A stretch of 64,000 bases of DNA, taken from assembly GCA_947628615.1 (NCBI GenBank), contig CANRAO010000002.1:51156-115155 (forward strand). Reading direction: 5' to 3'. The notes under the pieces are model-generated. The model was not told where the DNA came from. It saw only the letters and a list, made by a program, of their open reading frames with translations, and did no database searches. The translations under genes were made by a program, and so were the position numbers. Origin of the DNA: an uncultured Clostridia bacterium (GTDB lineage: Bacteria > Bacillota > Clostridia > Oscillospirales > Ruminococcaceae). This document shows, piece after piece, positions 1-64,000 of the stretch. Every line of letters starts with the position of its first letter. Positions within the stretch are counted from its first letter, which is position 1.

Positions 1-530
1 ACTCTTATTCCGCTTGGACCAACTTCCTTTGCAAGCGCCTTAGTAAAGCCAATTAGCCCCGCCTTTGATGCGGAATAAACGACCTCGCATGAAGCCCCTA
101 CCTCGCCCCACATTGAAGATATATTTATAATACTGCCGCTTTTATAATGAATCATACCGGGCAGAACAGCTTTACATACATTCATAGCTCCGATAAGATT
201 TACACCTATCATTCTGTCACGCTCTTTTGATGTCATATCTGTGAACAAACCGATTTGCGAAATTCCTGCATTGTTGACTGCTATGTCAATTTTTCCAAAA
301 TCAGATTCAATTTTATGTACCATTGTTGATACTTCATTATCGTTTGAAACGTCTGCTTTGTAAATATTTACATTTTGATTGAATCTTCTTATCTCTTCAA
401 GAAGCTCTTTAGCTTTTTTATCAGAGAAATTATAATTAATTGCAGCACTTATACCTGTTTTGGCAAGTTCTATTGCTATGCTTCGACCTATTCCCCTTGA
501 CGCACCAGTTATTAATGCAACCCTGCTCAC
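1..530 (-). CDS. Short-chain dehydrogenase/reductase (FabG-like 3-oxoacyl-ACP reductase family); C-terminus lies outside the window
   Basis: Own translation of the minus strand from GTG at 528-530: VSRVALITGASRGIGRSIAIELAK..VNNAGI..YSASKAGLIGFTKALAKE. It has the TGxxxGIG, NNAG and YxxxK SDR motifs, with AGGAG ~10 nt upstream. It is absent from the ORF track because it runs off the window edge. Confidence 0.85.
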   Translation of the reverse strand, partial: MSRVALITGASRGIGRSIAIELAKTGISAAINYNFSDKKAKELLEEIRRFNQNVNIYKADVSNDNEVSTMVHKIESDFGKIDIAVNNAGISQIGLFTDMTSKERDRMIGVNLIGAMNVCKAVLPGMIHYKSGSIINISSMWGEVGASCEVVYSASKAGLIGFTKALAKEVGPSGIR

Positions 531-677
531 AGACTTCACACTCCTAATAATTTGTCTAAGTTAAATTATATCATAAAACTAAGCCAATGTGAAGTCTGCA
601 AGAGGTTGAAAAAACACTTTTCTGATTTATATTTAATCCCCATGAAGATTTGTAAAATCTGATTAGAGGCTTCAATA

Positions 678-878
678 CTATTTATGATTCTGGTCAACGA
701 AGTTTTTTGAAAGAATTATATTATCCTCGCTTTTGTTGTAAACATTCCCCTGTTCATCTGTATAATTGTCTGTAACAACATAAGTTTCATAAGTTGGGTT
801 CAATACTTTCGGACGATATATCTTTGTTCCGTCAACTGACTTTATCATCATAGTGTCTTTTTTCAAACTATCAAACAT
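678..878 (-). CDS. Hypothetical small protein (66 aa)
   Basis: ORF-track entry with an AAGGA-like RBS ~10 nt upstream of the ATG. I recognise no motif. Confidence 0.4.
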   Translation of the reverse strand: MFDSLKKDTMMIKSVDGTKIYRPKVLNPTYETYVVTDNYTDEQGNVYNKSEDNIILSKNFVDQNHK

Positions 879-1060
879 ATTATCAAATCCTTTCTTTATA
901 ATATTATCTGCAATTGTACATTTGATATGTTATAAATATTTTTGAAATTATATTGTTTTTAACTTCAAAAGAATGTATAATATTCTTATACTTTTAAATA
1001 TTTCAAAATTATAAAGAAAAATATGCAAATCAGCCTGCATATTAAAAGGACGGTTATCTT

Positions 1061-1648
1061 ATGAAAAAAGAACAAAATAAAATAGTATTGAAGGGACTTT
1101 TAAGGTTTTTACTTGCAACTTTTTTCTGTCTGGTTTTAATGATTTTTTGGGTAGTCTTTCACGATAAGGCGAGAATTTTGAACGATATTGTTTTCGGTCT
1201 TTGCTTTATACTAATTCTTGGAATGATTTTCGGTGATTACGGTATAAAAGTAAGCGAAAAAATGAAAAATCAGGTTAAATTTCACGGCGGTGAAGACTGT
1301 AAAAAACTTGGAGCGAAAATAGGATTTGTTGGTTCGATTCCAAGCTATATAGGAGTTATAGCCCTGTTTTTAGCTAAGATTCAAGTTATTAAAGCACCGC
1401 TTTGGCTGTACGCTGTTTTTAATGTATATTTTTACCCTATATTTGATATGTTTTTAACAAATGCAGAATATCAAACTGTAAACGACCATAATGTACTTGT
1501 TTTATCATCTGTTCCTATTTATTCATTTATTTTTCTTATAATTTTACCGCTTGTGATGCCTATTGCCTGTCAAATAGGCTACAGTATAGGATATAATGAC
1601 ATAGACGTAAAAGCAAAGCTGTTTTATAAAAGTAAAAAAAATATATAA
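1061..1648 (+). CDS. Hypothetical multi-pass membrane protein (195 aa)
   Basis: ORF track shows several long hydrophobic segments (LLATFFCLVLMIFWVVF, IVFGLCFILILGMIF, IYSFIFLIILPLVMPIA). An AAGGA RBS and a TTGTTT-17-TATAAT promoter lie upstream. Confidence 0.7.
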   Translation: MKKEQNKIVLKGLLRFLLATFFCLVLMIFWVVFHDKARILNDIVFGLCFILILGMIFGDYGIKVSEKMKNQVKFHGGEDCKKLGAKIGFVGSIPSYIGVIALFLAKIQVIKAPLWLYAVFNVYFYPIFDMFLTNAEYQTVNDHNVLVLSSVPIYSFIFLIILPLVMPIACQIGYSIGYNDIDVKAKLFYKSKKNI

Positions 1649-1727
1649 CTTTGTTTTATTACTCATAATTACAAGCTCTTTTTCATAAAATGTATTAATT
1701 TCATTTTACGAAAAGGAGCGATTTATT

Positions 1728-2486
1728 TTGGTTAAAAGCTCAAGAAAAATATATGCTGCCTTAGGTGTTATTTTCTCGTACATCGTAATTTACAGCTTCC
1801 TGCATGGTATCAGCACAGATATTCCCAATAACTACAATGCCCATGAAAACGCAATCGCAACTTCTTCCTCATCAGACGATTCAAAGCCCATTATCATTTT
1901 AGACGCAGGTCACGGCGGAGTTGACGGAGGCTGTTCTGCTTATAACGGTGCTTTGGAAAAAGAAATAAACCTCAGTATTGAACTTTCTCTCAAGTCTATT
2001 CTTGAAACATTCGGTTACTCTGTAGAAGTTACCCGCTCGACCGATACTTCTATTTTTGACCCTGGTATAGTGGGTATTTCAAAACAGAAAAAGTCAGATA
2101 TGAGCAACCGCCTTGCTCTATTTAACAAATACGAAAACGCCGTTGCAATATCTATTCATCAAAATCAGTTCACCGACCCCCAATACAGCGGTGCTCAGAT
2201 GTTCTATACCGAGACAAATCCGCTTAGTCAACCGCTTGCTCAGACACTTCAGAACACCTTTAGAAACAAGCTTCAAAAGAATAATGACAGAGAAATAAAA
2301 AATGCAGGAAAAGATCTATATCTGCTCTATTATTCCAAATGCCCGTCTGTTATGGTCGAATGCGGTTTTCTATCCAATAAGCAGGAAGCCGATCTGCTTC
2401 TCTCTAAGGGTTATCAAAAGCAGGTTGCACTAACAATTTTCTGCGGTCTGAATGATTTTATTAGAACTAATTATAAAAGCATATAA
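1728..2486 (+). CDS. cwlD: N-acetylmuramoyl-L-alanine amidase, CwlD-like (germination-specific, Amidase_3)
   Basis: TTG start with GGAG 9 nt upstream. N-terminal TM segment, then ILDAGHGGVDGG .. SIHQN .. ECGFLSN, which are typical Amidase_3/CwlD motifs. The ~250 aa size fits CwlD. Confidence 0.8.
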   Translation: MVKSSRKIYAALGVIFSYIVIYSFLHGISTDIPNNYNAHENAIATSSSSDDSKPIIILDAGHGGVDGGCSAYNGALEKEINLSIELSLKSILETFGYSVEVTRSTDTSIFDPGIVGISKQKKSDMSNRLALFNKYENAVAISIHQNQFTDPQYSGAQMFYTETNPLSQPLAQTLQNTFRNKLQKNNDREIKNAGKDLYLLYYSKCPSVMVECGFLSNKQEADLLLSKGYQKQVALTIFCGLNDFIRTNYKSI

Positions 2487-2528
2487 GCTATGCTGAAAGA
2501 TTCAAATAATCAAGCAAAGATACAAAAA

Positions 2529-2561
2529 GCGTTCAGAAAATTCTGAACGCTTTTGTTTTTT
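2529..2561. terminator. Bidirectional intrinsic terminator shared by convergent cwlD and the CotH-like gene
   Basis: gcgttcag-aaaatt-ctgaacgc hairpin flanked by an A-run upstream and a T-run downstream. Confidence 0.8.
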
Positions 2562-2647
2562 ACTTAGTCTTTTTCTTAACTACCATGCTCCACTTACCGT
2601 AATAAGTCCTTTCGTTAATGAGAAACAACACTATGAATTATTGCCGG

Positions 2648-5600
2648 TCATTTAACCTTAACTTTCTTTGCTTTCTTAATCCAACTGCTGTAAGCCTTCC
2701 TCGACTTTCCTTTTGAATCTTTATAAGTAGCATATGCTCTTACCCTTACAAAGTAGGTCTTTTTACTCTTAATTTTGCTTCCCTTTATTGTTATTTTTTT
2801 CTTTTTTGTATACTTATCATATAATGGTTTCTTAAACTTATTCTTTTTGGAAACCTGTATATTATATCCTTTAGCTTTACTAACCTTTTTCCAGCTTACA
2901 ATTATCTTTTTCTTTGTCTTGCTCTTTACTTTAAGCTGTGTTATCTTTGCCTGCCTCATTGCATTTTCTGCCTTGAGTTGTGAAGCAGTTTTTGTTACTT
3001 TTACAATTGAAGATGCTTTTGGTTTATCCGTAATCCTTGCAGTTGTAGGCACTGTTGATGTCTGTGCAGGTGTATTGTCCGATTTTGATGAATCTGATGA
3101 TGATTCTGACGATTTTGACGGCTCTGTCGGATTAGTCGGTATATATGTACCCAGATCATCAATAGCGGCCTTCAGCTTATCTATAACCGCTGTCCTCTGA
3201 TTATCATCTGCTGAAGCGTTATTGTAGACGTCTACAAGATCTTTGTATGCCGTTTCAAACTGCTCCCACTGACTACTGCTGTAATTAGCATTTTTCTTGA
3301 TTGATGCAGCATCAAACAGAAGTTCCTTAACTTCTCCGCTTTTATTCAAAACCATATTGCTATATGCTGTTGCAAATTCATCATATACGGCTTTTTTGCG
3401 GTCATAATTAGTCTTTGAATTATAAAGTGCAGACTTCAGTGTACTCAGCTTGGATTTCATTTCAGAATACCCGCTGACGCAATCACTTGAATCTAATGCT
3501 TCACATTTTATAATCGCCTGATTAAATTTTACCATATCCAAAGCATAAACATCTCTTGCAACATAGGTATAGCCCTTGTTATCTCCTCCATTAAAAAATA
3601 CTTTAATCCATTTTTCGCAATCATTGGCACTCCCAATATTTGCACCTGTTGGGAATCTAAGAAAATACTTATCTAAGTTAGGATAATACAAATTGTGAAG
3701 CTCTGCCATTATGTTCATAACACGACTAGGCTCGTAGCTGGTCTTAGCAAGGTCTTCAATATTATCGAAAACCTTTTGTGCAAAATCAGGATTCTGCATC
3801 AATTTGTAAACTAATGTCTGAATAGGATCATTGTTTCCTCTTCCGCCATTATAGATCTGATAAAGCTTGTCATTTTCAGGGCTTTCACCATCATTTCCCC
3901 AGAGGAATGCTCCCATCTCTACATCATAGAACATAAATCTCCATTTGCCGTCGCTGTACTTTCCTCCGGTCTCTGTATCAACTGTTCTTGTTCTCCAAAC
4001 TTCCCAGTTTTTACCCGACCAGTCTTCGTTTGAGATATATGTTTCCACTGCAACGTAATCGGCAAAGCTGTCTAAATCTATCATCTTAGAAATTTCTTCA
4101 TAATCCGCCTTCTTTGAAAAATCCTTTGAAGAATCCTTAAAATAGCTTACAAAATCATTCCAAAGAGTTACGTCCTCGTCCGTACCTTCCTCTATCTTGG
4201 GGGCATTATTGTTTTCAGTATCAGGCTTGATCATTACAACATTATCTTTATCAACGCCGAAATGACTTTGTGCATAGTCGTCGTTATAATCTTCCTGCAT
4301 AGTATAAATTCCCCAGTATTCGCCGTTTATAAATGCAATACAAGGAACGCTTGCCTGAGTTGAAAAATTCCTGTCAAGCACGCAGGTTTGCAAAAGTGAG
4401 TCTTTATACTTTACATAGTTAGCGTCATTACCGCCGTTTCTGAGTGTGATTTTCTTAAACGATGTAATAGAATTACCTTCTGTATCCTTTGCTTTGCCGT
4501 CAAAGAAATCATATTTAAAGCTCTTTTCACCGTAATCGCTTCTTGCATAAAGCCTGAGGCTCTTTTGATATTCTCCTCTTGAATATCCTCCCTGAATTCT
4601 TATACCGCATTCTTGTGAAAACACAGCTTCATTATTCTTTATGTAATCAATATGCACAGGTCTTTCCCATTCTTTACCCTTGTTAGTGCAGTTTTTCTGA
4701 AGATATATTCCGTTCTGATCGCCAAATAAATTATCTGCATCGGTAACAATAGACATTATCGGAACACCCGAATATGTTTCATTTGTCTTTCCGACAAAAT
4801 ATGATTTTGTAACAACATTACTTGAATCTCCGTTTTTAATAGCAACAGCTCTGATAACCGTAGCCTTATCGACCTTGACCGTAGGCGCATCACTTCTATC
4901 CCAGCCCCTATGGTCTCCGTCAGTTAATTTTTCCTTGCTTATTGCAGAAAGAACATTATCTTCACTGGTTCTGTCAACAACATTAATCTTTCCTTCATAC
5001 TTATTTGACTTGTCAGTAGGAGTGCTTCCGTCAGTGGTATAATATATTTCTGTACCCTCCTCTGCAGTGATCTCAAGATCAAAACTGCTTTCAAACGCAC
5101 CGCTCTCTCTTGAAAATTTCGGAGACTGTATAACCGACTTAGCATTATTATTGCTTTCACCCGGCGTTGGGAATACCACCTTGCAGTTCTCATCACCGTC
5201 AGGGATCCTTGCATAAGTAGTATCATCAACAAGAGAAGGCACAGTCAACTTATTTACACTTTCAGATGTACTTGAAAGCAAATCCAAATCCAAACCATCA
5301 CTCGAAATATTCATAGCAACATACGGCTTGGAGTCAACCATAGTCGCATCCAAATGACTATTGCAGTACAACACAAGGTAACCATTTGCCGGCACTACTG
5401 CAGTACCGTTAATGGTTTCTGTTTTATCCTTTGCATCCAAATCAATCTTTTTAACCTGATAACCGGATATATCTATTGCAGAACCGGTTGGATTATAAAG
5501 CTCGATCCAGTCGCAAAGCTCAGTTTTAGTTTCACCGTCTTTTTCATAAACTGCTTTGACATCTGTTAGATTTCCGTTTTCACCGCTGTTTCCAAGACAA

Positions 5601-5719
5601 ACCTCATTAATAACAATGCTTTCAGCCGCCGTACCAATTACAAATGCAGACATACTGATAGCTGTACAAGTTATTGCTGCAGCCGTTGCAAAGCTAGTTA
5701 TTTTCTTTAAAACACCCAT
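2648..5719 (-). CDS. Secreted CotH kinase-like protein: signal peptide, lamin-tail domain, CHB_HEX_C-like domain, CotH core, helical region, S-rich linker, Lys-rich FN3-like C-terminal module
   Basis: AGGAGG RBS and signal peptide MGVLKKITSFATAAAITCTAISMSAFV. LTD-like INEVC..WIELYNPTGSAIDISGYQV; FESSFDLEITAEEGTEIYYTTDGSTPT. The CotH-family core is long (LRLYARSDYG.., INGEYWGIYTMQE). The tail ends KGYNIQVS..YFVRVRAYATYKD..KVKVK. Confidence 0.85.
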   Translation of the reverse strand: MGVLKKITSFATAAAITCTAISMSAFVIGTAAESIVINEVCLGNSGENGNLTDVKAVYEKDGETKTELCDWIELYNPTGSAIDISGYQVKKIDLDAKDKTETINGTAVVPANGYLVLYCNSHLDATMVDSKPYVAMNISSDGLDLDLLSSTSESVNKLTVPSLVDDTTYARIPDGDENCKVVFPTPGESNNNAKSVIQSPKFSRESGAFESSFDLEITAEEGTEIYYTTDGSTPTDKSNKYEGKINVVDRTSEDNVLSAISKEKLTDGDHRGWDRSDAPTVKVDKATVIRAVAIKNGDSSNVVTKSYFVGKTNETYSGVPIMSIVTDADNLFGDQNGIYLQKNCTNKGKEWERPVHIDYIKNNEAVFSQECGIRIQGGYSRGEYQKSLRLYARSDYGEKSFKYDFFDGKAKDTEGNSITSFKKITLRNGGNDANYVKYKDSLLQTCVLDRNFSTQASVPCIAFINGEYWGIYTMQEDYNDDYAQSHFGVDKDNVVMIKPDTENNNAPKIEEGTDEDVTLWNDFVSYFKDSSKDFSKKADYEEISKMIDLDSFADYVAVETYISNEDWSGKNWEVWRTRTVDTETGGKYSDGKWRFMFYDVEMGAFLWGNDGESPENDKLYQIYNGGRGNNDPIQTLVYKLMQNPDFAQKVFDNIEDLAKTSYEPSRVMNIMAELHNLYYPNLDKYFLRFPTGANIGSANDCEKWIKVFFNGGDNKGYTYVARDVYALDMVKFNQAIIKCEALDSSDCVSGYSEMKSKLSTLKSALYNSKTNYDRKKAVYDEFATAYSNMVLNKSGEVKELLFDAASIKKNANYSSSQWEQFETAYKDLVDVYNNASADDNQRTAVIDKLKAAIDDLGTYIPTNPTEPSKSSESSSDSSKSDNTPAQTSTVPTTARITDKPKASSIVKVTKTASQLKAENAMRQAKITQLKVKSKTKKKIIVSWKKVSKAKGYNIQVSKKNKFKKPLYDKYTKKKKITIKGSKIKSKKTYFVRVRAYATYKDSKGKSRKAYSSWIKKAKKVKVK

Positions 5720-5924
5720 ATTTTCCTCCTAATATTCTAATAGTGATAATTCATAACCGGTCAATATTTTCCATAATAATTTTAATACTTGTATTATCAA
5801 CAAAAAAATAAATCAATATATAAAAACTATTATTTAAAATCTATAATCCGCTATCCTTATGATAAATAATAAAAAGTAATTTGTCAACACTTATTTTTAA
5901 TATTTTTTACAAATTCTATAATAC

Positions 5925-5961
5925 AAAATCCCGGCAAACTTTGATGGCTTGTCGGGATTTT
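5925..5961 (-). terminator. Intrinsic terminator downstream of adhesin paralogue A
   Basis: 13-bp stem aaaatcccggcaa/ttgtcgggatttt (one G-U pair) with T-runs on both strands. Confidence 0.7.
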
Positions 5962-6088
5962 GGCTATTCAATAAATAGCGTAATATAATATTAAATTTTA
6001 ATAATCACAACTTTGACAGTCCCAACTGCTGTCTCAGCTATGAAAGCTGAGACACAGCTATTGGTTCTGTCTAGTTTGGACAACTATA

Positions 6089-8225
6089 CCCACTGGGCAT
6101 ATATTTAGGAATATTTAGAAGGCTTTTATCTGCCGCCTTAGAAAACATCTTGCTTTCCAAAGGCAGAGTGTGTAGCTCTCTCTGCTACTTTACTTTTACT
6201 TTTCTGAGCTTCTTGTTCCATTTACTATATACTTTTTGAGCCTTTCCATTTATATCTTTGTACGTTGTGTACGCGCTCACCCTGACATAGTATTTCTTTC
6301 CGCTCTTGATCTTCTTAGTGATCTTTAAAGTCTTCTTTTTTGTGTGCTTGTCGAAGATGATCTTGCTCTTCTTGAATTTCTTGTTCGTTGATACCTGGAC
6401 TCTGTAGCCCTTGGCTTTCTTGACCTTCTTCCAAGATACTGTGATCGTCTTCTTTGCTTTGCTCTTTACTTTGAGCTTTTTAATCTTTGCCTGCCTCATT
6501 TGACTCTTAGCTTTTGCTTTTGCTGCTTTTACTGCATCTGCTTTGCTGGTTGTCTTTACAATAACATTATTATTTACCGGCGGCTTATTAACGTTAGTGC
6601 CGACATTATTGTTGTTATTGTTTACGCTAGGCTTTTCACTTGGACTCGTAGGTTTTTCCTTAAGTCCACTGATTGCTTCCTCTATGGCTGCTTTCGCTGC
6701 CTTGAGGTCTCTAACTGTTAAGTTAGAATTTTGTTTTGCTATTAATCCTTTTGCTTCATTAATGGTTTCTGATAGTTTTGCATAACTATCTTCTGTGTAT
6801 TTACTACTATCAATTGCTTCTGCTTCTTCTACTGCTTTACTTAATTCATCTTTAGCTGCTTGTATTGCATCTGTGTCTTTCTTAAGACCATTTACAGCGC
6901 TAGTGAGATTATCTGATGCTTCCTCTAAATCTGATACTTTTGAATCTACTGTAACACTCTTAGCTGCTTCTATTGCATCTGTCAATGCTTGATAGCTATC
7001 TGCTGTGTAGCTTTCTGAATCCAATGCCTCTGCGCTTTCTATTAACTTCTGCAAATCGCTCAGCATTTTTTCTTTATCTACCTCTTCAAGACGGTCAATA
7101 AATGTATTCAAATTACTTGCTGCATTAGTTATCGTTCCTCTGTCAGTTACACTTTCCAGATCATCAAGAATCGCCTTTGCAGCGTCATATGCAGCCTGCA
7201 ATGCTTCTATCTGACTTGCTGTATACTTATACTCCGGACCGTCATCAAGAATTGCTTTTGCTTTATCCACTGCTTCCTGAAGTGCAGGAACATAAGCACT
7301 GAAATCTGTTATTGGTACAAGCTTGTCATATGCTGCTTTTATCTGCTCCTTGAAGCTGTTCAACTGTTCTGACGATACTGCTCCGGTAAGTACAAAGGAA
7401 GTTGTGTATTTTTCTGCCAATTCCTTCTGCAGTTCTTCAAAACCTGAAGATGTCCATGAATCTTCTGTATAGTCTGCTTTGTTAGTATTAATATATGTAT
7501 TCATTTCAGCTATGAAAGCGTTTCTTTCCTCCGGAGAAGCTAAATCTGCAGTTAATACAAGTGCTTTTATACCTTCATCAAGCTTTGTTATTGCATCTGT
7601 TATATCTGTAATCTTTGCTGCCGGATCAGCATATACCTTCTTTGCATAATCATACAATGACATATCTGCTGTCTCATCTCCGTCAGTATCGATCACCTTA
7701 TCAGTGAATACAGATGCTGCATTCCGATGATAATCACCTTGATGAGTTTTTACCTCATCAGCCTGATCTATTACTGCCTTCAAACCGGTCTTCAGTGCTT
7801 CGTTAGGATCCTTTACCTGTACCTCTTTTACTGCAGTTGAACCCTTATATTCATCCGTACCATCTAAACTTGCTTTGATCCAATAGTGTCCTACAGCAAG
7901 GTCGTCAGAATTGTACTTATATGACGGACTGTCAGTACATTCTGCATTACCGTGAATCTCAAGTTTAACCTTATCCTTCAATTCAGCATTTTCAACATTG
8001 TCTAACTTTACAGTAACGCTTGGCTTAAATCCGCCCTTTGTTCCGTAGTTGATGTCAGCACAGTTGATTTCTATGCTGCTGGTTTTACGTTCGTCTGTCA
8101 AATCCTCTACGATCATGCTTTCAGGAACAGGTGCTGAGCCGCCTTTAGTTCCATCAACTATCTGTTGTTTAACACCTGAGTCTTTAACAACATGGATTTT
8201 GGCATCTGGAATATCTTTGAATGTC
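6089..8225. repeat. Direct repeat copy 1 (~2.1 kb), paired with 12159-14300
   Basis: 6185-7759 reads identical to 12259-13833 (first mismatches at 7760 and 7772). Identity is ~90% up to ~8225. The repeat includes ~96 nt of shared 3' UTR. Confidence 0.9.
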
Positions 8226-8695
8226 GTAAATGCTCTAGGTGCAAATCGACCATCAAATACCACACTTGATGCATATATATATATATCTTTTAATGTAGTT
8301 GAACAAGACTCAAAGGTACGATGTTTAATAGTGAGTATATCTTTACAAGTATATTCAACTTTTTCCAAAGAGTTCAAACCGCTAAAAGCTGACACCGCCA
8401 CAGAAAGAGTTGGTGAAGCAGTTTTAACTGTTCTTATAGTGTTTCCAGCGTTGTTTGTACCTAAAGTATTCAATGCAACTGGCAATATACCATTTAAACC
8501 ATCATTAAAATCTTCAGGTATCACTAAATCACTAACACCTGTTAAATCAACTTCACTTTTAAATGATGCTTCGTATACGCTCCCAATTTTTGTATACTGA
8601 AAATAAATGTCAGTATTTATAGCATTACCAGTTATTGTTATACACGATGTTACTAAAATTAATGATAAAACTAAAGATAAAACTTTTTTTAACAC
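6185..8695 (-). CDS. Surface protein paralogue A: probable lipoprotein signal, short BspA-type LRR head, Ig-like region, FIVAR-like helical repeats, N/P/S linker, Lys-rich FN3-like C-terminal module
   Basis: The ORF track runs to 8782, but AGGAG lies 10 nt before the in-frame GTG at 8695, giving (M)LKKVLSLVLSLILVTSC, a lipobox-like sequence. FIVAR-like YTADSYQALTDAIEAAKSV and YTEDSYAKLSETINEAKGL. The tail ends GYRVQVS..YYVRVSAYTTYKD..KVKVK. Confidence 0.85.
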   Translation of the reverse strand: MLKKVLSLVLSLILVTSCITITGNAINTDIYFQYTKIGSVYEASFKSEVDLTGVSDLVIPEDFNDGLNGILPVALNTLGTNNAGNTIRTVKTASPTLSVAVSAFSGLNSLEKVEYTCKDILTIKHRTFESCSTTLKDIYIYASSVVFDGRFAPRAFTTFKDIPDAKIHVVKDSGVKQQIVDGTKGGSAPVPESMIVEDLTDERKTSSIEINCADINYGTKGGFKPSVTVKLDNVENAELKDKVKLEIHGNAECTDSPSYKYNSDDLAVGHYWIKASLDGTDEYKGSTAVKEVQVKDPNEALKTGLKAVIDQADEVKTHQGDYHRNAASVFTDKVIDTDGDETADMSLYDYAKKVYADPAAKITDITDAITKLDEGIKALVLTADLASPEERNAFIAEMNTYINTNKADYTEDSWTSSGFEELQKELAEKYTTSFVLTGAVSSEQLNSFKEQIKAAYDKLVPITDFSAYVPALQEAVDKAKAILDDGPEYKYTASQIEALQAAYDAAKAILDDLESVTDRGTITNAASNLNTFIDRLEEVDKEKMLSDLQKLIESAEALDSESYTADSYQALTDAIEAAKSVTVDSKVSDLEEASDNLTSAVNGLKKDTDAIQAAKDELSKAVEEAEAIDSSKYTEDSYAKLSETINEAKGLIAKQNSNLTVRDLKAAKAAIEEAISGLKEKPTSPSEKPSVNNNNNNVGTNVNKPPVNNNVIVKTTSKADAVKAAKAKAKSQMRQAKIKKLKVKSKAKKTITVSWKKVKKAKGYRVQVSTNKKFKKSKIIFDKHTKKKTLKITKKIKSGKKYYVRVSAYTTYKDINGKAQKVYSKWNKKLRKVKVK

Positions 8696-8797
8696 TACTA
8701 AACAACTCCTTAGAAAATTAATATATCTCATATATATGATTATTTCTGTGACATTATGATAAATACCACAGAAAATAATCATATTTATAAAAGAAAT

Positions 8798-8829
8798 ATA
8801 TTAGGCATATTAATTAATATGCCTAATAT
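8798..8829 (-). terminator. AT-rich perfect palindrome, probable terminator of the GH5 gene
   Basis: atattaggcatattaa/ttaatatgcctaatat forms a 16-bp stem, followed on the minus strand by atttctttt. Confidence 0.55.
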
Positions 8830-8838
8830 TATTAATTT

Positions 8839-10911
8839 CTAAGTAGCTGATGTAGGATTAGGGTTAGGATTAGGATTAGGGTTAGGGTTAGGATTTTGAT
8901 CGTATCCAGCAATAATTGAATCAACAATAGTCTGACCAGTTGTTGTAATTTTATTATTAATCCTATCAAATAATCCTGTTCCACCTACAGTAGTAACACC
9001 ATTATCCCAATAAGCAGTTACTATACCTAAATCTGCTGCATAATAATTTAACCAATAATCATAATTAGTTACCTGTACTAAATTATTACCAATAGTTCCA
9101 TCACTATTAGTAACAGATTTAAGCAAAGGACCATATTCACCTATGAAAACTGGCATACCTAAATTCCTTGCAAAATTGCTAATTGCGGTAAACTGAGCCT
9201 CCATATATGCTTTTCCACCGTATTCAGCATTTTCATCCCATATACTTGTACCATTTTCATATAGTGCAAAGGGTTGTGGATCATAATAATGAACATCAAG
9301 CATTAATCTGTCAGGTGTTGGATCTGCTGGCTTTGTGAATCCAGCAATGGTATAACCAATATTTGTAGCAAATCCTACAACCATCAATACACGGTCATCA
9401 TTATTTGTTCCTTCAGCATTACGTACAGCTTCAACAAATGCTGCATTAAGTGCATTTATATTGCTGTATTCATTTGCTGTTGGATTAGAAAAAGTATAAT
9501 TAGCAAGCTCATTAGCAGCCTCAAATACTAATTTTTGATCATAACCTGCAAAATTATTAGCTATATCTGTCCATACAGCTGCAAATTTGTTCTTGATTGC
9601 CTCAAATTCAGTACCTGTTTTGGTTATATCAATCCAACTTCCCGGTGTATTTAAATCACCATCATTATGGATATTGATTACAACGTACATACCAAGATTA
9701 TATGCATAGTTTACTACCTGCTGAATTCTTGCCATATAAGCGTCATCGATCTGGTTATTACCGTCAATCATATTCAAATATGAAATAGGTATTCTGACTG
9801 TATTAAATCCGGCTTCCTTTACAGCTTGAATAAGCTTCATAGTTGTTTTTGGGTTGCCCCAAGCCTTCTCATTAACACCCTTATCGTCAGATGCCTCAAG
9901 TGAGTTACCTAAATCCCAAGCAAGACCCATATTTGAAGCGATTGTTGAAGCCGTCTGTCCTGTTACAGGATTTGAAACTATGCCTTCAGTGTTATCATAT
10001 ACCTTAATCTCTGTAACTGTACACATATCATATGCAGCTATAAAGCTGGTGACAGAGTTAGGTACTTCTGTGGTAAAGGTATATGTGCCTTCTTCCAAAT
10101 CTACATAGTTTGGATCAACAGCTACATATATCATATTACCTTCATCATCAAGTTCGCCAGTTGGCAGCATGATTTCTGCTTGTGCAAAGTTACCCTGCTC
10201 ATCAACGCTCTCTTTTGCATATGTAACTGTTACGTCAATTGTTGGATTTGTCCATGCATTCAAATCAATTGCGGTAACCTCAATGTTCCACTCATTACCA
10301 CTAACTGTTGCTGCACCTGTAGGGTTTACTGTGAAATTACTTGCAGTACCCTTAGTCCAGCTACCTGTAGCGGTAAATGGCTTCTGAACATATTCGCCTG
10401 ATATTAAATCAAGTGATACTATAGTTACCTCTGATGTACCAAGCTGTGCTCCTGTCTGAAGGTTAATACCATAAGGTGTTGCACCCTCTGCAAGTTTGCT
10501 CTCAATTACTGAAATAGGAACATTTACTGTGTATTCCGTTCCTGCAACAGGAGTTCTACCACCTGTCTGATCATATCCGTTAGGACCTATTGTTGTTCTG
10601 TTCCAGCCACCCCAGGCTGTGTCGTATACAAGGAACTCGAAAGTATCATTGTATCCAACATCAGGTTCACCTTCCTGAGGTTCTGCCGGTGTTCCTACAA
10701 CATCATACTTAAACGTGATCTGGAATGCAGAATCCTGATAATATTGAGTTCTTGGGTAATTACCAATGAAAGTTGCATTACCTGTGAATGGGCCCTCATT
10801 TGAAATAAGGTTTGTATCAGCGTTTGCGCTTAACGATGTGCCTCCAATGAGACTTGTTGCTGCTAATGCTGTTGCAGCAACACATGAAAGCAATTTTTTA
10901 AACTTTCTCAT
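8839..10911 (-). CDS. Secreted glycoside hydrolase family 5 endoglucanase (cellulase) with an unassigned ~330-aa N-terminal region and a terminal (PN)n linker
   Basis: GGAGG RBS and signal peptide MRKFKKLLSCVAATALAATSLIGGTSLSANA. GH5 motifs NTVRIPISY, FEAANE (acid/base) and IGEYG (nucleophile). The protein ends PNPNPNPNPNPNPTSAT*. Confidence 0.85.
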   Translation of the reverse strand: MRKFKKLLSCVAATALAATSLIGGTSLSANADTNLISNEGPFTGNATFIGNYPRTQYYQDSAFQITFKYDVVGTPAEPQEGEPDVGYNDTFEFLVYDTAWGGWNRTTIGPNGYDQTGGRTPVAGTEYTVNVPISVIESKLAEGATPYGINLQTGAQLGTSEVTIVSLDLISGEYVQKPFTATGSWTKGTASNFTVNPTGAATVSGNEWNIEVTAIDLNAWTNPTIDVTVTYAKESVDEQGNFAQAEIMLPTGELDDEGNMIYVAVDPNYVDLEEGTYTFTTEVPNSVTSFIAAYDMCTVTEIKVYDNTEGIVSNPVTGQTASTIASNMGLAWDLGNSLEASDDKGVNEKAWGNPKTTMKLIQAVKEAGFNTVRIPISYLNMIDGNNQIDDAYMARIQQVVNYAYNLGMYVVINIHNDGDLNTPGSWIDITKTGTEFEAIKNKFAAVWTDIANNFAGYDQKLVFEAANELANYTFSNPTANEYSNINALNAAFVEAVRNAEGTNNDDRVLMVVGFATNIGYTIAGFTKPADPTPDRLMLDVHYYDPQPFALYENGTSIWDENAEYGGKAYMEAQFTAISNFARNLGMPVFIGEYGPLLKSVTNSDGTIGNNLVQVTNYDYWLNYYAADLGIVTAYWDNGVTTVGGTGLFDRINNKITTTGQTIVDSIIAGYDQNPNPNPNPNPNPNPTSAT
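8854..8895 (-). repeat. In-frame hexanucleotide repeat (7 units of AGGATT/AGGGTT) encoding the (PN)n tail of GH5
   Basis: The + strand reads aggatt agggtt aggatt aggatt agggtt agggtt aggatt, which translates as PNPNPN.. on the minus strand. Confidence 0.9.
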
Positions 10912-11084
10912 AGTCTAATCCTCCTATCTGATTAAATATTTAAAAAATTGACTTCGTTCTCCGGCATAAATGCTCTAGAATCAATTATGCCTTCAAACTT
11001 GAGCGCGTCGCCGTAAACTATTGTCTGCGGCTACAATTAAATAGTGCATCGGTTAACCTTATCTTTATTTAATTGTCTGATTTT

Positions 11085-11113
11085 ACATTAATATATTATC
11101 CTTTTAATGTCAA
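11085..11113 (-). promoter_or_regulatory. Candidate sigma-A promoter of the GH5 gene (TTGACA-17-TAATGT)
   Basis: Minus strand reads TTGACAttaaaaggataatatatTAATGT, ~170 nt upstream of the GH5 ATG. The -10 element is only moderate. Confidence 0.4.
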
Positions 11114-11119
11114 TAAACT

Positions 11120-11150
11120 TGTCCCGAAATTCCATTTTATGTCTCGAAAT
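11120..11150 (-). promoter_or_regulatory. Pair of direct repeats (TGTCCCGAAAT / TGTCTCGAAAT, 20-nt period): candidate LytTR-regulator binding site
   Basis: Repeats at 11120-11130 and 11140-11150 match at 10 of 11 positions. They end 6 nt upstream of the candidate -35 and are adjacent to the LytTR regulator gene. Confidence 0.4.
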
Positions 11151-11262
11151 AACAAAATTAGCATATGTATTTTATATAAAATTTCCTAGTAATTTGTCGA
11201 TATTTTGGTCATTTCATTACCTTTTTTCAGCTTTATTCTAAAATTTTTGCCCTATCCTTTCT

Positions 11263-11967
11263 TTATAACTCCTCTACCTTCCTTTTGTATGTCGCTTCGA
11301 ATTCCTTCGACCGACCTTTCGACAACGGTATTTCATCATCGTTGTTCATAAATATTTTTTCATTCCTTATGTATGTCTTGATTTGCGATAAGTTTACTAT
11401 GTGACTTCTGTGCGGCATGAAAAAATCAAAATTGCTGAGTTCTGAATATATTTCGTTTATTATTCCTCTGCATATATAATCATTGTCATTAGTTATTACT
11501 ATTACCTCTCTCTTTTTCGTTCCGCAGGATATGTACATTATTTTGTCCGCAGATATTAGTATTTCCCTGCCGTTTAATTGCTTGAATTTTATTACGTCTT
11601 TCCTTAGAAAGTTCGCAAACCTTAGATAATCTTCTAATATCCTGCTTATTTCTGTTTCCTTGCACGGCTTTTGTATGTAGTCGAATGCGTGAACTTTATA
11701 TGCCTGTTTTAAGTATTTAAAATTGTCGGTTATAAATACTATCTGTACTTGCGGATCAATTCTTCGTATTCTTCTTGCCAGTTTTATTTCTTCTATTCCC
11801 TTTATTTCTAAAAAAATCAAATTGAATCTAATGTGAGTTTGTAATAACTCTTTTCCGTCAGTATAAGTGAATACGTGTACCTCTGCATTAAATTTTGGAG
11901 CATCTCTATATAGGATTTCAGTTATTCCTTTTGCCTCCTCATTATCATAAACAGCAATTCTATACAT
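11263..11967 (-). CDS. LytR/AlgR-family response regulator (REC-like + LytTR DNA-binding domain) with an atypical receiver
   Basis: GGAGGG RBS before the ATG at 11967 (MYRIAVYDNEE..); the ORF-track start at 12015 lacks an RBS. LytTR domain has HRSHIVNLSQIK. The receiver has FLEIKG where the LD(I/V)xMP phospho-acceptor is expected. Confidence 0.85.
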   Translation of the reverse strand: MYRIAVYDNEEAKGITEILYRDAPKFNAEVHVFTYTDGKELLQTHIRFNLIFLEIKGIEEIKLARRIRRIDPQVQIVFITDNFKYLKQAYKVHAFDYIQKPCKETEISRILEDYLRFANFLRKDVIKFKQLNGREILISADKIMYISCGTKKREVIVITNDNDYICRGIINEIYSELSNFDFFMPHRSHIVNLSQIKTYIRNEKIFMNNDDEIPLSKGRSKEFEATYKRKVEEL

Positions 11968-11986
11968 ATTATCACCCTCCAAAAAC

Positions 11987-12015
11987 ACTATACCAAAATT
12001 ATACAAGAAATTCAA
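11987..12015 (-). promoter_or_regulatory. Sigma-A promoter of the LytTR regulator gene (TTGAAT-17-TATAGT)
   Basis: Minus strand reads TTGAATttcttgtataattttggTATAGT, ~20 nt upstream of the RBS. Confidence 0.55.
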
Positions 12016-12084
12016 TACATCATTATCTATTTTTTGATATTTTTTGCAAAATTTTTATTTATTATTTACAATTATTATAAAATA

Positions 12085-12113
12085 AAGGTGAGTACCTTTA
12101 CAGTACTCACCTT
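12085..12113 (-). terminator. Second (distal) intrinsic terminator downstream of adhesin paralogue B
   Basis: 11-bp stem aaggtgagtac/gtactcacctt followed by tattttat on the minus strand. Confidence 0.65.
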
Positions 12114-12118
12114 ATAAA

Positions 12119-12156
12119 AAACAGCGTCTGAACCATCCCCGATTCAGACGCTGTTT
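12119..12156 (-). terminator. Proximal intrinsic terminator of adhesin paralogue B
   Basis: 14-bp stem aaacagcgtctgaa/ttcagacgctgttt followed by tttttt on the minus strand. Confidence 0.8.
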
Positions 12157-12158
12157 GC

Positions 12159-14300
12159 CCCACTGGGCATATATTTAGGAATATTTAGAAGGCTTTTATC
12201 TGCCGCCTTTGGAAACCATCTTGCTTTCCAAAGGCAGAGTGTGAGTGGCGTCACGCCACTACTTTACTTTTACTTTTCTGAGCTTCTTGTTCCATTTACT
12301 ATATACTTTTTGAGCCTTTCCATTTATATCTTTGTACGTTGTGTACGCGCTCACCCTGACATAGTATTTCTTTCCGCTCTTGATCTTCTTAGTGATCTTT
12401 AAAGTCTTCTTTTTTGTGTGCTTGTCGAAGATGATCTTGCTCTTCTTGAATTTCTTGTTCGTTGATACCTGGACTCTGTAGCCCTTGGCTTTCTTGACCT
12501 TCTTCCAAGATACTGTGATCGTCTTCTTTGCTTTGCTCTTTACTTTGAGCTTTTTAATCTTTGCCTGCCTCATTTGACTCTTAGCTTTTGCTTTTGCTGC
12601 TTTTACTGCATCTGCTTTGCTGGTTGTCTTTACAATAACATTATTATTTACCGGCGGCTTATTAACGTTAGTGCCGACATTATTGTTGTTATTGTTTACG
12701 CTAGGCTTTTCACTTGGACTCGTAGGTTTTTCCTTAAGTCCACTGATTGCTTCCTCTATGGCTGCTTTCGCTGCCTTGAGGTCTCTAACTGTTAAGTTAG
12801 AATTTTGTTTTGCTATTAATCCTTTTGCTTCATTAATGGTTTCTGATAGTTTTGCATAACTATCTTCTGTGTATTTACTACTATCAATTGCTTCTGCTTC
12901 TTCTACTGCTTTACTTAATTCATCTTTAGCTGCTTGTATTGCATCTGTGTCTTTCTTAAGACCATTTACAGCGCTAGTGAGATTATCTGATGCTTCCTCT
13001 AAATCTGATACTTTTGAATCTACTGTAACACTCTTAGCTGCTTCTATTGCATCTGTCAATGCTTGATAGCTATCTGCTGTGTAGCTTTCTGAATCCAATG
13101 CCTCTGCGCTTTCTATTAACTTCTGCAAATCGCTCAGCATTTTTTCTTTATCTACCTCTTCAAGACGGTCAATAAATGTATTCAAATTACTTGCTGCATT
13201 AGTTATCGTTCCTCTGTCAGTTACACTTTCCAGATCATCAAGAATCGCCTTTGCAGCGTCATATGCAGCCTGCAATGCTTCTATCTGACTTGCTGTATAC
13301 TTATACTCCGGACCGTCATCAAGAATTGCTTTTGCTTTATCCACTGCTTCCTGAAGTGCAGGAACATAAGCACTGAAATCTGTTATTGGTACAAGCTTGT
13401 CATATGCTGCTTTTATCTGCTCCTTGAAGCTGTTCAACTGTTCTGACGATACTGCTCCGGTAAGTACAAAGGAAGTTGTGTATTTTTCTGCCAATTCCTT
13501 CTGCAGTTCTTCAAAACCTGAAGATGTCCATGAATCTTCTGTATAGTCTGCTTTGTTAGTATTAATATATGTATTCATTTCAGCTATGAAAGCGTTTCTT
13601 TCCTCCGGAGAAGCTAAATCTGCAGTTAATACAAGTGCTTTTATACCTTCATCAAGCTTTGTTATTGCATCTGTTATATCTGTAATCTTTGCTGCCGGAT
13701 CAGCATATACCTTCTTTGCATAATCATACAATGACATATCTGCTGTCTCATCTCCGTCAGTATCGATCACCTTATCAGTGAATACAGATGCTGCATTCCG
13801 ATGATAATCACCTTGATGAGTTTTTACCTCATCTGCCTGATCTATCACTGCCTTCAAACCGGTCTTCAGTGCTTCGTTAGGATCCTTTACCTGTACCTCT
13901 TTTACAGCTGTTGAACCCTTATATTCATCCGTACCATCTAAGCTTGCTTTGATCCAATAATGTCCTACAGCAAGGTCGTCAGAATTATATTCTAAGGCTC
14001 TTCCAGTACATTCACTATTATTATACATAGCCAATGTAACCTTATTCTTCAAATCAGCATTTTCAACATTGTCTAACTTTACAGTAACGCTTGGTTTAAA
14101 GCCGCCCTTTGTTCCGTAATTGATATCAGCACAGTTGATTTCTATGCTGCTGGTTTTACGGTCGTCTGTCAAATCTTCAATGATCATGCTTTCAGGAACA
14201 GGTGCTGTACCGCCTTTAGTTCCATCAACTATCTGCTGTTTAACGCCAGAGTCTTTTACAACGTGGATTTTGGCATCTGGAATATCTTTGAAAGTCATAA
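12159..14300. repeat. Direct repeat copy 2 (~2.1 kb), paired with 6089-8225
   Basis: See copy 1. The offset is 6,070 nt at the 3' UTR and grows to 6,074 nt at the stop codon, through a 1-nt and a 3-nt indel. Confidence 0.9.
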
Positions 14301-14775
14301 AGGCCATTTTACTAGTCCTAGCTACAGTAAAACTTACAGAAGAAGCATATATATATATATTTTTTAAAGTTGTAGAGCATTGAGAGAAAGTTAAAGCTGA
14401 AAACTCCAAATCATTTTTATTTGTATATCTAACCTCTTGTAAAGCATTTAAACCACGAAAAGCCGTTGCACCAAGAGATGCACTAGATGAAGAAGTTTTA
14501 ACAGAAGTAATACTATTGTTATTACTTAGACTAGCACTATTTAATTTTACATCCGCTTCACCATGACTATCATCATTATATTTATCAGGGAAATCTAAAG
14601 ATGTTATACTAGAAAAATCTTTACTTCCATTTAAAGAAGCTAAATAATAACCACCAGATGCATAACTAAAAGAAAAATAATCTAACTCCGTTGATGACGC
14701 ATACATAGCCCCTGTCAGCGATGTAACTGCCATTGTCGCAGCTGCTACAATGGATAAAAGTTTTTTTATAATCAT
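12259..14775 (-). CDS. Surface protein paralogue B: type-I signal peptide, divergent LRR head, then a body and Lys-rich C-terminal module identical to paralogue A
   Basis: The likely start is the ATG at 14775 (MIIKKLLSIVAAATMAVTSLTGAMYASS); the ORF track extends to 14832. The C-terminal ~525 aa (from ..QADEVKTHQGDYHRN..) are identical to paralogue A. Confidence 0.85.
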   Translation of the reverse strand: MIIKKLLSIVAAATMAVTSLTGAMYASSTELDYFSFSYASGGYYLASLNGSKDFSSITSLDFPDKYNDDSHGEADVKLNSASLSNNNSITSVKTSSSSASLGATAFRGLNALQEVRYTNKNDLEFSALTFSQCSTTLKNIYIYASSVSFTVARTSKMAFMTFKDIPDAKIHVVKDSGVKQQIVDGTKGGTAPVPESMIIEDLTDDRKTSSIEINCADINYGTKGGFKPSVTVKLDNVENADLKNKVTLAMYNNSECTGRALEYNSDDLAVGHYWIKASLDGTDEYKGSTAVKEVQVKDPNEALKTGLKAVIDQADEVKTHQGDYHRNAASVFTDKVIDTDGDETADMSLYDYAKKVYADPAAKITDITDAITKLDEGIKALVLTADLASPEERNAFIAEMNTYINTNKADYTEDSWTSSGFEELQKELAEKYTTSFVLTGAVSSEQLNSFKEQIKAAYDKLVPITDFSAYVPALQEAVDKAKAILDDGPEYKYTASQIEALQAAYDAAKAILDDLESVTDRGTITNAASNLNTFIDRLEEVDKEKMLSDLQKLIESAEALDSESYTADSYQALTDAIEAAKSVTVDSKVSDLEEASDNLTSAVNGLKKDTDAIQAAKDELSKAVEEAEAIDSSKYTEDSYAKLSETINEAKGLIAKQNSNLTVRDLKAAKAAIEEAISGLKEKPTSPSEKPSVNNNNNNVGTNVNKPPVNNNVIVKTTSKADAVKAAKAKAKSQMRQAKIKKLKVKSKAKKTITVSWKKVKKAKGYRVQVSTNKKFKKSKIIFDKHTKKKTLKITKKIKSGKKYYVRVSAYTTYKDINGKAQKVYSKWNKKLRKVKVK

Positions 14776-14991
14776 AAAAATCAACCTTTCTTTAATAAAA
14801 AAATTGCAGGCTAGTAATTTTGTAAACAACATTTAATTAATATATGCAAATCAGTTTTGCGGACAAAGCGCCTGCATACCTTATCCGTTATGCTGATATG
14901 CTGAAAAAACATCAATCACCCTCTTTGTTAAAAGCAGTAAATGCGGCATCACCCTCTTTTTTTTAATATAAAACAACATTGAGTAAAATAG

Positions 14992-15210
14992 TTATGTATG
15001 ACTAAGATTTTTAAAAGAATTATTTCTGAATATATTTGGGTCAATATCAAGAGCAATACATATCAGTAAAAACTCATCAGCAAGCATTTGCCGATTGCCG
15101 TTAAGCATTTCTGAAATAGTATCCTCATCCAATCCTGTTTTTTGAGCTATATAAATTTGTTTAATGTCGTTCTCGTTTACATAAGCATTTAATTTTTCTA
15201 CCACTTTCAT
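14992..15210 (-). CDS. XRE-family helix-turn-helix transcriptional regulator (72 aa)
   Basis: GGGGGAA RBS. HTH_3-like IKQIYIAQKTGLDEDTISEMLNGNR. It is divergent from the next XRE gene. Confidence 0.8.
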   Translation of the reverse strand: MKVVEKLNAYVNENDIKQIYIAQKTGLDEDTISEMLNGNRQMLADEFLLICIALDIDPNIFRNNSFKNLSHT

Positions 15211-15323
15211 ATAATTCCCCCTTCTAGTTCTATGAAATTAAGATGATATCTATATTATAATCTATATATTATAGAATGTCAAGGGGTTTTTAAAAATTTT
15301 TTCTTATTTTTATAGTTTTTCGG

Positions 15324-15352
15324 TTGACAATAACTAACAATTAATATATAAT
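15324..15352 (+). promoter_or_regulatory. Sigma-A promoter of the XRE-ImmA operon (TTGACA-17-TATAAT)
   Basis: ttgacaataactaacaattaataTATAAT has an exact consensus -35, a 17-nt spacer and a consensus -10. Tandem ctatattata motifs lie just upstream at ~15250-15280. Confidence 0.7.
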
Positions 15353-15384
15353 ATAATAAAATTTTTATGAAATTAGGTGGTAAA

Positions 15385-15828
15385 ATGTCACGAGAAACAA
15401 TAGCAAAGGTACTAAGAAAATTAAGACTTCAGAGCGGATTAACAGCAAACGAAGTTGGAGCTATGATTGGTAAGAGCGGAAAAACGGTCAACGCATGGGA
15501 AAATAACAGAGGTCAGCCTGATGCAGATATGCTTATGAATTTATGTGATATATATAATGTAGAAGATATTCTGTCTGAGTTCAGAGAAGTTGAAAGAGAC
15601 GCATTTGCGGTATCACATCATGAAAAGGAAGTAGTATTGGCATATAGAGAGAACACTTCTATGCAGCCTGCGGTAGACAGACTTCTTGGTGTCGAGAAAT
15701 CAAAGAAAATAACAGTATACAAAGCTGCCCGCAGTGATAACAATACAGAAGAAGACGGTTATGTTGAGCTTACACAGGAGCAGGTTGACAGTCTTGTAAA
15801 CGCTCCCGAAACGGACGATGATTTTTAG
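15385..15828 (+). CDS. XRE-family repressor-like protein (ImmR-like) with an acidic C-terminal tail
   Basis: AGGTGG RBS before the ATG at 15385 (the ORF track starts at 15367). HTH: LRLQSGLTANEVGAMIGKSGKTVNAWENNRGQP. C-terminal tail ..NAPETDDDF. Confidence 0.8.
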   Translation: MSRETIAKVLRKLRLQSGLTANEVGAMIGKSGKTVNAWENNRGQPDADMLMNLCDIYNVEDILSEFREVERDAFAVSHHEKEVVLAYRENTSMQPAVDRLLGVEKSKKITVYKAARSDNNTEEDGYVELTQEQVDSLVNAPETDDDF

Positions 15829-15953
15829 TATAAATAAAAAAGGCTCTTTATGTTAATAATACATAAAGAGAGAGTAAAGCATAAAAAGCAATTAGCATAA
15901 CAACCGTCCTAAACAAAATGTAAGCTCCTGATAATGGAGTATAATCATAAAAA

Positions 15954-16526
15954 ATGATTTACGGAAAATACAAAAATGCAAGAAATGCCGCATGGCAGTG
16001 TCTTATTGATTATAATGTAAAATCACTACCTGTTTCGGTATTGAGCATTGCAAAATCGGCAGGAATCAAAGTTATAAAAAAAAGCAAGGCAAACAAGGAT
16101 TTACTTTTGCCTTATTTGAGCGGTATTAGTTTTTTAATAGGAAATCAGTGGTACATAGTATACAATGATAACAGTACCCGTCAGCGAAACCGATTTACCG
16201 TTGCGCACGAGCTTGGGCATATCTTTCTCGGTCACGAGTTAGAAAAGAGAAATCAAATGACGCAAGCGTTCATGAAGTCAGAATCCAATGCTGAACAGGA
16301 AGCGAACATATTTGCCTCAAGACTGTTAGCACCGGCATGCGTTTTATGGGCGCTTGGCTTAAAAAACTCAACTGAGATTGCGTCTGTCTGCGATATTTCT
16401 CACACAGCGGCAAAATTTCGTGCCGAGCGAATGGAAACGCTTTACAAGCGTAACAGATTTCTTATAGCGCCTCTTGAAAGAGAGGTATACAACAATTTTA
16501 AGACATTTTTACAAAATTGCAAATAA
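15954..16526 (+). CDS. ImmA/IrrE-family (COG2856) zinc metallopeptidase
   Basis: HExxH motif in FTVAHELGHIFLGHE. Its size and its position directly after an XRE gene are typical of the family. Confidence 0.8.
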   Translation: MIYGKYKNARNAAWQCLIDYNVKSLPVSVLSIAKSAGIKVIKKSKANKDLLLPYLSGISFLIGNQWYIVYNDNSTRQRNRFTVAHELGHIFLGHELEKRNQMTQAFMKSESNAEQEANIFASRLLAPACVLWALGLKNSTEIASVCDISHTAAKFRAERMETLYKRNRFLIAPLEREVYNNFKTFLQNCK

Positions 16527-16536
16527 TATATAACAA

Positions 16537-16568
16537 AAAAGGAGAGTCATAAAGGCTCTCCTTTTAAT
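16537..16568 (+). terminator. Intrinsic terminator of the XRE-ImmA operon
   Basis: aaaaggagag/ctctcctttt stem followed by ttttaatattt. Confidence 0.7.
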
Positions 16569-16593
16569 ATTTATAAATTTTCATAAAAATAAA

Positions 16594-16613
16594 AGCAGGC
16601 AAATACCTGCTTA
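16594..16613 (-). terminator. Intrinsic terminator ending the rpsU transcript
   Basis: aagcagg/cctgctt stem, followed on the minus strand by tttatttttat. It lies ~185 nt after the rpsU stop. Confidence 0.6.
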
Positions 16614-16665
16614 GATAAACAAATATTCAACTCGTTAAAATCTTTTCAAGAACACAATCAACTTA

Positions 16666-16782
16666 CGCTGGTCTTACTTCTTGCTTCTTACCTCTTGCTT
16701 CTAGTTGCTAGCCTGCCGTTGTGCAAAGTAAACACATTTTGCAAACTTTTCAAAACAGCAGAGCCTCCGGCGGTTCGCCGGT
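16666..16782 (-). repeat. Intergenic repeat element, copy 1 (inverted relative to copy 2 at 44987-45109)
   Basis: An 84-nt core (16699-16782, reverse complement) matches 45026-45109 at ~82% by my count (69/84). An adjoining purine-rich arm also matches. It contains the hairpin ccggcg-aac-cgccgg. Confidence 0.7.
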
Positions 16783-16798
16783 GCAACGTCACCGTTGC

Positions 16799-16972
16799 CT
16801 AGTATTTTCTTTTACGAGCAGCTTCTGATTTCTTTTTTCTTCTCACAGAAGGCTTTTCATAGTGTTCTCTTTTACGAACTTCAGCAATAACCCCGTCCTT
16901 AGCGCAGCTTCTCTTAAAGCGTTTAAGAGCAGTATCCAAAGATTCGTTTTTTCCAACACGGATTTCTGCCAT
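16799..16972 (-). CDS. rpsU: 30S ribosomal protein S21
   Basis: Own translation: [67 protein letters not shown] 8 nt upstream. At 57 aa it falls below the ORF-track cut-off. Confidence 0.9.
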
Positions 16973-17137
16973 GGTTAATTCCCTCCCTTTGTCACCAATA
17001 ACAGAGGCATTAATGCCGATGCAAAGAATTTAACAGATAGTGATAATGAAGGATTCCTACCCTTTTAGAGCTTTCAGACAAGCCCACACCTCTGTTTTAC
17101 CTATCAAATTCACCATTTCATCAGCTTAACAAAATAG

Positions 17138-17166
17138 ATTATACTATAACTTTTTTCAAAAGTCAA
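17138..17166 (-). promoter_or_regulatory. Consensus sigma-A promoter upstream of rpsU (TTGACT-17-TATAAT)
   Basis: Minus strand reads TTGACTtttgaaaaaagttatagTATAAT. It lies just downstream of the leuS stop and leaves a ~160-nt leader before rpsU. Confidence 0.75.
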
Positions 17167-17175
17167 GGGTTTATC

Positions 17176-19581
17176 TTATTTAACTACAATATTTACAAGT
17201 TTTCCTGGAACATATATTTCCTTTACAATATTTTTACCGCTGATAGCCGCACTAATTTTAGGCTCTGATTTTACTTTTGATATTACATCGTCCTTGTTCT
17301 CATCAACGCTTATAACAAGCTTAGCTTTGACCTTACCGTTGATCTGAGCGACAATCTCGATAGTATCGTCAACACAGAGCGACTCGTCATACTCGGGCCA
17401 TTTCTGCTCATTGAGCATACCGCCAAAGCCGACATTCTGATAAATTTCCTCGGTAATATGAGGTGCAAACGGGTTTAGCAGAATGATAAAGGTTTTAAGC
17501 TCAGCCCTATTTATCTGCTTTGTCGCATAAATATCATTTATAAGAGTCATAAGAGCCGCAATTGCCGTATTGAATTTAAGGTTTTCAATATCCTCAGAAA
17601 CCTTCTTAACGGTCTTGTGGAAAGACGCCTTCAATTCCTCACGGTAATCATCTCCGTCAATAAGCATATCCTGAAGAGCCCAAACTCTGTCGAGAAACCT
17701 CTTGCAGCCTTTTATTGATTTAGTACTCCACGGAGCGGTCTTTTCAAAGTCGCCGACAAACATCTCATAAAGACGCAGAGAATCAGCACCGTATTCATTC
17801 ACAACATCATCAGGGTTTATAACATTCCCCCTAGACTTAGACATCTTTTGTCCGTCCTCACCTAAAATCATACCGTGAGAAGTTCTTCTCATATACGGTT
17901 CTTTGGTGGTAACAGCACCCAGATCATACAAAAACTTATGCCAGAACCTCGAATATAAGAGATGAAGCGTTGTATGCTCCATTCCTCCGTTATACCAGTC
18001 TACGGGCATCCAGTAATTAAGAGCTTCTTTAGACGCAAGCTCATTGTCATTGTGAGGGTCGCAGTATCTTAAAAAATACCAAGACGAGCCTGCCCACTGA
18101 GGCATAGTATCTGTTTCTCTTTTAGCAGGTCCTCCGCAGTGAGGACAAGTGGTATTAATAAAGCTGTCAAGTGTTGAAAGCGGCGATTCGCCGTTATCGG
18201 TCGGCATATAGCTTTCAACTTCCGGCAAAGTTAAAGGCAGTTCACTTTCAGGAATAGGCACATAACCGCACTTGTCGCAATAAACTATAGGAATAGGCTC
18301 TCCCCAATATCTTTGGCGTGAAAATACCCAGTCACGCAGCTTGTAGTTTACCTTTTTCTTGCCCTTGCCTGTTTCCTCCAGCCAGTCTTTGATTTTCACC
18401 TTAGCTTCCTCAACTGATAGTCCGTCCAAAAATCCGGAGTTTGTCATTATTCCGGTTGCACAGTCAGTAAAGGCTTCTTTAGTTACATCTCCGCCTTTAA
18501 CTACTTCAATTATAGGAAGATCAAATACCTTGGCAAAGTCATAGTCACGGGTATCGTGTGCAGGAACAGCCATAATTGCACCTGTTCCGTAGCCCATCAA
18601 TACATAGTCGGAAATAAAAATAGGGATCTCTCTGCCGTTGACAGGGTTAATTGCATAAACACCGTCTAACTTAACTCCCGTTTTTTCCTTAGCCATTTCT
18701 GTTCTCTCAAAGTCAGATTTTCTTGCCGACTTTTCCTGATATTCGTGAATAGCGTCGTTGTTTTTGAGTTTAGACGCCCACTTCTTTAAAATTGGATGTT
18801 CAGGAGAAATAACCATATATGTTGCACCGAAAAGCGTGTCGGGACGGGTAGTATAAACAGTTAGTATATCGCCCTCAGATGTCGTAAAGTCGACCTCTGC
18901 ACCCTCAGAGCGTCCTATCCAGTTTTTCTGGGTAGTCTTTATTTTTTCAAGGTAATTGACTTCTGATAAATCGTCAATTAGTCTTTGAGCATATTCGGTA
19001 ATTTTCAGCATCCACTGGCTCTTGACCTTGTGAACTACCTCTCCTCCGCAGCGCTCGCAAACACCGCCTACAACCTCTTCGTTTGCCAGAACAACCTTGC
19101 AGGAAGTACACCAGTTTACTGCCATTTCACTCTTATACGCAAGACCCTTCTTAAAAAGCTGAATAAAGATCCACTGAGTCCATTTAAAATAATCAGGGTC
19201 GGTCGTATTCACCTCTCTGTCCCAGTCAAATGACAGACCCAGCATTTTAAGCTGGCCCTTAAATCTTTCAATGTTTTTCTTCGTTACAACTGCCGGATGA
19301 ATCTTATTTTTAATTGCAAAGTTCTCTGTAGGCAGTCCGAAAGCGTCCCAACCCATAGGGAAAAGAACGTTATACCCTTGCAGTCTTTTCTTTCTTGAAA
19401 CAATATCCATTGCCGTATACGGACGGGGATGTCCTATATGTAACCCCTGTCCCGACGGATATGGAAACTCAACAAGCGCATAATACTTAGGCTTTGAATA
19501 ATCATCTGAAGCCACAAACGTCTTGTTTTCGTCCCATATATCCTGCCATTTTTTTTCAATCTCTTTAAAATTGTAATCCAT
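17176..19581 (-). CDS. leuS: Leucine--tRNA ligase
   Basis: [13 protein letters not shown].. N-terminus, HIGH-type motif (GLHIGHPR) and KMSKS motif (QKMSKSRGN). The ORF track starts at a GTG two codons upstream (19587). Confidence 0.95.
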
Positions 19582-19665
19582 TTCCACTTCAATCCTTTAT
19601 ATAGTTTTATCTGTCTAAAAGCGTTTAGCTTTTCTGTCAAATATTAATTAATATATCACTAAACA

Positions 19666-20022
19666 TTATTGGGTTAAATATTCCGAGACGTCAATATGTT
19701 CTCCGTCTGCCCAAAGACGCTCAAGATTATAATGCTCTCTTGTTTCTTTATAAAAAACATGAACAACAACATCGCCGTAATCTATAATTATCCAGTTAGC
19801 GTTTCTCTCGCCCTCAATTCTCAAAGGCTCTGCTCCCTGCTGCTTCATTTTAAATTCTACCTCGTCAGCCAATGCTCTTGTCTGTGTTGTTGACGTACCG
19901 TTTGCTATTATAAAATAATCGGCAATTATAGTCAGATCACTGATTTTTATTGCCTGTATATCCTCTGCTTTTTTTGCGTCCAAAGTTTTAATGATAAGAT
20001 CCAGCTTTTCATCAAGAGTCAT
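19666..20022 (-). CDS. rsfS: Ribosome silencing factor RsfS
   Basis: 118 aa with the iojap-family pattern ADYFIIANGTSTTQTRALADEV..WIIIDYGDVVVHVF. It sits in the conserved nadD-yqeK-rsfS context. Confidence 0.9.
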   Translation of the reverse strand: MTLDEKLDLIIKTLDAKKAEDIQAIKISDLTIIADYFIIANGTSTTQTRALADEVEFKMKQQGAEPLRIEGERNANWIIIDYGDVVVHVFYKETREHYNLERLWADGEHIDVSEYLTQ

Positions 20023-20037
20023 TTACACTTCTCCTTT

Positions 20038-20652
20038 TTACTTCTTACTTTTTAATTTACCTATATATTCATTATACGCCGAAAGCGTTGATTTTACTAT
20101 TTTGCACTCTTTGTTCACAGTGCTTTTAATTGAGTACTTTAACGCCTCCAGCATTCCTATATCCAGATCCTTTTGTGCGAGCTTTCTGTACTTTTTTACA
20201 TCGCTGTAAGTTCGGTCGACCGATACCAGATCTGCAAGATATACTATCTTTTCAAGCGTTGACATACCCTCTCTGCCGACTGTGTGATACCTGACTGCAT
20301 TCTGTATATCTACATCAATAATTTTAAACTCCTCTTCAATGAATACAGAACCCGCAACAGCGTGATACAAAGCCTTTGATGTCATTTCAGTATCGTCAAT
20401 AAAAGTTTTGCATCTCGACATAAGCTCAAGTTGCTTTTTAATGCTGTCCTCTTTGCAAATGTCGTGTACAAGACCTGCAATATATGCTCTTTTTTCATCA
20501 TAATTATTCTTTTTTGCCAAAGCCTTAGCTTCATTTGCCACGCATATAGAATGATGATAACGACTTTTGCTGAGCTTTTTTTTCAAACAGCTTTTATAAT
20601 ATTTTATTCTTTCATCAAAATCTGAATCATCTAAATCAACAAAATCCGTCAA
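20038..20652 (-). CDS. yqeK: HD-domain bis(5'-nucleosyl)-tetraphosphatase YqeK
   Basis: HD motifs (RYHHSICVANEA, GLVHDICK). It overlaps the nadD stop, which is the typical arrangement. Confidence 0.85.
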   Translation of the reverse strand: MTDFVDLDDSDFDERIKYYKSCLKKKLSKSRYHHSICVANEAKALAKKNNYDEKRAYIAGLVHDICKEDSIKKQLELMSRCKTFIDDTEMTSKALYHAVAGSVFIEEEFKIIDVDIQNAVRYHTVGREGMSTLEKIVYLADLVSVDRTYSDVKKYRKLAQKDLDIGMLEALKYSIKSTVNKECKIVKSTLSAYNEYIGKLKSKK

Positions 20653-21271
20653 TATACAAATTCCTTTCCAGAATGTATTTTACTACCTTTTCGTCTAAAT
20701 AGCAAGTCAGTTTTTCAAAATCCTTATCATCAATTGCCTTTCTGATCTCTGTTGATGATATTTCAAGAGGCTCTGCCGGCACTATTATGACCTCTCCTCC
20801 AAGCTTAATAAGTTCATCTGCGTATAATTCCAACTCGCTTGTATCCCTATCACATCTGCTTAAACAAACCAATGTGCAAATACTGAGTATCTCTTTGAAC
20901 TTATACCAATCTTTAAAACAAAGAAGCATATCGCTTCCCATTATAAAATTAAGTCTGTATTCTTTATCAGAGTACTGCTTTTTAAGTTCTTTAAGAGTAT
21001 CAATTGTATAGCTTTTTCCCTCTCTTTTTAGCTCAATATCGCTTATGCATATATCTTCACAGCTTATGCTGTTATCTCCAATCGACATCTCTATCATTTT
21101 TATTCTGTCTTGCTCACTAGCTAAAAATTCTGCTTCCTTATGCGGAGGTATCTTTGATGGAATTATTACAATTCTATCAAAATGTATAGCCTTTGAAGCC
21201 TCACAAATAAGCCTTTTATGACCTTTATGAAACGGATTGAATGTTCCGCCGAAAACAGCAATATTTTTCAT
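20636..21271 (-). CDS. nadD: Nicotinate-nucleotide adenylyltransferase
   Basis: MKNIAVFGGTFNPFHKGH (the (H/T)xGH nucleotidyltransferase motif). The ORF track starts 4 codons upstream, at 21283. Confidence 0.9.
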   Translation of the reverse strand: MKNIAVFGGTFNPFHKGHKRLICEASKAIHFDRIVIIPSKIPPHKEAEFLASEQDRIKMIEMSIGDNSISCEDICISDIELKREGKSYTIDTLKELKKQYSDKEYRLNFIMGSDMLLCFKDWYKFKEILSICTLVCLSRCDRDTSELELYADELIKLGGEVIIVPAEPLEISSTEIRKAIDDKDFEKLTCYLDEKVVKYILERNLYIDGFC

Positions 21272-21327
21272 ATCAATTACCATTCCTTATTGGAATTTAT
21301 ACTTTTAAATCTACCCGCCTCAAAGTA

Positions 21328-21618
21328 TTACGGCAGCTTAATAACAGGCTCTTTGTCGTTTTTCTTATACAAAATCCCGATTGAGCCTATAACCTGAACA
21401 ACATCCGCTTCTATCGCCTGTGCGATTTCAGCAGTCGCCTCCTTTGCAGTATACAGAGAATTGTCAAGCACCCGAATTTTCATAATCTCATGAACTCTGA
21501 GGTAATCGTCCACCTGACTAATCTGCGTTGCAGAAAGCCCGCCTTTACCTATCTGGAACACGGGATTCAGCTTATTAGAAATGCTTTTTAAATATGCCCT
21601 TTGCTTTGAATTAAGCAT
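21328..21618 (-). CDS. yhbY: RNA-binding CRM-domain protein YhbY
   Basis: LNSKQRAYLKSISNKLNPVFQIGKGGLS is typical of the YhbY/CRS1 family. 96 aa. Confidence 0.85.
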   Translation of the reverse strand: MLNSKQRAYLKSISNKLNPVFQIGKGGLSATQISQVDDYLRVHEIMKIRVLDNSLYTAKEATAEIAQAIEADVVQVIGSIGILYKKNDKEPVIKLP

Positions 21619-21652
21619 TTATATAAACATCTACCTTTCTGATTTAATAACT

Positions 21653-22222
21653 CTATAAAATCTTCAATAACTCTTTTATTGCATTTCCCCTGTGAGAAAT
21701 GCTGTTCTTTTCATCTTCGCTCATCTGAGCCAGAGTTCTGTCTTTGTAAACAAATATAGGGTCATACCCAAAACCGTTTGTTCCCTTTTCATCATAACCT
21801 ATTTTGCCCTCGCAAGTACCTCTGACGGTCTCTATCTCACCGTTATCACGAATAAGACAAATTGTACAGACAAACCTTGCAGTACGCTTTTCATCATCAA
21901 CTCCGTCAAGCTGCTCTAATATTCTCATATTTCTCTCATGAGGAGTTTTTAATCCCTCATACCGAGCCGAATATATTCCCGGCTTTTTATCAAGTGCGTC
22001 AACTTCAAGTCCGCTGTCGTCTGCTATTACATAAGTTTTAGAAATATCATAAACTGCCTTTGCTTTCAAAACAGCATTTTCGGCAAAGTCAGCTCCTGTT
22101 TCCTCAACCTCAATATCTATCCCTGCCTCCGACTGGGAAACGACATCAAAACCCAAAGGCGATAAAATCTCCTTGAACTCCTTTACCTTACCCTTATTAT
22201 TTGTTGCCAGAATAAGTTTCAT
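21653..22222 (-). CDS. rdgB: Non-canonical purine NTP (XTP/dITP) pyrophosphatase, RdgB/HAM1 family
   Basis: KLILATNNKGKVKEFKEIL .. GFGYDPIF .. SHRGNA motifs. Confidence 0.9.
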   Translation of the reverse strand: MKLILATNNKGKVKEFKEILSPLGFDVVSQSEAGIDIEVEETGADFAENAVLKAKAVYDISKTYVIADDSGLEVDALDKKPGIYSARYEGLKTPHERNMRILEQLDGVDDEKRTARFVCTICLIRDNGEIETVRGTCEGKIGYDEKGTNGFGYDPIFVYKDRTLAQMSEDEKNSISHRGNAIKELLKIL

Positions 22223-22578
22223 TACTTAACTTTTTCCTCCCACTGATTTTCCTTAAAGCCTACAAATACAAAATCATCGCCTATAAGTAACGGTCTTTTA
22301 ACAAGCATACCATCACTCGATAATAGCTTTAACTTTTCGTCGTCTGACATATCATCAAGCTTATCCTTTAAACCCATTTCGCGATAAAGAATCCCGCTTG
22401 TGTTGAAAAACCTTTTTAAATCAAGACCCGATTTATCATACCACTCCTTAAGCTCATCAAAGGTTGGATTTTCCTCTTTGATATGGCGGTCTGTATATTT
22501 AGCACCCTTAGCATCTAAAAATGCCTTTGCTCTTTTACAAGTAGTGCATTTAGGGTATTCTACAAATAATAAACTCAT
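22222..22578 (-). CDS. ArsC/Spx/MgsR-family protein (YffB-like)
   Basis: 118 aa with N-terminal YPKCTTCKRAKAFL and LVKRPLL, an ArsC-family thioredoxin-like fold signature. Confidence 0.75.
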   Translation of the reverse strand: MSLLFVEYPKCTTCKRAKAFLDAKGAKYTDRHIKEENPTFDELKEWYDKSGLDLKRFFNTSGILYREMGLKDKLDDMSDDEKLKLLSSDGMLVKRPLLIGDDFVFVGFKENQWEEKVK

Positions 22579-22590
22579 ATTAATCCTCCT

Positions 22591-23496
22591 TTATTCAAAT
22601 AAAGCGTCAACAAACTCCCGTGAATTAAACGGCTCAATATCATCTATCCCCTCGCCAACAGTTACCAGCTTAACGGGAATTTTTAAATCCTCTGTGATTG
22701 AAATGATAATTCCGCCTTTAGCAGTGCCGTCCAGCTTTGTAAGAATAATTCCCGTAATGTCAGCGACTTCGTTAAACTGCTTTGCCTGATTAACTGCATT
22801 CTGTCCGGTAGTTGCATCTAATGTGAGAAGAACCTCCAGAGAACACCCGTCTGCCTGTTCGTGAACTATTCTTGAAATCTTTTTTAGCTCATCCATAAGA
22901 TTTTTCTTGTTGTGAAGCCTTCCTGCCGTATCGCATATGACCACATCAACCGAACGTGCTTTTGCGGCAGTCAAAGCGTCGAAAACCACTGCGGCGGGAT
23001 CCGAGCCTTCCTTTTGTTTTATTATCGGCACACCCGCTCTTTGCGTCCATACCTCAAGCTGTTCAATAGCGGCGGCACGGAATGTATCTGCTGCGGCAAC
23101 AAGAACCTTTTTGCCGTCGTTTCTAAGCTGATTTGCAAGCTTTCCTATCGTTGTGGTCTTTCCTACTCCGTTTACTCCGATAACCAGTATAACAGACGGC
23201 TTTGTAGAAAGATCAAGCTCTTTTTCCTCACCCAGCATATCAGAAATAACTTCTTTCAGCAAATCCTTTATCATTGCAGGATCGGTTATGCCCTGCGTTT
23301 TAACACGTTCTCTAAGCTCGTCGCATATTCTCATTGAAGTGTTTACACCAATGTCGCACATAATCAGCGTTTCCTCAAGCTCTTCAAAAAGTTCCTCATC
23401 TATTTTTGTAAACACTCCAAGCAGTGCATTTATTTTTCCCAAAAATGCACTGTTAGTTTTAGATAATCCCGATTTCAGTTTTTTAAATAAACCCAT
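22591..23496 (-). CDS. ftsY: Signal recognition particle receptor FtsY
   Basis: NG domain with GVNGVGKTTTIGKLA, DTAGR and TKLDGTAKGG motifs. Confidence 0.95.
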   Translation of the reverse strand: MGLFKKLKSGLSKTNSAFLGKINALLGVFTKIDEELFEELEETLIMCDIGVNTSMRICDELRERVKTQGITDPAMIKDLLKEVISDMLGEEKELDLSTKPSVILVIGVNGVGKTTTIGKLANQLRNDGKKVLVAAADTFRAAAIEQLEVWTQRAGVPIIKQKEGSDPAAVVFDALTAAKARSVDVVICDTAGRLHNKKNLMDELKKISRIVHEQADGCSLEVLLTLDATTGQNAVNQAKQFNEVADITGIILTKLDGTAKGGIIISITEDLKIPVKLVTVGEGIDDIEPFNSREFVDALFE

Positions 23497-23521
23497 AGTA
23501 AATTCACCTGTATATTTGATA

Positions 23522-26500
23522 TTATTCGATTTCTAATTGCTGCCCTACTTCCATTTTGAGCAGCTTAGAAACTCCCTTTTCCTGCATAGTAACACCGTAA
23601 AGAATATCGCATTCTTCCATTGTTCCACGCCTGTGAGTGATAAGTATAAATTGAGTTTTATCCGTGAAGTTTCTCAGATACTGTGCGTATTTCGTAACAT
23701 TTACATCATCAAGTGCCGCTTCAATCTCATCAAGAATGCAAAACGGCGACGGCTTTATTTTAAGTATCGAAAAGTAAATTGCAATTGCGACAAACGCCTG
23801 CTCTCCGCCCGATAAACTCATAAGGTTTTTGATAACCTTTCCCGGAGGTGCAACCTTAATTTCAATTCCCGATTCAAGTATGTTTTCAGGATCAGATAAA
23901 ACCAGCTCTGCCGCTCCGCCTCCAAAAAGTTCTACGAATATCTTCTTGAAATTATCATTAATTTTATTAAAGCTGTCTGAGAAAATAACCTTCATATTTT
24001 CAGTTAGCTCGTCAATCAGCTTTTCAAGCTCGTTTTTAGACTTAACAACATCTCCAAGCTGAGCCTTCATAAACTCATACCGCTTTGAAACCTCAGTATA
24101 TTCGTCTATAGCATCAAGATTAACTGAACCCAAAGCCTTCATTCTATTCTTTATAGAATTAAGCTCCTTATTTGCCTCTGTTTTATCATCAACAGGCTTA
24201 GCCTCAGCCACTGCCTCGCTTCGTGTAAGTTCATATTCCTCATAAAGCTGTGAAATGATTTTATCAAACTCTGTTTGGTAAGTAACCTTTTTCTCAGAAC
24301 CTCTTTCAAGCTCACGGGATATGTTTTCACGCTCATCTATCTTTATTTTCTGATAAGCTCTCTGCTTAGCGCTTCTTGCGTCATATTCCTGATAAGCTGA
24401 CTGCTCTTTTCTTATTTCAGCATTATACCTGTCTATTATATCCTTAGAATCTGTAATACCGTTTCTTATATTGTCGATTGACTTTTTCTTTTCCTCGATC
24501 TGCGCTTTGCTTTCAAGTATCTGTAAATCAAGCCTTGTCTTTACATCGCCGGCATTTCTTGCGGATTCCTTCAACTGCTCAATAGAAAGCATAACTGCCT
24601 GCTCATCACGTTCAAGCTCAATAATATTGATTTTCTGCTCCGAAAGCCTTTCAGATAGTGCCTGTCTGCCCTCTTTAAAGCTCTGGATTTTCGACTGCGT
24701 TTCATCTAAATTCTTTTCTTTTTCGGCTATCTGAATATTAACAGTCTCAAGCTCGCTTTTAGCGTTTTCATAGCTTTCCTGAGAAGACGTTATTTTCATC
24801 TTTAGCGCTTCGATCTGATTTTCAGCATCGCTTAATTTATCATCATAGCTGATACCCAGATCATTTAAGCGGTTCAACTCTCCCTCAAAGCGAACCTTAT
24901 CGGTTATATGCTCTGATAAAAGCTCTTTTTCACCTTCAATATCAAGTCTCAGCTTGTTTACCTCTTGCTTCAGACTTTCAAATTTTTGCGAAAGTTCTGC
25001 CGTTTCATTCTCCAGAGCCGATATTTCTATCTTGATCTCTTCAATCTCATTTTTTCTTGTCAGTATTCCCGTTGAACGTGAAACGCTTCCTCCGGTGAAC
25101 GAACCTCCGGCATTGATGACCTGTCCGTCAAGAGTGCATATTTTAAATCTGTAACCGTACTTTTTAGCTATCAAAGCAGCAAGATCAATATTCTCAGCAA
25201 TAACAATTCTTCCGAGAAGTGATTGTATTATGCCCGAAAACCTGTCATCAGCAGAAACAAGATCGCTTGCTATTGCAACAAATCCCTCGCAGCTTTCAAA
25301 TCCGCTTTCTTTGAACTCTCTTGGCTTGACTGACGTTATTGGCAAAAAAGTAGCTCTGCCCGAACGCGTCTCCTTTAAGTGCCTTATAGAACGCTTTGCA
25401 GTATCCTCATTATCAACTATTATATACTGCATAGCTCCGCCGAGTGCCGTTTCAATAGCAGTAGAATACCGCCCCTCAACTGTTATAAGCTGTGCAACAG
25501 AACCAAATATGCCCTTGATCTGTCCGTGCTTTTTAGCCTTAATTATCTGCTTTACAGAATTTGCAAAGCCCTCCATAGAATTTTCAAGGTCATTTAAAAG
25601 ATTTACTTTTCCTCTTAGCTCTCTGAGCCTTATTTCTTTTTTTGTATAGCTTTCTCTTGCTTCATTCAAAGCTTTTGTTTTTGACTCGTTTAACTTTGTA
25701 ATGCCTGCTATTCTATTGTTAAACTCTGAAATTTTTTCTTCAGCTTCTCCAATTGCCTTTTGTATCTCTTTCTTTTCATCATTGTTTTCTGCAATCAGCT
25801 TTTCTGCGTTTTCAATATAGGCTTTTCCCTCTTCAATCAGCTTTTTATTATCATCAATAGCTGACAAACTGCTTTCTACAGTAAATGCAAGCTCCGACTT
25901 CTTTATATAAAGAGCATTTATCTCACTGCCCTTGTCGCTTATACTTTTGTCAATTTCATCAGACTTTACTGTAAGCCCCGAGAGCTCTGCTTCAGTTGAT
26001 TCTATTTCCCTGCTGACAGATGACTTCTTCTCTGCAATTTTTGTTAGCTCTGCTTCTTTTTGATTGATTTGCTCTTTGAATTCACTATCGTTGCTCTGAG
26101 TTTTTAATATCTGCTCTTCTATACTCTTTATTGACTTATTGATATGTTCAATGTCGTTTTCCAAAACGGCAATTTTAGAATTAGCCTCACTGCTCTCAAG
26201 CTCAGTGTTATGAATAAGCTCCCTTAACTCATCAATGCGCTCATTACATTTAGCACGTTTTAAATTGTTCTCATCAATATTTTCATCTATCTCGTCGAGC
26301 TCACGGGTAAGAGCTTCATATTCAGCAGTGCATGAAAGAATTTTTTCCTCTAAACCTGACAGAGTAGTTGTTATCTCATCGAGCTTAGATACCCACAGAG
26401 AGACCTCCAGTGCCTTTCTCTCATCTCTCAGCACAAGATACTTCTTTGCCTTTTCAGACTGGCTTTTTAACGGCCCGACACGTCCTTCAAGTTCTCCTAA

Positions 26501-27082
26501 AATATCTGTGAGCCTCAGTATGTTATCCTCAGACGCTGCCAATTTCCTTTCAGCCTCTGCCTTTTTATATCTGAACTTAGATATTCCTGCCGCTTCTTCA
26601 AATATCTCACGGCGTTCACTAGATTTTCCTGATACTATATCAGCTATTCTTCCCTGACCTATAATTGAATATCCGTCTCTGCCGAGACCTGTGTCCATAA
26701 AAAGCTCAAGAATATCTTTGAGCCTTACCTGATCGCCGTTTAATATGTATTCGCTGTCTCCGTTTCGGTACAGCTTTCTCGTAACAGAAACAAGATCGTT
26801 TTCTATATCAAGCGATCTGTCTGTATTGTCTATATTCAAGGTAACTGACGCAAATCCAACCGATTTTCTCATCTGAGTTCCTGCAAAGATGACGTCCTCC
26901 ATCTTTCCGCCTCTCAGGCTTTTTGAAGACTGCTCTCCAAGAACCCAGCGTACAGCGTCGCCGATATTGGATTTTCCGCTGCCGTTAGGACCAACAACTC
27001 CCGTTAAGCCCTTATTGAAATCAAGCACGATTTTATCCGGAAAAGACTTAAATCCGTGCATCTCAAGTGATTTTAAATACAT
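23522..27082 (-). CDS. smc: Chromosome partition protein Smc
   Basis: 1186 aa. N-terminal Walker A (GPNGSGKSN), long coiled coils, hinge, and C-terminal LSGGE / Walker B (ILDEIEAALD). Confidence 0.95.
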   Translation of the reverse strand: MYLKSLEMHGFKSFPDKIVLDFNKGLTGVVGPNGSGKSNIGDAVRWVLGEQSSKSLRGGKMEDVIFAGTQMRKSVGFASVTLNIDNTDRSLDIENDLVSVTRKLYRNGDSEYILNGDQVRLKDILELFMDTGLGRDGYSIIGQGRIADIVSGKSSERREIFEEAAGISKFRYKKAEAERKLAASEDNILRLTDILGELEGRVGPLKSQSEKAKKYLVLRDERKALEVSLWVSKLDEITTTLSGLEEKILSCTAEYEALTRELDEIDENIDENNLKRAKCNERIDELRELIHNTELESSEANSKIAVLENDIEHINKSIKSIEEQILKTQSNDSEFKEQINQKEAELTKIAEKKSSVSREIESTEAELSGLTVKSDEIDKSISDKGSEINALYIKKSELAFTVESSLSAIDDNKKLIEEGKAYIENAEKLIAENNDEKKEIQKAIGEAEEKISEFNNRIAGITKLNESKTKALNEARESYTKKEIRLRELRGKVNLLNDLENSMEGFANSVKQIIKAKKHGQIKGIFGSVAQLITVEGRYSTAIETALGGAMQYIIVDNEDTAKRSIRHLKETRSGRATFLPITSVKPREFKESGFESCEGFVAIASDLVSADDRFSGIIQSLLGRIVIAENIDLAALIAKKYGYRFKICTLDGQVINAGGSFTGGSVSRSTGILTRKNEIEEIKIEISALENETAELSQKFESLKQEVNKLRLDIEGEKELLSEHITDKVRFEGELNRLNDLGISYDDKLSDAENQIEALKMKITSSQESYENAKSELETVNIQIAEKEKNLDETQSKIQSFKEGRQALSERLSEQKINIIELERDEQAVMLSIEQLKESARNAGDVKTRLDLQILESKAQIEEKKKSIDNIRNGITDSKDIIDRYNAEIRKEQSAYQEYDARSAKQRAYQKIKIDERENISRELERGSEKKVTYQTEFDKIISQLYEEYELTRSEAVAEAKPVDDKTEANKELNSIKNRMKALGSVNLDAIDEYTEVSKRYEFMKAQLGDVVKSKNELEKLIDELTENMKVIFSDSFNKINDNFKKIFVELFGGGAAELVLSDPENILESGIEIKVAPPGKVIKNLMSLSGGEQAFVAIAIYFSILKIKPSPFCILDEIEAALDDVNVTKYAQYLRNFTDKTQFILITHRRGTMEECDILYGVTMQEKGVSKLLKMEVGQQLEIE

Positions 27083-27114
27083 ATATAATACGCCTTTCTG
27101 AATCTTATATATCC

Positions 27115-28122
27115 CTACTCAGTTTTTATTAACCTGATTTTTTCCTTTTGCTTATTATCCTGTATAACTTTAATTTCTATTCCAATGCTTTTAAAAAACT
27201 CTATGTTAGACTTTTTTTGTCCTATAATTTTACTTACAAGCTCGGGTCTTACGCTTACAATTGCTTTTTCTGCTTTTCTGCATTCACATTCAAGCAGTTT
27301 TAAAATCTCATTTTTATAAAGCTCGCTTTCGCATAATTCTCTGAACGCAGGGTGATAAAAACCGCCTATGCAATCCTTTTCAACAACCTCGCTTGCGTGA
27401 AGTCCCAGCTTTATGACTGTTATCCCGTTTTTCTCAAACAACGATAAAATCCGTGCCGATAACTCAACTGCACATTCAAAGCTAAAGGGAACATATTCAC
27501 CGCTTTTGAACATATCTCCAAGACGGGTGTGTTCCATAATTACAACCGGATAGATCCTTGCTTCATCAGGAGACAGCTTCACTATCTCTTGAGCCGTATA
27601 CAAATCAATTTCAGGGGTTGATTTATAAAGTCCTACCATCATCTGTAATCCCAGCCTGAAGCCGTACTCTTTTATCAGTCTTGCTGAGTTTATAACGTCC
27701 TGTCTTGAATGACCACGCTCGTTAGCCGTCAAAACCGTATCGCTCATAGACTGACAGCCCAACTCAATTGTAGTAACGTGGTTATCCTTTAAAAGAGTTA
27801 GAATATCCCTGTCGATATAATCGGGTCTTGTAGAAATTCTTATCCCGCCGAATTTGCCCTTGCCTATAAACGGCTGTGCAGACGACAGAAGTTCATACAT
27901 ATATTCACGGTTTATCGCAGTAAAACTTCCCCCGAAAAATGCAATTTCAGTTTCAGCTCTGTCTGATACAGAAATATCCGTCATTGCCTTGCTTAATGTT
28001 TTTTGTACATCTTCAGCGTGCGGAATATCCGACTGACCTGTAATTGAAGTCTGATTGCAGAAACTGCATTTATGAGGACACCCCATATGAGGAATGAAAA
28101 AAGATATATTACATTTTGCCAT
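27115..28122 (-). CDS. Radical SAM protein (Elp3/MiaB-like domain)
   Basis: MAKCNISFFIPHMGCPHKCSFCNQ carries the CxxxCxxC motif. The start at 28122 overlaps the rnc stop by 14 nt. The ORF track extends to 28185, inside rnc. Confidence 0.8.
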   Translation of the reverse strand: MAKCNISFFIPHMGCPHKCSFCNQTSITGQSDIPHAEDVQKTLSKAMTDISVSDRAETEIAFFGGSFTAINREYMYELLSSAQPFIGKGKFGGIRISTRPDYIDRDILTLLKDNHVTTIELGCQSMSDTVLTANERGHSRQDVINSARLIKEYGFRLGLQMMVGLYKSTPEIDLYTAQEIVKLSPDEARIYPVVIMEHTRLGDMFKSGEYVPFSFECAVELSARILSLFEKNGITVIKLGLHASEVVEKDCIGGFYHPAFRELCESELYKNEILKLLECECRKAEKAIVSVRPELVSKIIGQKKSNIEFFKSIGIEIKVIQDNKQKEKIRLIKTE

Positions 28123-28837
28123 ATCCCATAAGCTCCAAAGCCTCTTTTGCCGCTGTCTGTTCAGCGCTTTTCTTGCTTCTTCCAATACCCTCGCCTATCA
28201 CATTTGAATTAAGCATTACCCTGACAGTAAACTTCTTATCGTGATCCGGACCGCTTTCGGCAACTAAACGATATTCAACGCTTTCCTCAGGATTACGCTG
28301 TATAATTTCCTGAAGCATTGATTTATAGTCATCATTGCTTTCTTTTTTCTCTGTAATAATATCATCAGGCATAAACCTCATAATATGCTTTTTTGCAGCT
28401 TCCAATCCGCCGTCTAAATAAATTGCCGCAATCAAAGCCTCAAAAGCGTCTGAAACAATTGACGGCCGTTCATTTCCGTGACTTCTTATTTCGCCTTTAC
28501 CGAGCAATATAAAATCACTTAATCTTATCTGATCTGCAAACTCAAACAGCGCTTTTTCACAAACTAAAGACGCCCTTACTCTGGTAAGTTCACCCTCCGG
28601 CAAATGCTTAAAATGTCTGTATAAATAATCGGATACGACAATAGATAAAACAGAATCACCTAAAAACTCCAAACGCTCGTTGTTTTTACCGTGCCTTTTC
28701 ATCTCATTTGCATACGAAGAATGTGAAAGCGCTTCATATAAAAGCCTTTGGTTGTTAAACTTATATCCGATAACCTTTTCAAACTCATTAAGCCTGTTTT
28801 CTAAATTCTTTTCTATATTATTATACTGACCTTTCAT
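28109..28837 (-). CDS. rnc: Ribonuclease III
   Basis: RNase III signature ERLEFLGDSVL plus a C-terminal dsRBD (GPDHDKKF..GRSKKSAEQTAAKEAL). Confidence 0.95.
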   Translation of the reverse strand: MKGQYNNIEKNLENRLNEFEKVIGYKFNNQRLLYEALSHSSYANEMKRHGKNNERLEFLGDSVLSIVVSDYLYRHFKHLPEGELTRVRASLVCEKALFEFADQIRLSDFILLGKGEIRSHGNERPSIVSDAFEALIAAIYLDGGLEAAKKHIMRFMPDDIITEKKESNDDYKSMLQEIIQRNPEESVEYRLVAESGPDHDKKFTVRVMLNSNVIGEGIGRSKKSAEQTAAKEALELMGYGKM

Positions 28838-28880
28838 AACTTTTCCTCACACTTATCCTGTTCCTAATTTTTTCTGACGC

Positions 28881-29897
28881 TTATTCAGCCTTATTCTCCT
28901 TTATTTTTTTCATTTTTGCAAGACTTTCGCTGACCTCTCCTATAACATCTTCTTCAGTGAATTTGTATGCTTGTCTTATAGCATTGTAAAACGCTTTCGC
29001 ATTTGAACTGCCATGTGCTTTTATAACAGGCTTTGCCGTTCCCAAAAGAGGCGCTCCACCATACTCTGAATAATCCATCTTCTTCCGGAATTGTTTAACC
29101 TTTTTTAAAAGCAAAAGCGCTGCAATTTTTGACTTCAAATCATCTAAAAGCATTTCTTTAAGCGCCCCTGAGAAGAATTTTCCCAATCCCTCATACAGCT
29201 TGAGCAGCATATTCCCTGTATATCCGTCGGTTACAACAACATCACCAACTCCGTTCGGAATATCTCTTGCCTCTACATTTCCGCAAAAGTTCAAAGGAGC
29301 AGTTTCAAGCAGCTTGTAGGTTTCTATTTCAAGTTCTCTGCCCTTTGAAGATTCCTCGCCGATATTTGCAAGCATAACCTTAGGGTTTTCAACAGACATT
29401 ATCTTGTTCATATAAATGCTCGCCATTACAGCAAACTGAACAAGCATTTCAGGTCTGCAGTCCGAATTTGCACCGGCGTCCAAAAGCATAACAGGGTCTG
29501 CTTTGGTAGGCAATATTGTAGCAAGCGCCGCTCTTTTTATTCCCTTTATTCTCTTTACAATAAAGGTTGCTCCTACAACAAGAGCTCCTGTTGAACCGGC
29601 AGAAACAAAAACATCTCCCTCACCATCTGCAAGCATTTTCAATCCAACTGCCATAGAACAGTCAGCCTTTGATTTAATGATTTCAGTAGGTTCTTCGCAT
29701 ATGTCAATTATACCATCTGCGTGTCTGATTTCAAGAGAAGTTATATCAAGTGAATTTTCAACAGCACATTTTTTTATTTTATCTTTATCGCCAACCAAGC
29801 ATATGTCAGCGTCGAAATCAGATTTAGCTTTAATACTTCCTTTTATAACCTCAAGCGGAGCATTGTCTCCTCCAAAAGCGTCAATAATTATTCTCAT
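28881..29897 (-). CDS. plsX: Phosphate acyltransferase PlsX
   Basis: MRIIIDAFGGDNAP N-terminus and a GTAKPVIKAHGSS motif. The ORF track starts at a TTG two codons upstream. Confidence 0.93.
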   Translation of the reverse strand: MRIIIDAFGGDNAPLEVIKGSIKAKSDFDADICLVGDKDKIKKCAVENSLDITSLEIRHADGIIDICEEPTEIIKSKADCSMAVGLKMLADGEGDVFVSAGSTGALVVGATFIVKRIKGIKRAALATILPTKADPVMLLDAGANSDCRPEMLVQFAVMASIYMNKIMSVENPKVMLANIGEESSKGRELEIETYKLLETAPLNFCGNVEARDIPNGVGDVVVTDGYTGNMLLKLYEGLGKFFSGALKEMLLDDLKSKIAALLLLKKVKQFRKKMDYSEYGGAPLLGTAKPVIKAHGSSNAKAFYNAIRQAYKFTEEDVIGEVSESLAKMKKIKENKAE

Positions 29898-29951
29898 AAT
29901 CAAACTTGCTCCACAAAGAGCATTTTCCCCCCGACCTTTTAAATAATTTTG

Positions 29952-31286
29952 TTACAATATACTTTTCAATTTATTAAGTCCTCTTAATGCAATCTGCTTA
30001 TATCTTTCTTTTTTGTCTCTGATTTTCTCTTCAAGTGGCGGAAGTATACCCATATTAGCGCCCATAGGCTGAAAATTCACAACATTTTCATCACTTATGT
30101 ATTTTGATAAAGCGCCAAGCATAGATTCCCTTGGTAGAGATATCATATCATTACCCTCAAGCCGTCTTAGCATATTTATTCCGGCTAAGATTCCGCTTGC
30201 GGCAGACTCAATATACCCCTCAACGCCTGTTATCTGACCAGCAAAGAATATATTACTGTGTTCACGCATATTAAAATGCTCATTAAGCAGCTTAGGTGAA
30301 TTGATAAAAGTATTTCTGTGCATTACACCGTATCTCATAAACTCTGCATTTTCCAGACCCGGTATAAGCGAGAAAACCCTTTTCTGTTCGCCGAATTTTA
30401 AATTAGTCTGAAAACCAACCATATTATAAAGAGTTCCTTCACGGTTTTCAGCTCTGAGCTGAACAACTGCATACGGTCGCTTTCCCGTATGGGGATCGGT
30501 AAGTCCCACAGGCTTCAGAGGACCAAAACGCATAGAATCCTCCCCTCTGCCTGCCAGAACCTCAATAGGCATACACCCCTCGTAAACTTTGAACTTATCC
30601 TTTCCTTTAGGCTTGTTATCTCCTATGCTTTCCTTTTCAAAATCTTTAAGCTCTACAGATTCGGCTTGAATAAGCTCATTGTAAAAAGCTGTATACTCCT
30701 TACGATCCATAGGGCAGTTTATATAATCTGCCTCGCCCTTTCCGTATCGGGAAGCGAAAAACACCTTTCCCTTATCAAGACTTTCATAAGTAACAATAGG
30801 CGCCGCCGCATCGTGAAAGTATAAACAGCCTCCGCAGAACCTTTTAATTGACTCAGCCAAACCGTCTGACGTCAACGGACCTGTGGCAATTATTACATTC
30901 TTATCAAGAGGAATATCACAAACCTCTTCATTTATGACGTTGATATTAGGATGCGAATTTATCCGCTCTGTTATAAAATCTGAAAATTTCTCTCGGTCAA
31001 CGGCTAATGCTCCTCCTGCCGAAACTCTGTTCTCCCTTGCAGATTCCATAGTCAAAGAACCCAGTATACGCATTTCCTCTTTAAGCATTCCGGCTGCAGA
31101 CTCAACTCTGTCCGCCTTTAAAGAATTTGAGCATACAAGCTCGGCATAACCGTTATATTTGTGTGCAGGAGAAAACTTTTTCGGTTTCATTTCATAAAGC
31201 CTGACATTTACTCCGCCCTCGGCAAGAGTATAAGCTGCTTCAACACCTGCAAGACCTGCACCGATAACTGTTACCTCTTTATTCAT
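29952..31286 (-). CDS. trmFO: Methylenetetrahydrofolate--tRNA-(uracil-5-)-methyltransferase TrmFO
   Basis: MNKEVTVIGAGLAGVEAA FAD-binding N-terminus. AAAGGA RBS 8 nt before the ATG at 31286, which overlaps the topA stop by 8 nt. Confidence 0.9.
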   Translation of the reverse strand: MNKEVTVIGAGLAGVEAAYTLAEGGVNVRLYEMKPKKFSPAHKYNGYAELVCSNSLKADRVESAAGMLKEEMRILGSLTMESARENRVSAGGALAVDREKFSDFITERINSHPNINVINEEVCDIPLDKNVIIATGPLTSDGLAESIKRFCGGCLYFHDAAAPIVTYESLDKGKVFFASRYGKGEADYINCPMDRKEYTAFYNELIQAESVELKDFEKESIGDNKPKGKDKFKVYEGCMPIEVLAGRGEDSMRFGPLKPVGLTDPHTGKRPYAVVQLRAENREGTLYNMVGFQTNLKFGEQKRVFSLIPGLENAEFMRYGVMHRNTFINSPKLLNEHFNMREHSNIFFAGQITGVEGYIESAASGILAGINMLRRLEGNDMISLPRESMLGALSKYISDENVVNFQPMGANMGILPPLEEKIRDKKERYKQIALRGLNKLKSIL

Positions 31287-33360
31287 TTGACAAGTCCTTT
31301 TCATAGCCGCAATCTGGCTTATGACAGATAAGTTTGCCTCTCTTACCGCCCTTTTGAAATAAAGTAGAACCGCAGTCAGGACATTTTTCAGCAGTAGGAA
31401 TATCCCAAGTCATAAACTCACATTCGGGGTTTCTCTCACAGCCGAAATACTTTTTGCCCCGTTTTGACTTTTTCTCAAGAACCTTTTTACCGCAGTATGG
31501 GCATACTCCGTCTGTTTCTATAACTATCTTCTTTGTATTTGTGCACTCGGGGAATCCCGAGCAGGCTAAAAATTTTCCGAACCTGCCGATCTTTATGACC
31601 ATCGGCTTCCCGCATACATCGCATATCTGGTCCGTTTGCTCGTCTGGAATTTTGACCCTTTTTCCCTCCATTACCTCTTCCGCAGCAGCAAGAGATTTAT
31701 CAAAATCCTTATAGAACCTATCTAACGTCTTTGTCCATTCTCTTTTACCCTCTTCAACGTCGTCAAGGTCGTTTTCCATTCTGGCTGTGAATTTCAAATC
31801 TACTATTCTGTTGAAATGTTCAAGCATAAGGTTTGTTGTTACCTCACCCAGAACAGTAGGCTTGATCTGCTTTCCCTCACGCTCAACATAATTTCTGTCA
31901 AGAATGGTCTTAATAGTCGAAGCGTAGGTCGAAGGACGTCCTATGCCGTTTTCTTCAAAAGCCTTTACCAAAGTTCCCTCAGTATACCTTGCAGGAGGCT
32001 GTGTAAAATGCTGATTACCCTCAAGCGATTTCACATTCAGCTTATCGCCCTTTGAAAGCTCAGGCAGAATTTTCTTTGCGTCATCCTTAGACGTATCATC
32101 ATAAATTACCGTAAATCCGTCAAATTTAACGGTATGCCCGGAAGCCTTAAAAATACATCCGTCAGCGTCAATATCAACGGCAACTGTATTCAAAAGGCAA
32201 TTTTCCATCTGACTTGCAATAAAACGCTCCCAAATCAGTTTATACAGTCTGTACTGATCATTGGTTACACCGCTTTGCTTTACCTGTTCAGGCGTAAGCG
32301 ACGGAATTGTAGGTCTTATTGCCTCGTGTGCATCTTGTGCATTGCCTCTGGTTTTGAATTCCTTAGGCTTTGCAGGAATATATTCCTTACCGAATTTTTC
32401 CTCTATAAACTTATGTGCATTTGCCCTTGCCTCATCTGAAATTCTCATGCTGTCTGTTCTCATATAGGTTATAAGTCCTACAAGTCCCTGTCCCTTAATA
32501 TCAACGCCCTCATAAAGCTCCTGAGCGGTTCTCATTGTTCTTGTAGTCTGAAAGCCCAGTCTTTTTGAAGCGTCCTGCTGAAGCGTAGATGTAGTAAACG
32601 GTGCCTGCGGAGTTTTCTTTCTCACGCTCTTTTTTATATTAGCAACAGCAAATTCAGCATTTTTCAGCCTTTCAACAAGCTCGTCAACAGGAACATGATT
32701 ATCTGCTTCAAATTTTTTACCGTCCACTGTTGACAATGAAGCGTCAAACGCTTTTCTTGAACCCACAGGACACAGCTTAGCGTCAATCGACCAGTATTCC
32801 TGAGAAACAAAGTTTTTTATTTCATTTTCACGGTCAACTATCATTCTTACAGCTGCCGACTGAACACGTCCTGCCGAAAGACCTCGTCTTACCTTTTTCC
32901 ACAAAAACGGTGACAGCTTATATCCTACTATTCTGTCGAGTATTCTTCTTGCCTGCTGTGCATTGACCTTGTTCAAATCAATAGTTCTCGGTGATTTGAT
33001 TCCTGCATCTATACCTGACTTTGTTATCTCATTAAAGGTTATTCTGTTGTTATCATTCAGGTTAAGATTTAAAATATTTGCCAAGTGCCACGAAATAGCC
33101 TCGCCCTCTCTATCCGGGTCGGCGGCAAGATATACGTTATCGGCTTTTTTTGCCTTTCTCTTTATTTCTGAAATGATTTTTTCTTTTCCCTTAATATCGC
33201 AATACTCGGGCTTGAAATCATGTTCAATGTCAACCCCGATCTTAGATTTGGGCAAATCACGCAGATGCCCCATAGAAGCGATTACCTCATAGTCGCCTTT
33301 TAAGTATCTCTTTATTGTTTCTACCTTTTTAGGCGACTCAACTATAATAAGATTAGACAT
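31279..33360 (-). CDS. topA: DNA topoisomerase I
   Basis: TOPRIM N-terminus MSNLIIVESPKKVETIKRYL, active-site region ITYMRTDS, and C-terminal CxxC zinc ribbons. Confidence 0.95.
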   Translation of the reverse strand: MSNLIIVESPKKVETIKRYLKGDYEVIASMGHLRDLPKSKIGVDIEHDFKPEYCDIKGKEKIISEIKRKAKKADNVYLAADPDREGEAISWHLANILNLNLNDNNRITFNEITKSGIDAGIKSPRTIDLNKVNAQQARRILDRIVGYKLSPFLWKKVRRGLSAGRVQSAAVRMIVDRENEIKNFVSQEYWSIDAKLCPVGSRKAFDASLSTVDGKKFEADNHVPVDELVERLKNAEFAVANIKKSVRKKTPQAPFTTSTLQQDASKRLGFQTTRTMRTAQELYEGVDIKGQGLVGLITYMRTDSMRISDEARANAHKFIEEKFGKEYIPAKPKEFKTRGNAQDAHEAIRPTIPSLTPEQVKQSGVTNDQYRLYKLIWERFIASQMENCLLNTVAVDIDADGCIFKASGHTVKFDGFTVIYDDTSKDDAKKILPELSKGDKLNVKSLEGNQHFTQPPARYTEGTLVKAFEENGIGRPSTYASTIKTILDRNYVEREGKQIKPTVLGEVTTNLMLEHFNRIVDLKFTARMENDLDDVEEGKREWTKTLDRFYKDFDKSLAAAEEVMEGKRVKIPDEQTDQICDVCGKPMVIKIGRFGKFLACSGFPECTNTKKIVIETDGVCPYCGKKVLEKKSKRGKKYFGCERNPECEFMTWDIPTAEKCPDCGSTLFQKGGKRGKLICHKPDCGYEKDLSNE

Positions 33361-33404
33361 ACTAATCCACCATACCTTTCTTCTGTTTGCAAGCTAGCAG
33401 TCAT

Positions 33405-34742
33405 TTACGAAAGCATATATCTCTTTCCCGAAAGCGATTTAACAATTCCCAAAAGCTCAAGCTCGGTAAGCTCTACAAATAGCGTCGATATATCCAAAGA
33501 AAGCTTTTCACATAGCTGATCAACGTGCATTGCACCGAAAGATAGCTCATCATAAATTCTCTTTTGGATTTCGCTCAGATCAGAAGTATCAACATATGTT
33601 GCAGTTATACTTAGTGTTTTGCCTTCATCAGTTTCATTCGCAAGCTGATCAAGCTCGCTGTTCATTTCCCTGACTGACCTTGAGCCTGTGCTTTTTTGCT
33701 TTGACGAGCTTGTTGAACTTTCCCTGCTGTCTGAATTTTTAAACTTGCGTTCTATTGAAATTAATTCCGCATTGTTCGGAATAAAATTTAATTTGTGCGA
33801 AAAATTGCTTATATATTCATTAGAAATATCCTCACTTGTAAAGACAGGTACAGCACCGTCTTTAAGCAAATTCACCTGACCGAAATAACGCTTGTCGAAA
33901 ATATTATGCGGAACAATCGTAAATATATCCTTTCCCTGATTAAGAGCTATCGACGCTGTGCTTAACGCTCCGCTTCTCTCACTGGCTTCAATTACAAACA
34001 CACCCATACTAATTCCTGCAAGCAGTCTGTTTCTCGCAACAAAGTCCTTAGACCTTGGCTTGTGGTTCGGAAAATATTCTGATATGACCGCACCGCATTT
34101 CCCTATCGACATTTTAAGCGACTTAGTTCCGGCAGGATAATCATATTCTAATCCACAGGCTAATACAGCCGCTGACTTCTCATTTTCCTCAATAGATACT
34201 TCATTAGCAAGCGAATCAACTCCCACCGCAAAACCACTTGCAAAGCGTATGCCCTTTCTGAGAATTGACTTGAGTAATACCTTTTCAGCATTAAGGCTGT
34301 ATGCTGAAGCGTCTCTCGCTCCGACTACTGATATTATAACCCTTTCATTCAGAAAACTCAAATCGCCCAGCGAAAACAATATAGACGGCGGATTTGATAT
34401 TTCTTTCAGCATCTGAGGGTAATCTTCATCTTCGTAGCAATATATATTTATGCCTTTCTGTTCACAATATGCTATCGTCTGTTCAGCAGTAAACATAGAC
34501 GCTGATTTTACAGAATCTTTCTCTCTGCTCAAGAGACCTTGCGGAAGTCTGCCGTTTGACACATCCTCGTAAAAATCAACGATACTGTTATATCCCTTTA
34601 ATACCTCCCACTTTCTGGGATTTGCAGGACCGAAGGCAATAGTAAGCCATATCCAGTACTTTAAATTTTCACTTCTGTTTTCTGTCAAAGTCATCGCCTC
34701 TTCTAAATTTCTGTCAAACCTTATATCTTTGTCATTTCCCAC
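33405..34742 (-). CDS. dprA: DNA-processing protein DprA
   Basis: DprA Rossmann-like core (VVGARDASAYS..GFAVGVDSLA..SGALSTASIALNQGKDIF). The start is uncertain: GTG at 34742 (ORF track) or ATG at 34694 (MTLTENRS..). Confidence 0.85.
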   Translation of the reverse strand: MGNDKDIRFDRNLEEAMTLTENRSENLKYWIWLTIAFGPANPRKWEVLKGYNSIVDFYEDVSNGRLPQGLLSREKDSVKSASMFTAEQTIAYCEQKGINIYCYEDEDYPQMLKEISNPPSILFSLGDLSFLNERVIISVVGARDASAYSLNAEKVLLKSILRKGIRFASGFAVGVDSLANEVSIEENEKSAAVLACGLEYDYPAGTKSLKMSIGKCGAVISEYFPNHKPRSKDFVARNRLLAGISMGVFVIEASERSGALSTASIALNQGKDIFTIVPHNIFDKRYFGQVNLLKDGAVPVFTSEDISNEYISNFSHKLNFIPNNAELISIERKFKNSDSRESSTSSSKQKSTGSRSVREMNSELDQLANETDEGKTLSITATYVDTSDLSEIQKRIYDELSFGAMHVDQLCEKLSLDISTLFVELTELELLGIVKSLSGKRYMLS

Positions 34743-35497
34743 ATTAAAATTGCCGCCGCAATTCCTGCATTCAGAGAATTAATATTCCCGTTCATTTCTA
34801 TGGTAACACATTTATCGCAAAGGGTTATATGCTCGTCCTTTAAACCATTACCCTCGTTTCCTATAACTATCGCCGCATTCTCATCAAACTCAACCGAATA
34901 TATTTCGCTAGCCTGCTTTGAAACAACCGCCGCATAGGTTTTTATGCCCTGTTCCTTTAAAATTCTGCAAACATTGCAAAATTCACTTTCGATATATATA
35001 TTCAGCCTGAATAAACTCCCCATCGTCGAACGTACAACTTTCGGATTATACAAATCACAGCAATTTTCGCAAAGTATAACACCGGATATACCCACAGCGT
35101 CGGCAGTTCTGAGGATAGTGCCAAGATTGCCCGGATCCTGAATGTTATTCAAAACTACATATTTCCCTTTCAAATTCTGACTGCATAAAGACTTGTTTTC
35201 GCTCTTGTTGACTATGGCAAACACGCCCTGATCTGACTTGGTATTGCTTAGCCTTTTAGCAACCCCATCGCTGATAAGCAACGTTTTATCAGTATATTCC
35301 TTTAAAAAATCCTTATTCTTTTCAAATGCTGTTTCTGTTGCAAAGATGTGTTGAATATCAGATCTTTCTAAAACAGCGTCTTTAATAAGCCTGCTTCCCT
35401 CAAGGGTGAATTGATTATGCTCATCACGAGCTTTTTTACTTTCCGACAACTTTATATACAGCTTTACATTTGAGTTTTCATTACTTGTAATAAGCAT
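34721..35497 (-). CDS. TrmH/SpoU-family RNA 2'-O-methyltransferase
   Basis: SpoU methylase motifs: LNNIQDPGNLGTILRTADA, VIGNEGNGL, SLNAGIAAAILMWE. Confidence 0.85.
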   Translation of the reverse strand: MLITSNENSNVKLYIKLSESKKARDEHNQFTLEGSRLIKDAVLERSDIQHIFATETAFEKNKDFLKEYTDKTLLISDGVAKRLSNTKSDQGVFAIVNKSENKSLCSQNLKGKYVVLNNIQDPGNLGTILRTADAVGISGVILCENCCDLYNPKVVRSTMGSLFRLNIYIESEFCNVCRILKEQGIKTYAAVVSKQASEIYSVEFDENAAIVIGNEGNGLKDEHITLCDKCVTIEMNGNINSLNAGIAAAILMWEMTKI

Positions 35498-35545
35498 AAA
35501 ATCCCCTTATTTAATACAACTTTTAACATTTCATATAAACAACAA

Positions 35546-35576
35546 AACACGCCGGAGCATTTCCACTCAGCGTGTT
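35546..35576 (-). terminator. Intrinsic terminator of the infC-rpmI-rplT operon
   Basis: aacacgc/gcgtgtt stem followed by ttgttgttt on the minus strand, just after the rplT stop. Confidence 0.6.
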
Positions 35577-35583
35577 GATTTGT

Positions 35584-35940
35584 TTAGTTAAGAGCAGCCT
35601 TTGCCTGCTCAACTATCGATTTGAAACCCTCCGGGTCGCTGATTGCGATTTCTGAAAGCATCTTTCTGTTCAATGTAATTCCGGCTTTTTTAACACCGTT
35701 CATAAACTGTGAATAGTTGATACCGTTTATTTTGCATGCAGCAGAAATTCTTGTGATCCACAGTTTTCTAAACTCTCTCTTCTTCTGCCTTCTTCCGATA
35801 TACGCATATTGTCCCGACTTCATTACGGCTTCCTTGGCCATTTTGAAGTGTTTGCTCTTTGCTCCCCAGTAACCTTTTGCAAGTTTCAGAGTCTTATTTC
35901 TTCTCTTTCGAGTCATCATTGCTCCCTTTACACGAGCCAT
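35584..35940 (-). CDS. rplT: 50S ribosomal protein L20
   Basis: [29 protein letters not shown].. is a canonical L20 N-terminus. Confidence 0.97.
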
Positions 35941-35989
35941 AGTAAATTCCTCCTAGTTTTTATTAATTTCATCAATTCCCTATACTCGT

Positions 35990-36187
35990 TTATTTGTAAG
36001 GGATAAGCTCTCTCAGATTCTTCTGATCTGCTGCTGAAGCATATGCAGAATTACGAGTTTGTCTTGCCTTCTTATGACCTTTTTGGATCAGTCTGTGGCT
36101 CTTGTTAGTACGCATATACTTAACCTTTCCAGAGCCTGTTACCTTAAAACGCTTTTTAGCGCCTGAGTGTGTTTTCATCTTAGGCAT
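35990..36187 (-). CDS. rpmI: 50S ribosomal protein L35
   Basis: MPKMKTHSGAKKRFKVTGSGKVK.. is a canonical L35 sequence. Confidence 0.97.
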   Translation of the reverse strand: MPKMKTHSGAKKRFKVTGSGKVKYMRTNKSHRLIQKGHKKARQTRNSAYASAADQKNLRELIPYK

Positions 36188-36226
36188 AATTTTTCCTCCT
36201 TAATAAGAATTACTTTAGTAAATCTT

Positions 36227-36748
36227 TTACTTATTTGTCTTTGGATTGACGAACATAACTAAACTCCGTCCCTCCATTTTAGGTTTTTTATCAACTGTTC
36301 CATACTCTGATACAGCTTCTTTGAATCTCTCTAGCAACTCCTCGCCAAGATGCGGATGTGCAACCGCACGCTTTCTGAAACGCACTGAAACCTTCAGTTT
36401 ATCGCCTGATTTCAAAAACTTTATAGCCTGATTAGCCTTTGTTTCAAAATCATGAGTGTCAATAGTGGAAGACATTCTAACTTCCTTGACCTCTACAACC
36501 TTCTGATTCTTTCTTGCTTCCTTTTCTTTCTTAGCCTGTTCAAAGCAATATTTTCCGTAGTCCATTATCTTACATACAGGCGGCTTTGCCGTAGGTGCAA
36601 TTTTTACAAGGTCCAAGTCCTTTTCATACGCAACCCTCTGAGCTTCCTTGCCTGACACTATACCAAGCTGACTTCCGTCTTCTCCGATAAGTCTGACTTC
36701 CTTATCGGTAATTGCTTCATTGATTTGGGTATCAACTTTGTTGCTAAT
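36227..36748 (-). CDS. infC: Translation initiation factor IF-3 (non-AUG start)
   Basis: IF-3 sequence ..INEAITDKEVRLIGEDGSQLGIV... GGAGGTG precedes in-frame ATC (36751) and ATT (36748). The ORF-track extension to 36847 runs through the leader attenuator hairpin. Confidence 0.9.
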   Translation of the reverse strand: MSNKVDTQINEAITDKEVRLIGEDGSQLGIVSGKEAQRVAYEKDLDLVKIAPTAKPPVCKIMDYGKYCFEQAKKEKEARKNQKVVEVKEVRMSSTIDTHDFETKANQAIKFLKSGDKLKVSVRFRKRAVAHPHLGEELLERFKEAVSEYGTVDKKPKMEGRSLVMFVNPKTNK

Positions 36749-36751
36749 GAT

Positions 36752-36915
36752 AAAACACCTCCGTAAATTTACTAAAAGTATATTCCCAATAAAATATGAG
36801 TGCAGAAACAATATTCCGCACTCATACAATAAACAGCATAGCTGCAATTAACTGTATTGACCTTTTCACTGATTCGCTTAAGGTGAGAACGGAGTTCTGC
36901 TTTACTTACCACGTT
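36752..36915 (-). promoter_or_regulatory. L20-leader-like 5' leader of infC with an attenuator hairpin
   Basis: ~165-nt leader between the promoter and the infC RBS. Hairpin tatgagtgcggaatattgtttctgcactcata at 36795-36826 is followed by ttttatt on the minus strand. Its position matches the Firmicute L20 leader. Confidence 0.5.
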
Positions 36916-36944
36916 ATTATACACATAAATTTTTGCTTTGTCAA
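36916..36944 (-). promoter_or_regulatory. Consensus sigma-A promoter of the infC operon (TTGACA-17-TATAAT)
   Basis: Minus strand reads TTGACAaagcaaaaatttatgtgTATAAT. Confidence 0.75.
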
Positions 36945-36968
36945 GCACTTTTTAAAAAAATTTCTAAA

Positions 36969-37805
36969 TCATCTCTCAATATTTCTTTTATATCTGGAAG
37001 GCGTAGTATTATACACGCTTTTAAAGACTTCAATAAACGACTTTACATTGGCAAAACCGTTATTATATGCGATCTCTGTAATAGTTCTGTCGCTATTTAA
37101 AAGCTCTCTGTGAGCATAATAAAGCCTTATCTTGTTTAGATATGAATAAAATGTCTCGCCCGTGTTTTTTTTAAAGAACCTTGAAAAATAATTGGGCGAC
37201 ATACCTATTTCCGATGCAATATCTTCAAGAGAAAAGCTTCTTGAAAAATTATTCTCCATAAAACCGATTGCCTTCTTAATATTTTTCATATTTTTCTGCC
37301 CGTATCTGTCATACCCTTTTTCCTGCTTTTCCTTTTTACATTCGTTCAAAAGTATACTGCATATTTTCCTCAGCACAATTGATATTTCCAGCTCGTAAAA
37401 ATCCTCTTTTTGTTCATATAAATAAGCGCACTCAATAATTAATCTTTTTACCTTTTGCTTTGCCTTTTCCTTACCTGTAAAATCAAAGTAATATGAATCT
37501 ATATCTTCACAGTATTCCCTTAGCAGATCGTTTGATAATAAAATAGTTACTGTATTGAGCCTGCTTATATCATCAGAACTTGTTTCATGAAGCTCTCCGC
37601 TGTTTACAAAAAAGAACTCTCCGGGATAAACATCAACATGCACTCCGTTTATAATCCCCTTTATCATTCCGCTGATGACCAGATCAAACTCCAGATTGCT
37701 GTGCCAATGCAAAGGATAGTGCGATGTTTCATCACTTCCGTAACCGAAGTATATCTTTGCAGGGATCAAAGAATTGGTTTCTATTTTTTCCTGATAGTAA
37801 TTCAT
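36969..37805 (-). CDS. AraC-family transcriptional regulator (cupin sensor + HTH_18)
   Basis: N-terminal cupin-like HWHSNLEF..GELHE. C-terminal AraC HTH (LEDIASEIGMSPNYFSRFFKK..ITEIAYNNGFANVKSF). Confidence 0.85.
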   Translation of the reverse strand: MNYYQEKIETNSLIPAKIYFGYGSDETSHYPLHWHSNLEFDLVISGMIKGIINGVHVDVYPGEFFFVNSGELHETSSDDISRLNTVTILLSNDLLREYCEDIDSYYFDFTGKEKAKQKVKRLIIECAYLYEQKEDFYELEISIVLRKICSILLNECKKEKQEKGYDRYGQKNMKNIKKAIGFMENNFSRSFSLEDIASEIGMSPNYFSRFFKKNTGETFYSYLNKIRLYYAHRELLNSDRTITEIAYNNGFANVKSFIEVFKSVYNTTPSRYKRNIER

Positions 37806-37840
37806 TATATCACCAACCTTTTAGGTTCGCCTTACAGACA

Positions 37841-40800
37841 TTAGAATTTTATCTCTATGCCTTTTTTCAGACTGAAAGAATATATATAGCTTGATTTGAC
37901 CGGCTTATCTAAAAGCAAGTCAAATGCCGCTTTATAAAGCATAAGCTGAACAGTATAGTTTTCTCTCAATTGCTCGGCAGTCGTATTTCTGTCAGTTTTA
38001 TAATCCAAAAGAACATACCCGTCATCCTCTTCAAAAATGCAGTCGGCAATACCCTGAAGCATTCCGTCTGAGCCTTTATACTCCTCAAGCTCACCGCAAT
38101 CCAAATCTGAAAATTTAACTAGAAACTGCTTTTCCCTCATAACCGACCTGCTTCTTTGAATTCTCTCATACACATCGCTTTCAAAGAACGCTTTAACAGT
38201 ATCCCTGTCAATTCCCTCAGACTGGCGTGATGTTAGCTTACCTAGTGATACAAGACGGCATATTTCTTCATCTAAATTTTTCTCTGCATTTTCAAATATG
38301 CAAAGCTCCATAAATCTGTGAGTAACAGTGCCCTTTTCAGATGCCGTCAGCTTTCCAATCTCCTCAGAAAACTTCGGTATCTGCGGATAATAATACGCTT
38401 TTTTTTCGTCCTTTGCAATATCAGAGACCGACAGCTTTGACGGAGTTTGAGAATCCTTAATATCATAATTGTACGCGAATCTGTTCAATATCTCACGAAC
38501 AAGCTCAGGATCAGCAGCTGAATTTTTCCGTTTAAAAACTCGCTCCTCACTTTTTTCAGTTTCAGCACATTTTGTGATAACAAGTGTTGAATTTGTTTCT
38601 ACTGTATTTAATTCTTTATCATTCTCTAACTCAAGAAATTCAAATATATGACTTCTTAATTTATCCGCATCGGGGTGCATAAGAAAGCACTCTGTCAGCC
38701 ATTCTCCAAAGGATTCTGACTCTGACACCATATCTTCAGAAACGCAGCCCAAAGCTTCTAGTTTTGAATATAGATTTTTCATAATTTGTGCGGTCTTATC
38801 ATTAAACACAAACGGAATAAACAGCTTGTCCTTTGCTCGTGTCAGTGCAACGTACAGAAGCCTTAGCTCCTCGCTTTTCATTTCACTGTCGAAAATGCTT
38901 CTAAGCACATTATAAGAAAACGGTTTTACCGACATATTAGCCTGTGCGTCAATAAATTTTATTGATACCCCAAGCTCTTGATTAATTATCATTTTTTTAT
39001 TTCTATCCTGCTTGTTAAATCCCTTAAAAATATTACAGATAAACACAAACGGAAACTCAAGACCCTTTGAACCGTGCATAGTAGTAATGTTCACAACCTC
39101 TCCCTCTTCAGTGCTGATGACCGCTTGAGAGAAGTCGTTTTTATTTTCAATAATATTATCAATATATCTTATAAACCCAGTGAGCCCTCCGCCTATCGAC
39201 TTATCATATTCATCTGCATATTCAAGCATCAAATTCAGATTTGCTCTTTTTTGATGACCGTCCTCATATGCAGACGCTATGCCGTAATAATCAGTGTAGT
39301 CATAAATCTTTCTTATTAAATTCACAAGATTAAGACTTGCCGCATAAAACCTAAGCTCTTTGATTTTTTCAACCGATGATTTACATTTATCCGCAAGCGC
39401 AGACTGTTCTTTTTTTGCATTTTCCTCAAAATGCAAAAGCTGCTGATAAAGTTTAGGTCTTTTGCTTTTTGCGTCGGTAAGCCTTACCTGTGCAACATCA
39501 TCCGGTGAAAACATAAATAAAGGCGACATAAGCACTGACAGCAGAGGAATATCCTGCATCGGATTATCTAAAACTCTTAACAGATTTATTATGACCGATA
39601 TTTCTCTTGAACGCAGATAACCGCTTGTCATTTCAGTATTTGTCTTTATCCCGAAGCTCTCAAGAGCCTTTGAAACACAGCGTCCGTCATCATTGTTTCG
39701 GGATATTACACATATGTCAGACGGTCTGCAATGCCGAAAACCGCCGTCCTTGCCGATACTGCTGTCAAATACTTCTTCACCACTATTTAAAAGCTCACTT
39801 ATTCTCTTTGCGATTTGATAATGCTCTAACGAATACGGAAGATATTTTGAAAATTCCCCTTTGTCGTCTATGAGCATAATTTCGGTTGAATAATCGCCTT
39901 TATCAGGCACGTCAAGACCCAATACCAGCTGTTCGTCTTGTGTATACTCGATCTCACCAGTGTTTTTATTCATAAGCTGTGAGAATAAAAAGTTTACAGT
40001 GTCTACCACTTCTCTTCTGCTTCTGAAATTCTTTTTTAAAGTGATTTCTCTTGTGCCTTCATACTTCTCATCGACCGCTTTTTTCCTTGCGTCAATAAAC
40101 AGCTTTGGATTTGTCTGACGGAATCTGTATATCGACTGCTTTACATCTCCCACTACAAAAACATTTCTGCCTATTACGTTTATGTCATCTGTGTCCGACA
40201 AGCACTTGAATATCAAATCCTGAAGATTATTTACGTCCTGAAACTCATCAAGCAGAATAATTTTATACTCTTTGTTTTTGACTATCTCCTCACACAGCGG
40301 TGTTCTTGAAATAACCCCGTTTTCACATACAGCCAAAAGCTCTGTAGTCATATGCTCAACGCTTGAAAAATCAACTGCGTTTTTAGATACCATCAAATCG
40401 TGAAAAACGTCCTCAGTGTGAACGGTCATTTCGCATATTATTTCAAACAAACCTCTGATAATTCTCAAGTCGCTCTTTATCTCTTCTAAAGGTGATGAAA
40501 CCAATTCTATTATCTTTATCAGCTCAGCTTTAAGACTGTCTCTTTCTTTCTTTATATATTTTATCAGTTCGCTTTCTTTTTCTACCTCATCTTCGCTGAA
40601 ACCTTCACGGGCTTTCTTTGTTATCCTAGTATCGAATCTGTCAAAAGAAAATTCTTGACATTGCTGATAAAGCCTGTCCCAGCCACTGGGTTCAGCTTCT
40701 TTAAGTATCAAAGCCATATCGCATTCATTCTCTAAAAGCTGAGTTATTGAAGTAAGCATTTTAAGTTCTTTGCTTTTTTCGATTACCTTTTTGTACATAA

Positions 40801-41467
40801 GCTCTGCTGATGCGGCTTTATTTCTAATATTATTGCAGCAGAACGTCAAAAGTTTATTTATGTAATCATCACTGTCTATTAATTCAGAAGTGCTTTTGAC
40901 CCAGTGATCCCGGAAAGGAATACTTTCAAAAAACTTATTCATATCCAAAATCACACTAATAAGTCCGCTGTCGTTCTCTCCGCCGAGAGCGTCAAGAATC
41001 TTTGATATTTTTTCCTTGTCATTTTGGTAATAATACTCCAAAGTATCGTCAACTGCCTGATGAAGTAATACAGTTTTTTCATTATCCTCCAAAATACGCA
41101 AATTGCTTTCAAAATCAAAGCATTGTATATTTTCTCTGACAAAATCATAACAGAATGCGTTAATGGTAGTTATCTTTGCCATCTGAAGTCTTTTCTGCTG
41201 ATTTATAAGCCATGAGCTGTTCGGATTTTTGTCAAGCTCTTTAATTATTGCCTGAGACAGCTTTTCCCTTATCTGTTCAGCAGCCGCCTTTGTAAATGTT
41301 ACAGCCAAAAGTCTATCGGCTTCAATTTTGTTTTCCTCGTTAGAAAGAAGTCTTATCGTGCGCTCAATTAAAACGGCAGTCTTACCGCTTCCTGCCGCTG
41401 CAGACACAACAACACCCTTTTCGGTCTCGTTTATCGCACTTAACTGATCCTCTGTCCATACAGGCAT
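37841..41467 (-). CDS. addA: ATP-dependent helicase/nuclease subunit AddA
   Basis: UvrD-type helicase motifs (VSAAAGSGKTAVL, LLDEFQD, TMHGSKGLEF, VALTRA) and a C-terminal PD-(D/E)xK nuclease (LLDYKTD). Confidence 0.93.
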   Translation of the reverse strand: MPVWTEDQLSAINETEKGVVVSAAAGSGKTAVLIERTIRLLSNEENKIEADRLLAVTFTKAAAEQIREKLSQAIIKELDKNPNSSWLINQQKRLQMAKITTINAFCYDFVRENIQCFDFESNLRILEDNEKTVLLHQAVDDTLEYYYQNDKEKISKILDALGGENDSGLISVILDMNKFFESIPFRDHWVKSTSELIDSDDYINKLLTFCCNNIRNKAASAELMYKKVIEKSKELKMLTSITQLLENECDMALILKEAEPSGWDRLYQQCQEFSFDRFDTRITKKAREGFSEDEVEKESELIKYIKKERDSLKAELIKIIELVSSPLEEIKSDLRIIRGLFEIICEMTVHTEDVFHDLMVSKNAVDFSSVEHMTTELLAVCENGVISRTPLCEEIVKNKEYKIILLDEFQDVNNLQDLIFKCLSDTDDINVIGRNVFVVGDVKQSIYRFRQTNPKLFIDARKKAVDEKYEGTREITLKKNFRSRREVVDTVNFLFSQLMNKNTGEIEYTQDEQLVLGLDVPDKGDYSTEIMLIDDKGEFSKYLPYSLEHYQIAKRISELLNSGEEVFDSSIGKDGGFRHCRPSDICVISRNNDDGRCVSKALESFGIKTNTEMTSGYLRSREISVIINLLRVLDNPMQDIPLLSVLMSPLFMFSPDDVAQVRLTDAKSKRPKLYQQLLHFEENAKKEQSALADKCKSSVEKIKELRFYAASLNLVNLIRKIYDYTDYYGIASAYEDGHQKRANLNLMLEYADEYDKSIGGGLTGFIRYIDNIIENKNDFSQAVISTEEGEVVNITTMHGSKGLEFPFVFICNIFKGFNKQDRNKKMIINQELGVSIKFIDAQANMSVKPFSYNVLRSIFDSEMKSEELRLLYVALTRAKDKLFIPFVFNDKTAQIMKNLYSKLEALGCVSEDMVSESESFGEWLTECFLMHPDADKLRSHIFEFLELENDKELNTVETNSTLVITKCAETEKSEERVFKRKNSAADPELVREILNRFAYNYDIKDSQTPSKLSVSDIAKDEKKAYYYPQIPKFSEEIGKLTASEKGTVTHRFMELCIFENAEKNLDEEICRLVSLGKLTSRQSEGIDRDTVKAFFESDVYERIQRSRSVMREKQFLVKFSDLDCGELEEYKGSDGMLQGIADCIFEEDDGYVLLDYKTDRNTTAEQLRENYTVQLMLYKAAFDLLLDKPVKSSYIYSFSLKKGIEIKF

Positions 41468-41472
41468 AATAA

Positions 41473-44400
41473 CTACCTCCTTTCCTGCTCCTCTTTAATC
41501 TCATCAAGTAGAGTTTCTTTGTCTTCATCATATATCTGATTAGCGTCAATACGGTTGTATTTTCCGCAAACCGACCAATAATTGCAATATCTGCAGCTTA
41601 TAGTTTCAATCTTTCCAGCTTTCATTACAGGCATTGCGGCTATCTCACCGTTTGAGAGCGATTTTCCCATACTTATTATCTTATCTTTTGTAAATCTTTC
41701 AATAGCCTCAAAAACATCTGCGTCAACTACATATTTTTCGTCTGTTTTATCTCCGCTTGATGTTTTCTTTACAGGTGCAAACAACCCTGATACACGCTTA
41801 TCCATTGCCTTTAAGGTCAGATCGTTATATACCAAAAGTCCATTGCGCTTGAAAGCTTTGTTTCGTTCATACTTTAGCTTTTCTTCACGTTCTTCATCAG
41901 ATATACCTTTGAGCTTTTCTCTTGACATAAAATTATCGACATATTTTGCGGGCATATACATAACTCCCGCAGGAGAAAGCTCTCCGTCACGATTGAACTC
42001 GTTATCAGTATCAACCAACGCAAGAAGATAAATAAGCATCTGCATATTAAGCCCGTGATAAAGAGACGCCAGATCAAAATCCTTTCCGCCTGTTTTGTAA
42101 TCTACAATTCTGACAAATCGCTTTCCGTTTTCATCTTTGTATATATCTACTCTGTCTATGCTTCCGCGCATACATATATTAATATCATTATCTACCTTTA
42201 TTTTTAATATGCTCTCTCCGTTTTGGTCTGACAAGTCATACTCAAACGCTACCGGCTTGAAAAAGCAGTTCTGCAGCTCCTCTATAAGATTTTTAACCAC
42301 ATAAAATGCAGTCTTTTCAAGATTCTTCAGATTATGTGTAAACCTGCTTGTCTTTCCGAATTCTCCGCCTAACTCTTTATTTACATATTCTAAACAGTAT
42401 TTATTTATAAGTGTTTTGATTTTCTTATCATCAAAGTTTTCAAATTCATCATTAAAGCAAATGTTTCCGTTATCATCGACCGTACTCAAAATATTCTGCA
42501 AAATAAAATGTATCAGGCTTCCCTTTGTCATTGGCGAAATATCAACCTTTTCAATCGGATAAACCTTTAATCCGTTTTTGCAGAAATAGTTAAACGGACA
42601 TTTATAAAAGTCATCAGCCCTTGTTGCAGACAAATTTATATCGTGCGGAAAGAACACCGCTTTTGCGATTTCTTTTGAAAGCACGTATTCAGAGTGCTTT
42701 TCAACATTTGATAAATCATCAAGAAAATCTATTTTAGACTTATATTCATCATCAAAGCATAAAGCCTCTCTTATGCTTGCCTGATTGTCAGAATCAGTTT
42801 GATAGTTCGCAGCATAAATGTAATAAGTGCTGTTTTTGTTCTCACAGAAATAATCAAGAGGTAAATCCGATACATTTACCTTTACTCTTTTTCCGAATAT
42901 TTTTTCAATATCCCTTGCCAATACAGACGGTCTTAGCGTCTCATTTTTTACTGACGATTCAGGATAAGACGCTGTAAGGCACTCACTTGCAGAAGTCAAA
43001 GCAATATAAGAAATCAGTCTTTCATTATCCAGAGAAGTCTGGATATTTCTGCTGATATTAATGCCGAGTCCGCTCAGCTTTGCCTTTTCACGCTCTGTAA
43101 GCAGTCCGGAATTCTGAACATTTCTCGGAAACAAGCCATCGTTCAACCCTATAACAAAAACGGCTTTCATATTGCCCAGCCTTGAATGTTCTGCCTTTGC
43201 TGCAGTTACAGCGTCCAGCTTCTGCGGAGGAGATGAAATAGTCATCTCTGAAAGCATCAGCTTCAGCAGATTATAAAACTGACGAAGTGAAATATCTTCA
43301 TCACCCATATTTTTGTATATTGAATTAATTGTTCCAAGAAAAAGCGACCAAAGCTGCTTGAAATCCCGTGCTATCTCTGTAACAGACGCATCATCTGATT
43401 CTATAGACCTGCTTATAAGGGAAAAGGTTTTCTCAGAAAGCTCCACTTTTGCCATAAGCTCGTTTAAAGCAAGACAGATCTCCCCTGCCGTTGTGTTCTT
43501 TGTCTCTTTCTTGAACTCCTCAAGAGGGTCAATAATGCTCTTTCTAATATCATTTATCAGCAGCAGAAACTCTTTTTTACCTTCTCCTTTTCTACTGTCA
43601 AACGGAGTAAAGTCTGACAGCCACATATCCCCCTCTACGCTCCATTTATAGCAATATTCCTCAATGGCCGCTGCTTTGAAATCCTCAATACTTGAAAGCG
43701 GTGATTTTATGTATCTTAAAATATTTTCGGTTTTATAGCTTTTTGTTAAAACACAGTCAAGAATCGACAAAACATATATTACAAGAGAAGAATGCAGAAC
43801 ACTCTTTCTCCTATCCATAAAAAACGGAATTTCATATCTTCTGAACGCACCGTCAATCAGACTTGCATAATCATCAAGAGAGCGTGAAATTACTGCAATA
43901 TCCTTATATGAATATCCCTTTTCTCGAATCAGCTTTTTTATCTCTGCTGCCACAAAATCAATCTCATCATAGGGGTTCTTAGCACAAACCAGCTTTACTC
44001 CCTGTGAATCCTCGCACGGATTATTAACAAGGCAGAAAATATTTGATTCCAAATGCTGCAAAGCCTTTGATTTATAAATCGTGTGCTCATCGGCACTTAT
44101 ATTATCTGTCTTACCTGCACCGCCAGCCATTTCAATAAGCGTTGACCGTGTCTTTATGCAGGTTGAAAAGGGCGACATATTTGATGTCAAATTGTTTCCG
44201 CCCCCGATAATAAGAGAAACCGTAAGGCACTTTGCATCGCTGAGTATTACCTTTATAACTTCATATTCGTCTGCTGTAAAGCTAGAAAACTCGTGTATAA
44301 AAACAACTGCATTATTGAAAAATCCGTTATCGTGTGCAGCCTTTGCCGCTTCAGATAAAGCGGTTATTTCGTCGGTCAGACCTGATGCCGAAAGCTCTTC

Positions 44401-44898
44401 CTGATAAAGCCTGAACAGCTTAGAAATAGAATCCAGCTTTTCAAATAGACTTCCCTCTGTCTGAAGTGTTACGCTTTCAAGAGAATTAATATCAATATCT
44501 GATTTCTTTAAGTCGTCAATAAGAGAAACAGCGTTTGAGACAAATTGAGGCTTGTCAAGCGAACGTGAATAGCAGCTTGTTTTTCCAAAGCCTAATTCTT
44601 TAAACGATTTTATTGCCTTGAACATAGAAATAATTTTTGCGTTTTTATCAGCAATAACTCCCGTTTTTGTTCCGTACTCTTTTAAAATAATCTCTGCAAA
44701 ACGATTAAATCCCATTGTACGAAGTCTGTTAAAGTCTTTAGCACCAAGCTCATTATATAGATGTTTATCATATTCAAAAGAATACTGATCCGGAACAATG
44801 ACAATAACATTTTCACCTGATAAAACGGCTTTTTTAATTTCAGCAGTCATTATATCAGTTTTACTGCTTCCCATTCCTCCAGTAATAATTTTTAACAT
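41473..44898 (-). CDS. addB: ATP-dependent helicase/nuclease subunit AddB
   Basis: N-terminal GGMGSSKT P-loop, C-terminal nuclease IVDYKTG and Cys cluster (CRYCNYWSVC). It lies immediately downstream of addA. Confidence 0.93.
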   Translation of the reverse strand: MLKIITGGMGSSKTDIMTAEIKKAVLSGENVIVIVPDQYSFEYDKHLYNELGAKDFNRLRTMGFNRFAEIILKEYGTKTGVIADKNAKIISMFKAIKSFKELGFGKTSCYSRSLDKPQFVSNAVSLIDDLKKSDIDINSLESVTLQTEGSLFEKLDSISKLFRLYQEELSASGLTDEITALSEAAKAAHDNGFFNNAVVFIHEFSSFTADEYEVIKVILSDAKCLTVSLIIGGGNNLTSNMSPFSTCIKTRSTLIEMAGGAGKTDNISADEHTIYKSKALQHLESNIFCLVNNPCEDSQGVKLVCAKNPYDEIDFVAAEIKKLIREKGYSYKDIAVISRSLDDYASLIDGAFRRYEIPFFMDRRKSVLHSSLVIYVLSILDCVLTKSYKTENILRYIKSPLSSIEDFKAAAIEEYCYKWSVEGDMWLSDFTPFDSRKGEGKKEFLLLINDIRKSIIDPLEEFKKETKNTTAGEICLALNELMAKVELSEKTFSLISRSIESDDASVTEIARDFKQLWSLFLGTINSIYKNMGDEDISLRQFYNLLKLMLSEMTISSPPQKLDAVTAAKAEHSRLGNMKAVFVIGLNDGLFPRNVQNSGLLTEREKAKLSGLGINISRNIQTSLDNERLISYIALTSASECLTASYPESSVKNETLRPSVLARDIEKIFGKRVKVNVSDLPLDYFCENKNSTYYIYAANYQTDSDNQASIREALCFDDEYKSKIDFLDDLSNVEKHSEYVLSKEIAKAVFFPHDINLSATRADDFYKCPFNYFCKNGLKVYPIEKVDISPMTKGSLIHFILQNILSTVDDNGNICFNDEFENFDDKKIKTLINKYCLEYVNKELGGEFGKTSRFTHNLKNLEKTAFYVVKNLIEELQNCFFKPVAFEYDLSDQNGESILKIKVDNDINICMRGSIDRVDIYKDENGKRFVRIVDYKTGGKDFDLASLYHGLNMQMLIYLLALVDTDNEFNRDGELSPAGVMYMPAKYVDNFMSREKLKGISDEEREEKLKYERNKAFKRNGLLVYNDLTLKAMDKRVSGLFAPVKKTSSGDKTDEKYVVDADVFEAIERFTKDKIISMGKSLSNGEIAAMPVMKAGKIETISCRYCNYWSVCGKYNRIDANQIYDEDKETLLDEIKEEQERR

Positions 44899-44946
44899 TT
44901 ATCTCACCCATTTTACAGCTTCGTATATTATTTATATAATAAAACT

Positions 44947-44975
44947 ATTGTATCACAAATATGGTGTTAGGTCAA
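44947..44975 (-). promoter_or_regulatory. Sigma-A promoter of addBA (TTGACC-17-TACAAT with TG extension)
   Basis: Minus strand reads TTGACCtaacaccatatttgTGaTACAAT, ~45 nt upstream of the addB ATG. Confidence 0.6.
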
Positions 44976-44986
44976 TTTATTACAAC

Positions 44987-45109
44987 CAAGAAGCCAGAGG
45001 CAAGAGGCAAGAAATCAAAGGCAAGACCGGCGAACCGCCGGTTGCTCTCTACCTTTGAAAAGTTTGTATAATGTGTTTACTTTGAGAAACGGCAGACCAG
45101 CACCTAGAA
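44987..45109 (+). repeat. Intergenic repeat element, copy 2
   Basis: Purine-rich arm (aagaagccagaggcaagaggcaag..) followed by the core accggcgaaccgccgg..tttgaaaagtttgtataatgtgtttactttg..cggcagacc..ctagaa. It matches 16666-16782 in reverse complement. Confidence 0.7.
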
Positions 45110-45118
45110 TTAAGAAAA

Positions 45119-45140
45119 AAGCGTTCGAAAATGAACGCTT
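45119..45140 (-). terminator. Intrinsic terminator of the 45176-45478 gene
   Basis: aagcgttc/gaacgctt stem followed by ttttttc on the minus strand. Confidence 0.7.
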
Positions 45141-45175
45141 CAAAACATAATTATTTACTTTTATGTCTTTGACCA

Positions 45176-45478
45176 CTAACTTTTTTCCTCTAACAGTGAC
45201 CTAAAGAAATCAACAATAAAAAATCTTACCTCTGTCTTTTCATTATCCTCAACTTCAACTACTAAGTCGTCAGAATTTTTAGCCTTGTTTTTATTTTTTT
45301 CATCTAATTTCACTGACGGTGAAATGCTAAATTCAGGGAACAAAAACGAAAGATCTCTCAACTCATCTCCTGCTGTAAATGATATAAGCGCTGCTAGTAA
45401 AAATCCCGTTATTACAGCAGTTTTAAGTCTTTCTCTCTTTAAATTAAGTCTATTACTTTCGTTAATTTTCATCTGCAT
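45176..45478 (-). CDS. Hypothetical small membrane protein (100 aa)
   Basis: ORF track shows one hydrophobic segment (AVITGFLLAALISF) and an acidic C-terminal half. I recognise no family. Confidence 0.55.
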   Translation of the reverse strand: MQMKINESNRLNLKRERLKTAVITGFLLAALISFTAGDELRDLSFLFPEFSISPSVKLDEKNKNKAKNSDDLVVEVEDNEKTEVRFFIVDFFRSLLEEKS

Positions 45479-45597
45479 ATGTATGCCTCTCTTTCTAAAT
45501 TATGATTAGATTATTGGCATACTTTACAAATTTATTCAATAACAATTATAAAGCGGACAAATTATTAAAAGAATCTGCTCGCCAATTATGTATAATA

Positions 45598-46422
45598 TTA
45601 TTTTATATACGCTCCCGAAACCTCTGAATATGTTTTGCAGAAACGATAATAATTTATCTTTCCATTTGTCATATCGTCCTCAACCTGAGGGTCGAAAACA
45701 TAAGTATCTCCATTAAGTTTAACCTCTGTCCACATATGGTAACTGTAACCTCCAGCCGCCATTGCAGTACTTCCGTCAACTGTTTTCGCATTAAAACCCA
45801 GATACTTCATCATTGCCATAAATACATAAGAATACTCTGTACAAGTTCCAAAACCCTTTTCAAGAACTGATTCTATAGCGTTTCCCCAGCCCCCATATGC
45901 GTAATGTGTATTATTTATTAGGTAATCATAACATACTTTAGCCTTTTTATAGTTTGACATATCATCATCTATAATTTTATTCAGATGATTTTTCAGAATT
46001 TTTTCATCTTTACCTTTAAGAAATTCTTTGGGCTTCAACTCAGCGGAGTTAAGTCTGTTTTTTTCTATACTGTTTGTCTTTTTATATGTATTTAATTTGT
46101 TTTTTGTCTTAACTTTCTTTCCATTTTTAGACTTACTTCTAATAGCCGATTTCTTTTTGATTTTAGTTTTCTTTTTTCTTTTTAAATTGATTTTATTATT
46201 TCTTGACTTTTTTCCTTTTCCAATTTTTTTGTTGCTTCCCTCTATTTTAAATTCCGTGCTAACGACTGTCGCTGCTACATCGTCAGAGCCAGATTTTCCG
46301 TTAAAGCTCAAAATGCTTATCCCCTGAAACATAGAAACTGCAACAAGCATTGCCGCTACGCAAGCAATTATCTTTTCAAAATTCTTAAAGAAATGCAATT
46401 TAACATAAGATAGTATTCTCAT
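45598..46422 (-). CDS. Membrane-anchored transglutaminase-like (Cys-His-Asp) domain protein with a Lys-rich spacer
   Basis: GGAGG RBS 6 nt before the ATG at 46422 (MRILSYVKLHFF..); the ORF track starts at 46452. Transglutaminase-core-like GFGTCTEYSYVFMAMM..YSYHMWTEV..VFDPQ. K-rich tract KKIGKGKKSRNNKINLKRKKKTKIKKK. Confidence 0.75.
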   Translation of the reverse strand: MRILSYVKLHFFKNFEKIIACVAAMLVAVSMFQGISILSFNGKSGSDDVAATVVSTEFKIEGSNKKIGKGKKSRNNKINLKRKKKTKIKKKSAIRSKSKNGKKVKTKNKLNTYKKTNSIEKNRLNSAELKPKEFLKGKDEKILKNHLNKIIDDDMSNYKKAKVCYDYLINNTHYAYGGWGNAIESVLEKGFGTCTEYSYVFMAMMKYLGFNAKTVDGSTAMAAGGYSYHMWTEVKLNGDTYVFDPQVEDDMTNGKINYYRFCKTYSEVSGAYIK

Positions 46423-46549
46423 TTCAATCCTCCAATCACGAGTGATTTTCACTCTGTCTCAAAATAATTACACGTTTTTTATGTTTTAACATCTGCACAA
46501 AAACAGTAACCAGCTGTTTTCCTTAAAGTGTTTTCGATATTCTATAGCA

Positions 46550-46583
46550 AAAGGTTACAAAAGTCAAATATTTTGTAACCTTT
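46550..46583. promoter_or_regulatory. 13-bp perfect inverted repeat (operator-like or 5'-UTR hairpin)
   Basis: aaaggttacaaaa-gtcaaata-ttttgtaaccttt. The 11-mer agtcaaatatt recurs at 46706-46716, followed by ..tttgttacctttt. Confidence 0.4.
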
Positions 46584-46761
46584 GAAAGATTTATATTTTA
46601 TTAGTTTTTAACAGTTATTTAATTAAATATGTCAAAAAATTGTGCAAAACTTTGTCGATGCATCGTTAATTATTACAAATTGATTACATACCAAGAATAA
46701 TTCATAGTCAAATATTACAAACTTTGTTACCTTTTATATTTATACTAAAATTTACAAAAAA

Positions 46762-46786
46762 ATAGGGGCAAAAGCCCCTATTTTTT
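46762..46786 (-). terminator. Intrinsic terminator after pyrD (structurally bidirectional)
   Basis: ataggggc-aaaa-gcccctat stem flanked by an A-run and a T-run. Confidence 0.85.
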
Positions 46787-46804
46787 GAACTATTCTATAA
46801 AAAA

Positions 46805-47716
46805 TCACCACGGCTTTACCGTTCCTACAATTTCATTTATGTTCTTTACTCCTTTTTTATCGCACCATTCATTAAGTCCGTCAATTATCTTAACTGGTGC
46901 ATATGGATCGTTAAACATAACAGCACCGATCTGAAAACACTCCGCACCTGCCATCATCATTTCAATTGCGTCCTCTGCACAGGTTATTCCGCCCATTCCG
47001 CAAACGGGAATATCAACAGCATTAGCAACCTGCCATACCATTCTCACCGCTATAGGAAATACAGCAGGACCTGAAAGCCCGCCTACATTGTTTTTTAGAA
47101 TAGGACGTCTTGAATTTATATCTATTCTCATACCGAGCAGAGTATTGATCAAAGATATTGCGTCTGCTCCCTCTGCCTCGACAGCTTTGGCAATATCAAT
47201 TATACTGGTTACATTCGGTGAGAGTTTGACCATCAGCGGTTTTGACGTCGCACTTTTCACTGCCTTAGTAATTTCAGCCGCACAATCCCTGTTTGTTCCG
47301 AATGCCGCTCCGCCCTGCTTTACATTAGGACAGGATATATTAAGCTCAATAATATCTACGCTTGTTCCCTCCAGCATTGATACAAGTTCAACACACTCTT
47401 CTATTGTTCCTCCTGCAACATTTGCAATCACAGCTAAATCGTTTTTTTCAAGATTGGGAAGCTCATAAGCTAAAAACTTTCTTATACCGCCGTTTTGCAA
47501 GCCAACAGAGTTTAACATACCGCTTGGTGTTTCAGCAATTCTCGGAGGAGGATTGCCGTCCTTTTCATTAAGAGTTGTACCCTTAGTAGAAATACCTCCG
47601 ATTATTGAAAGCGGATAGAGGTCGGTATATTCACGTCCGTAGCCGTAAGCTCCGCTGGCTGTAATTAATGGATTTTTCATTTCAACCCCGCAAAAATTCA
47701 CAGATAGATCAGCCAT
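46805..47716 (-). CDS. pyrD: Dihydroorotate dehydrogenase 1B, catalytic subunit
   Basis: Class-1 DHOD motifs (NPLITASG, ELNISCPN, SLINT, GGLSGPA). It is translationally coupled to pyrK upstream. Confidence 0.93.
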   Translation of the reverse strand: MADLSVNFCGVEMKNPLITASGAYGYGREYTDLYPLSIIGGISTKGTTLNEKDGNPPPRIAETPSGMLNSVGLQNGGIRKFLAYELPNLEKNDLAVIANVAGGTIEECVELVSMLEGTSVDIIELNISCPNVKQGGAAFGTNRDCAAEITKAVKSATSKPLMVKLSPNVTSIIDIAKAVEAEGADAISLINTLLGMRIDINSRRPILKNNVGGLSGPAVFPIAVRMVWQVANAVDIPVCGMGGITCAEDAIEMMMAGAECFQIGAVMFNDPYAPVKIIDGLNEWCDKKGVKNINEIVGTVKPW

Positions 47717-48483
47717 TATAGCACAACCTCCTTTGAATCAAATACAGGTCCGTTCTTGCAAACATGACCGTAAAACTCACGTCCGCCCCGTGTCATTTTC
47801 ACAGCGCAGCCTAAACACGCCCCGACGCCGCATGCCATTCTCTCTTCAAGAGAAATCTGACAGCATATTTCGTTTTCTTTTGCTATTTCAGAAACTGCTT
47901 TGAGCATTACAACAGGGCCGCACGCGTAAATCATATCCGGCTTTTCTTCATTTATACACCTTATCAATGCGTCGGTAACAAAACCCTTTTCACCTGCTGT
48001 TCCGTCGTCAGTGCATAGTATTGTTTTATTGCCCTGTGATTTGAAGTCATCTTGAAGTATAACGAGGTTTTTTGTCCTAAAACCTGAAATAGCAGTTGCG
48101 TTTTCAGCGTAATACTTAGCCAAAGCCAGCATAGGGGGTGTTCCTATTCCTCCGCCGACTGTAATTACTTTTTTATCAGATTCAAGCAGTTTAAAGCCGA
48201 TACCCAGAGGTCCTAACATATCAAGCCTCTCCCCGACCTCAAATTTAGAAAGTGCGTCTGTTCCTTTTCCCTTGATTTGAAAAACTATGCGTATTGTACC
48301 GTTATTCTTATCAATATCGCAAATGGATATAGGACGTCGCAGAAAAAAACCGGGAACACTTATATGAACAAACTGTCCGGGATTTGCCAAATCGCTTAAT
48401 TCCCTGCAAGACAGCGTAAGGTCGAACGTATCCTCAGCAGTCTGTGCTTTTTTTATTATTTCATACATACCTTGCGTGTACAT
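47716..48483 (-). CDS. pyrK: Dihydroorotate dehydrogenase 1B, electron-transfer subunit
   Basis: FAD/NAD-binding fold (RRPISI, GGGIG) and a C-terminal 2Fe-2S Cys cluster (CGVGACLGCAV..C). Confidence 0.9.
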   Translation of the reverse strand: MYTQGMYEIIKKAQTAEDTFDLTLSCRELSDLANPGQFVHISVPGFFLRRPISICDIDKNNGTIRIVFQIKGKGTDALSKFEVGERLDMLGPLGIGFKLLESDKKVITVGGGIGTPPMLALAKYYAENATAISGFRTKNLVILQDDFKSQGNKTILCTDDGTAGEKGFVTDALIRCINEEKPDMIYACGPVVMLKAVSEIAKENEICCQISLEERMACGVGACLGCAVKMTRGGREFYGHVCKNGPVFDSKEVVL

Positions 48484-48508
48484 AAAAACTTCCTTTCACA
48501 TCAACGCA

Positions 48509-49366
48509 TCAAAGCGTTTCATAATCCCTGAACACCTGAGTATTTATAAGCCAGCTTAGACAACCCTCCAGCATAATTCCATCGCTTGGTTCAGTCGAAT
48601 AGCTGAATGTGGTTTTTATTGCAAGCTCGGTAAATGACGTTGCTCTGTTTATAGCAATCGGCAAACTGTCGCCCTTTAGAAGCCCCCCTACAAGAACACT
48701 TGAAAACATATCTCCGCAGCCAGAATAATGTGCAGGAACATAATCGCACGAAACCTTCCAGAAGGTAGAATGTTCTTTGTCATACCCGACATTGCAAAGC
48801 CCAGAACCTGCCAGTGCAACGCTTGTAATGACTACCACTTTTGGTCCAATTTCAGAAAGTCTTACAAGCCAAGATTTAATTTCAGACGCTCTCATAGTGC
48901 CGGGCTGATATTCCTCACCTAATAGGATAGCCGCCTCAGTCAGATTAGGAGTTATAACGTCAGCCTTTCTGACAAGCTCTATCATTCTTTCGCACATTTT
49001 TTTAGTGTAAGTTGGATAAGGCTTTCCTCCGTCGCCCATTACAGGGTCGCATACTTTCAAAGAATCCTTAAAGCTGTCAAAAAATTCAAGACAATGATCC
49101 ACTTGCTCCTGAGAACTTAGAAATCCTGTATATACGCAGTCAAATTTATAATTCATTTTATTATAGTGCCCGAGAGTGGGCTTTATATAATCTGTAAGGT
49201 CACGAAAAACAAAGTCGTCAAATCCTGTGTGCGCCGACAATACTGCCGTCGGTACAGGACAAACCTGTATTCCCATTGCCGACAGCGACGGTATTATAAC
49301 CGTCAGCGAGCAGCGTCCGACTCCGGAAATATCATTGATAGCCGCAACCTTTTTACACTCAAGCAT
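48509..49366 (-). CDS. pdxK: Pyridoxal/pyridoxamine kinase
   Basis: Ribokinase-like PdxK pattern: AINDISGVGRCSLTVIIPSLSAMG..VPTAVLSAHTG and a GCGDMFSS anion hole. Confidence 0.8.
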   Translation of the reverse strand: MLECKKVAAINDISGVGRCSLTVIIPSLSAMGIQVCPVPTAVLSAHTGFDDFVFRDLTDYIKPTLGHYNKMNYKFDCVYTGFLSSQEQVDHCLEFFDSFKDSLKVCDPVMGDGGKPYPTYTKKMCERMIELVRKADVITPNLTEAAILLGEEYQPGTMRASEIKSWLVRLSEIGPKVVVITSVALAGSGLCNVGYDKEHSTFWKVSCDYVPAHYSGCGDMFSSVLVGGLLKGDSLPIAINRATSFTELAIKTTFSYSTEPSDGIMLEGCLSWLINTQVFRDYETL

Positions 49367-49518
49367 TAAAATTTCCCCTAAAAAAATTCATATAATTTCT
49401 AAAATAGTATATCATATTTTTCATTGATTAACAACCTTATATTACAAAAAAATCTCTGAATATACAATTGTTTTTTCGGGAAAATTACTATTACCAATTA
49501 ATAAAAGGAGGATATATT

Positions 49519-49695
49519 ATGAAAATCAACATAAGCTCGCTTGCTAAGGGAATTACAATAGGTATGGCTGTCGGCGCTGCAACTTACGCTTTAACAAATG
49601 CCACTAAAAAAGACAAGAGAATGCTAAAATCAAACACAGGTAAAGCTATAAAAGCTATCGGTGAGGTTTTTGAAGACTTCGGAACTATGTTTTAA
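49519..49695 (+). CDS. Hypothetical small protein (58 aa) with one hydrophobic segment
   Basis: AAGGAGG RBS 7 nt before the ATG at 49519 (MKINISSLAKGITIGMAVGAATYAL..). The ORF-track start at 49468 lacks an RBS. Confidence 0.6.
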   Translation: MKINISSLAKGITIGMAVGAATYALTNATKKDKRMLKSNTGKAIKAIGEVFEDFGTMF

Positions 49696-49720
49696 TTCAA
49701 TTAGTTTCTTTGCAGAATAA

Positions 49721-49743
49721 AAAGAGCGGTCTAACCGCTCTTT
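49721..49743. terminator. Bidirectional terminator between the small ORF and the ABC-F gene
   Basis: aaagagcgg-tctaa-ccgctcttt hairpin. Confidence 0.75.
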
Positions 49744-49753
49744 ACATATCGCC

Positions 49754-51682
49754 TTACTCTAACTCTGCCCACTCTTCAAGCCTGTTATCGAGGAGTTGCT
49801 TTTTCTCTTCAAGCTCTATACACTTTTCTGCACACAATTCATAATCAGCGGCTATCTCAGGAGTTGAAATCTCTGCTTCAAGCTGTGAAATTGACTGTTC
49901 AAGGTATTCGATCTCAGTTTCAAGCTCTTTGATACGCTGTTTTTTCTTTACATCAGCCGCACGCTGCTCTTTGGTTCTGTATTGCTTCTGTTTGGAATTC
50001 TGTTTAACTTTTTCAGTTGGAGAATTGTTATTTTCGCGGCTTTTTGATGTCTCATTTGCCTTTTGCTCACGATAGAAGTCATAGTTTCCATTGTATGACT
50101 TAACTCCGCTTTCTGTGAGCTCAATAATTCTGGTAGATAGCTTATTGAGCAGATACCTGTCGTGGGAAACAAGAATAATCGTACCCTCATATCCAGTTAA
50201 AGCCTGCTCTAAGACCTCTTTAGTCATTAAATCTAAATGATTAGTCGGCTCGTCAAGAATTAAAACATTTGCCCTTTTAAGCGTTAAAATTGCAAAACAC
50301 AGCTTTGCCCGTTCACCGCCCGAAAGCACTCCCACCTGCTTGAATACATTATCTCCTGTCAAAAGAACGCTTCCTAAAACCTTTCTTATCTGCTCGTCAG
50401 TCATTCTCGGAAAGAGCCTGTGTACCTCGTCAATAACAGTATTGCTCTTGTCAAGCGAAGTGTTTTCCTGTTCAAAATAAGCTGATTTAACATTGTTTGC
50501 CCATTCAATACTGCCATTGCTGTGCTTATTTATTCCCTGAATAAGCCTAAGTATTGAAGTCTTGCCTATACCGTTTCTGCCAATAATAGATACCTTTTCC
50601 CCTCGCTTAACTTCAAAGCTAAAGCTATCAAGCAAGGTTTTTTTGCCCTCTCCCTCACCGACCGTCAAATCACAGTTTTCAACGGTGAGAATATCCTTTG
50701 TAGGTTCATAATCATATTCAAGTCTGATTTTCGGAGGCTTTATATAGTTAATCGGCTTTTCAATACGCTCTATTTTATCAAGCATATGCTGTCTGCTTTT
50801 CGCCATATTTGCAGTAGACGCCCGAACCTTGTTTTTAGCTATATAATCCTCCAGCTTTGCAATTTCCTTCTGCTGAATTTCATATGCTTTGTTCTGACGC
50901 TCAAGATTCATCTCTCTTTGAGCTACATAAGATGAATAGTTGCCCTTGTAAATAGTCAGTCGTTTGTTTTCTATTTCAAATATTTTTGTGCATAGCTTGT
51001 TAAGAAAATATCTGTCGTGCGAAACTATTATTATTGCACCCTTATAGCCTTTTAAGTAATCTTCAAGCCATGCAAGAGTGTCAAGATCAAGATGGTTTGT
51101 CGGCTCGTCCAGAATAAGCAAGTCAGGTTCCTCTAATAACAGCTTTGCCATTGCAAGACGTGTCTTCTCTCCGCCGGAAAGATTGTCTATTATTCTATCA
51201 GTATCAAAATCTCTAAAGCCCATTCCGTTTAACACTGTTGAGATCTTAACATCTATCCGGTAACCGTCATTTGCTTCAAAATAGCTCGAAAGCTCTGAAT
51301 ATTCATCTGACAGCTCTTTTTTTGTATTTTCATCGCTTAAACTGCCCATACTCTTTTCAAGCTCTTTCATTCTCTTATAGGCATTAAGAAGTTTTTCAAA
51401 AGGCCTCTTCATCTCATCTTTTATAGTATTGCTGCTCTCTAAACCGCTGTTCTGCGCCAAAAATCCTATGGTAACTTGGTTTGCTATACTCAGTTTACCC
51501 TTACCGTCCGGAGTTTTGTCAATGCTTTCATAACCCATAATGATTCTCAAAAGTGTTGATTTTCCACAGCCGTTTTGACCTACTAAACCTATAACATCTT
51601 TGTCCTCAACCGTAAAATTTATATCTGACAGCAAAAGCTCTCCGCCAAAGTATTTATATAAGTTTTCACAATTAATAAGCAT
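49754..51682 (-). CDS. ABC-F family ATPase (Uup/EttA-like translation factor)
   Basis: Two ABC cassettes (GQNGCGKST..LSGGE..ILDEPTNHLD; GRNGIGKTS..LSGGE..ILDEPTNHLD), no TM domain, and a C-terminal coiled coil. GGAGA RBS before the ATG at 51682. Confidence 0.9.
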   Translation of the reverse strand: MLINCENLYKYFGGELLLSDINFTVEDKDVIGLVGQNGCGKSTLLRIIMGYESIDKTPDGKGKLSIANQVTIGFLAQNSGLESSNTIKDEMKRPFEKLLNAYKRMKELEKSMGSLSDENTKKELSDEYSELSSYFEANDGYRIDVKISTVLNGMGFRDFDTDRIIDNLSGGEKTRLAMAKLLLEEPDLLILDEPTNHLDLDTLAWLEDYLKGYKGAIIIVSHDRYFLNKLCTKIFEIENKRLTIYKGNYSSYVAQREMNLERQNKAYEIQQKEIAKLEDYIAKNKVRASTANMAKSRQHMLDKIERIEKPINYIKPPKIRLEYDYEPTKDILTVENCDLTVGEGEGKKTLLDSFSFEVKRGEKVSIIGRNGIGKTSILRLIQGINKHSNGSIEWANNVKSAYFEQENTSLDKSNTVIDEVHRLFPRMTDEQIRKVLGSVLLTGDNVFKQVGVLSGGERAKLCFAILTLKRANVLILDEPTNHLDLMTKEVLEQALTGYEGTIILVSHDRYLLNKLSTRIIELTESGVKSYNGNYDFYREQKANETSKSRENNNSPTEKVKQNSKQKQYRTKEQRAADVKKKQRIKELETEIEYLEQSISQLEAEISTPEIAADYELCAEKCIELEEKKQLLDNRLEEWAELE

Positions 51683-51877
51683 AAATGTTCTCCGTATACC
51701 ATTTTTCAAAGTATTTCTCTGCAATCTCAACTAATATAATAATATACTTCGGGGAAAATATCAATATGAAGTTGCCTTGTAAATACTTTTTATGTATAAT
51801 ATATTTAGCATACAGTTTATCTTATGGGTATGCGTGATGTTTAATTATATACAATTTGGGACAGCAAAATTTAAGGA

Positions 51878-52948
51878 ATGGTGATTAAAATTAAAAATAA
51901 AATCTTTTCATTCATCTGCGTTATTTTAACCCTTACCACATATTTTTCAGGTAGTGTTATCAATGTCTTTGCAGAGCAGACAACAAAGCTGGTTAAGGTT
52001 TCTACACCGCAGTGTATGCTTGTACTTGGCGATTCAATTTCCACCGGCTTCGGTCTTACTAATTATAAATCGGGCAACAACTATAACACACAGTCTTATG
52101 CAAATCTTCTTGCGAAAAAGTACAAACTGTCTCAAAACAAAGATTATTACAATTATGCAATAGACGGTCAAACTTCCATTGAGTTATATTCCAGAGTTAA
52201 ATCGGGAAATTACAATGAAGATATAAAAAAATCTGATCTTGTATTGATTTCCATAGGCGGAAACGATCTTCTCAGTGCGCTTTTTGAATTTATAAGCGGC
52301 ACTATGGGAGCAAGCCTTACCGGTGAAGAATCATCAGTTGATTTTGATTTTACCGATCCTGATATTTTAACCAAACTTAACAAAATGGTTCAGACGATAA
52401 ACAATAATATCACGAAGCTAAAGGGCAACTTAATAGGTATTACTGACAAAATACATGAATTAAATTCCAATGCAGAGGTTGTTTTTCAAACGGTTTACAA
52501 TCCCTTAGACGGTCTGAAAATAGAAATACCAAGTCTTATCACAGACGTTTTTGTTTCAAGAATAGAAGAGGTAAACCGCATAATAAATATGAATTCTAAC
52601 ACCGACGATAATAAGCAAAGATATAATGTCGCAGATATATATACCATCTTTTCAGGAAAATCTACAGAGCTTACTAATATAGGCAAAACAGACATTCACC
52701 CCAATGCGAAAGGACATGAAAAAATAAGCGAGTGTATTGACGCAATTGTTGTTGAAAAAACCTTTTATGCAAATGTCACGGTGAATGAAAACGTACCTAA
52801 AGAAAAGAATACATCAAGAGCGGCAAAGTCTCCGATATTTGCCCCTGTAATTATAATGGTAATAATAGTTCTGATAATCGCCGCAGGTGCGTTAAGCGTG
52901 ATACTCAGAAAAAGAAGAAAGGAAGAATATCATATAAGACGATACTGA
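51878..52948 (+). CDS. SGNH/GDSL-family hydrolase with signal peptide and C-terminal TM anchor
   Basis: GDS block (LVLGDSIS), GGND block, and a DxxHP block (DIHPNAKGH). C-terminal IFAPVIIMVIIVLIIAAGALSVIL followed by RKRRKE. Confidence 0.85.
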   Translation: MVIKIKNKIFSFICVILTLTTYFSGSVINVFAEQTTKLVKVSTPQCMLVLGDSISTGFGLTNYKSGNNYNTQSYANLLAKKYKLSQNKDYYNYAIDGQTSIELYSRVKSGNYNEDIKKSDLVLISIGGNDLLSALFEFISGTMGASLTGEESSVDFDFTDPDILTKLNKMVQTINNNITKLKGNLIGITDKIHELNSNAEVVFQTVYNPLDGLKIEIPSLITDVFVSRIEEVNRIINMNSNTDDNKQRYNVADIYTIFSGKSTELTNIGKTDIHPNAKGHEKISECIDAIVVEKTFYANVTVNENVPKEKNTSRAAKSPIFAPVIIMVIIVLIIAAGALSVILRKRRKEEYHIRRY

Positions 52949-52980
52949 TATAATATAACTGAAAAAAGACATCAGGCAAC

Positions 52981-53016
52981 GGCATACAAGCAAAAGTTTG
53001 TATGCCTTATTTTTTT
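52981..53016 (+). terminator. Intrinsic terminator of the GDSL hydrolase gene
   Basis: ggcatacaa/ttgtatgcc stem followed by ttattttttt. It overlaps the ORF-track start of the next ORF. Confidence 0.8.
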
Positions 53017-53134
53017 GACGAATTCATATTCCTATAGTTTCACAGAAATACAGCGTAAAGAATACTATAACATAACGGTTATATTCTGTAAAAATGAACG
53101 TAAAGAACATTTAAAAGTCAGCGAGGTGAACGGC

Positions 53135-53704
53135 TTGAGAATTATTCATATATCGAATAACACAATAAAAATAGTTCTGACGCAAAACGATTTAGCAATG
53201 CTTGAGATAGACTTTTCAAAATGCGATCGAAATTCTCCCGAAGCAAAAAAGCTGGTAGACATTCTTCTCAACATACTAAAAAGAAGCGGAATTTACGACA
53301 TCGGAAGCAAAATATATGTTGAGATTTTTGAAGAATTCACAGGCGGCTGCGTTGTATATATAACCAGAAAAGAAAACGGCAAGAAATTAAATAAGGATAA
53401 TTCTCACCTGATGTACTATGTAATGTTTCAGACCGACAGCATAAAAGAACTTATTGATCTCTGTTTAAATCTGAAAAACGGAATAGGTATAATTATCAAG
53501 TCAAGCGTCCTCTATTTTTCAGAAAATATATATAGACTGTTAATTTCATTTCCGAAGTCATATATCAAACAGGCTGCAAAAACTTTAAAGAAAATAAAAT
53601 GCTACAGTTCAAACGACCGTCTTGTTATTGAACAAACAAAAGAGCATTACGATTTATTGATAAACAGTAATGCTCTGAATAAAATTTCCGAATTATATCA
53701 GTAG
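53135..53704 (+). CDS. mecA: MecA-like adaptor protein
   Basis: GAGGTG RBS 6 nt before the in-frame TTG at 53135, giving (M)RIIHISNNTIKIVLTQNDLAMLEIDF..NSPEAKKLVDILL, which resembles a MecA N-terminus. The ORF-track start at 53015 sits inside the upstream terminator. Confidence 0.65.
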   Translation: MRIIHISNNTIKIVLTQNDLAMLEIDFSKCDRNSPEAKKLVDILLNILKRSGIYDIGSKIYVEIFEEFTGGCVVYITRKENGKKLNKDNSHLMYYVMFQTDSIKELIDLCLNLKNGIGIIIKSSVLYFSENIYRLLISFPKSYIKQAAKTLKKIKCYSSNDRLVIEQTKEHYDLLINSNALNKISELYQ

Positions 53705-53705
53705 A

Positions 53706-54359
53706 CTATTTAAGCGATTTGACCGCTTTTGACATATCGTCAGCTTTGAACAAATATGTTCCCGCAACAAGTATATTTGCACCGTTTTTCTTGACCTCAC
53801 AACAGGTCTTATCAGTAATTCCGCCGTCCACCTGAATATCAATTTCCAGTCCCAACTCATCTGCTTTTTGACGGATCTCCCTTATCTTCTCCAAAGTAAA
53901 CGACAAAAATCCCTGACCTCCGAATCCCGGCTCAACAGTCATAACAAGAACCATATCAAGTAATTCAAGAAACTCAAAAACCTCCGAAGCGGGAGTATTC
54001 GGCTTTATGGAAAGCCCGGCTTTGCAGCCATGCTTTTTGCATATGTCAATACACTTCTTTACGTCATTTGTAGCCTCTGAATGAAAAGTTATAATATCGG
54101 CACCGCACTTTGCAAATTCGGATATATATTTTTCAGGATCAGTTATCATAAGATGAACGTCAAAAGGCAGATCAGTTTTTGTCTTTGCCGATTTAAGCAC
54201 AGGAAGCCCGAAACTTATATTGTCTACAAAAACCCCGTCCATAACATCAAAGTGAACATAATCAACCTTCGCCTTTTCCAGTCTCTTTATCTCACTTTCG
54301 ATATTTGCCAGGTCGCAGCCTAAAATAGATGCCGAGACCAATATATTTTTTTCTGTCAT
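53706..54359 (-). CDS. rpe: Ribulose-phosphate 3-epimerase
   Basis: SILGCDL..HFDVMDG.FV.N..FG..DVHLM..VEPGFGGQ.F..VDGG are canonical Rpe motifs. ATG at 54359 (MTEKNIL..). Confidence 0.93.
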   Translation of the reverse strand: MTEKNILVSASILGCDLANIESEIKRLEKAKVDYVHFDVMDGVFVDNISFGLPVLKSAKTKTDLPFDVHLMITDPEKYISEFAKCGADIITFHSEATNDVKKCIDICKKHGCKAGLSIKPNTPASEVFEFLELLDMVLVMTVEPGFGGQGFLSFTLEKIREIRQKADELGLEIDIQVDGGITDKTCCEVKKNGANILVAGTYLFKADDMSKAVKSLK

Positions 54360-54389
54360 AAATTTAACACTTCCTTTCAAAACTTAAAT

Positions 54390-55307
54390 CTAGTATTTAA
54401 GCTCGCTTCCCCCGTAAAACTCCCTGACGACCGAATCCTTAACCACCTGACAATCGCCCAGTGAATCTATCTGCTTAAACATTTTTTCAATAGACTCGAA
54501 TTTGTGATAATCAGGATAGGTGTTTTTAATATTCAAAAGCATAGGCATAAGATAGTCCTTATACACGGAAAGCTCATATCCTATGAATGTATCGATCTCA
54601 AAATGAGAGCGTTCCTTAAAGGGCATTATATAAAGATTCTCTCCGCGCTCGACGCTTTTAAAATGGTCAAGAACAGTCTCAATACTTCTGGCACGAAACT
54701 GCGTATCACGTATAATACGTCTAATAAGCCTTATTTTCGACGGGTGGAACGAAACGCCGTCCTTATCAATTATTCTGGTTCTGACGCTTACATATATATT
54801 GTTTGAATAATCATCGTTATCTCCTGTTACATCGGGATTAAGTGCGTGAATTCCCTCAACAACAACTATCTCGTTTTTCTTCCTTTTATACTTTTCTTTT
54901 AAAACCCTGCTCTGTGTTTTAAAATTAAAGTCAGGCAGGATTACTTCTTTGCATTCGGAAATAGCCTCAAGCTGTTCCTTTAAAAATGGAATATCTATTC
55001 TTTCAGGAGCTTCAAAATCAACATTTTCACAATCGTCATCAAGAGGGAAAAAATAATCATCAAGCGATAATGTTTTTGTAGGATGTCCTAAGTTTTCAAG
55101 CAGTCTTTCCAGTCTTAAGGCGGTAGTAGTCTTACCGGAGCCCGACGGACCTGAAAGAAGTATAATCGGTCTGTCAAAGGAACGGTCGCTTATTGCAGAC
55201 GCAACCTCTAAAAGCTGTGAATCATATTCTCTTTCACATTCACTTATATATTTGGTTCTGTCGGTTCGCAAATTCAAATTTATCTTATCGACCGAAATCT
55301 TATTCAT
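54390..55307 (-). CDS. Uridine kinase/phosphoribulokinase-family P-loop nucleoside kinase-like protein
   Basis: Walker A GPSGSGKTT and a VVVEGIHALNP block. 305 aa. Confidence 0.65.
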   Translation of the reverse strand: MNKISVDKINLNLRTDRTKYISECEREYDSQLLEVASAISDRSFDRPIILLSGPSGSGKTTTALRLERLLENLGHPTKTLSLDDYFFPLDDDCENVDFEAPERIDIPFLKEQLEAISECKEVILPDFNFKTQSRVLKEKYKRKKNEIVVVEGIHALNPDVTGDNDDYSNNIYVSVRTRIIDKDGVSFHPSKIRLIRRIIRDTQFRARSIETVLDHFKSVERGENLYIMPFKERSHFEIDTFIGYELSVYKDYLMPMLLNIKNTYPDYHKFESIEKMFKQIDSLGDCQVVKDSVVREFYGGSELKY

Positions 55308-55505
55308 ACTGATCTCCGTTTCTTACTTGGAATTTCATCTTTAAACAATCTATTCAAAATACCGTAAAAGCTTAAAATTCTATTATTTAGTATAACATCA
55401 TTTTTACTCTTTTTCAATATTAACACAATAGAAAATATCACATATAATGAACTATCCCTTATTTTTATCATTATAACAAATCTTATGCTTGGAGGGCTAA
55501 CCCTT

Positions 55506-56390
55506 ATGATTAATAATAAAACAATACTGGTGCTTGGCGGTGATTCCCGTCAGACATTTTTAGCAAAAAGATTAAAAAATAAAGGACATGATGTTTACTG
55601 CTTCGGCTTTAATCTTTATAATAATTCTGAACTCAAAAGAATATCGAGCCTGGCTGACATCAAAGAAAAAATCGACGTTTTAGTGCTTCCAATAATATCG
55701 AGCAACGACGACAGGACTGTAAACGCTCCGTTTTATGACGGAGAAATCACTCTTGAAGAAGCTATTTCCACAATGAAACCGCACAGCATAGTTGTAGGCG
55801 GAAACCTTAGCAAGAGTCTTAGGACTTTGTTTTTTGAGCACGGGCATTTCTCTGTGGACTACTATATCCGCGACGAACTAAAAATAAAAAACTGCATTCC
55901 AACGGCGGAAGGTGCATTATCTATAGCCATTGAAGAAATGCCGTGTACAGTCGCAGGTTCAAAGGTACTTATAATAGGCTTCGGCAGAGTTGGCAAAGCC
56001 TGTGCAAAGCTATTCAAAGCATTAGAAAGCGACGTATCGATTTGTGCAAGAAACCTAAACGCATTCGCATGGGCAGAATTATACGGTTACAAGTCAATAG
56101 AAATTGATAAAATCGACGTCTATCTCTCTGACTTTGATTTGATTATAAACACAGTGCCTGCCAAAATTCTCGACAAGGAAAAGCTGTCGAAGATAAACAA
56201 GAACGCTCTTGTTATTGACCTTGCCTCAAAGCCGGGCGGCGTGGACTTTGACAATGCAAGACAGCTTGGTCTGAAAACAATATGGGCTCTCAGTCTGCCG
56301 GGAAAGGTTGCACCTGTTACATCGGGACAGATAATCGCAGATACTATACTTAACATACTCGATGAAAGGGGCGACGATCCTTGGCAATAA
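55506..56390 (+). CDS. dpaA: Dipicolinate synthase subunit A
   Basis: GGAGGG RBS 9 nt before the ATG at 55506. NAD-binding GFGRVGKA. It is paired with dpaB downstream, with overlapping stop and start. Confidence 0.85.
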   Translation: MINNKTILVLGGDSRQTFLAKRLKNKGHDVYCFGFNLYNNSELKRISSLADIKEKIDVLVLPIISSNDDRTVNAPFYDGEITLEEAISTMKPHSIVVGGNLSKSLRTLFFEHGHFSVDYYIRDELKIKNCIPTAEGALSIAIEEMPCTVAGSKVLIIGFGRVGKACAKLFKALESDVSICARNLNAFAWAELYGYKSIEIDKIDVYLSDFDLIINTVPAKILDKEKLSKINKNALVIDLASKPGGVDFDNARQLGLKTIWALSLPGKVAPVTSGQIIADTILNILDERGDDPWQ

Positions 56391-56980
56391 ACAAAGACAA
56401 CATATTCGATGGGCTTAGAGTGGGATTCTGCGTTTGCGGATCCTTTTGTACTTTTGAAAAAGCATTTTCCTGTGCTTCGCAGCTTGTGCAGATAGGGTGC
56501 GAGGTAACTCCGATAATGTCGTTTAATTCCTCAACTATTAACACACGTTTCGGAAAGGCTTCTGATAATGTTGAATGGCTTGAAAGAATTTGCAAGCGAA
56601 AAGCTATAGTCACCATTGAGGACGCCGAACCAATAGGACCTAAAAAGATGTTTGACATTATCGTAGTAGCACCCTGTACTGCCAATACTCTTGCAAAACT
56701 GGCACTAGGGATCACCGATACCCCTGTTACAATGGCGTGCAAATCGCATCTGAGAAACTCAAGACCGGTACTTATTGCAATCTCAACTAACGACGCTCTT
56801 TCAGCCAGTGCAAAGAACATAGGAACACTGCAAAACTACAAAAACTACTATTTCGTTCCCTATTCACAAGACGATTACATCAACAAGCCGAATTCAATAG
56901 TGGCTCACTTTGAGCTTGTACCCGAAGCTATTTCATATGCTCTTGAAGGGCGTCAAATTCAACCCGTGTTAAAAAAGTAA
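56381..56980 (+). CDS. dpaB: Dipicolinate synthase subunit B (flavoprotein)
   Basis: TTG start. LRVGFCVCGSFCTF..NTRFG..APCTANTLAKLA..STNDAL..PNSIVA parallels B. subtilis SpoVFB as I recall it. Confidence 0.85.
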   Translation: MAINKDNIFDGLRVGFCVCGSFCTFEKAFSCASQLVQIGCEVTPIMSFNSSTINTRFGKASDNVEWLERICKRKAIVTIEDAEPIGPKKMFDIIVVAPCTANTLAKLALGITDTPVTMACKSHLRNSRPVLIAISTNDALSASAKNIGTLQNYKNYYFVPYSQDDYINKPNSIVAHFELVPEAISYALEGRQIQPVLKK

Positions 56981-56990
56981 TACAACATAA

Positions 56991-57028
56991 AAAAGCAGCT
57001 AAAGGAGAATTTTCCAAAGCTGCTTTTT
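56991..57028. terminator. Bidirectional terminator between dpaB and nadA
   Basis: aaaagcagct/agctgctttt stem with flanking A- and T-runs. Confidence 0.75.
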
Positions 57029-57031
57029 ATT

Positions 57032-57952
57032 CTATCCAAGTTCAATCATTCTGTCGATACATTTTCTTGCTTTTTTCATAGTTTCCTCTTCAAGCTCAAT
57101 AACCTCTCCGCCTGTTCCTTTACAGCAATTAAGCACATCGACCAGTGTTGTAGCTTTCATATTTCTGCATATCATATTAACGCTGAGAGGATAAAATGAT
57201 TTGTCAGGACACTCAAACTGAAGCGTCTCGACAATTGCCTGCTCTGTTCCGATAATAAATTCATCAGCGTCTGAAGTCTTGGCAAAATCCATTATTCCCG
57301 ACGTTGAACCCACATAATCAGCATGCCTTACAACCTCCGGCACACATTCCGGATGAACTAATAGCTTAGCATTCGGATGCTCCGCCTTTGCTTTAAGTGC
57401 TTCGCTCTCCGTAATACTTGCATGGACCGGACAACCTCCGTGAAGAAGCTGAATATTTTTGCCCTTTACATTATTCTTTACATATGTTCCTAAATTAATA
57501 TCGGGTATAAACAAAATGTTCTCCTCATCAAGTTTATTTACTATCTTCACAGCAGACGATGACGTAACACAAACATCACAGACAGTTTTAAGATCAGTTG
57601 TTGTGTTAATATAACAAACTACACAAAGATTTCCGTTTTTCTTTTTTATGTATTCTATTTCGTCCTTTTCAAACTGTTCTGCCATTGGGCAGCCTGCATT
57701 CTTGTTAGACAAAATAACTGTCTTATCAGGAGATAACAGCTTAACAGTTTCAGCCATAAAACGCACTCCGCACATTATGACCGTCTTGTTAGGAACACTT
57801 TTAGCTTTAACGGAAAGCGCATAAGAATCCCCTACAAAATCAGCTATTTCAATTATTTCTCTGCCCTGATAGCTATGAGCAAGAATACATATATCCTTTT
57901 CCTTTTTTAGTCTAAGTATCTCATTCTGAACTTCTAATATCGTTTTTGCCAT
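57032..57952 (-). CDS. nadA: Quinolinate synthase
   Basis: MAKTILEVQNEILRLKKEKDICILAHSY.. is a NadA type-2 pattern, with conserved Cys residues. The ORF-track extension to 58051 runs into the promoter. Confidence 0.9.
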   Translation of the reverse strand: MAKTILEVQNEILRLKKEKDICILAHSYQGREIIEIADFVGDSYALSVKAKSVPNKTVIMCGVRFMAETVKLLSPDKTVILSNKNAGCPMAEQFEKDEIEYIKKKNGNLCVVCYINTTTDLKTVCDVCVTSSSAVKIVNKLDEENILFIPDINLGTYVKNNVKGKNIQLLHGGCPVHASITESEALKAKAEHPNAKLLVHPECVPEVVRHADYVGSTSGIMDFAKTSDADEFIIGTEQAIVETLQFECPDKSFYPLSVNMICRNMKATTLVDVLNCCKGTGGEVIELEEETMKKARKCIDRMIELG

Positions 57953-58010
57953 ATTATCACCATTTCTGTGTGAATAAATTATTCCTACTGTTATTGTAGG
58001 ACAGGTATTT

Positions 58011-58039
58011 ATAGTACCATAAATACAGTGAGTTGTCAA
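58011..58039 (-). promoter_or_regulatory. Sigma-A promoter of nadA (TTGACA-17-TACTAT)
   Basis: Minus strand reads TTGACAactcactgtatttatggTACTAT. The inverted repeat TCCTAC-N7-GTAGGA (57983-58001) lies just downstream. Confidence 0.6.
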
Positions 58040-58127
58040 GAATTCAGACATATTTAACTCAAGAATAAAAATTTTTTTACATATAAATTTTTGTTGTCAT
58101 ATAAATCAAAATTTTTGTAAAAAACTA

Positions 58128-58156
58128 TTGACAAGCCTTTTTACATTTGTTATAAT
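58128..58156 (+). promoter_or_regulatory. Consensus sigma-A promoter of tRNA-Lys (TTGACA-17-TATAAT)
   Basis: ttgacaagcctttttacatttgtTATAAT, 35 nt upstream of the tRNA 5' end. Confidence 0.8.
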
Positions 58157-58190
58157 TATAAAGCTGCAATTCAAAAAAAGAAATTTTTGT

Positions 58191-58266
58191 GAGTTATTAG
58201 CTCAGTTGGCAGAGCATTTGACTTTTAATCAAAGGGTCCGGGGTTCGAATCCCCGATAGCTCACCA
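58191..58266 (+). tRNA. tRNA-Lys (anticodon UUU), CCA encoded
   Basis: Manual cloverleaf: acceptor GAGTTAT/ATAGCTC, D arm GCTC..GAGC, anticodon arm TTTGA-CTTTTAA-TCAAA, T arm CGGGG-TTCGAAT-CCCCG, discriminator A, then CCA. Confidence 0.93.
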
Positions 58267-58292
58267 TCATCGGCGAGCCGCCGATGGTATTG

Positions 58293-58327
58293 CCGCCTTT
58301 GGGTAGTTTCCCGAAGGCGGTTATTTT
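58293..58327 (+). terminator. Intrinsic terminator after tRNA-Lys
   Basis: 11-bp stem ccgcctttggg/cccgaaggcgg followed by ttatttt. Confidence 0.75.
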
Positions 58328-58538
58328 GTATAACGCAAACTTATACCTATAAACAAGGTATTTAGAAACAAAAAGCTAGAAATATAAACTCAATTATAAA
58401 CATACTCTCTTGATTATGGTATCCGGTTTCTTGTACTTAAAGCTGATACAAATTCAACTCTTTTTTGCGATTTGACACAGCACATTAAAATATTATACAA
58501 TATATATAATTTATAAATTGCTGTGAAAGAGAGATTAT

Positions 58539-59399
58539 ATGGACGCTTTAAAAAAACAAATAGAAGAAAGTATAGTAAAAAAATTCAGAAAAACTATATG
58601 GAACAGATTTCTTAAAGGAGTAAAAGAATACGAATTAATAAAAGAAGGAGACAAGGTTGCTGTATGTATTTCGGGAGGCAAGGACTCAATGCTTATGGCA
58701 AAGTGTATGCAGAGACTGCAAAAGTACAGCAAGGTTCCGTTCGAGGTAGTATATCTTGTTATGAATCCCGGCTATAATGAAATCAACCGTCAGAAGATAA
58801 TAGACAATGCCGAACTGTTAGGTTTGCCTATTCAGATGTTTGAAACTAAAATTTTCAACGCTGTAGCAAAAATAGACAATAACCCCTGCTATTTATGCGC
58901 TCGTATGCGAAGAGGTTATCTCTATAAGCAGGCACAGGATATGGGCTGCAACAAAATTGCTCTAGGTCACCATTTTGATGACGTAATTGAAACAATTCTT
59001 ATGGGTATGCTTTACGGCTCTCAGTTACAGACTATGATGCCAAAGCTCCACAGTGAAAATTTTGGCGGTATGCAGTTAATCCGTCCTATGTATATGGTCA
59101 AAGAAGCAGATATTATTGCATGGACTAAATACAATAACCTGCAGTTTATTCAATGTGCCTGCCGTTTCACTGAAAATATTGCTGCTAACAATGACGGAAG
59201 TTCAAAACGTCATGAGATCAAGTGTCTGATAAATGAGCTAAGAAAGATAAACCCTACTGTTGATATAAATATCTTCCGCAGTGTTGAAAATGTAAATCTT
59301 AAAACCTTGATCTCGTATCATATTGGAGACGACTATCATCATTTTCTTGATGATTACGATGAGGGTATTAATATTAAGGGAAAGAAAACTGATTGTTGA
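58539..59399 (+). CDS. ttcA: PP-loop ATPase, TtcA-family tRNA 2-thiolation enzyme
   Basis: PP-loop SGGKDS, plus CxxC (CYLCARMRRG) and a second Cys pair (QCACRF), typical of the TtcA/TtuA Fe-S thiolase family. Confidence 0.75.
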   Translation: MDALKKQIEESIVKKFRKTIWNRFLKGVKEYELIKEGDKVAVCISGGKDSMLMAKCMQRLQKYSKVPFEVVYLVMNPGYNEINRQKIIDNAELLGLPIQMFETKIFNAVAKIDNNPCYLCARMRRGYLYKQAQDMGCNKIALGHHFDDVIETILMGMLYGSQLQTMMPKLHSENFGGMQLIRPMYMVKEADIIAWTKYNNLQFIQCACRFTENIAANNDGSSKRHEIKCLINELRKINPTVDINIFRSVENVNLKTLISYHIGDDYHHFLDDYDEGINIKGKKTDC

Positions 59400-59455
59400 T
59401 TTTGGTATAAAACTTAAATCTCAACTAAATAACTAAAGCAAGGATATGTGATAAT

Positions 59456-60190
59456 ATGCTCAATCAATTTTCAAGAACCGAACTTTTACTCGGCAAGGAA
59501 GCTATTTCAAAGCTCAGCAAAAGCCGTGTTGCAGTTTTCGGAATAGGCGGAGTCGGAGGATATGCAGTTGAGGCTCTTGCACGAAGCGGTGTGGGGACCT
59601 TAGACTTGATTGATAATGACAGAATCTGTATGACAAATCTGAACAGACAGATAATCGCCTTGCACAGTACTTTAGGAAAATATAAGGTCGACGTTGCCAA
59701 AGATCGTGTTATGGACATATGCCCTGACATTAAAGTAAATACTCACAAATGCTTTTTTATGCCCGATACAGCCGACGATTTTGACTTCTCAGAATATGAT
59801 TATGTTATTGACGCTATCGACACAGTATCAGGAAAACTGGAAATCATAAAACGTGCAAAATCAGCAGGTACGCCTGTTATTTCTGCTATGGGAGCCGGAA
59901 ACAAGCTCGACCCTACCGCTTTTCAGGTTGCCGATATTTTCGACACAAGAGTATGCCCTCTTGCCAGAGTTATGCGGTATGAACTTAAAAAAGCAGGTAT
60001 AAAAGACGTTAAGGTCGTATACTCAGAGGAAAAACCCACTCGCCCAATAAATGATACGCGAACTTCAAATAATTACTTAAACAAAAGTGATACCTCGCAT
60101 AAAGAAATTCCCGGTTCTAATGCCTTTGTGCCGTCTGCGGCAGGATTGATAATTGCAGGTGAAGTCATTAAGGACTTAATTGCATATTAA
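59456..60190 (+). CDS. tcdA: tRNA threonylcarbamoyladenosine dehydratase (ThiF/E1-like, TcdA/YrvM)
   Basis: FSRTELLLGKEA..VAVFGIGGVGGYAVEALARSG..D.D.....N.NRQ is the TcdA-type ThiF-family N-terminus. Confidence 0.8.
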   Translation: MLNQFSRTELLLGKEAISKLSKSRVAVFGIGGVGGYAVEALARSGVGTLDLIDNDRICMTNLNRQIIALHSTLGKYKVDVAKDRVMDICPDIKVNTHKCFFMPDTADDFDFSEYDYVIDAIDTVSGKLEIIKRAKSAGTPVISAMGAGNKLDPTAFQVADIFDTRVCPLARVMRYELKKAGIKDVKVVYSEEKPTRPINDTRTSNNYLNKSDTSHKEIPGSNAFVPSAAGLIIAGEVIKDLIAY

Positions 60191-60254
60191 TTTTACATTT
60201 GTAACAATTATAAAAAAGCATTGAATTATCTTTTATATGAAAGGTAGTGAAGTT

Positions 60255-61682
60255 ATGAAAGAAAAAATTTTTAGTGCTAACCCATATATGCCACTATGGG
60301 AGCATGTTCCTGATGGCGAGCCTCGCATATTTGAATACAACGGTGAAAAACGAGTGTATGTTTACGGCTCGCATGATACACTCAAAACTGCTTACTGCGG
60401 ACGTGACCAAGTCGTATGGAGTGCTCCTATCAACGATCTCACCAACTGGACTTGCCATGGTACCTGCTATACCGCCACCGATAGAAGTGTTCTTTATGCA
60501 CCTGATGTAGTCCAAAAGGGGGACACATTCTACCTATATGCTGCCGAGAACTGTGGTTCTCAAATTATGGTCGCATCTTCAAAAAACCCCGCTGGCCCGT
60601 TTGAAAACCCAGTTCCGACTAAATTAGGATTTGATCCAGGTGTTTTGGTCGATGATGACGGTCGCATTTACGCTTTCTGGGGATTTTGTGGTTCCTTCTG
60701 TGCAGAATTAGAAGAAGATATGGCAACCATAAAGCAAGAAACCTTCCGTAAAAATCCAATAGGTCACACCCCTAATACATGGCAAACCGTGAATGATGGT
60801 GCCGAGGATTTAAGAGATGCTTTCTTTGAAGCGTCCAGTCCTAGAAAGGTAATGGGCAAATATGTATACATCTATTCTAAACGATATACCACTCCGGTGC
60901 CAGAACTTGGCGTATATGAACCATGTAACGGATTTCTGTCATATAAATACAGCGATCACCCTCTGTATGGTTACAAAGATGGAGGAGATATCAGCTTTAA
61001 TGGTGGAGAAATAATACCACAGCCTGACGGAAGCGGAAAAATGACCTATCGCTGGGGTAACAACCACGGTTCTATAATTGAAATTAATGGCAAATGGTAT
61101 GTTTTCTATCATCGCCATACTGGAACAGATGAATTTTCTCGTCAGGCAATGTTAGAACCGATTGATGTTGCAATGGACAAAAGCGGAAAACTGTACATCG
61201 GAAATATTACCTATATAAACGGTGAACCTGTTAATTCTAAACCGGTTGAGATGACATCCCAAGGTGCTCATATTAACGGTATTGACGCTTTTAAGATAAT
61301 TTCTGCCGGATATTGTTGTCATTTATCTCCGCTTAATCAAGCCTATATTAAATCCGTCTACGAACATATTAGCGGAATATCTGCACCAGTTGTTAATATA
61401 AAAAATGGCACTACTGTCGGATTTCGGTACCTACAGTTCAGCTCAATATCCCCAAAAACTGCTACCATCACTTCAAATGCTACTGCACCCTTTACTGTTA
61501 ACCTGCGGCTTGACAGTTTCAAAGGGCGAATAATAGCACAGTTTGACATTTCTAAAAATGAAACCTCTTTTACCGCTTCTCTGGCAACCGGAGTTATAGG
61601 CAAACATGCAATTTACTTTGAATTTTTGAGTGAGCATAATAATGCAACGGCAGAATTTATTGATTTTACCTTTGATAAATAA
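60255..61682 (+). CDS. Glycoside hydrolase family 43-like protein (no signal peptide)
   Basis: MKEKIFSANPYMPLWEHVPDGEPRIFEYNGEKRVYVYGSHD..APDVV.KGDTFYLY is a GH43 five-bladed-propeller pattern as I recognise it. ATG at 60255 is preferred over 60237. Confidence 0.7.
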   Translation: MKEKIFSANPYMPLWEHVPDGEPRIFEYNGEKRVYVYGSHDTLKTAYCGRDQVVWSAPINDLTNWTCHGTCYTATDRSVLYAPDVVQKGDTFYLYAAENCGSQIMVASSKNPAGPFENPVPTKLGFDPGVLVDDDGRIYAFWGFCGSFCAELEEDMATIKQETFRKNPIGHTPNTWQTVNDGAEDLRDAFFEASSPRKVMGKYVYIYSKRYTTPVPELGVYEPCNGFLSYKYSDHPLYGYKDGGDISFNGGEIIPQPDGSGKMTYRWGNNHGSIIEINGKWYVFYHRHTGTDEFSRQAMLEPIDVAMDKSGKLYIGNITYINGEPVNSKPVEMTSQGAHINGIDAFKIISAGYCCHLSPLNQAYIKSVYEHISGISAPVVNIKNGTTVGFRYLQFSSISPKTATITSNATAPFTVNLRLDSFKGRIIAQFDISKNETSFTASLATGVIGKHAIYFEFLSEHNNATAEFIDFTFDK

Positions 61683-61727
61683 CTTAATAAATACATTTAG
61701 CCTTAAAAGTTCAAGTCAAAATCACCA

Positions 61728-62207
61728 TCAGCTGTTAGCCCCGATAATATGAATAACCCTCATATTATTAAAATGATAATTTATCAGCGGTTTGTTTAAA
61801 ACATCGTATGTATGAGCACAGACATAGGGATAACCGAACTTATAACCTGTAATTATACAGCTATGATAAAAGGATTCACCGTCAGAAAGCTGTATTATAT
61901 CACCAATCTGCGAGTTATGTAAATCAGATATTTCGCCAAAAGGCCCTGTGCCTTTATTTGTAGTAAGAAACCTATACAACTGTTCAACACTGGTCCAAGC
62001 GGTGGCTCTGTCAGAAAGACTATTGAAATACCAGCCCGTATCCCTCGTGTAATTCATTATACCGCAGCCTGCAAAAATGCATTGTGAAATAAAATTTGTG
62101 CAGTCTCCGCCGATGTTTTCAAAATCATAGTAATCAGGGTTTCTCCCCAATGCCCACCGTTTTGCATAATCTACAGCGGCAGACCTGTTATATTTTACTA
62201 TAGACAT
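61728..62207 (-). CDS. Putative amidase-domain protein (Amidase_6-like)
   Basis: YNRSAAVDYAKRWALGRNPDYYDF..GGDCTNFISQCIFAG..H is the Cys/His papain-like putative amidase domain pattern. ATG at 62207, after a GGTGA RBS. Confidence 0.65.
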   Translation of the reverse strand: MSIVKYNRSAAVDYAKRWALGRNPDYYDFENIGGDCTNFISQCIFAGCGIMNYTRDTGWYFNSLSDRATAWTSVEQLYRFLTTNKGTGPFGEISDLHNSQIGDIIQLSDGESFYHSCIITGYKFGYPYVCAHTYDVLNKPLINYHFNNMRVIHIIGANS

Positions 62208-62300
62208 AAAAATCACCGCTATATTATATGCTAGCAGCGGTGTTTTCGTTATTATTAATTTCTCATTTGTTAGATAAAATCAATTCCCCTCTGTTAACTT

Positions 62301-62332
62301 AAACCGCCTGAACAATAATGCTCAGGCGGTTT
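62301..62332 (-). terminator. Hairpin downstream of the LRR protein gene
   Basis: aaaccgcctga/tcaggcggttt forms an 11-bp stem. The T-run on the minus strand is weak (tttaagtt). Confidence 0.5.
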
Positions 62333-62368
62333 GCCGTTTTGGGATATATAAATTTAGAAGGATGATGT

Positions 62369-64000
62369 CTATTTTACATTGACCTTTCTAACCTTTTTGA
62401 TCCACTTACTATAAACTTTCTGCGGTTTGCCGTATGCGTCCTTGTATGTTGCATATGCCCTTACTCGTACATAGTAGGTTTTACCGCTTTTAAGTTTCTT
62501 TTTGAATGTTATTTTCTTCTTAGTAGTAAACTTATCAAACAGATTATTCTTAAAGTTCTTCTTTTTAGATACCTGAACTTGATAGCCTACAGCTTTCTTT
62601 ACCTTTTTCCAAGAAACCGTTATCTTTTTCTTGGATTTGCTTTTTGCTTTAAGATGGGTAATCTTAGCCTGTTTTACTTTATTTTCAGCATTCTTCTTAT
62701 CTTTAGCAACCTGTGACGGACTTCTGGTTGTTGCAGTAGTAGTTTTTGATGTTGACGAAGGTTTGCTGCCAGGGGCAGTAGTTGTAGTAGTTGTTTGGCT
62801 TGATGACTGAACAGGCTTTTCTTTGAGTGCGTCAATTGCATCGTTAATAGCTTTTGCGAAAGCATCAACATCACTTTGTTTTGTAATATCAAGGTCTCTT
62901 ACAACTGCGTTAATTGCATCTTTCAGTGCATTTGCTGACTCGTCAGTGTATTTGCTTAAATCTAATTTATCAGCTTTTGCAAGGGCTTCGTCAACGGAGG
63001 TGTAGTTGGCATCATATGCAACAAGATTATTAATAGCAGTTGTTATATCTTCTGTTGCCCACTTCATAGGTAATATACTTGTAGTACTTTCATTAAATTG
63101 ATTTGCTTCTTCCAATGCGTTCTTTAAAGCTTGATAACTTTCTGGTGTATAATCATTTTCGTTAAGACTTTCTGCTTTATTTAATGTGTTTTTTAGGTTG
63201 TTCCAGGTACTTGATATAGTTTCTTCTATATTAACTTTTCTATCATTTGGAATAGAAGTACTGCTATATATACTTGAATCGGTATAGCAATGGAATTTAA
63301 AGAAATCATTGCAAAGCGGGATACCACCCATGCGTGTATATGAAATGCCGTGCAAATATAGATTTTCTAAAGAGTTACAATTTGCATTCCAACTTGCGTT
63401 TAAATATCCTAAGTCTAATATTCCATCAGATAGTTCTAGTGTCTTAAGATTTTCACATCCACTAAATGAACCATCAAAATTGCTGCTTTTGTTAACTTCT
63501 TTGATTTGTACCCCGTCTTCAATATATGCTTCTTCAAGTGAGTCACAGCCAACAAAAGCATATTTCATATTTGTTACAGATGAAGGAATAGTAATCTTCT
63601 TTAAAAATGGACAATTATGAAATGAAGCATAACTAATATTCTCAATTCCATCTTCAAATATTACAGATGATAATTTTTCACAATTGTTAAATGCACCATT
63701 AACAAACGTTCCAGCTATCTTTTCTGATTCTTCAATCCCGGCTGATACGTGTGAGTCATTAATAGTTTTAGGAATAAAAATGTTTTCTACTGCCGTATCA
63801 TAAAATGCATAAGGACCAATTGCGGTTAATCCTGTTTGTAATGTTATATCCTTTAATTTTGAACATTTTGCAAATGAATATGCACCAAAGTCTTTTATAG
63901 TTTTTGGAATTTCTACACTTTCTAAAGATGTACAACCGTAAAACGCAAAATTGCCTATAGCAGTCATGTTGTTAGATAAGGTAAGTTCTTTTAGAGATGT
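62369..64000 (-). CDS. BspA-type leucine-rich-repeat surface protein with FIVAR-like helices, T/S linker and Lys-rich FN3-like C-terminal module; N-terminus lies outside the window
   Basis: The reading frame stays open to the window edge (..TSLKELTLSNNMTAIGNFAFYGC..). LRR_5 repeats (AFYGCTSLESVEIP, SFAKCSKLKDITL). YTPESYQALKNALEEA. The tail ends GYQVQVS..YYVRVRAYATYKD..KVNVK. Confidence 0.85.
   Translation of the reverse strand, partial: TSLKELTLSNNMTAIGNFAFYGCTSLESVEIPKTIKDFGAYSFAKCSKLKDITLQTGLTAIGPYAFYDTAVENIFIPKTINDSHVSAGIEESEKIAGTFVNGAFNNCEKLSSVIFEDGIENISYASFHNCPFLKKITIPSSVTNMKYAFVGCDSLEEAYIEDGVQIKEVNKSSNFDGSFSGCENLKTLELSDGILDLGYLNASWNANCNSLENLYLHGISYTRMGGIPLCNDFFKFHCYTDSSIYSSTSIPNDRKVNIEETISSTWNNLKNTLNKAESLNENDYTPESYQALKNALEEANQFNESTTSILPMKWATEDITTAINNLVAYDANYTSVDEALAKADKLDLSKYTDESANALKDAINAVVRDLDITKQSDVDAFAKAINDAIDALKEKPVQSSSQTTTTTTAPGSKPSSTSKTTTATTRSPSQVAKDKKNAENKVKQAKITHLKAKSKSKKKITVSWKKVKKAVGYQVQVSKKKNFKNNLFDKFTTKKKITFKKKLKSGKTYYVRVRAYATYKDAYGKPQKVYSKWIKKVRKVNVK

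Follow-up and report, generated by a model that had tools for sequence, protein, structure and literature searches.

The retention of enzymes and adhesins at the surface of gut Clostridia that lack cellulosomes is poorly understood. In ruminococci, the answers so far comprise the dockerin-cohesin system, sortase-dependent attachment and CBM37, the last of which had been described as unique to Ruminococcus albus. Dockerins of types I to III (PF00404) are found in cellulosomal Ruminococcus and Clostridia and act as C-terminal targeting modules of many secreted glycoside hydrolases (GH), LRR proteins and CotH proteins, with 180 to 223 carriers per genome in R. flavefaciens. CBM37 reportedly attaches enzymes to the surface of the bacteria or to their wall carbohydrates (Xu 2004 and Ezer 2008, as cited in PMC4081043). 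PMC4081043 and PMC4954948 also describe binding of CBM37 to many polysaccharides in addition to the cell surface, and shuttling between them has been proposed there.

Non-covalent attachment is also known from the cationic wall-binding domains of Firmicutes, such as the GW/SH3-8 domains of InlB and Atl, basic S-layer anchoring domains and cationic autolysins, which are basic and located at the C-terminus. Their ligands include teichoic acids, as stated in PMC5817068 and PMC4155827, and teichoic acids were proposed as binding sites for cationic autolysins (PMC4155827). In Streptococcus sanguinis, a Lys-rich C-terminal tail that follows FIVAR tethers the secreted protein ScpH to eDNA (bioRxiv 10.64898/2026.05.25.726231); this tail replaces the LPXTG anchor in orthologues.

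The Lys-rich terminal module described here resembles each of these systems in part. It shares with dockerins the C-terminal position and the kind of cargo; however, the duplicated calcium-binding F-hand of dockerins is unrelated to its fibronectin type III (fn3) sandwich, and the dockerin ligand is a protein, the cohesin. The cationic wall-binding domains belong to other folds and families (SH3b, SLAP), and their Pfam models miss the module, whose charge density is far more extreme and for which binding is a candidate function. The ScpH tail can be likened to it by composition and position after FIVAR only: it is a low-confidence, non-fn3 segment that acts together with FIVAR3 in a single protein family, whereas the module is an fn3 domain with dozens of cargos.

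Four secreted proteins with a Lys-rich terminal module

The window, i.e., the whole stretch of 64,000 nucleotides that was analysed, contains four ORFs on its minus strand, which encode a CotH-like protein, the LRR/FIVAR paralogues A and B and a BspA-type LRR protein. All four are terminated by one module of about 114 amino acids and consist of the following parts:

2648..2992, minus strand: Lys-rich terminal module of the CotH-like protein, with a short helix, fn3 sandwich and stop codon (residues 910-1023)
2993..3139, minus strand: low-complexity, S/T/P-rich linker before the module of the CotH-like protein, PTNPTEPSKSSESSSDSSKSDNTPAQTSTVPTTARITDKPKASSIVKVT
3140..5719, minus strand: head of the CotH-like protein, with signal peptide, LTD, CHB_HEX_C/Fn3_assoc and CotH kinase-like domain (Pfam)
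6185..6532, minus strand: Lys-rich terminal module of LRR/FIVAR paralogue A, with helix, fn3 and stop codon
6533..6655, minus strand: P/S/N-rich linker of paralogue A, KPTSPSEKPSVNNNNNNVGTNVNKPPVNNNVIVKTTSKADA
6656..8695, minus strand: head of paralogue A, with signal peptide, divergent LRR-like N-terminal region, Ig-like region and three FIVAR
12259..12606, minus strand: Lys-rich terminal module of LRR/FIVAR paralogue B, identical to the module of paralogue A
12607..12729, minus strand: P/S/N-rich linker of paralogue B
12730..14775, minus strand: head of paralogue B, with signal peptide (ATG at 14775), weak LRR_5 match and three FIVAR
62369..62710, minus strand: Lys-rich terminal module of the BspA-type LRR protein, with helix, fn3 and stop codon
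62711..62836, minus strand: S/T/P-rich linker of the BspA-type LRR protein, ending in ...KEKPVQSSSQTTTTTTAPGSKPSSTSKTTTATTRSPSQ
62837..64000, minus strand: head of the BspA-type LRR protein, with LRR_5 repeats and a weak match to FIVAR, truncated at the end of the window

The longest ORF of paralogue A spans positions 6185-8782, with a plausible GTG start at 8695, and that of paralogue B spans positions 12259-14832, with an ATG at 14775. Signal-peptide-like N-termini are present on both paralogues and on the CotH-like protein. The BspA-LRR ORF runs from 62369 to beyond 64000 and is truncated by the window end; it is 100% identical to the C-terminal 543 amino acids of a database protein of 703 amino acids (P0158), and the N-terminus of this full-length twin is a signal peptide. 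The last 576 amino acids (1575 nt) of paralogues A and B are identical, so that the window holds three independent module sequences, which share 64-68% pairwise identity. An HMM built from the four tails and run against all six frames of the window matched exactly these four sites (E 1e-45 to 3e-49) and no fifth copy; the next best match reached only E 0.028, which places the module match far beyond chance.

The last 102 residues contain 37 Lys, 2 Asp and no Glu in paralogues A and B, 36 Lys in the CotH-like protein and 33 Lys in the BspA-type protein. The tails have a pI of 10.7-10.8, compared to about 4.7 for the remainder of each protein, and the net charge of the module is about +34 to +38. 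The preliminary description of this DNA had reported the terminal module shared by the four proteins, the S/T/P/N-rich linker before each copy and the Lys, Asp and Glu counts of paralogues A and B; module and linker were recovered in all four proteins, and the counts were exact. Lys makes up 32-36% of the window copies versus a mean of 2.4% (maximum 14%) of internal tandem fn3 relatives, a control set that was fetched with the module profile and whose apparent closeness to the module is therefore inflated. Net charge per 100 amino acids is +0.2 for internal fn3, +7 for CBM37, +18 for Flg_new-associated terminal fn3 and +32 to +35 for the Lys-rich types. Among 98 unique tails, 30 alignment columns consist of at least 80% K/R; conservation mainly concerns fn3 core residues and Lys positions, and non-Lys surface positions are also strongly conserved. 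Lys codons lean to AAG in the tails (85/58 versus 101/130 in the heads, p = 0.004). Lys-richness is a selected trait, which is specific to the terminal copies.

Fold and family assignment

The AF2 model of the module (pLDDT 91.1, pTM 0.78) has a helix at residues 13-24, followed by 7-8 strands that form the seven-stranded beta-sandwich of the fn3 superfamily. The Foldseek PDB matches listed were almost all fn3, with TM scores of 0.5-0.78 where the target was a single-domain chain. Pfam fn3 (PF00041) matched the isolated tails with 27.5 bits (CotH-like protein), 28.0 bits (paralogue A) and 31.2 bits (BspA-type protein), above the gathering score of 25, and within the full proteins with 23.1-27.6 bits, which is borderline against this score. 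The relationship to generic fn3 was also recovered by hhalign (98.4%, E 1e-14). The conserved unit begins about 13 residues upstream of 'QAKI' and includes a short helix of about 12 residues. Generic fn3 domains, including those of tandem arrays in giant surface proteins, thus have the same fold and detectable homology; however, such internal repeats are non-terminal and hardly charged, whereas the module has an N-terminal helix and 30 conserved basic columns and is found strictly at the C-terminus.

No specific Pfam model was found for the module, as generic fn3 alone reaches the cut-off. In a Pfam search of the tails and full proteins at E <= 1, based on the wall-binding domains listed in PMC5817068, no matches to SLH, CW_binding_1/2, LysM, SH3_3/5/8-GW, WxL, SPOR or PG_binding were obtained. 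NCBIfam release 20 gave no relevant match to the tails at E <= 1, and this includes the sorting domains T9SS CTD, PEP-CTERM and GlyGly-CTERM. The tails possess neither the motif nor the transmembrane helix of an LPXTG/PF00746-type sortase signal, and the final residues of the proteins (...KVKVK) belong to the last fn3 strand. Dockerin (PF00404) was not matched on the four window proteins at E <= 1 and is absent from the family lists of 38 and 62 other carriers; paired calcium-binding loops were not found by a regex search of the loci and the window, and no cohesin or dockerin signals were seen in the loci set. A PDB sequence search returned weak generic fn3 matches alone (contactin, titin, gp130). 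These searches bear out the preliminary description, in which an fn3-like sandwich had been recognised, LPXTG, SLH, dockerin and choline-binding repeats had been reported as absent and no named anchor family could be assigned. An fn3-type entry was not seen among the entries consulted in the table of wall-attachment domains of the 2018 review PMC5817068, and a Lys-rich terminal fn3 anchor was not found in the open-access literature, which is no proof of absence.

Carriers of the module and exchange with other terminal modules

All 74 strong genomic matches (at least 95 bits) were terminal, 73 at the stop codon and one a single residue before it. Among more distant matches, the module was located no more than five residues from the C-terminus in 117 of 120, and the last residue was K or R in 114 of 120. 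The full profile was matched at the exact C-terminus in each of 38 representative clusters (50% identity). Complete carriers elsewhere have signal-peptide-like N-termini and net-acidic heads; the earlier claim that unrelated exported proteins share the module and always end in it was thereby supported. Carriers occur in uncultured lineages of the rabbit, rumen and human gut, and the cultured species Porcipelethomonas ammoniilytica is a carrier as well. The MAG Lapin-026__bin37 contains at least 29 copies, while Lapin-004__bin14 and a Ruminococcus sp. MAG contain 15 copies each. In the loci set, whose sampling is biased towards module genes, the heads contain LRR_5 (34 of 62), FIVAR (21 of 62), GH5 (7 of 62), CotH (5 of 62), GH59 (3 of 62) and GH43 (2 of 62), and GH30, GH39, CE2 and CBM35 were found as further cargo. 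FIVAR lies just upstream of the module in about a third to half of the carriers (19 of 38 cluster carriers, 21 of 62 loci-set heads). Proteins made of the module alone also exist. The non-module secreted ORFs at the loci are mostly amidases or are cut by contig ends inside the linker.

Within a genome, the tails are 83-90% identical at the protein level, while the heads share about 30-44% identity or nothing. Third-position identity of the tails is 0.66-0.81 within genomes versus 0.52 between genomes, and the tails are homogenised within genomes. No wall-polymer genes linked to the module loci were found, and a scan for an acidic partner (100-amino acid windows with a net charge of -28 or lower; 595 ORFs in about 0.9 Mb around the loci) yielded two low-complexity stretches only.

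Phages of this group carry the module as well. On two independent contigs, a protein that consists of a hydrophobic N-terminus, a linker and the module only is encoded directly after the receptor-binding tail fibre, which fits a module that recognises the host envelope. A tblastn search of deposited phage and plasmid collections gave no match; this result is weak, as the low-complexity filter probably masks Lys-rich queries. Window-type peptide patterns found one weak locus in IMG/VR and are too specific for the phage-borne variant, and the matches in PHROGs were marginal and restricted to fn3 decorations of major tail proteins.

Among CotH orthologues that share the LTD-CHB_HEX_C-CotH head, the C-terminal module varies. 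Those ending in the Lys-rich module have 72-93% identity, and those ending in a dockerin mostly have 47-53% head identity; other orthologues end in a sortase-type signal (P0287, P0297) or in CBM37 (P0337, P0348). In these architectures, the Lys-rich module fills the slot that is held by dockerin, CBM37 or a sortase signal in related Oscillospiraceae. Together with the dozens of copies per genome, these exchanges support the earlier suggestion that it behaves like a shared targeting module.

The cargo of dockerins and CBM37 is of the same kind as that of the Lys-rich module (PMC4081043, PMC4300822). CBM37 and the module are both about 95-100 amino acids long, stand at the extreme C-terminus of signal-peptide proteins, occur dozens of times per genome (51-102 copies of CBM37 in R. 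albus) and are found in Oscillospiraceae; GH5, GH43, GH30, CotH and LRR proteins without catalytic domains are common to both, and CBM37 also ends in ...V.V[KR]. Membership of the module in CBM37 looked likely because of the identical cargo and because CBM37 proteins are annotated as 'fibronectin type III domain-containing'. For comparison, the R. albus 7 xylanase Xyn GH11-CBM22-GH10-CBM37 (WP_013483737, plasmid pRUMAL02) was used as the CBM37 reference and expanded to a family of 56 clusters. The assignment was rejected: hhalign gave 47.5% (E 2e-4), the weakest among all pairings of the module, cross-HMM medians were 9-11 bits and BLASTP reached E 0.037 over 38 amino acids, which indicates similarity at the superfamily level only. 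CBM37 is itself of the fn3 type according to Pfam (26.7 bits), and each of the two is at least as similar to generic fn3 as to the other. With a net charge of +7 per 100 amino acids and 10% Lys, CBM37 is only mildly basic in contrast to the module (+35, 34% Lys). It can be internal or tandem, whereas all examined copies of the module were terminal and occurred singly. A CBM37-like sequence was not detected in any of the module-bearing genomes that were sampled. By sequence, the module hence does not map to an already characterised anchor domain; such a mapping had been named in the preliminary description as a finding that would refute its proposal. CBM37 forms a separate sequence family and is retained as the closest functional analogue; the preliminary description had missed this characterised functional precedent in sister taxa.

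Candidate function of the module

We consider it rather probable that the module serves in non-covalent surface retention by binding polyanionic polymers of the envelope. The module is a lineage-specific, hyper-cationic fn3 domain, which an S/T/P/N linker connects to the very C-terminus of proteins that are exported via Sec and otherwise acidic. In the retention model, after export and cleavage of the signal peptide, the polycationic fn3 would bind polyanionic polymers of the producer's own envelope, for which wall or lipoteichoic acids, teichuronic acids, acidic secondary wall polysaccharides and capsule are candidates, and the linker would project the adhesin-like or glycoside hydrolase head outwards from the cell. 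We infer that the module binds a ligand at all, that this ligand is an envelope polyanion and that the binding is mainly electrostatic. The conservation of non-Lys surface positions and the homogenisation of tails within genomes could equally indicate a specific protein partner.

Many of the carriers are glycoside hydrolases, and the module might act like a CBM, with the cationic fn3 binding extracellular anionic polysaccharides such as pectin/polygalacturonate, glucuronoxylan or sulfated or sialylated mucin, and perhaps shuttling between wall and substrate, as was suggested for the analogous CBM37 (PMC4081043, PMC4954948). This is rather unlikely, as more than half of the loci-set carriers are LRR/FIVAR adhesin-like proteins without a catalytic domain (LRR_5 in 34 of 62), which need attachment on the cell side and have no other detectable anchor. 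Moreover, the position of the phage module-only proteins beside the receptor-binding protein suggests a target in the bacterial envelope and not among plant or host glycans, and the orthologues exchange the module for cell-side anchors (dockerin, sortase signal). Tethering to eDNA, by which enzymes and adhesins would decorate the biofilm matrix as shown for FIVAR and the Lys-rich tail of ScpH, is unlikely. With its net charge of +34 to +38, the module would be an avid binder of DNA, and FIVAR often precedes the module (19 of 38 and 21 of 62 carriers); however, many carriers have no FIVAR match, the module is a well-folded fn3 in the AF2 model in contrast to the ScpH tail, the exchanges are with wall or scaffold anchors and no link from the module loci to eDNA release was found. 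A dockerin-like docking, in which an anchored scaffold protein would provide a specific and probably acidic receptor domain, would match the homogenisation within and divergence between genomes, which resemble a co-evolving pair of module and receptor, as well as the occupation of the dockerin slot in CotH orthologues and the dozens of carriers per genome that are typical of dockerin systems. We nevertheless regard it as improbable, since no candidate acidic repeat or scaffold protein was found in the roughly 0.9 Mb around the loci, since cohesin or dockerin signals were not seen, and since conserved fn3 core residues and Lys positions are expected for polyanion binding, not for a shaped interface.

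It is quite improbable that the module has no targeting role and acts as a spacer, solubility tag or charge balancer, with Lys arising from AT bias or from the neutralisation of acidic heads. The genome is AT-rich (GC 37%), the tails roughly cancel the charge of the heads and fn3 is a common spacer in bacterial extracellular proteins, but the internal fn3 relatives are not Lys-rich, the Lys positions are conserved column by column and the tails favour the G-ending codon AAG against the AT bias. The strict terminal position and the interchange with anchors are also unexpected for a spacer, and module-only proteins exist. The preliminary description had alternatively suggested a C-terminal sorting signal. 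A sorting or secretion signal with dedicated machinery, comparable to the T9SS CTD, which has a beta-sandwich fold, or to sortase and exosortase signals, would agree with a beta-sandwich that is always the last domain of many unrelated cargos. This idea found no support and is very improbable: all carriers already have Sec signal peptides, the tails show no combination of motif, transmembrane helix and basic tail and no NCBIfam sorting-domain match, the module-only proteins would be signals without cargo and no conserved processing enzyme adjoins the loci. In addition, the carriers, as Clostridia, are presumably single-membraned and would have no outer membrane to cross.

If retention on envelope polyanions is true, the module would represent a further surface-attachment system that can be recognised by sequence alone and would provide a simple rule to predict surface proteomes, with dozens of marked proteins per genome in uncultured lineages of the rabbit, rumen and human gut. 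It would also offer a compact display tag (about 114 amino acids) for such bacteria and illustrate how a lysine-coated surface can make a polyanion binder of an fn3 domain. With the present findings, CBM37 takes its place among several fn3-derived basic terminal modules, and the link to a phage adsorption module suggests that the ligand could be a phage-relevant envelope polymer. More tentatively, and with some doubt, the hyper-cationic fn3 might be the main sortase-independent means of surface display in a large, mostly uncultured clade of gut Oscillospiraceae, with a sister form in Lachnospiraceae/Eubacterium. It might have arisen from ordinary fn3 repeats, replace both cohesin-dockerin and CBM37 and attach dozens of adhesins and glycoside hydrolases to the anionic wall polymers of each cell, and the siphophages of this clade might have co-opted it as a small envelope-binding protein beside the receptor-binding fibre. 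A sortase-type substrate is present in the same lineage (L010), and the module is thus not the sole anchor available to these bacteria.

The C-terminal module and its fold

In the preliminary description, four proteins encoded on the minus strand of the window, namely a CotH-like protein, the LRR/FIVAR paralogues A and B and a BspA-type LRR protein, were proposed to end in a common Lys-rich module. All four ORFs are present with the same sequence at each C-terminus, and an HMM built from the four tails recovers exactly four copies in the six frames of the window (E 1e-45 to 3e-49; next match E 0.028). A recount reproduced the residue numbers given for A and B: the final 102 residues contain 36 (CotH-like), 37 (A), 37 (B) and 33 (BspA) Lys, with two Asp and no Glu in every copy, and the tails have a pI of 10.7-10.8 versus 4.7 for the remainder of each protein. 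Since A and B are identical over their last 576 aa (1575 nt), the window holds three rather than four independent versions, which share 64-68% pairwise identity. Paralogues A and B occupy 6185-8782 and 12259-14832, and their identity runs up to the stop codon and no further; the first ~250 aa of the two proteins differ, and the pattern looks like a recent duplication or gene conversion spanning the FIVAR-linker-module part. The BspA ORF, which is cut by the window end, matches the C-terminal portion of the database protein P0158 at 100% identity, and P0158 begins with a signal peptide.

The fn3-like fold suggested at the outset is supported alike by structure prediction, Foldseek and Pfam. An AlphaFold2 model based on a 51-sequence alignment (pLDDT 91.1, pTM 0.78) places a helix (residues 13-24) ahead of a sandwich of 7-8 strands. 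Nearly all listed Foldseek matches in the PDB are fn3 domains (DCC, sidekick, neogenin, monobodies), and a known wall-anchor fold is absent among them; a sequence search of the PDB returned weak matches to contactin, titin and gp130 only. Pfam assigns generic fn3 alone at its gathering score of 25 bits (isolated tails 27.5-31.2 bits, full proteins 23.1-27.6), anchor families are absent from the window proteins even at E <= 1, and NCBIfam returns nothing for the tails. The conserved unit of ~114 aa begins with the helix, often 'TRSxxxVxKDKxAAxKxMKQAKI'. In an alignment of 98 unique tails, 30 columns are at least 80% Lys/Arg, 12 further columns are 40-80% and one is a conserved acidic column; the conservation therefore concerns the positions of the charges, beyond mere composition.

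The module was also found outside the window when one genome from each GTDB species was scanned. The 78 loci returned are biased towards module genes, and the large searches report best matches only. The nearest relatives of the window are the rabbit-gut MAGs Lapin-003-2__bin65 and Lapin-021__bin45, with 92-94% nucleotide identity in parts. There are 74 distinct strong genomic matches (>=95 bits), including at least 29 in Lapin-026__bin37, at least 15 in Lapin-004__bin14, at least 15 in an uncultured Ruminococcus sp. and one in the cultured Porcipelethomonas ammoniilytica (Oscillospiraceae). Of these, 73 end at the stop codon and one ends a single residue before it, which is the behavior expected of the shared terminal module originally described. 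All complete carriers but one have a signal-peptide-like N-terminus, and their heads, i.e., the remainder of the protein, are net-acidic. A representative library of 1.84 billion proteins gave at least 207 profile matches below 1e-30, and every single-stretch match listed covers the full profile at the exact C-terminus. The 38 representative clusters inspected contain 28-41 Lys each in the last 102 residues, 37 of them with a hydrophobic N-terminus. A more distant, clearly related form ('...KKYYVRVRTYKxVNGKKVYSxWSKVKSVKxK'), likewise terminal and Lys-rich, occurs in Eubacterium, Anaerostipes, Lachnospiraceae, Hornefia and even Adlercreutzia; in 117 of 120 matches the module ends at most 5 residues from the C-terminus, and 114 end in K or R.

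Cargo and position-specific lysine content

Among 62 heads derived from the loci, LRR_5 (BspA-type) was found in 34, FIVAR in 21, GH5 in 7, CotH in 5, GH59 in 3 and GH43 in 2, and GH30, GH39, CE2, CBM35 and RHS once each. The 38 representatives give a matching picture, and dockerin, SLH, LPXTG-anchor and CW_binding families are absent from the family lists returned for both sets. A search with the CotH head alone revealed that orthologs of one architecture (LTD-CHB_HEX_C-Fn3_assoc-CotH) bear differing C-terminal modules: the closest (72-93% identity) end in this Lys-rich module; among those at 47-53% identity, a tier that takes in a protein ascribed to a Ruminococcus sp. MAG, most have a dockerin; P0287 and P0297 have a sortase-type signal composed of motif, TM helix and basic tail; and P0337 and P0348 end in CBM37, a C-terminal module of Ruminococcus albus.

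Between A and B, the window encodes a GH5 cellulase (8839-10911, minus strand; upstream of gene A at a distance of 56 nt) and a LytTR response regulator (11263-12015). The secreted cellulase has no terminal module and ends in an (NP)7 linker ('...NPNPNPNPNPNPNPTSAT', then stop). GH5 is joined to the Lys-rich module in 7 of the 62 heads from related genomes; the related locus L001 aligns over the window GH5 region, with no module match there. The window GH5 may have lost its module via recombination in the linker.

Lysine richness is a trait of the terminal position. Lys averages 2.4% (maximum 14%) over 732 profile-matching internal tandem fn3 repeats of 95 giant proteins. Per 100 aa, internal fn3 has a net charge of +0.2 and CBM37 one of +7; terminal fn3 that follows Flg_new repeats reaches +18, and the Lys-rich types +32 to +35. 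Lys codons were counted in the following tail coding spans of the window:

2651-2956, minus strand, tail of the CotH-like protein
6188-6493, minus strand, tail of paralogue A
12262-12567, minus strand, tail of paralogue B
62372-62677, minus strand, tail of the BspA-type LRR protein

The AAG:AAA ratio is 85:58 in tails versus 101:130 in heads (Fisher p = 0.004), and the contrast is stronger in a Ruminococcus MAG (352:158 versus 104:193). This preference for AAG argues against simple AT-driven drift, and with a longest A run of 5-7 nt in tail DNA, it suggests that poly-A tracts are selected against where Lys codons are dense. Tails of the same genome are 83-90% identical, whereas the heads they are attached to share ~30-44% or have nothing in common. 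Where residues are identical, the identity of third codon positions is 0.66-0.81 for tails of one genome versus 0.52 between genomes.

The same genomes encode further divergent Lys-rich C-termini, i.e., a second fn3 type (33-71 bits against the module HMM) and an LRR-protein tail that does not look like fn3 ('...KKGIKFHVKNKKVAKSLKKQLKGSGVKNAKILIGKK...') and has 27-29 Lys per 102 residues, so that a basic end seems to be a common feature of secreted proteins in the lineage:

L021, 1-1260 and 1378-2553 (reverse-strand coordinates), minus strand, divergent Lys-rich ends
L017, 4184-7490, divergent Lys-rich end
L035, 209-3059, divergent Lys-rich end
P0277/P0278, database proteins with divergent Lys-rich ends

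Relation to CBM37

In R. albus, CBM37 is located at the C-terminus of GH5/9/10/11/26/30/43/48 enzymes, a CotH protein and many LRR proteins, is present in 51-102 copies per genome and was reported to tether enzymes to carbohydrates of the bacterial cell wall (PMC4081043, PMC4300822). Because its cargo is the same as that of the module, identity of the two was tested with a bona fide copy from the R. albus 7 pRUMAL02 xylanase (L083 4611-7316). This copy scores 26.7 bits with Pfam fn3, and CBM37 is therefore an fn3-type terminal module too. BLASTP between module and CBM37, however, gave E 0.037, the cross-HMM medians are 9-11 bits, and the profile-profile comparison (47.5% probability, E 2e-4) is the weakest among the pairings of the module. 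The Lachnospiraceae-type module, the more distant form, reached 99.8% (E 3e-28), and ordinary tandem fn3 98.4%, although this control set was fetched with the module profile and is thus favored. Given these weak scores and the absence of CBM37-like sequence (as of dockerin-like sequence) in ~0.9 Mb sampled from module-bearing genomes, membership in CBM37 was rejected. The preliminary description had left room for an already characterized anchor; as far as CBM37 is concerned, sequence does not bear this out. The two are alike in being fn3-type, C-terminal and attached to the same cargo, but differ in sequence relation and charge (+7 for CBM37 versus +32 to +35 per 100 aa). Judged by sequence, the module is a separate fn3-derived terminal module with what would be the same job description as CBM37.

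CBM37 also occurs beyond R. albus in proteins named in their sources as Ruminococcus sp. MAGs (P0337, P0348; P0389-P0444), in the architectures CotH-CBM37 and BspA-LRR-CBM37, and the claim made in 2014 that CBM37 is confined to R. albus may have to be revised.

The fn3 fold and the functional class, C-terminal non-covalent surface attachment in ruminococci and cationic wall binders, are already known; what appears new is the family itself. As the preliminary description held, it is without a name: neither Pfam nor NCBIfam has a model specific to it, and a search of the open-access literature gave no description of a Lys-rich terminal fn3 module. An fn3-type entry is also absent from the accessible part of a review table of wall-attachment domains (PMC5817068). 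That description was right about fold, shared-module behavior and missing name, but its interpretation overlooked the CBM37 precedent.

Candidate function and neighboring genes

In one protein family (~170 aa), a hydrophobic N-terminus and a PT linker lead straight to the helix and the Lys-rich fn3 module, and these parts make up the whole protein:

L079, 8001-8519, module-only protein
L084, 9001-9513, module-only protein
L085, 8800-9303, module-only protein

On two independent contigs, the module-only gene directly follows genes for tape measure, Dit and a PblB-type/Peptidase_S74 receptor-binding fiber (siphophage adsorption modules), and in L079 it lies upstream of the holin gene. The third member is located on a different island with Peptidase_S8, AAA, RE_AlwI and Trypsin_2. 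These proteins may act as superinfection-exclusion or envelope-binding accessory proteins.

We consider it somewhat probable that carriers are first exported via Sec, that the polycationic fn3 module would then bind polyanionic envelope polymers of the producer, and that the S/T/P/N linker would project the acidic head outwards. This reading is based on the occupation of the same slot by proven surface anchors, the LRR/FIVAR adhesin-like cargo without any other anchor, the selection of charge by position, the phage link, and the precedents of CBM37 and of cationic proteins binding teichoic acids (PMC4155827). It is unlikely that the module instead binds anionic substrates or host glycans, or shuttles as proposed for CBM37. 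Tethering to eDNA has a precedent in Streptococcus sanguinis ScpH, in which FIVAR is combined with a Lys-rich tail in place of LPXTG, yet appears quite unlikely here. The homogenization of tails within genomes would favor a specific protein receptor; no candidate was found in ~0.9 Mb around the loci, however, and such a receptor is improbable. We regard the lack of any targeting role as distinctly improbable, and a processed sorting signal as barely credible.

Module-bearing genomes also encode other candidate routes of surface retention. A secreted protein of 1829 aa (L010 6570-12056) ends in a classical sorting signal ('...QPDTGTEHSKAPIFLFAGLLLGAAVGVVYRFRKIKKDGKKNN'), so that at least one of these MAGs combines sortase-type anchoring with the Lys-rich module. 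A GDSL lipase/esterase in the window (51878-52948, plus strand) with a C-terminal TM helix and basic tail shows a putative different retention route for an exported enzyme in the same genome. The window also encodes a secreted transglutaminase-like protein (45598-46452, minus strand). An Amidase_3 (CwlD-like) gene (1728-2486, plus strand) adjoins the CotH-like gene, with near-identical amidase C-termini in seven related loci (L001, L002, L016, L019, L046, L048, L051), and an Amidase_6 gene (61728-62216, minus strand) lies just downstream of the BspA gene. Together with DpaA/DpaB (55485-56980), these amidases suggest a spore-forming organism. Just beyond paralogue B (15367-16526, plus strand) lies a gene for an XRE-type HTH protein and, after it, one for an ImmA/IrrE-like Peptidase_M78, a regulatory pairing typical of mobile elements or prophages.

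Follow-up and report, generated by a model that had tools for sequence, protein, structure and literature searches.

A lysine-rich C-terminal Fn3 module as a candidate successor to the dockerin in a lineage of uncultured Clostridia, and the conserved adhesin–LytTR–GH5 cassette within it

Described display systems and the lysine-rich module

The minimal cellulosome-like system of ruminococci displays proteins by cohesin–dockerin pairing, with a single transmembrane-anchored cohesin (PMC13463774). The system described here resembles it in placing one C-terminal tag on dozens of Sec-exported glycoside hydrolases, LRR, CotH and CAP proteins, and in encoding one small signal peptide–cohesin–linker–TM protein per genome; its sister clade has exactly the single-cohesin dockerin display, on homologous cargo. 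The tag itself differs, however: the dockerin is a Ca-binding EF-hand pair of ~60 aa, whereas the lysine-rich module (K-Fn3) is a polycationic Fn3 β-sandwich of ~105 aa, and its partner is a candidate only, a protein about 25% identical to canonical cohesin that the Pfam Cohesin model misses.

Cationic modules that bind the wall non-covalently offer a second comparison, namely the GW modules of Listeria InlB and Ami and the basic anchoring domains of Lactobacillus S-layer proteins (reviewed in PMC5817068). As in these anchors, K-Fn3 is a basic C-terminal module on acidic secreted proteins, for which electrostatic binding to envelope polymers is plausible, but its fold is unrelated, each protein has one copy and not a series of repeats, and the module appears to be used proteome-wide as a dockerin substitute. 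In ScpH of Streptococcus sanguinis, FIVAR domains are followed, where an LPXTG anchor would stand, by a Lys-rich C-terminus with affinity for extracellular DNA (bioRxiv 10.64898/2026.05.25.726231). Here too a canonical anchoring signal is replaced by a Lys-rich C-terminus behind FIVAR, and the ScpH surface is electropositive for polyanion binding; yet the ScpH tail is unfolded and belongs to one protease family, whereas K-Fn3 is folded, ends about 40 different proteins and stands in place of a dockerin. The CTD of type IX secretion in Bacteroidota is a strictly C-terminal β-sandwich of ~80–100 aa carried by many unrelated secreted proteins. K-Fn3 shares this architecture and distribution, but in a host of a different phylum and envelope.

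A C-terminal tag that alternates with the dockerin

The window, a stretch of 64,000 nucleotides, belongs to a 1.86-Mb assembly of an uncultured Clostridia bacterium (G000 in our comparisons) with relatives from rabbit gut. Five consecutive minus-strand ORFs described by the first-pass annotation were confirmed, all but the regulator with signal peptides, and Pfam bears out the CotH-like protein (CotH), the GH5 enzyme (PF00150), the LytTR regulator (receiver and LytTR) and the two adhesins (three FIVAR each). The Lys-rich terminal module it had noticed is borne out too, at the C-terminus of the CotH-like protein and of both adhesins; its Fn3 fold is confident (AF2 pLDDT 92.3), with Fn3 only among the top Foldseek matches (TM about 0.65). 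The CotH-like exported protein (2648..5719, minus strand) comprises a signal peptide, LTD, Fn3_assoc/CHB_HEX_C, CotH and an S/T/P linker, followed by the module (2651..2980, minus strand; last ~110 aa, 35% Lys, pI 10.8), which was delimited by tblastn, HMM and alignment and gives a weak fn3 match in Pfam. A fourth K-Fn3 protein at the edge of the window (62369..64000, minus strand; BspA-type LRR_5, a FIVAR-like region and K-Fn3, by tblastn) places the module outside the five-gene island as well. The Lys-rich tract of a transglutaminase-like protein (45598-46452), which had been linked to the island, proved to be a low-complexity N-terminal linker and not a K-Fn3 module.

Across the genome, K-Fn3 terminates ~41 ORFs (tblastn and HMM), including GH5, GH59, BspA-LRR/FIVAR adhesins, CotH and CAP proteins. 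The module is uniform in length (~100–110 aa), strictly C-terminal and present once per cargo protein; it reads ...KVKVK at its C-terminus and ends at most 9 aa from the stop codon, with one exception within 20. Lys makes up 25–38% of its residues (pI 10.1–11, about 10.7), and nearly all of these proteins carry signal peptides and acidic bodies (pI 4–5, against about 10.7 for the tail). Pfam models for SLH, LysM, GW, CW_binding and ChW gave no match on the module-bearing cargo examined. A terminal β-sandwich of uniform size that recurs on dozens of signal-peptide proteins with no other relationship could be read as a sorting signal that directs cargo to export or attachment machinery of its own and is removed or covalently processed, on the model of the type IX CTD. 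However, the cargo has ordinary Sec signal peptides, no candidate machinery was identified, and the tails lack an LPXTG or other sortase motif and any hydrophobic segment although the genome has one sortase gene; we regard this as the least probable of the readings considered.

Pfam Dockerin_1 and Cohesin have zero matches in the whole 1.86-Mb assembly. The comparison set comprised 19 genomes labelled as one genus, all of them MAGs. Thirteen of the genus-labelled genomes hold 31–52 modules, at most 3 dockerins each and no Pfam cohesin, whereas seven hold 7–26 dockerins, at most 3 weak module matches and usually one membrane-anchored cohesin; the Pfam cohesin is present in 6/7 dockerin species versus 0/13 K-Fn3 species. 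Module/dockerin counts run from 42/0, 50/0 and 52/0 down to 1/20, 0/26 and 3/19, a pattern of mutual exclusion over the 19 genomes. What is demonstrated for the module is its fold, its place at the C-terminus, its number of copies and its distribution among genomes; the equivalence of cargo, the synteny and the footprint set out below are shown as well.

Moreover, the same cargo architectures (CotH, LRR_5/FIVAR, GH59 and GH5 subfamilies) carry either tag. In the dockerin species G010, dockerins follow LTD+Fn3_assoc+CotH, LRR_5+FIVAR, GH59 and LRR_5; the best G000 match of its dockerin proteins is a K-Fn3 protein in 8/10, with alignments that end ahead of the tag. The CotH-like protein of the window is 49% identical to the G010 dockerin protein of the same architecture over aa 5–764, with unlike tails, and well-supported subfamilies of the GH5 tree contain enzymes with either tag intermixed, which forces at least 7 label changes. 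The earlier proposal that the module occupies a dockerin's position is thus upheld by its sister species. These data suggest that K-Fn3 serves this lineage as its general surface-display tag and has functionally succeeded the dockerin, with a conserved cassette inside the system, a reading whose probability we put at roughly 0.6. In this model the polycationic tail would retain acidic Sec-exported cargo on the surface of the cell that made it, by binding an acidic surface receptor.

A tag with this charge could instead target a substrate or matrix, in the manner of a CBM, such as acidic plant pectin, mucin or biofilm matrix, with the proteins being released and not anchored to their producer. 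Fn3 and Fn3-like domains do stand beside CBMs in many glycoside hydrolases, the charge suits pectin or mucin, and a herbivore gut is the habitat. Yet non-enzymes with binding heads of their own (LRR_5, FIVAR, CotH, CAP) are tagged as often as GH5, and the placement of the module, always terminal and single, also argues against targeting. In addition, the only sister-clade partner of the replaced dockerin is a membrane-tethered cohesin (a signal peptide–cohesin–linker–TM protein of ~245 aa), so the system that was replaced was a surface tether. We consider substrate targeting unlikely.

A cohesin-type membrane protein as candidate receptor

The first-pass annotation saw neither dockerin nor cohesin, which holds genome-wide for Pfam models, but a remote cohesin homologue lies outside the window (G000 C10:17986-18672). 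Of the normal cohesin/dockerin system that it had named as its own refutation, the genome encodes one half, a cohesin-derived membrane anchor, but no dockerins. Exactly one membrane-anchored cohesin-type gene is found per genome (19/19), and its two classes track the tag: the class of the K-Fn3 genomes (K-class) is internally 65–100% identical, but 24–28% identical to the dockerin class. In hhalign the classes match at 97.5% probability (E 7.5e-12), and the cohesin fold of the K-class is assigned from this profile homology alone, its single-sequence AF2 model having a pLDDT of 44. Between clades the cohesin-type protein is about 25% identical, versus 49% for CotH and 45–50% for GH5, about twice the divergence, and its stalk is more acidic in the K-class. 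The neighbourhood of the K-class gene (purL...aminotransferase–carB) differs from that of the dockerin-class gene, so the two may not be positional orthologues. The deep split between this candidate receptor and canonical cohesin coincides with the change of tag. In the LeuRS tree the K-Fn3 genomes form a monophyletic clade, and with both changes on one branch the pattern counts as one evolutionary event, not 19 independent ones.

Our first choice of K-Fn3 receptor, made tentatively, is this single membrane-anchored cohesin-like protein with its acidic stalk. Only slightly less probable is direct binding of K-Fn3 to wall or membrane polyanions, which is compatible with a cohesin-like receptor. 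As a full alternative, at the same level, the module would bind bulk polyanions (wall or lipoteichoic acids, acidic wall polysaccharide, anionic lipids, extracellular DNA), with display like that of GW modules, basic S-layer anchors or the ScpH tail, and the cohesin-like protein would have an unrelated role or be a slowly decaying relic. In every copy Lys is spread over the entire module and not confined to one patch, a better fit to unspecific polyanion binding than to a dedicated protein interface; moreover, the conserved non-Lys positions of the module alignment (W29, Y38, Y76, Y83) belong to the Fn3 core, so a dedicated interface is not obvious. The pairing of FIVAR with a Lys-rich tail for extracellular DNA in the ScpH preprint is paralleled by FIVAR and K-Fn3 in the adhesins here, and two other genera (G025, G037) have 8–12 weaker, module-like matches with no cohesin-like homologue. 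Bulk binding leaves unexplained, however, why 13/13 K-Fn3 genomes keep exactly one well-conserved (65–91% identical) cohesin-like membrane protein though their dockerins were lost, and why that protein has diverged about twice as far between clades as other surface proteins.

The adhesin–LytTR–GH5 cassette

LytTR regulators of the AgrA/ComE/PlnC type act on direct repeats that lie in pairs immediately 5′ of the −35 box. The LytTR response regulator of the window (234 aa; 11263..11967, minus strand; ORF 11263-12015, likely start 11967) has a Pfam receiver and a LytTR DNA-binding domain (59 bits), and is an orphan as first annotated: no kinase gene is adjacent, and the receiver is degenerate, its loop being shortened and its acceptor residue being Glu. 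Orthologues of the regulator have E, D or G at this position, whereas in its two paralogues in the genome the receiver is canonical and a GHKL kinase is encoded alongside.

A candidate LytTR operator and a candidate GH5 promoter were identified from sequence reading and footprint (11085..11150, minus strand): ATTTCGAGACA (11150-11140), a 9-nt spacer and ATTTCGGGACA (11130-11120), then, 6 nt past the second repeat, TTGACA (11113-11108), 17 nt and TAATGT (11090-11085). As in the AgrA/ComE/PlnC type, two direct repeats with a 20-nt period (about two helical turns) stand at a TTGACA; here, however, each repeat measures 11 nt and the spacer 9 nt, against 9 nt and 12–13 nt, cognate kinase or peptide genes are lacking, the acceptor varies and the presumed target is a glycoside hydrolase. 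Genome-wide, this pair has a single occurrence, the one that precedes GH5, and it is near-invariant in 7 species with diverged flanks, a phylogenetic footprint. The order AdhB–LytTR–GH5–AdhA is kept in at least six species (G003, G005, G007, G009, G011, G012), and with CotH in the closest relative G007, the only one among the loci examined with CotH next to the cassette. By its gene order, the region is a conserved cassette of adhesin, LytTR and GH5–adhesin with a neighbouring CotH gene, and synteny and footprint both uphold the suggested link between regulator and GH5. The orphan, probably phosphorylation-independent LytTR protein would most likely activate the gene of an untagged GH5_4-type glucanase through the two 11-nt repeats adjoining the −35 box, of which it is the presumed binder, and possibly the adhesin gene 3′ of GH5.

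The GH5 enzyme (8839..10911, minus strand; subfamily-4-like; PF00150, 167 bits) has a signal peptide, a ~300-aa N-terminal domain without assignment and a catalytic domain (aa 346–638) with the NE acid/base in FEAANEL and the nucleophile in FIGEYGP; its best PDB match is the xyloglucanase 2jep (E 4e-68). It ends in a bare (PN)7 tail without docking tag, unlike the CotH-like protein and both adhesins, which speaks against the proposed coupling of a cellulase to the display architecture; tagless orthologues occur in 18/18 relatives, in both clades. An AT-rich palindrome with a T-run lies between GH5 and adhesin A (8798..8829, minus strand); it resembles a weak terminator, past which transcription may continue into adhesin A.

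Adhesin A (6185..8695, minus strand; likely start 8695, GTG) has a lipobox-type signal (..LVTSC), a diverged head, an Ig-like region, three FIVAR, a linker and a K-Fn3 tail (6188-6517); adhesin B (12259..14775, minus strand; likely start 14775) has a type-I signal peptide, a weakly LRR_5-like head, three FIVAR and a K-Fn3 tail (12262-12591). In Pfam, the ORFs (6185-8782 and 12259-14832) give FIVAR three times and a weak fn3, so the FIVAR part of their LRR/FIVAR annotation stands; the LRR heads are weak, with LRR_5 below cut-off in adhesin B (E=0.006) and nothing in adhesin A. The genes share a 2.1-kb direct repeat (copy 1, 6089..8230, in adhesin A; copy 2, 12159-14301, the 3′ part of adhesin B), 100% identical over 6191-7690 of copy 1 and falling to about 50% by 8575. 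Paralogues are 96–100% alike within genomes and 80–81% between them, with homogenisation also in G007 and G012, the signature of flanking adhesin genes kept alike by gene conversion (concerted evolution).

A self-contained, co-regulated island for fibre adhesion and degradation, with all five genes under LytTR control, was the original interpretation of the region. The genes are adjacent on one strand, their order is kept in G007, and LytTR–GH5–adhesin is kept in six species. However, two consecutive intrinsic-terminator hairpins (12085..12150, minus strand) separate adhesin B from the LytTR gene, terminator-like hairpins lie on the 3′ side of adhesin A, and a near-consensus promoter-like site upstream of the CotH-like gene (TTGACA-17-TATCAT, 11/12; 5859..5887, minus strand) suggests that this gene is a separate transcription unit. 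The single repeat pair, the CotH adjacency peculiar to G007 and a tag on about 40 unlinked genes also speak against one co-regulated island, which we judge very unlikely. With GH5 untagged, and adhesin B and CotH apparently transcribed separately, LytTR may control a single gene.

The core of the first proposal, an alternative surface-display architecture, survives, but its island-centred framing gives way to ~40 genes per genome, lineage-wide. Since ~40 exported proteins end in K-Fn3 where those of sister species have a dockerin, the five-gene island would be a local instance of an exchange of docking systems at the cell surface throughout the lineage.

Island genes and the Lys-rich Fn3 module

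Five consecutive minus-strand genes encode, in transcription order, adhesin B (12259-14775; three FIVAR domains), a LytTR response regulator (11263-11967; receiver and LytTR domains), a GH5 enzyme (8839-10911), adhesin A (6185-8695; three FIVAR domains) and a CotH-like protein (2648-5719; LTD, Fn3_assoc/CHB_HEX_C and CotH domains). These Pfam architectures largely agree with the five-gene island described in the first-pass annotation, except that the LRR heads of the adhesins fall below threshold: LRR_5 matches the head of adhesin B at E=0.006, under the cut-off, and a search of the adhesin A head returned nothing. The CotH domain (PF08757) scores 115.9 bits over profile positions 1-311 of 322. 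The GH5 enzyme scores 167 bits against PF00150, with the acid/base and nucleophile motifs FEAANEL and FIGEYGP seen in the sequence, and the structures closest to its catalytic domain are GH5_4 xyloglucanases and broad-specificity endoglucanases (2jep, E 4e-68); the ~300-aa N-terminal domain upstream of the catalytic domain has no family match.

Directly upstream of adhesin B lies an ImmR/ImmA-like switch (14993-16526), of a kind typical of mobile elements. It comprises a small minus-strand XRE-type ORF (15209-14993) preceded by a perfect TTGACA-17-TATAAT promoter, a divergent HTH_3 gene (15367-15828) with its own perfect promoter, and an M78/IrrE peptidase gene (15954-16526). A weak L20-leader match at 2373-2564 scores 28 bits, well under the gathering score of 58.7 (E 0.053), overlaps a bidirectional terminator hairpin (2525-2554) and is probably due to chance.

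The CotH-like protein and both adhesins end in one common module of ~105-110 residues, described here as K-Fn3. By tblastn and iterated HMM searches of all six-frame ORFs in the source genome (1.86 Mb, 44 contigs, 93% complete), this module constitutes the extreme C-terminus of 42 ORFs, ending within 9 residues of the stop in all but one; the fourth copy in the window belongs to an LRR_5 protein (62369-64000). Apart from one ORF, which encodes an ordinary multi-Fn3 protein with 18% Lys, the modules (41) contain 25-38% Lys and have a pI of 10.1-11, and the bodies of the tagged proteins are mostly acidic (pI 4-5). A simple heuristic detects a signal peptide on every tagged protein but one, the exception lying on a short contig. 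The AF2 model, built from an alignment of 25 copies, has a pLDDT of 92.3, and its top 50 Foldseek matches in the PDB are all Fn3 (TMq 0.5-0.67). The module has the seven-strand β-sandwich of Fn3 (PF00041) with its core Trp (strand B) and Tyr corner, and the conserved non-Lys positions (W29, Y38, Y76, Y83) are those of the Fn3 core. Pfam fn3 scores it at 23-44 bits, near the 25-bit cut-off, and no NCBIfam model covers the tail.

The tagged enzymes of this genome are seven GH5, one GH59 and one metallophosphatase; the remaining cargo consists of many BspA-type LRR_5 proteins, the CotH-like protein, one CAP protein, one β-helix protein and several large unknowns. Two of the BspA-type proteins are ~1,700 aa long and also carry FIVAR (C2:215190-220235 and C7:12993-18098, on different contigs). 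Their signal peptides differ by one substitution in the first 40 aa and each has 8-11 LRR_5 stretches; they may be recent duplicates or a converted pair. Pfam scans of ~30 K-Fn3 proteins found no SLH, LysM, GW/SH3_8, CW_binding_1/2, ChW or WxL domain. Sortase-type C-termini (an LPXTG-like motif, hydrophobic segment and basic tail) are likewise absent, the tails ending in ...KVKVK, and the genome has one sortase gene. A module profile search of 1.84 billion representatives gave 44,995 matches dominated by long multi-Fn3 proteins and was uninformative on the Lys-rich terminal form.

Two other window proteins had been drawn into the proposed display system. The GH5 enzyme, presented as a cellulase coupled to it, is the untagged member of the island, ending in a bare (PN)7 tail; loss of a tag upon insertion of adhesin A was ruled out, orthologues in both clades (see below) being equally long and untagged. 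The transglutaminase-like protein (45598-46452), thought to share the Lys-rich feature, has no K-Fn3 module: besides the transglutaminase core it has an N-terminal anchor, after which its lysines lie in a low-complexity linker of ~70 aa rich in Lys, Asn and Ser. It is unrelated to K-Fn3 and was rejected as a member of the system.

The adhesin genes have 2.1 kb in common, with 100% identity over 6191-7690 falling to ~50% in the heads. Since the paralogues are alike within genomes (98% in G007, 96% in G012), while G000, the source genome, and G007 differ by ~19-20% over the same stretch, the pair is under concerted evolution by gene conversion. Identity between these two genomes is 98.7% for the LytTR regulator and 98% for a flanking amidase, and falls to 85% for CotH, 72% for GH5 and 60-67% for the adhesins; such uneven rates inside one syntenic block are the pattern expected of fast-evolving surface proteins. 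The N-terminal signal of adhesin A (8640-8695) is of lipobox type (..LILVTSC) and that of adhesin B (14700-14775) an ordinary signal peptide, so the two may differ in N-terminal attachment while bearing the same C-terminal tag.

Dockerin and K-Fn3 as alternative tags

To compare the distribution of tag and dockerin, we used the source genome and 18 genomes labelled as the same genus; the relatives of the source genome are MAGs from rabbit gut that carry the label 'uncultured Clostridia bacterium'. Twelve genomes (G000, G002-G005, G007, G009, G011, G012, G014, G017 and G018) have 31-52 K-Fn3 modules and 0-3 dockerins, with no match to Pfam Dockerin_1 (PF00404) in the source assembly; the few 'dockerins' of G004 and G005 belong to another type, generic or atypical. 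The other seven (G001, G006, G008, G010, G013, G015 and G016) have 7-26 dockerins and 0-3 weak K-Fn3 matches (E 1e-9 to 1e-11). K-Fn3 and dockerin are thus mutually exclusive among the 19 genomes, and the tag, first described as a feature of the island, is lineage-wide. K-Fn3 modules are absent from six other genera of the family; five of these also lack dockerins and one (G022) has a single copy. In the rest of the order, genomes have between 0 and 69 dockerins.

The same kinds of cargo occur under either tag. Dockerin proteins retrieved from G010 include LTD–Fn3_assoc/CHB_HEX_C–CotH, GH59–GH59_C, LRR_5 with four FIVAR domains, LRR_5 with one FIVAR, three of LRR_5 alone and a C1 peptidase, each followed by a dockerin. 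The CotH-like protein of the window is 49% identical to its G010 counterpart over residues 5-764, past which the pair diverges in the tag, a dockerin in G010 versus K-Fn3 in the source genome; the GH59 pair shares 47% identity across 910 residues. For eight of the ten G010 dockerin proteins with any match in the source genome, the best match is a K-Fn3 protein and the alignment ends before the tag. When 76 GH5 catalytic domains, drawn from eight genomes, were placed in a maximum-likelihood tree, dockerin and K-Fn3 enzymes were mixed within well-supported subfamilies (e.g. clades with support 98/89 and 100/97), forcing at least seven tag changes. Tags were therefore swapped one gene at a time throughout the secretome, while the protein bodies stayed orthologous or closely paralogous. 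Comparative genomics strongly supports the suggestion of a dockerin-free display architecture with the tag in the dockerin position, and we put the probability that K-Fn3 has succeeded the dockerin in surface display at roughly 80%.

In a LeuRS tree, the K-Fn3 species form one tight clade (support 100/99, 92-99% identity), and the dockerin clade shares no more than 63-65% identity with the source genome, four genomes labelled as other genera being closer (69-77%). An exact search with the LeuRS protein matched no recorded sequence. The 'same genus' grouping is not recovered, and either the genus label or the LeuRS history is inconsistent. Since the tree lacks this grouping, the direction of the switch, from dockerin to K-Fn3, is read solely from how widely dockerins occur within the order.

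The regulator and promoter of the GH5 gene

The island is predicted to comprise more than one transcription unit. Two strong terminator hairpins follow adhesin B (12150-12085), and the LytTR gene, starting at an ATG at 11967, has promoter-like sites of its own upstream. The GH5 gene has a TTGACA-17-TAATGT promoter and a leader of ~170 nt, a weak AT-rich palindrome separates it from adhesin A, and hairpins 3' of adhesin A are followed by a TTGACA-17-TATCAT promoter for CotH. Immediately upstream of the GH5 -35 box are two 11-nt direct repeats, ATTTCGAGACA and ATTTCGGGACA (ATTTCGRGACA twice), with a 20-nt period and ending 6 nt before TTGACA. Paired direct repeats upstream of a -35 box are the arrangement of LytTR-type sites, as which they are predicted here. 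Allowing up to two mismatches per half-site, a genome search found, besides the GH5 pair, a single match that is far weaker (C1:215358, two mismatches per half) and is taken as chance.

The order K-Fn3 adhesin (adhesin B), LytTR, GH5, adhesin A recurs in six relatives (G003, G005, G007, G009, G011 and G012); no LytTR gene lies within 1.5 kb of the GH5 orthologues of the dockerin clade. When the LytTR–GH5 spacers of the seven species are aligned, there is almost no variation in the repeats and the -35 box, and the flanks have diverged. The LytTR DNA-binding domain (PF04397; 59.1 bits, cut-off 22.6) is highly conserved in the seven orthologues. The receiver fold is matched (35.7 bits), without a consistent phospho-acceptor Asp and acidic pocket: only three orthologues (G009, G005 and G012) have Asp at the acceptor position, which is occupied by Glu in three others (G000, G007 and G003) and by Gly in G011. 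The acidic pocket is degenerate, and a loop is shortened in G000, G007 and G009. No histidine kinase gene lies beside the regulator, whose neighbors are the adhesin and GH5 genes; the two other LytTR regulators of the genome have canonical receivers (DDE...FLDIDMP) and adjoin GHKL kinases (HATPase_c_5). Given the conserved cassette and repeats, the degenerate receiver and the kinase-paired paralogues, the best reading, which we hold to be somewhat better than an even bet, is that this LytTR protein activates the GH5 promoter independently of a kinase. The orphan control proposed for the whole island is accordingly narrowed to GH5 by the repeats and synteny, and control over adhesin B or CotH is unsupported. 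The LytTR–GH5 cassette offers a compact, testable case in which a LytTR regulator without a kinase is linked to an enzyme of polysaccharide degradation.

In the GH5 leader, the short palindromic words GGTTAACC (11058-11051) and TCTAGAGC (10979-10972) are invariant or nearly so in the seven species amid variable surroundings. The GH5 5' UTR matches no Rfam family and has no conserved RNA fold; a riboswitch or leader reading was rejected, the conserved boxes being palindromic DNA words that may serve as additional operator sites.

A cohesin-like anchor and the function of the tag

Six of the seven dockerin species have one gene detected by Pfam Cohesin (three in G001), and none of the K-Fn3 species (12-13) has any, the source genome included. 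In the dockerin-clade protein, of ~245 aa, a signal peptide precedes a single cohesin, and a linker then leads to a C-terminal transmembrane helix with a basic tail; transmembrane-anchored single cohesins are known from ruminococci (PMC13463774). A 229-aa protein of the same architecture is encoded in the source genome at C10:17986-18672. Exactly one such membrane gene is present in each of the 19 genomes, and none among the six other genera. K-Fn3-clade copies are 65-100% identical to the C10 protein and dockerin-clade copies 24-28%. Although Pfam does not recognize the K-Fn3-clade class, hhalign aligns it with the dockerin class over the whole domain (97.5% probability, E 7.5e-12). Against PDB sequences, its profile found no match and that of the dockerin class only marginal cohesin matches (E 0.14-0.34); AF2, run on the single sequence without an alignment, gave a pLDDT of 44. 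In a collection of 5.8 billion proteins the K-Fn3-clade class comprises 50 clusters, all 60-90% identical, without name or Pfam match. The statement that the island lacked dockerin and cohesin signatures holds genome-wide for Pfam, with no match to either, but profile comparison indicates a remote, putatively cohesin-derived anchor in this genome.

The anchor gene of the K-Fn3 clade has a fixed housekeeping neighborhood (purL, a 246-aa membrane protein, the anchor gene, an aminotransferase and carB), and its dockerin-clade counterpart has a different one. The anchor gene of this clade is always divergently adjoined by a gene for a protein of ~246-264 aa (C10:17040-17831 in the source genome), which has two transmembrane segments and matches no Pfam family.

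What the tag binds is a question on which the evidence divides. Docking of K-Fn3 on the cohesin-like anchor is a tentative proposal, at a little under even odds. In its favor, one well-conserved anchor gene is kept in all K-Fn3 genomes (12-13), which have 0-3 dockerins, and the anchor has diverged between the clades about twice as much as other surface proteins (CotH 49%, island GH5 45-50% identity). Its stalk is also more acidic, with a net charge of -5 to -16 versus 0 to -6 in the dockerin class. However, the lysines are spread over the whole module, and two genomes of other genera (G025 and G037) have weaker module-like matches without a cohesin-like homologue. A Lys-rich tail that follows FIVAR domains in ScpH, moreover, binds extracellular DNA and replaces a wall anchor (bioRxiv 10.64898/2026.05.25.726231), a precedent for K-Fn3 binding envelope polyanions directly, which we regard as nearly as likely as docking on the anchor. 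As the K-Fn3 species form one tight LeuRS clade far from the dockerin species, the tag switch and the cohesin split amount to one event on one branch; the perfect correlation of tag and cohesin is suggestive, and not statistical proof. It is conceivable, with the balance of probability leaning against it, that in this clade the Lys-rich Fn3 has become the cognate partner of the divergent membrane-anchored cohesin and its acidic stalk, and that this new docking pair displaced cohesin–dockerin secretome-wide. If true, the cohesin fold would have been re-targeted, giving the first natural cohesin partner other than dockerin. We found no K-Fn3-type module or comparable system in the literature searched, the coverage of which was incomplete, and an earlier description elsewhere is possible.

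The small, well-folded and highly cationic Fn3 may serve as an anchoring or docking part and, were the cohesin-like partner confirmed, the pair would be orthogonal to known cohesin–dockerin pairs. Cellulosome-like display is defined by the cohesin–dockerin pair, and genome surveys rate fibre degraders by counting both modules. A monophyletic group of gut Clostridia with the cargo of dockerin organisms would score zero in such counts, its GH5, GH59, LRR, CotH and CAP proteins ending in an unannotated tag; a whole display system can thus escape dockerin counts. The ~40 parallel module swaps constitute a natural experiment on the replacement of a proteome-wide targeting signal.

Follow-up and report, generated by a model that had tools for sequence, protein, structure and literature searches.

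Two paralogous genes enclose a cellulase and a response regulator

The window analysed here, a 64,000-nt stretch of the genome of an uncultured Clostridia bacterium, carries two paralogous minus-strand genes for putative surface proteins. The upstream paralogue (P0002, 12259..14775) lies in an 857-aa ORF that extends to 14832, and its likely start, M20 at 14775, gives a protein of 838 aa. The downstream paralogue (P0001, 6185..8698) lies in an 865-aa ORF that extends to 8782; a likely GTG start at 8698 gives 837 aa, the length called for the same gene in contig L062. Between them, also on the minus strand, are a 690-aa GH5 cellulase (8839..10911; Pfam PF00150 Cellulase, E 7e-49) and a 250-aa response regulator with a LytTR DNA-binding domain (11263..12015; Pfam LytTR E 5e-16, Response_reg E 1e-8), so that the Pfam matches bear out the initial annotation of these two genes. 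The cellulase has an N-terminal region of ~330 aa without domain match and a C-terminal (PN)7 linker, with no anchoring tail. Just downstream of the pair, a minus-strand gene encodes a CotH-family secreted protein of 1023 aa (2648..5719), whose lysine-rich Fn3 tail belongs to the same family as those of the paralogues (62% protein identity) and has not been converted; it served as an orthology control.

P0002, in 838-aa numbering, comprises a signal peptide (1-29), a beta-rich head (30-205), an Ig-like domain (209-297), a helical FIVAR stalk (301-678), a disordered Pro/Asn linker (684-718) and a lysine-rich Fn3 domain (740-836). P0001 has the same architecture with a head unrelated at the DNA level, and its signal peptide bears a lipobox-like motif, VTSC. 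The first ~460 nt of the P0001 head had no relative above 65% nucleotide identity in any lineage compared. Pfam FIVAR matched three stretches with 66.7-67.2 bits against a gathering cut-off of 29.2 (E 2e-18 in P0002) and was found in all ten family members; fn3 was also matched in P0002. In a fold search, an AlphaFold2 model of P0002 (mean pLDDT 77) retrieved Fn3 domains and, for its predicted helical-bundle stalk, Staphylococcus aureus EbhA (2dgj). For LRR_5, the leucine-rich repeat of BspA-type proteins, the best Pfam score was 17.1 bits against a cut-off of 27.7, with E<0.01 in two of ten members. The head model (pLDDT 86) gave only low-probability Foldseek matches to internalins and insulin-receptor L domains, and nothing at E<0.001. 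The head is variable and probably binds a ligand, and the lysine-rich Fn3 tail, a putative anchor with ~50 tblastn matches in the 1.86-Mb genome, probably keeps the protein on the cell surface.

Identity between the two copies changes in steps

The 3' two-thirds of the two genes form direct repeats with a period of 6074 nt: positions 6089-8230 and 12159-14301 are 97.25% identical over 2148 nt (BLASTN). Within them, 6185..7759 and 12259..13833, both read on the minus strand, form a 1575-nt tract without any difference as assembled, which covers the stop codon and the last 524 codons, that is, the entire stalk, linker and Fn3 tail. The first mismatches beyond it fall at 7760/13834 and then at 7772/13846. 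The period, the tract and these first mismatches reproduce those of the initial annotation. The adjoining zone (7760..8232 in the downstream copy, 13834..14303 in the upstream copy) is of intermediate age and 83-97% identical; it encodes the Ig-like domain and the C-terminal end of the head, with a dimorphic loop of type A in the downstream copy and type B in the upstream one. Successive 100-nt bins from 7733 to 8232 gave 97, 87, 83, 94 and 90%, and past 8233 identity falls to 45-60%, in line with the fall to roughly 90% and then to distantly related heads described previously. The local replacement patch reported in this zone was also recovered, as EIHGNAECTDSPSYKYN versus AMYNNSECTGRALEYN.

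On the other side, the 3' UTRs (6089..6184 and 12159..12258, the latter followed by a terminator-like hairpin at 12113-12085) are ~90% alike, with 8 substitutions and three small indels (1, 2 and 1 nt); the shared UTR thus stands as first described, with three indels instead of two. The perfect tract begins precisely at the stop codon, and 7 differing positions, including 2 small indels, cluster at 6171-6184. The identity pattern is therefore a step, an internal perfect tract with older ~90% flanks on either side, and not the one-sided decay from a perfect end that had been proposed.

Divergence at synonymous sites follows the same strata: comparison of the paralogues gave dS values of 1.23 for the head, 0.31 for the head-C/Ig zone (where dN/dS = 0.20) and 0.003 for the tail. 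Since synonymous sites of the tail are also identical, purifying selection alone is insufficient to explain it. When the 60 differing columns of the 2148 were permuted, none of 200,000 permutations gave a difference-free run of at least 1575 nt (longest seen, 529), and an analytic bound on such a chance run is 2e-33. This pair is the sole repeat longer than ~600 nt at 95% identity or more in the 1.86-Mb assembly.

The cassette is shared by sister lineages

The genome of the window (G000) was compared with six other lineages, giving seven in all. The order upstream copy, LytTR gene, GH5 gene, downstream copy also occurs in G007, G012, G003, G009, L070 and L071, so that at least six further lineages of the genus carry the cassette. 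Where contigs reach far enough, it has LeuRS-rpsU-XRE at one end and CotH at the opposite end. Its conservation spans one subclade of an uncultured genus of gut Clostridia that is mostly known from rabbit-gut MAGs.

Alignment of sister strains, proposed in the initial annotation as a way to map conversion tracts, revealed tract lengths and end points that differ by lineage. The longest identical run between copies was 1803 nt in L070, 1575 in the window, 1466 in G007, 1134 in G012, 664 in L071 and 27 in G003. Tails were identical or nearly so within the genome in five of six complete pairs. The exception, G003, is 73-85% identical throughout, with no recent conversion; in L071 the approach to the identical run is graded, from 75 to 97%. 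At the 3' side, tracts end at the stop codon in G000 and G012, 117 nt past it in L070 and ~100 nt before it in G007. The tract end is also polymorphic within the species, as contig L063 has the upstream-copy base at site 7772.

Between genomes, tail identity was only 63-95% (G000 versus G007, 150-nt windows) or 77-97% (final 600 nt). In a maximum-likelihood tree built from this final segment, each genome's paralogues fell together, either identical or with 98-100% support, and the CotH tails grouped by orthology. Heads behaved differently: the upstream-copy head of G000 is 98-100% identical to that of G009 over the first ~360 nt and 96% identical to that of G007 at the very start. As upstream-copy heads are orthologous across these lineages, the duplication is older than the split of G000, G009 and G007. 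The heads are mosaics with respect to both position and lineage. Loop types A and B are swapped in position between G000 on the one hand and G009 and L070 on the other, and two different loop types are kept in four of five lineages. Strains that are 100% identical in the flanks differ in a 270-nt patch of the stalk, with 10 amino-acid changes.

Probable recurrent gene conversion and alternative explanations

Taken together, these data make it probable, at roughly 0.85, that recurrent gene conversion between old tandem paralogues homogenises the stalk and tail while the heads stay different. The gene-conversion reading of the initial annotation is upheld by tails that are identical within genomes and 63-97% identical between them, and by trees that group paralogues by genome. 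The locus bears the marks of concerted evolution: within the tract, the two paralogues of one genome are closer to each other than orthologues of different genomes are; outside it, divergence is older, heads are orthologous and synteny is conserved; and tract end points vary by lineage, indicating repeated independent events. Homogenisation occurred independently in five lineages, with variable tract ends and mosaic heads. A single recent duplication, which the initial annotation had named as the competing account, is ruled out by the sister cassettes, the grouping of tails by genome, the varied tracts and the orthology of the CotH tails.

Identical copies within a genome would also follow if each lineage had recently duplicated the tail or the whole gene on its own, with fast divergence of the heads and no ongoing conversion. 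That account is hardly tenable, because the two-gene arrangement, the intervening genes and the flanks are common to all lineages, upstream-copy heads are orthologous across G000, G009 and G007, dS exceeds 1 in the head and is ~0 in the tail of the same gene pair, and the nested strata and graded L071 profile require several events of different age; shared synteny and orthologous heads effectively refute it. A collapsed or mis-threaded repeat as the source of the perfect identity, or of the second copy itself, is very unlikely too. All assemblies are, by their record names, short-read metaSPAdes metagenome assemblies, and a 1.5-kb exact repeat exceeds reads and inserts, which would put both copies on one graph edge; in sample ERZ27249530, two stalk alleles co-occur at a branch point. 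Since an X-R-Y-R-Z repeat is written from one edge, isolated SNPs between copies may be collapsed, and true tract identity may be ~99% or more rather than exactly 100%. Against an artefact, two distinct heads, two distinct 3' UTRs and two ~90% zones all connect to the common tract, and no path other than X-R-Y-R-Z takes in every one of them. Independent assemblies of G007, L070 and L071 gave this order again; in L071, at 25x coverage, the assembler kept apart two stalks that differ by 6-25%, which establishes two physical tails. Divergence above ~2% would have split the copies at k=55, as happened in the flanks; hidden differences thus amount to a few isolated SNPs at most and leave the conclusion unchanged. 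Contigs of four other samples reach exactly one k-mer (55 nt) into the repeat and end there, as a real repeat should give, and two G009 contigs terminate in the same 77 nt.

The initial annotation had also raised a possible on/off or copy-number switch for the cellulase. On this view, exchange between the direct repeats of 1.6-2.1 kb would delete or amplify the GH5-LytTR segment often enough to be of use, and the cell would exploit this to set cellulase dosage. The geometry permits it, with direct repeats 6 kb apart and a long perfect tract, and RecA-dependent recombination between kilobase direct repeats is certain to give rise to rare deletion and duplication variants. Contig L062, from another sample, follows a loop Y-R-Y-R with a 2546-nt self-overlap at 100%, as a tandem duplication or excised circle would. 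Its path e1-e2-e1, however, is the expected assembler output on a two-edge cycle, and its coverage of 5.42 matches the 5.47 of a flank contig present once in that sample, with nothing to suggest amplification. The cassette is intact in all seven lineages examined even though GH5 DNA identity across them is as low as 75-84%; among these relatives we found no copy-number or presence variation of the bracketed segment, GH5 and LytTR being present in 7/7. Deletion would be irreversible for the affected cell or lineage, and neither inverted repeats nor any other switch element turned up. The cellulase switch is thus speculation, and we consider it improbable; unequal exchange would be bound to delete or duplicate GH5-LytTR occasionally, and this looks like a by-product purged by selection rather than a switch.

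Under recurrent gene conversion, the process would be homology-driven, presumably RecA-dependent, and would act between direct repeats spaced 6 kb apart. One tail would be repeatedly overwritten by the other, such that the 3' two-thirds evolve in concert and tails become identical within genomes and divergent between them; we infer both the enzymology and the direction of conversion. Tracts tend to end at the Ig/stalk junction or downstream of it; farther upstream the sequences may be too diverged to pair, or selection may preserve two distinct heads. A tract end at the exact stop codon, as in G000 and G012, is not predicted by simple homology-driven conversion; it is probably a coincidence, because the L070 tract runs past the stop and that of G007 ends before it.

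An unlikely extension of this mechanism is that the homogenised stalk and tail is a maintained recombination handle which, aided by the upstream flank and the conserved Ig domain, serves to swap head cassettes and the dimorphic Ig loop between positions and strains. A cell would then always show two different heads on a common stalk beside its cellulase. In a weaker form, reversible GH5-LytTR amplification could act as dosage control. The mosaic heads, the A/B loops in opposite positions, the retention of two loop types in four of five lineages and the 270-nt stalk patch are observations that fit such a handle.

Significance

The locus illustrates a known process clearly, but in no unusual way, and reveals no new mechanism. 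Its value lies in a clean, comparatively documented example, from an uncultured genus of gut Clostridia, of partial concerted evolution, with stalk and anchor homogenised and heads kept separate and reshuffled: surface-protein paralogues of fibre-degrading commensals follow a recombination logic long known from pathogen adhesins. Practical consequences follow as well. In short-read MAGs, loci of this kind break or collapse, and several relatives' contigs stop exactly at the present repeat. The identity of the two copies must not be taken for recent duplication, and orthology assignment or strain typing from these tails would mislead.

Comparison with known systems

In protein architecture, the pair recalls surface proteins of Gram-positive bacteria that contain FIVAR, such as S. 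aureus Ebh/EbhA, through its three Pfam FIVAR matches and the stalk fold match to EbhA 2dgj. The present proteins are ~840 aa long, against ~10,000 aa for Ebh, with another N-terminal head; unlike Ebh, they lack both an LPXTG motif and a membrane anchor and end in the lysine-rich Fn3 domain. The tail also resembles the CBM37-type modules of Ruminococcus albus in being a C-terminal module on dozens of different secreted enzymes and binding proteins per genome; there is no sequence relationship, the present tail having an Fn3 fold and extreme lysine content.

In evolutionary behaviour, tufA/tufB of Salmonella and E. coli, known from the work of Abdulkarim and Hughes in 1996 and a 2005 review by Santoyo and Romero, reportedly show concerted evolution. 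As in the present pair, near-identity is kept by RecA-dependent gene conversion and copies cluster by genome. The tuf genes, however, are redundant housekeeping genes in inverted orientation and are converted over their whole length, whereas the present pair is converted in its 3' part only and its heads differ.

Closest in behaviour are the surface adhesin paralogues babA/babB and homA/homB of Helicobacter pylori, with 3' parts homogenised and 5' parts distinct. According to the summary of Pride and Blaser (2002) in PMC3960876, the 5' or middle parts of these genes follow strain-independent allelic lineages, and the 3' anchoring segments are more alike within than between strains. The pattern is attributed there to RecA-dependent intragenomic gene conversion, with chimeric genes arising by inter-locus exchange (PMC3960876). 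Conversion was measured experimentally in H. pylori, whereas in the present pair it is read from sequence comparison, and the slipped-strand phase variation of H. pylori was not seen here. The H. pylori loci are dispersed and encode outer-membrane beta-barrels; the present pair encodes unrelated proteins with a FIVAR stalk and Fn3 tail in a monoderm, and its two members, directly oriented and 6 kb from each other, enclose two further genes.

Repeat Structure of the Paired Genes

The window carries two minus-strand surface-protein genes that share their 3′ two-thirds: the down copy (P0001, 865 aa; 6185–8782) and the up copy (P0002, 857 aa; 12259–14832). A GH5 cellulase gene (8839–10911) and a response regulator gene with a LytTR domain (11263–12015) lie between them, completing a four-gene cassette. 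A repeat search and BLASTN showed that the pair lies in direct repeats spaced 6074 nt apart (6089–8230 versus 12159–14301; 97.25% identity over 2148 nt). Base-by-base alignment detected zero differences in the 1575 nt of 6185–7759 and 12259–13833, and since all assemblies compared are short-read, such "perfect" identity is to be read with possible merged isolated SNPs. The first differences between the paralogues fall at 7760/13834 and then 7772/13846. BLASTN and the alignment thus reproduced the repeat coordinates, the identical run and the first differences reported in the initial annotation.

The perfect tract spans the entire stalk, the linker and the Fn3 tail, and in the window it starts exactly at the stop codon. 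Beyond its other end, identity is 83–97% up to 8232/14303 and 45–60% thereafter. On the stop-codon side, seven positions differ within 6171–6184, two of them small indels; the 3′ UTR (6089–6184) is approximately 90% identical between the copies, and similarity stops past it. The identity gradient described initially therefore holds as a drop toward the heads, but not as a one-sided decay, because the perfect tract is internal and has older flanks on either side. When the 60 differing columns in 2148 were permuted, a clean run of 1575 occurred in 0 of 200,000 permutations (longest seen, 529; analytic bound, 2e-33). No other repeat in the 1.86-Mb assembly (44 contigs) exceeds approximately 600 nt at ≥95% identity.

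A separate inverted repeat of 432 nt (96% identity) connects window 62301–62732 with genome position C2:50504–50935, approximately 220 nt to the left of where the window begins. Its arms are the lysine-rich Fn3 tails of a further two secreted proteins (LRR_5 plus Fn3 type), which face one another across the entire 62-kb window. This repeat could mediate inversion, or could be another converted pair.

Domain Architecture of the Encoded Proteins

An alignment of 10 sequences was used to model the up copy with AlphaFold2 (mean pLDDT 77); the model comprises a signal peptide (residues 1–29), a beta-rich head (30–205), an Ig-like domain (209–297), a long helical stalk (301–678), a disordered Pro/Asn linker (684–718) and an Fn3 domain (740–836). 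A fold search with this model returned Fn3 domains, and S. aureus EbhA was matched by the stalk. In sequence searches, each paralogue gave three FIVAR matches above threshold plus a C-terminal Fn3; the sole NCBIfam match was FIVAR-like, to the tail of a lacto-N-biosidase. The head modelled alone reached a pLDDT of 86, and a fold search of this head model gave no significant PDB match. LRR_5 matches fell below threshold, so an "LRR-like adhesin head" is no more than a lead. The head family is small, with only 10 members among 5.8 billion proteins searched, and neither paralogue, with either of two alternative starts, returned a record in exact-protein look-ups. The Fn3 tail, which is extremely rich in lysine, gave approximately 50 tblastn matches in the small genome of the window, including the CotH protein encoded immediately downstream (2648–5719).

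Conservation of the Cassette among Relatives

The relatives comprise rabbit-gut metaSPAdes MAGs ("Lapin" bins) named "uncultured Clostridia bacterium", a "Ruminococcus sp." MAG from human gut (UMGS771) and, at a greater distance, Porcipelethomonas. The order up copy, LytTR, GH5, down copy is kept in the related genomes G007, G012, G003 and G009, in the last of which it is divided between contigs, and in L070 and L071, two assemblies from further samples. Wherever contigs reach far enough, LeuRS-rpsU-XRE and CotH border the cassette on opposite sides.

The G012 cassette holds one extra gene between the paralogues (L014, G012:C8, 10302–12554), encoding 751 aa with a lysine-rich Fn3 tail that is not homogenised with the paralogue tails. 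Among 19 genomes labelled as one genus, LeuRS separates two deep groups, with at least 92% versus approximately 64% amino-acid identity to the LeuRS of the window; close matches to the gene pair and its cassette were seen in the first group only. A look-up of LeuRS returned no record.

Homogenisation of the Tails, Probably by Gene Conversion

A four-way alignment of the paralogues from the window's genome (G000) and G007 demonstrated that the tails are 100% identical within each genome, whereas the same columns are 63–95% identical between genomes. Over its first 300 columns, the up copy is 81–92% identical between the two genomes, and from this alignment that segment is judged orthologous. 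When maximum-likelihood trees were built from the last 600 nt, the two copies of each genome paired up, and the CotH tails, used as an orthology control, grouped by orthology.

The extent of the homogenised tract differs between lineages. The longest identical run between copies is 1803 nt in L070, reaching 117 nt beyond the stop codon; 1575 nt in the window, ending at the stop codon; 1466 nt in G007, ending approximately 100 nt short of the stop codon; and 1134 nt in G012, again ending at the stop codon. In L071, a run of 664 nt is preceded by a graded rise from approximately 75% to 97%, and the G003 copies are 73–85% alike throughout, with a longest run of 27 nt. Between the window paralogues, dS falls from 1.23 in the head through 0.31 in the head-C/Ig zone to 0.003 in the tail.

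Such nested dS strata, lineage-specific tract ends and an unconverted pair in G003 are expected if an old duplication has been converted repeatedly, and the same three observations exclude both a single recent duplication and purifying selection as the cause of the identity. Purifying selection was also rejected because synonymous sites are identical too and because, when species are compared, the tail belongs to the segments that diverge faster. Gene conversion of the tails, as proposed initially, is therefore the reading that these sequence comparisons support, through the within- versus between-genome identity, the trees, the dS strata and the differing tract ends.

The way in which short-read assemblers treat repeats bears on this comparison. 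A resolved path X-R-Y-R-Z, with R as the repeat, draws both repeat copies from a single graph edge, which means that isolated between-copy SNPs could have been merged. Divergence above approximately 2% would have separated the copies at k=55, as happened for the ~90% flanks and for most of the stalk in L071; near-identity within genomes versus 63–97% between them therefore stands. The two G009 contigs share their terminal 77 nt, located at the stalk start, and contigs of the window's species from four other samples end one 55-nt k-mer into the repeat, indicating that independent graphs also see a repeat here.

Variation among Strains and Lineages

GH5 and LytTR proteins identical to those of the window were found on contigs of other samples. 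One contig of the same species, L063, carries the up-copy base at 7772, indicating that the tract end is polymorphic. Two others, L062 and L068, carry an alternative stalk allele with 20 SNPs in 270 nt (window 7268–7537; up-copy equivalent 13342–13611) that cause 10 amino-acid changes, as well as a 3-nt indel at 6639 (region 6603–6639; up-copy equivalent 12677–12713) and a small number of additional SNPs. Over more than 10 kb of flank, L068 is identical to the window and L062 has one difference (8702). L068 starts exactly 55 nt, one k-mer, ahead of the first alternative-allele SNP, indicating that both stalk alleles co-occur in its sample, either in two strains or as both copies of one genome. 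Contigs from other samples reaching into the up-copy head were sought to phase the alleles, and all end at the first shared k-mer. A search for a donor of the 270-nt patch elsewhere in the genome found none, the sole matches being the two paralogue copies (94%).

The heads are mosaic across positions and lineages. An Ig-domain loop (window 7915–7965 and 13987–14036) is dimorphic, with type A reading KLEIHGNAECTDSPSYKYN and type B TLAMYNNSECTGR-ALEYN. The window's genome has B in the up copy and A in the down copy; G009 and L070 have A up and B down, L071 has a third type up and B down, and G007 has A in both copies. This pattern points to exchange between the up and down positions; selection may also favour having two distinct loops.

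Recombination across the Cellulase Segment

Kilobase direct repeats recombine, and occasional deletion or duplication of the GH5-LytTR segment must therefore occur here; nothing suggests that the cell makes use of it. The sole suggestive item, contig L062 (ERZ27249541 NODE_2340, 8623 nt), follows a Y-R-Y-R path with a 2546-nt self-overlap at 100%, in the order GH5 end, down head, tail, LytTR, GH5, down head, tail. Amplification was considered for this loop and rejected: the two passes are 100% identical, and coverage is 5.42, against 5.47 for a single-copy flank contig of the same sample. With equal coverage, the contig is best read as an assembler handling a cycle, and the loop is thus probably assembler behaviour rather than amplification. 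The earlier proposal that repeat recombination may provide copy-number or on/off control of the cellulase is not borne out, given this coverage and the retention of the cassette in 7/7 lineages. No switch elements were found either: in window 4000–18000 the repeat search detected neither inverted repeats nor any element capable of inversion.

A perfect palindrome (8798–8829) with a 14-bp stem, ATATTAGGCATATT-AATT-AATATGCCTAATAT, lies in the gap separating the GH5 stop codon from the down-copy start; it is terminator-like on both strands. The GH5 protein ends (8839–8900) in a bare (PN)7 linker, TSAT and the stop, without an anchoring module; GH5 paralogues elsewhere in the genome are longer. 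Two GH5 paralogues outside the window, at C2:254949–256982 and C25:708–2702, share 81% and 66% identity with the GH5 described here, and each six-frame match contains one in-frame TAA; they may be pseudogenes, or matches spanning frame boundaries.

Comparison with Known Systems

In the H. pylori pairs babA/babB and homA/homB, 3′ segments are alike within a strain, a similarity read as indicating concerted evolution; their 5′ and middle parts track allelic lineages, and chimeras arise from between-locus gene conversion (PMC3960876). The behaviour of the window's pair matches that of these genes, although the proteins are unrelated and the tandem layout around two other genes is particular to the present locus. 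The process is thus already known, and this locus is a further, modest case of it.
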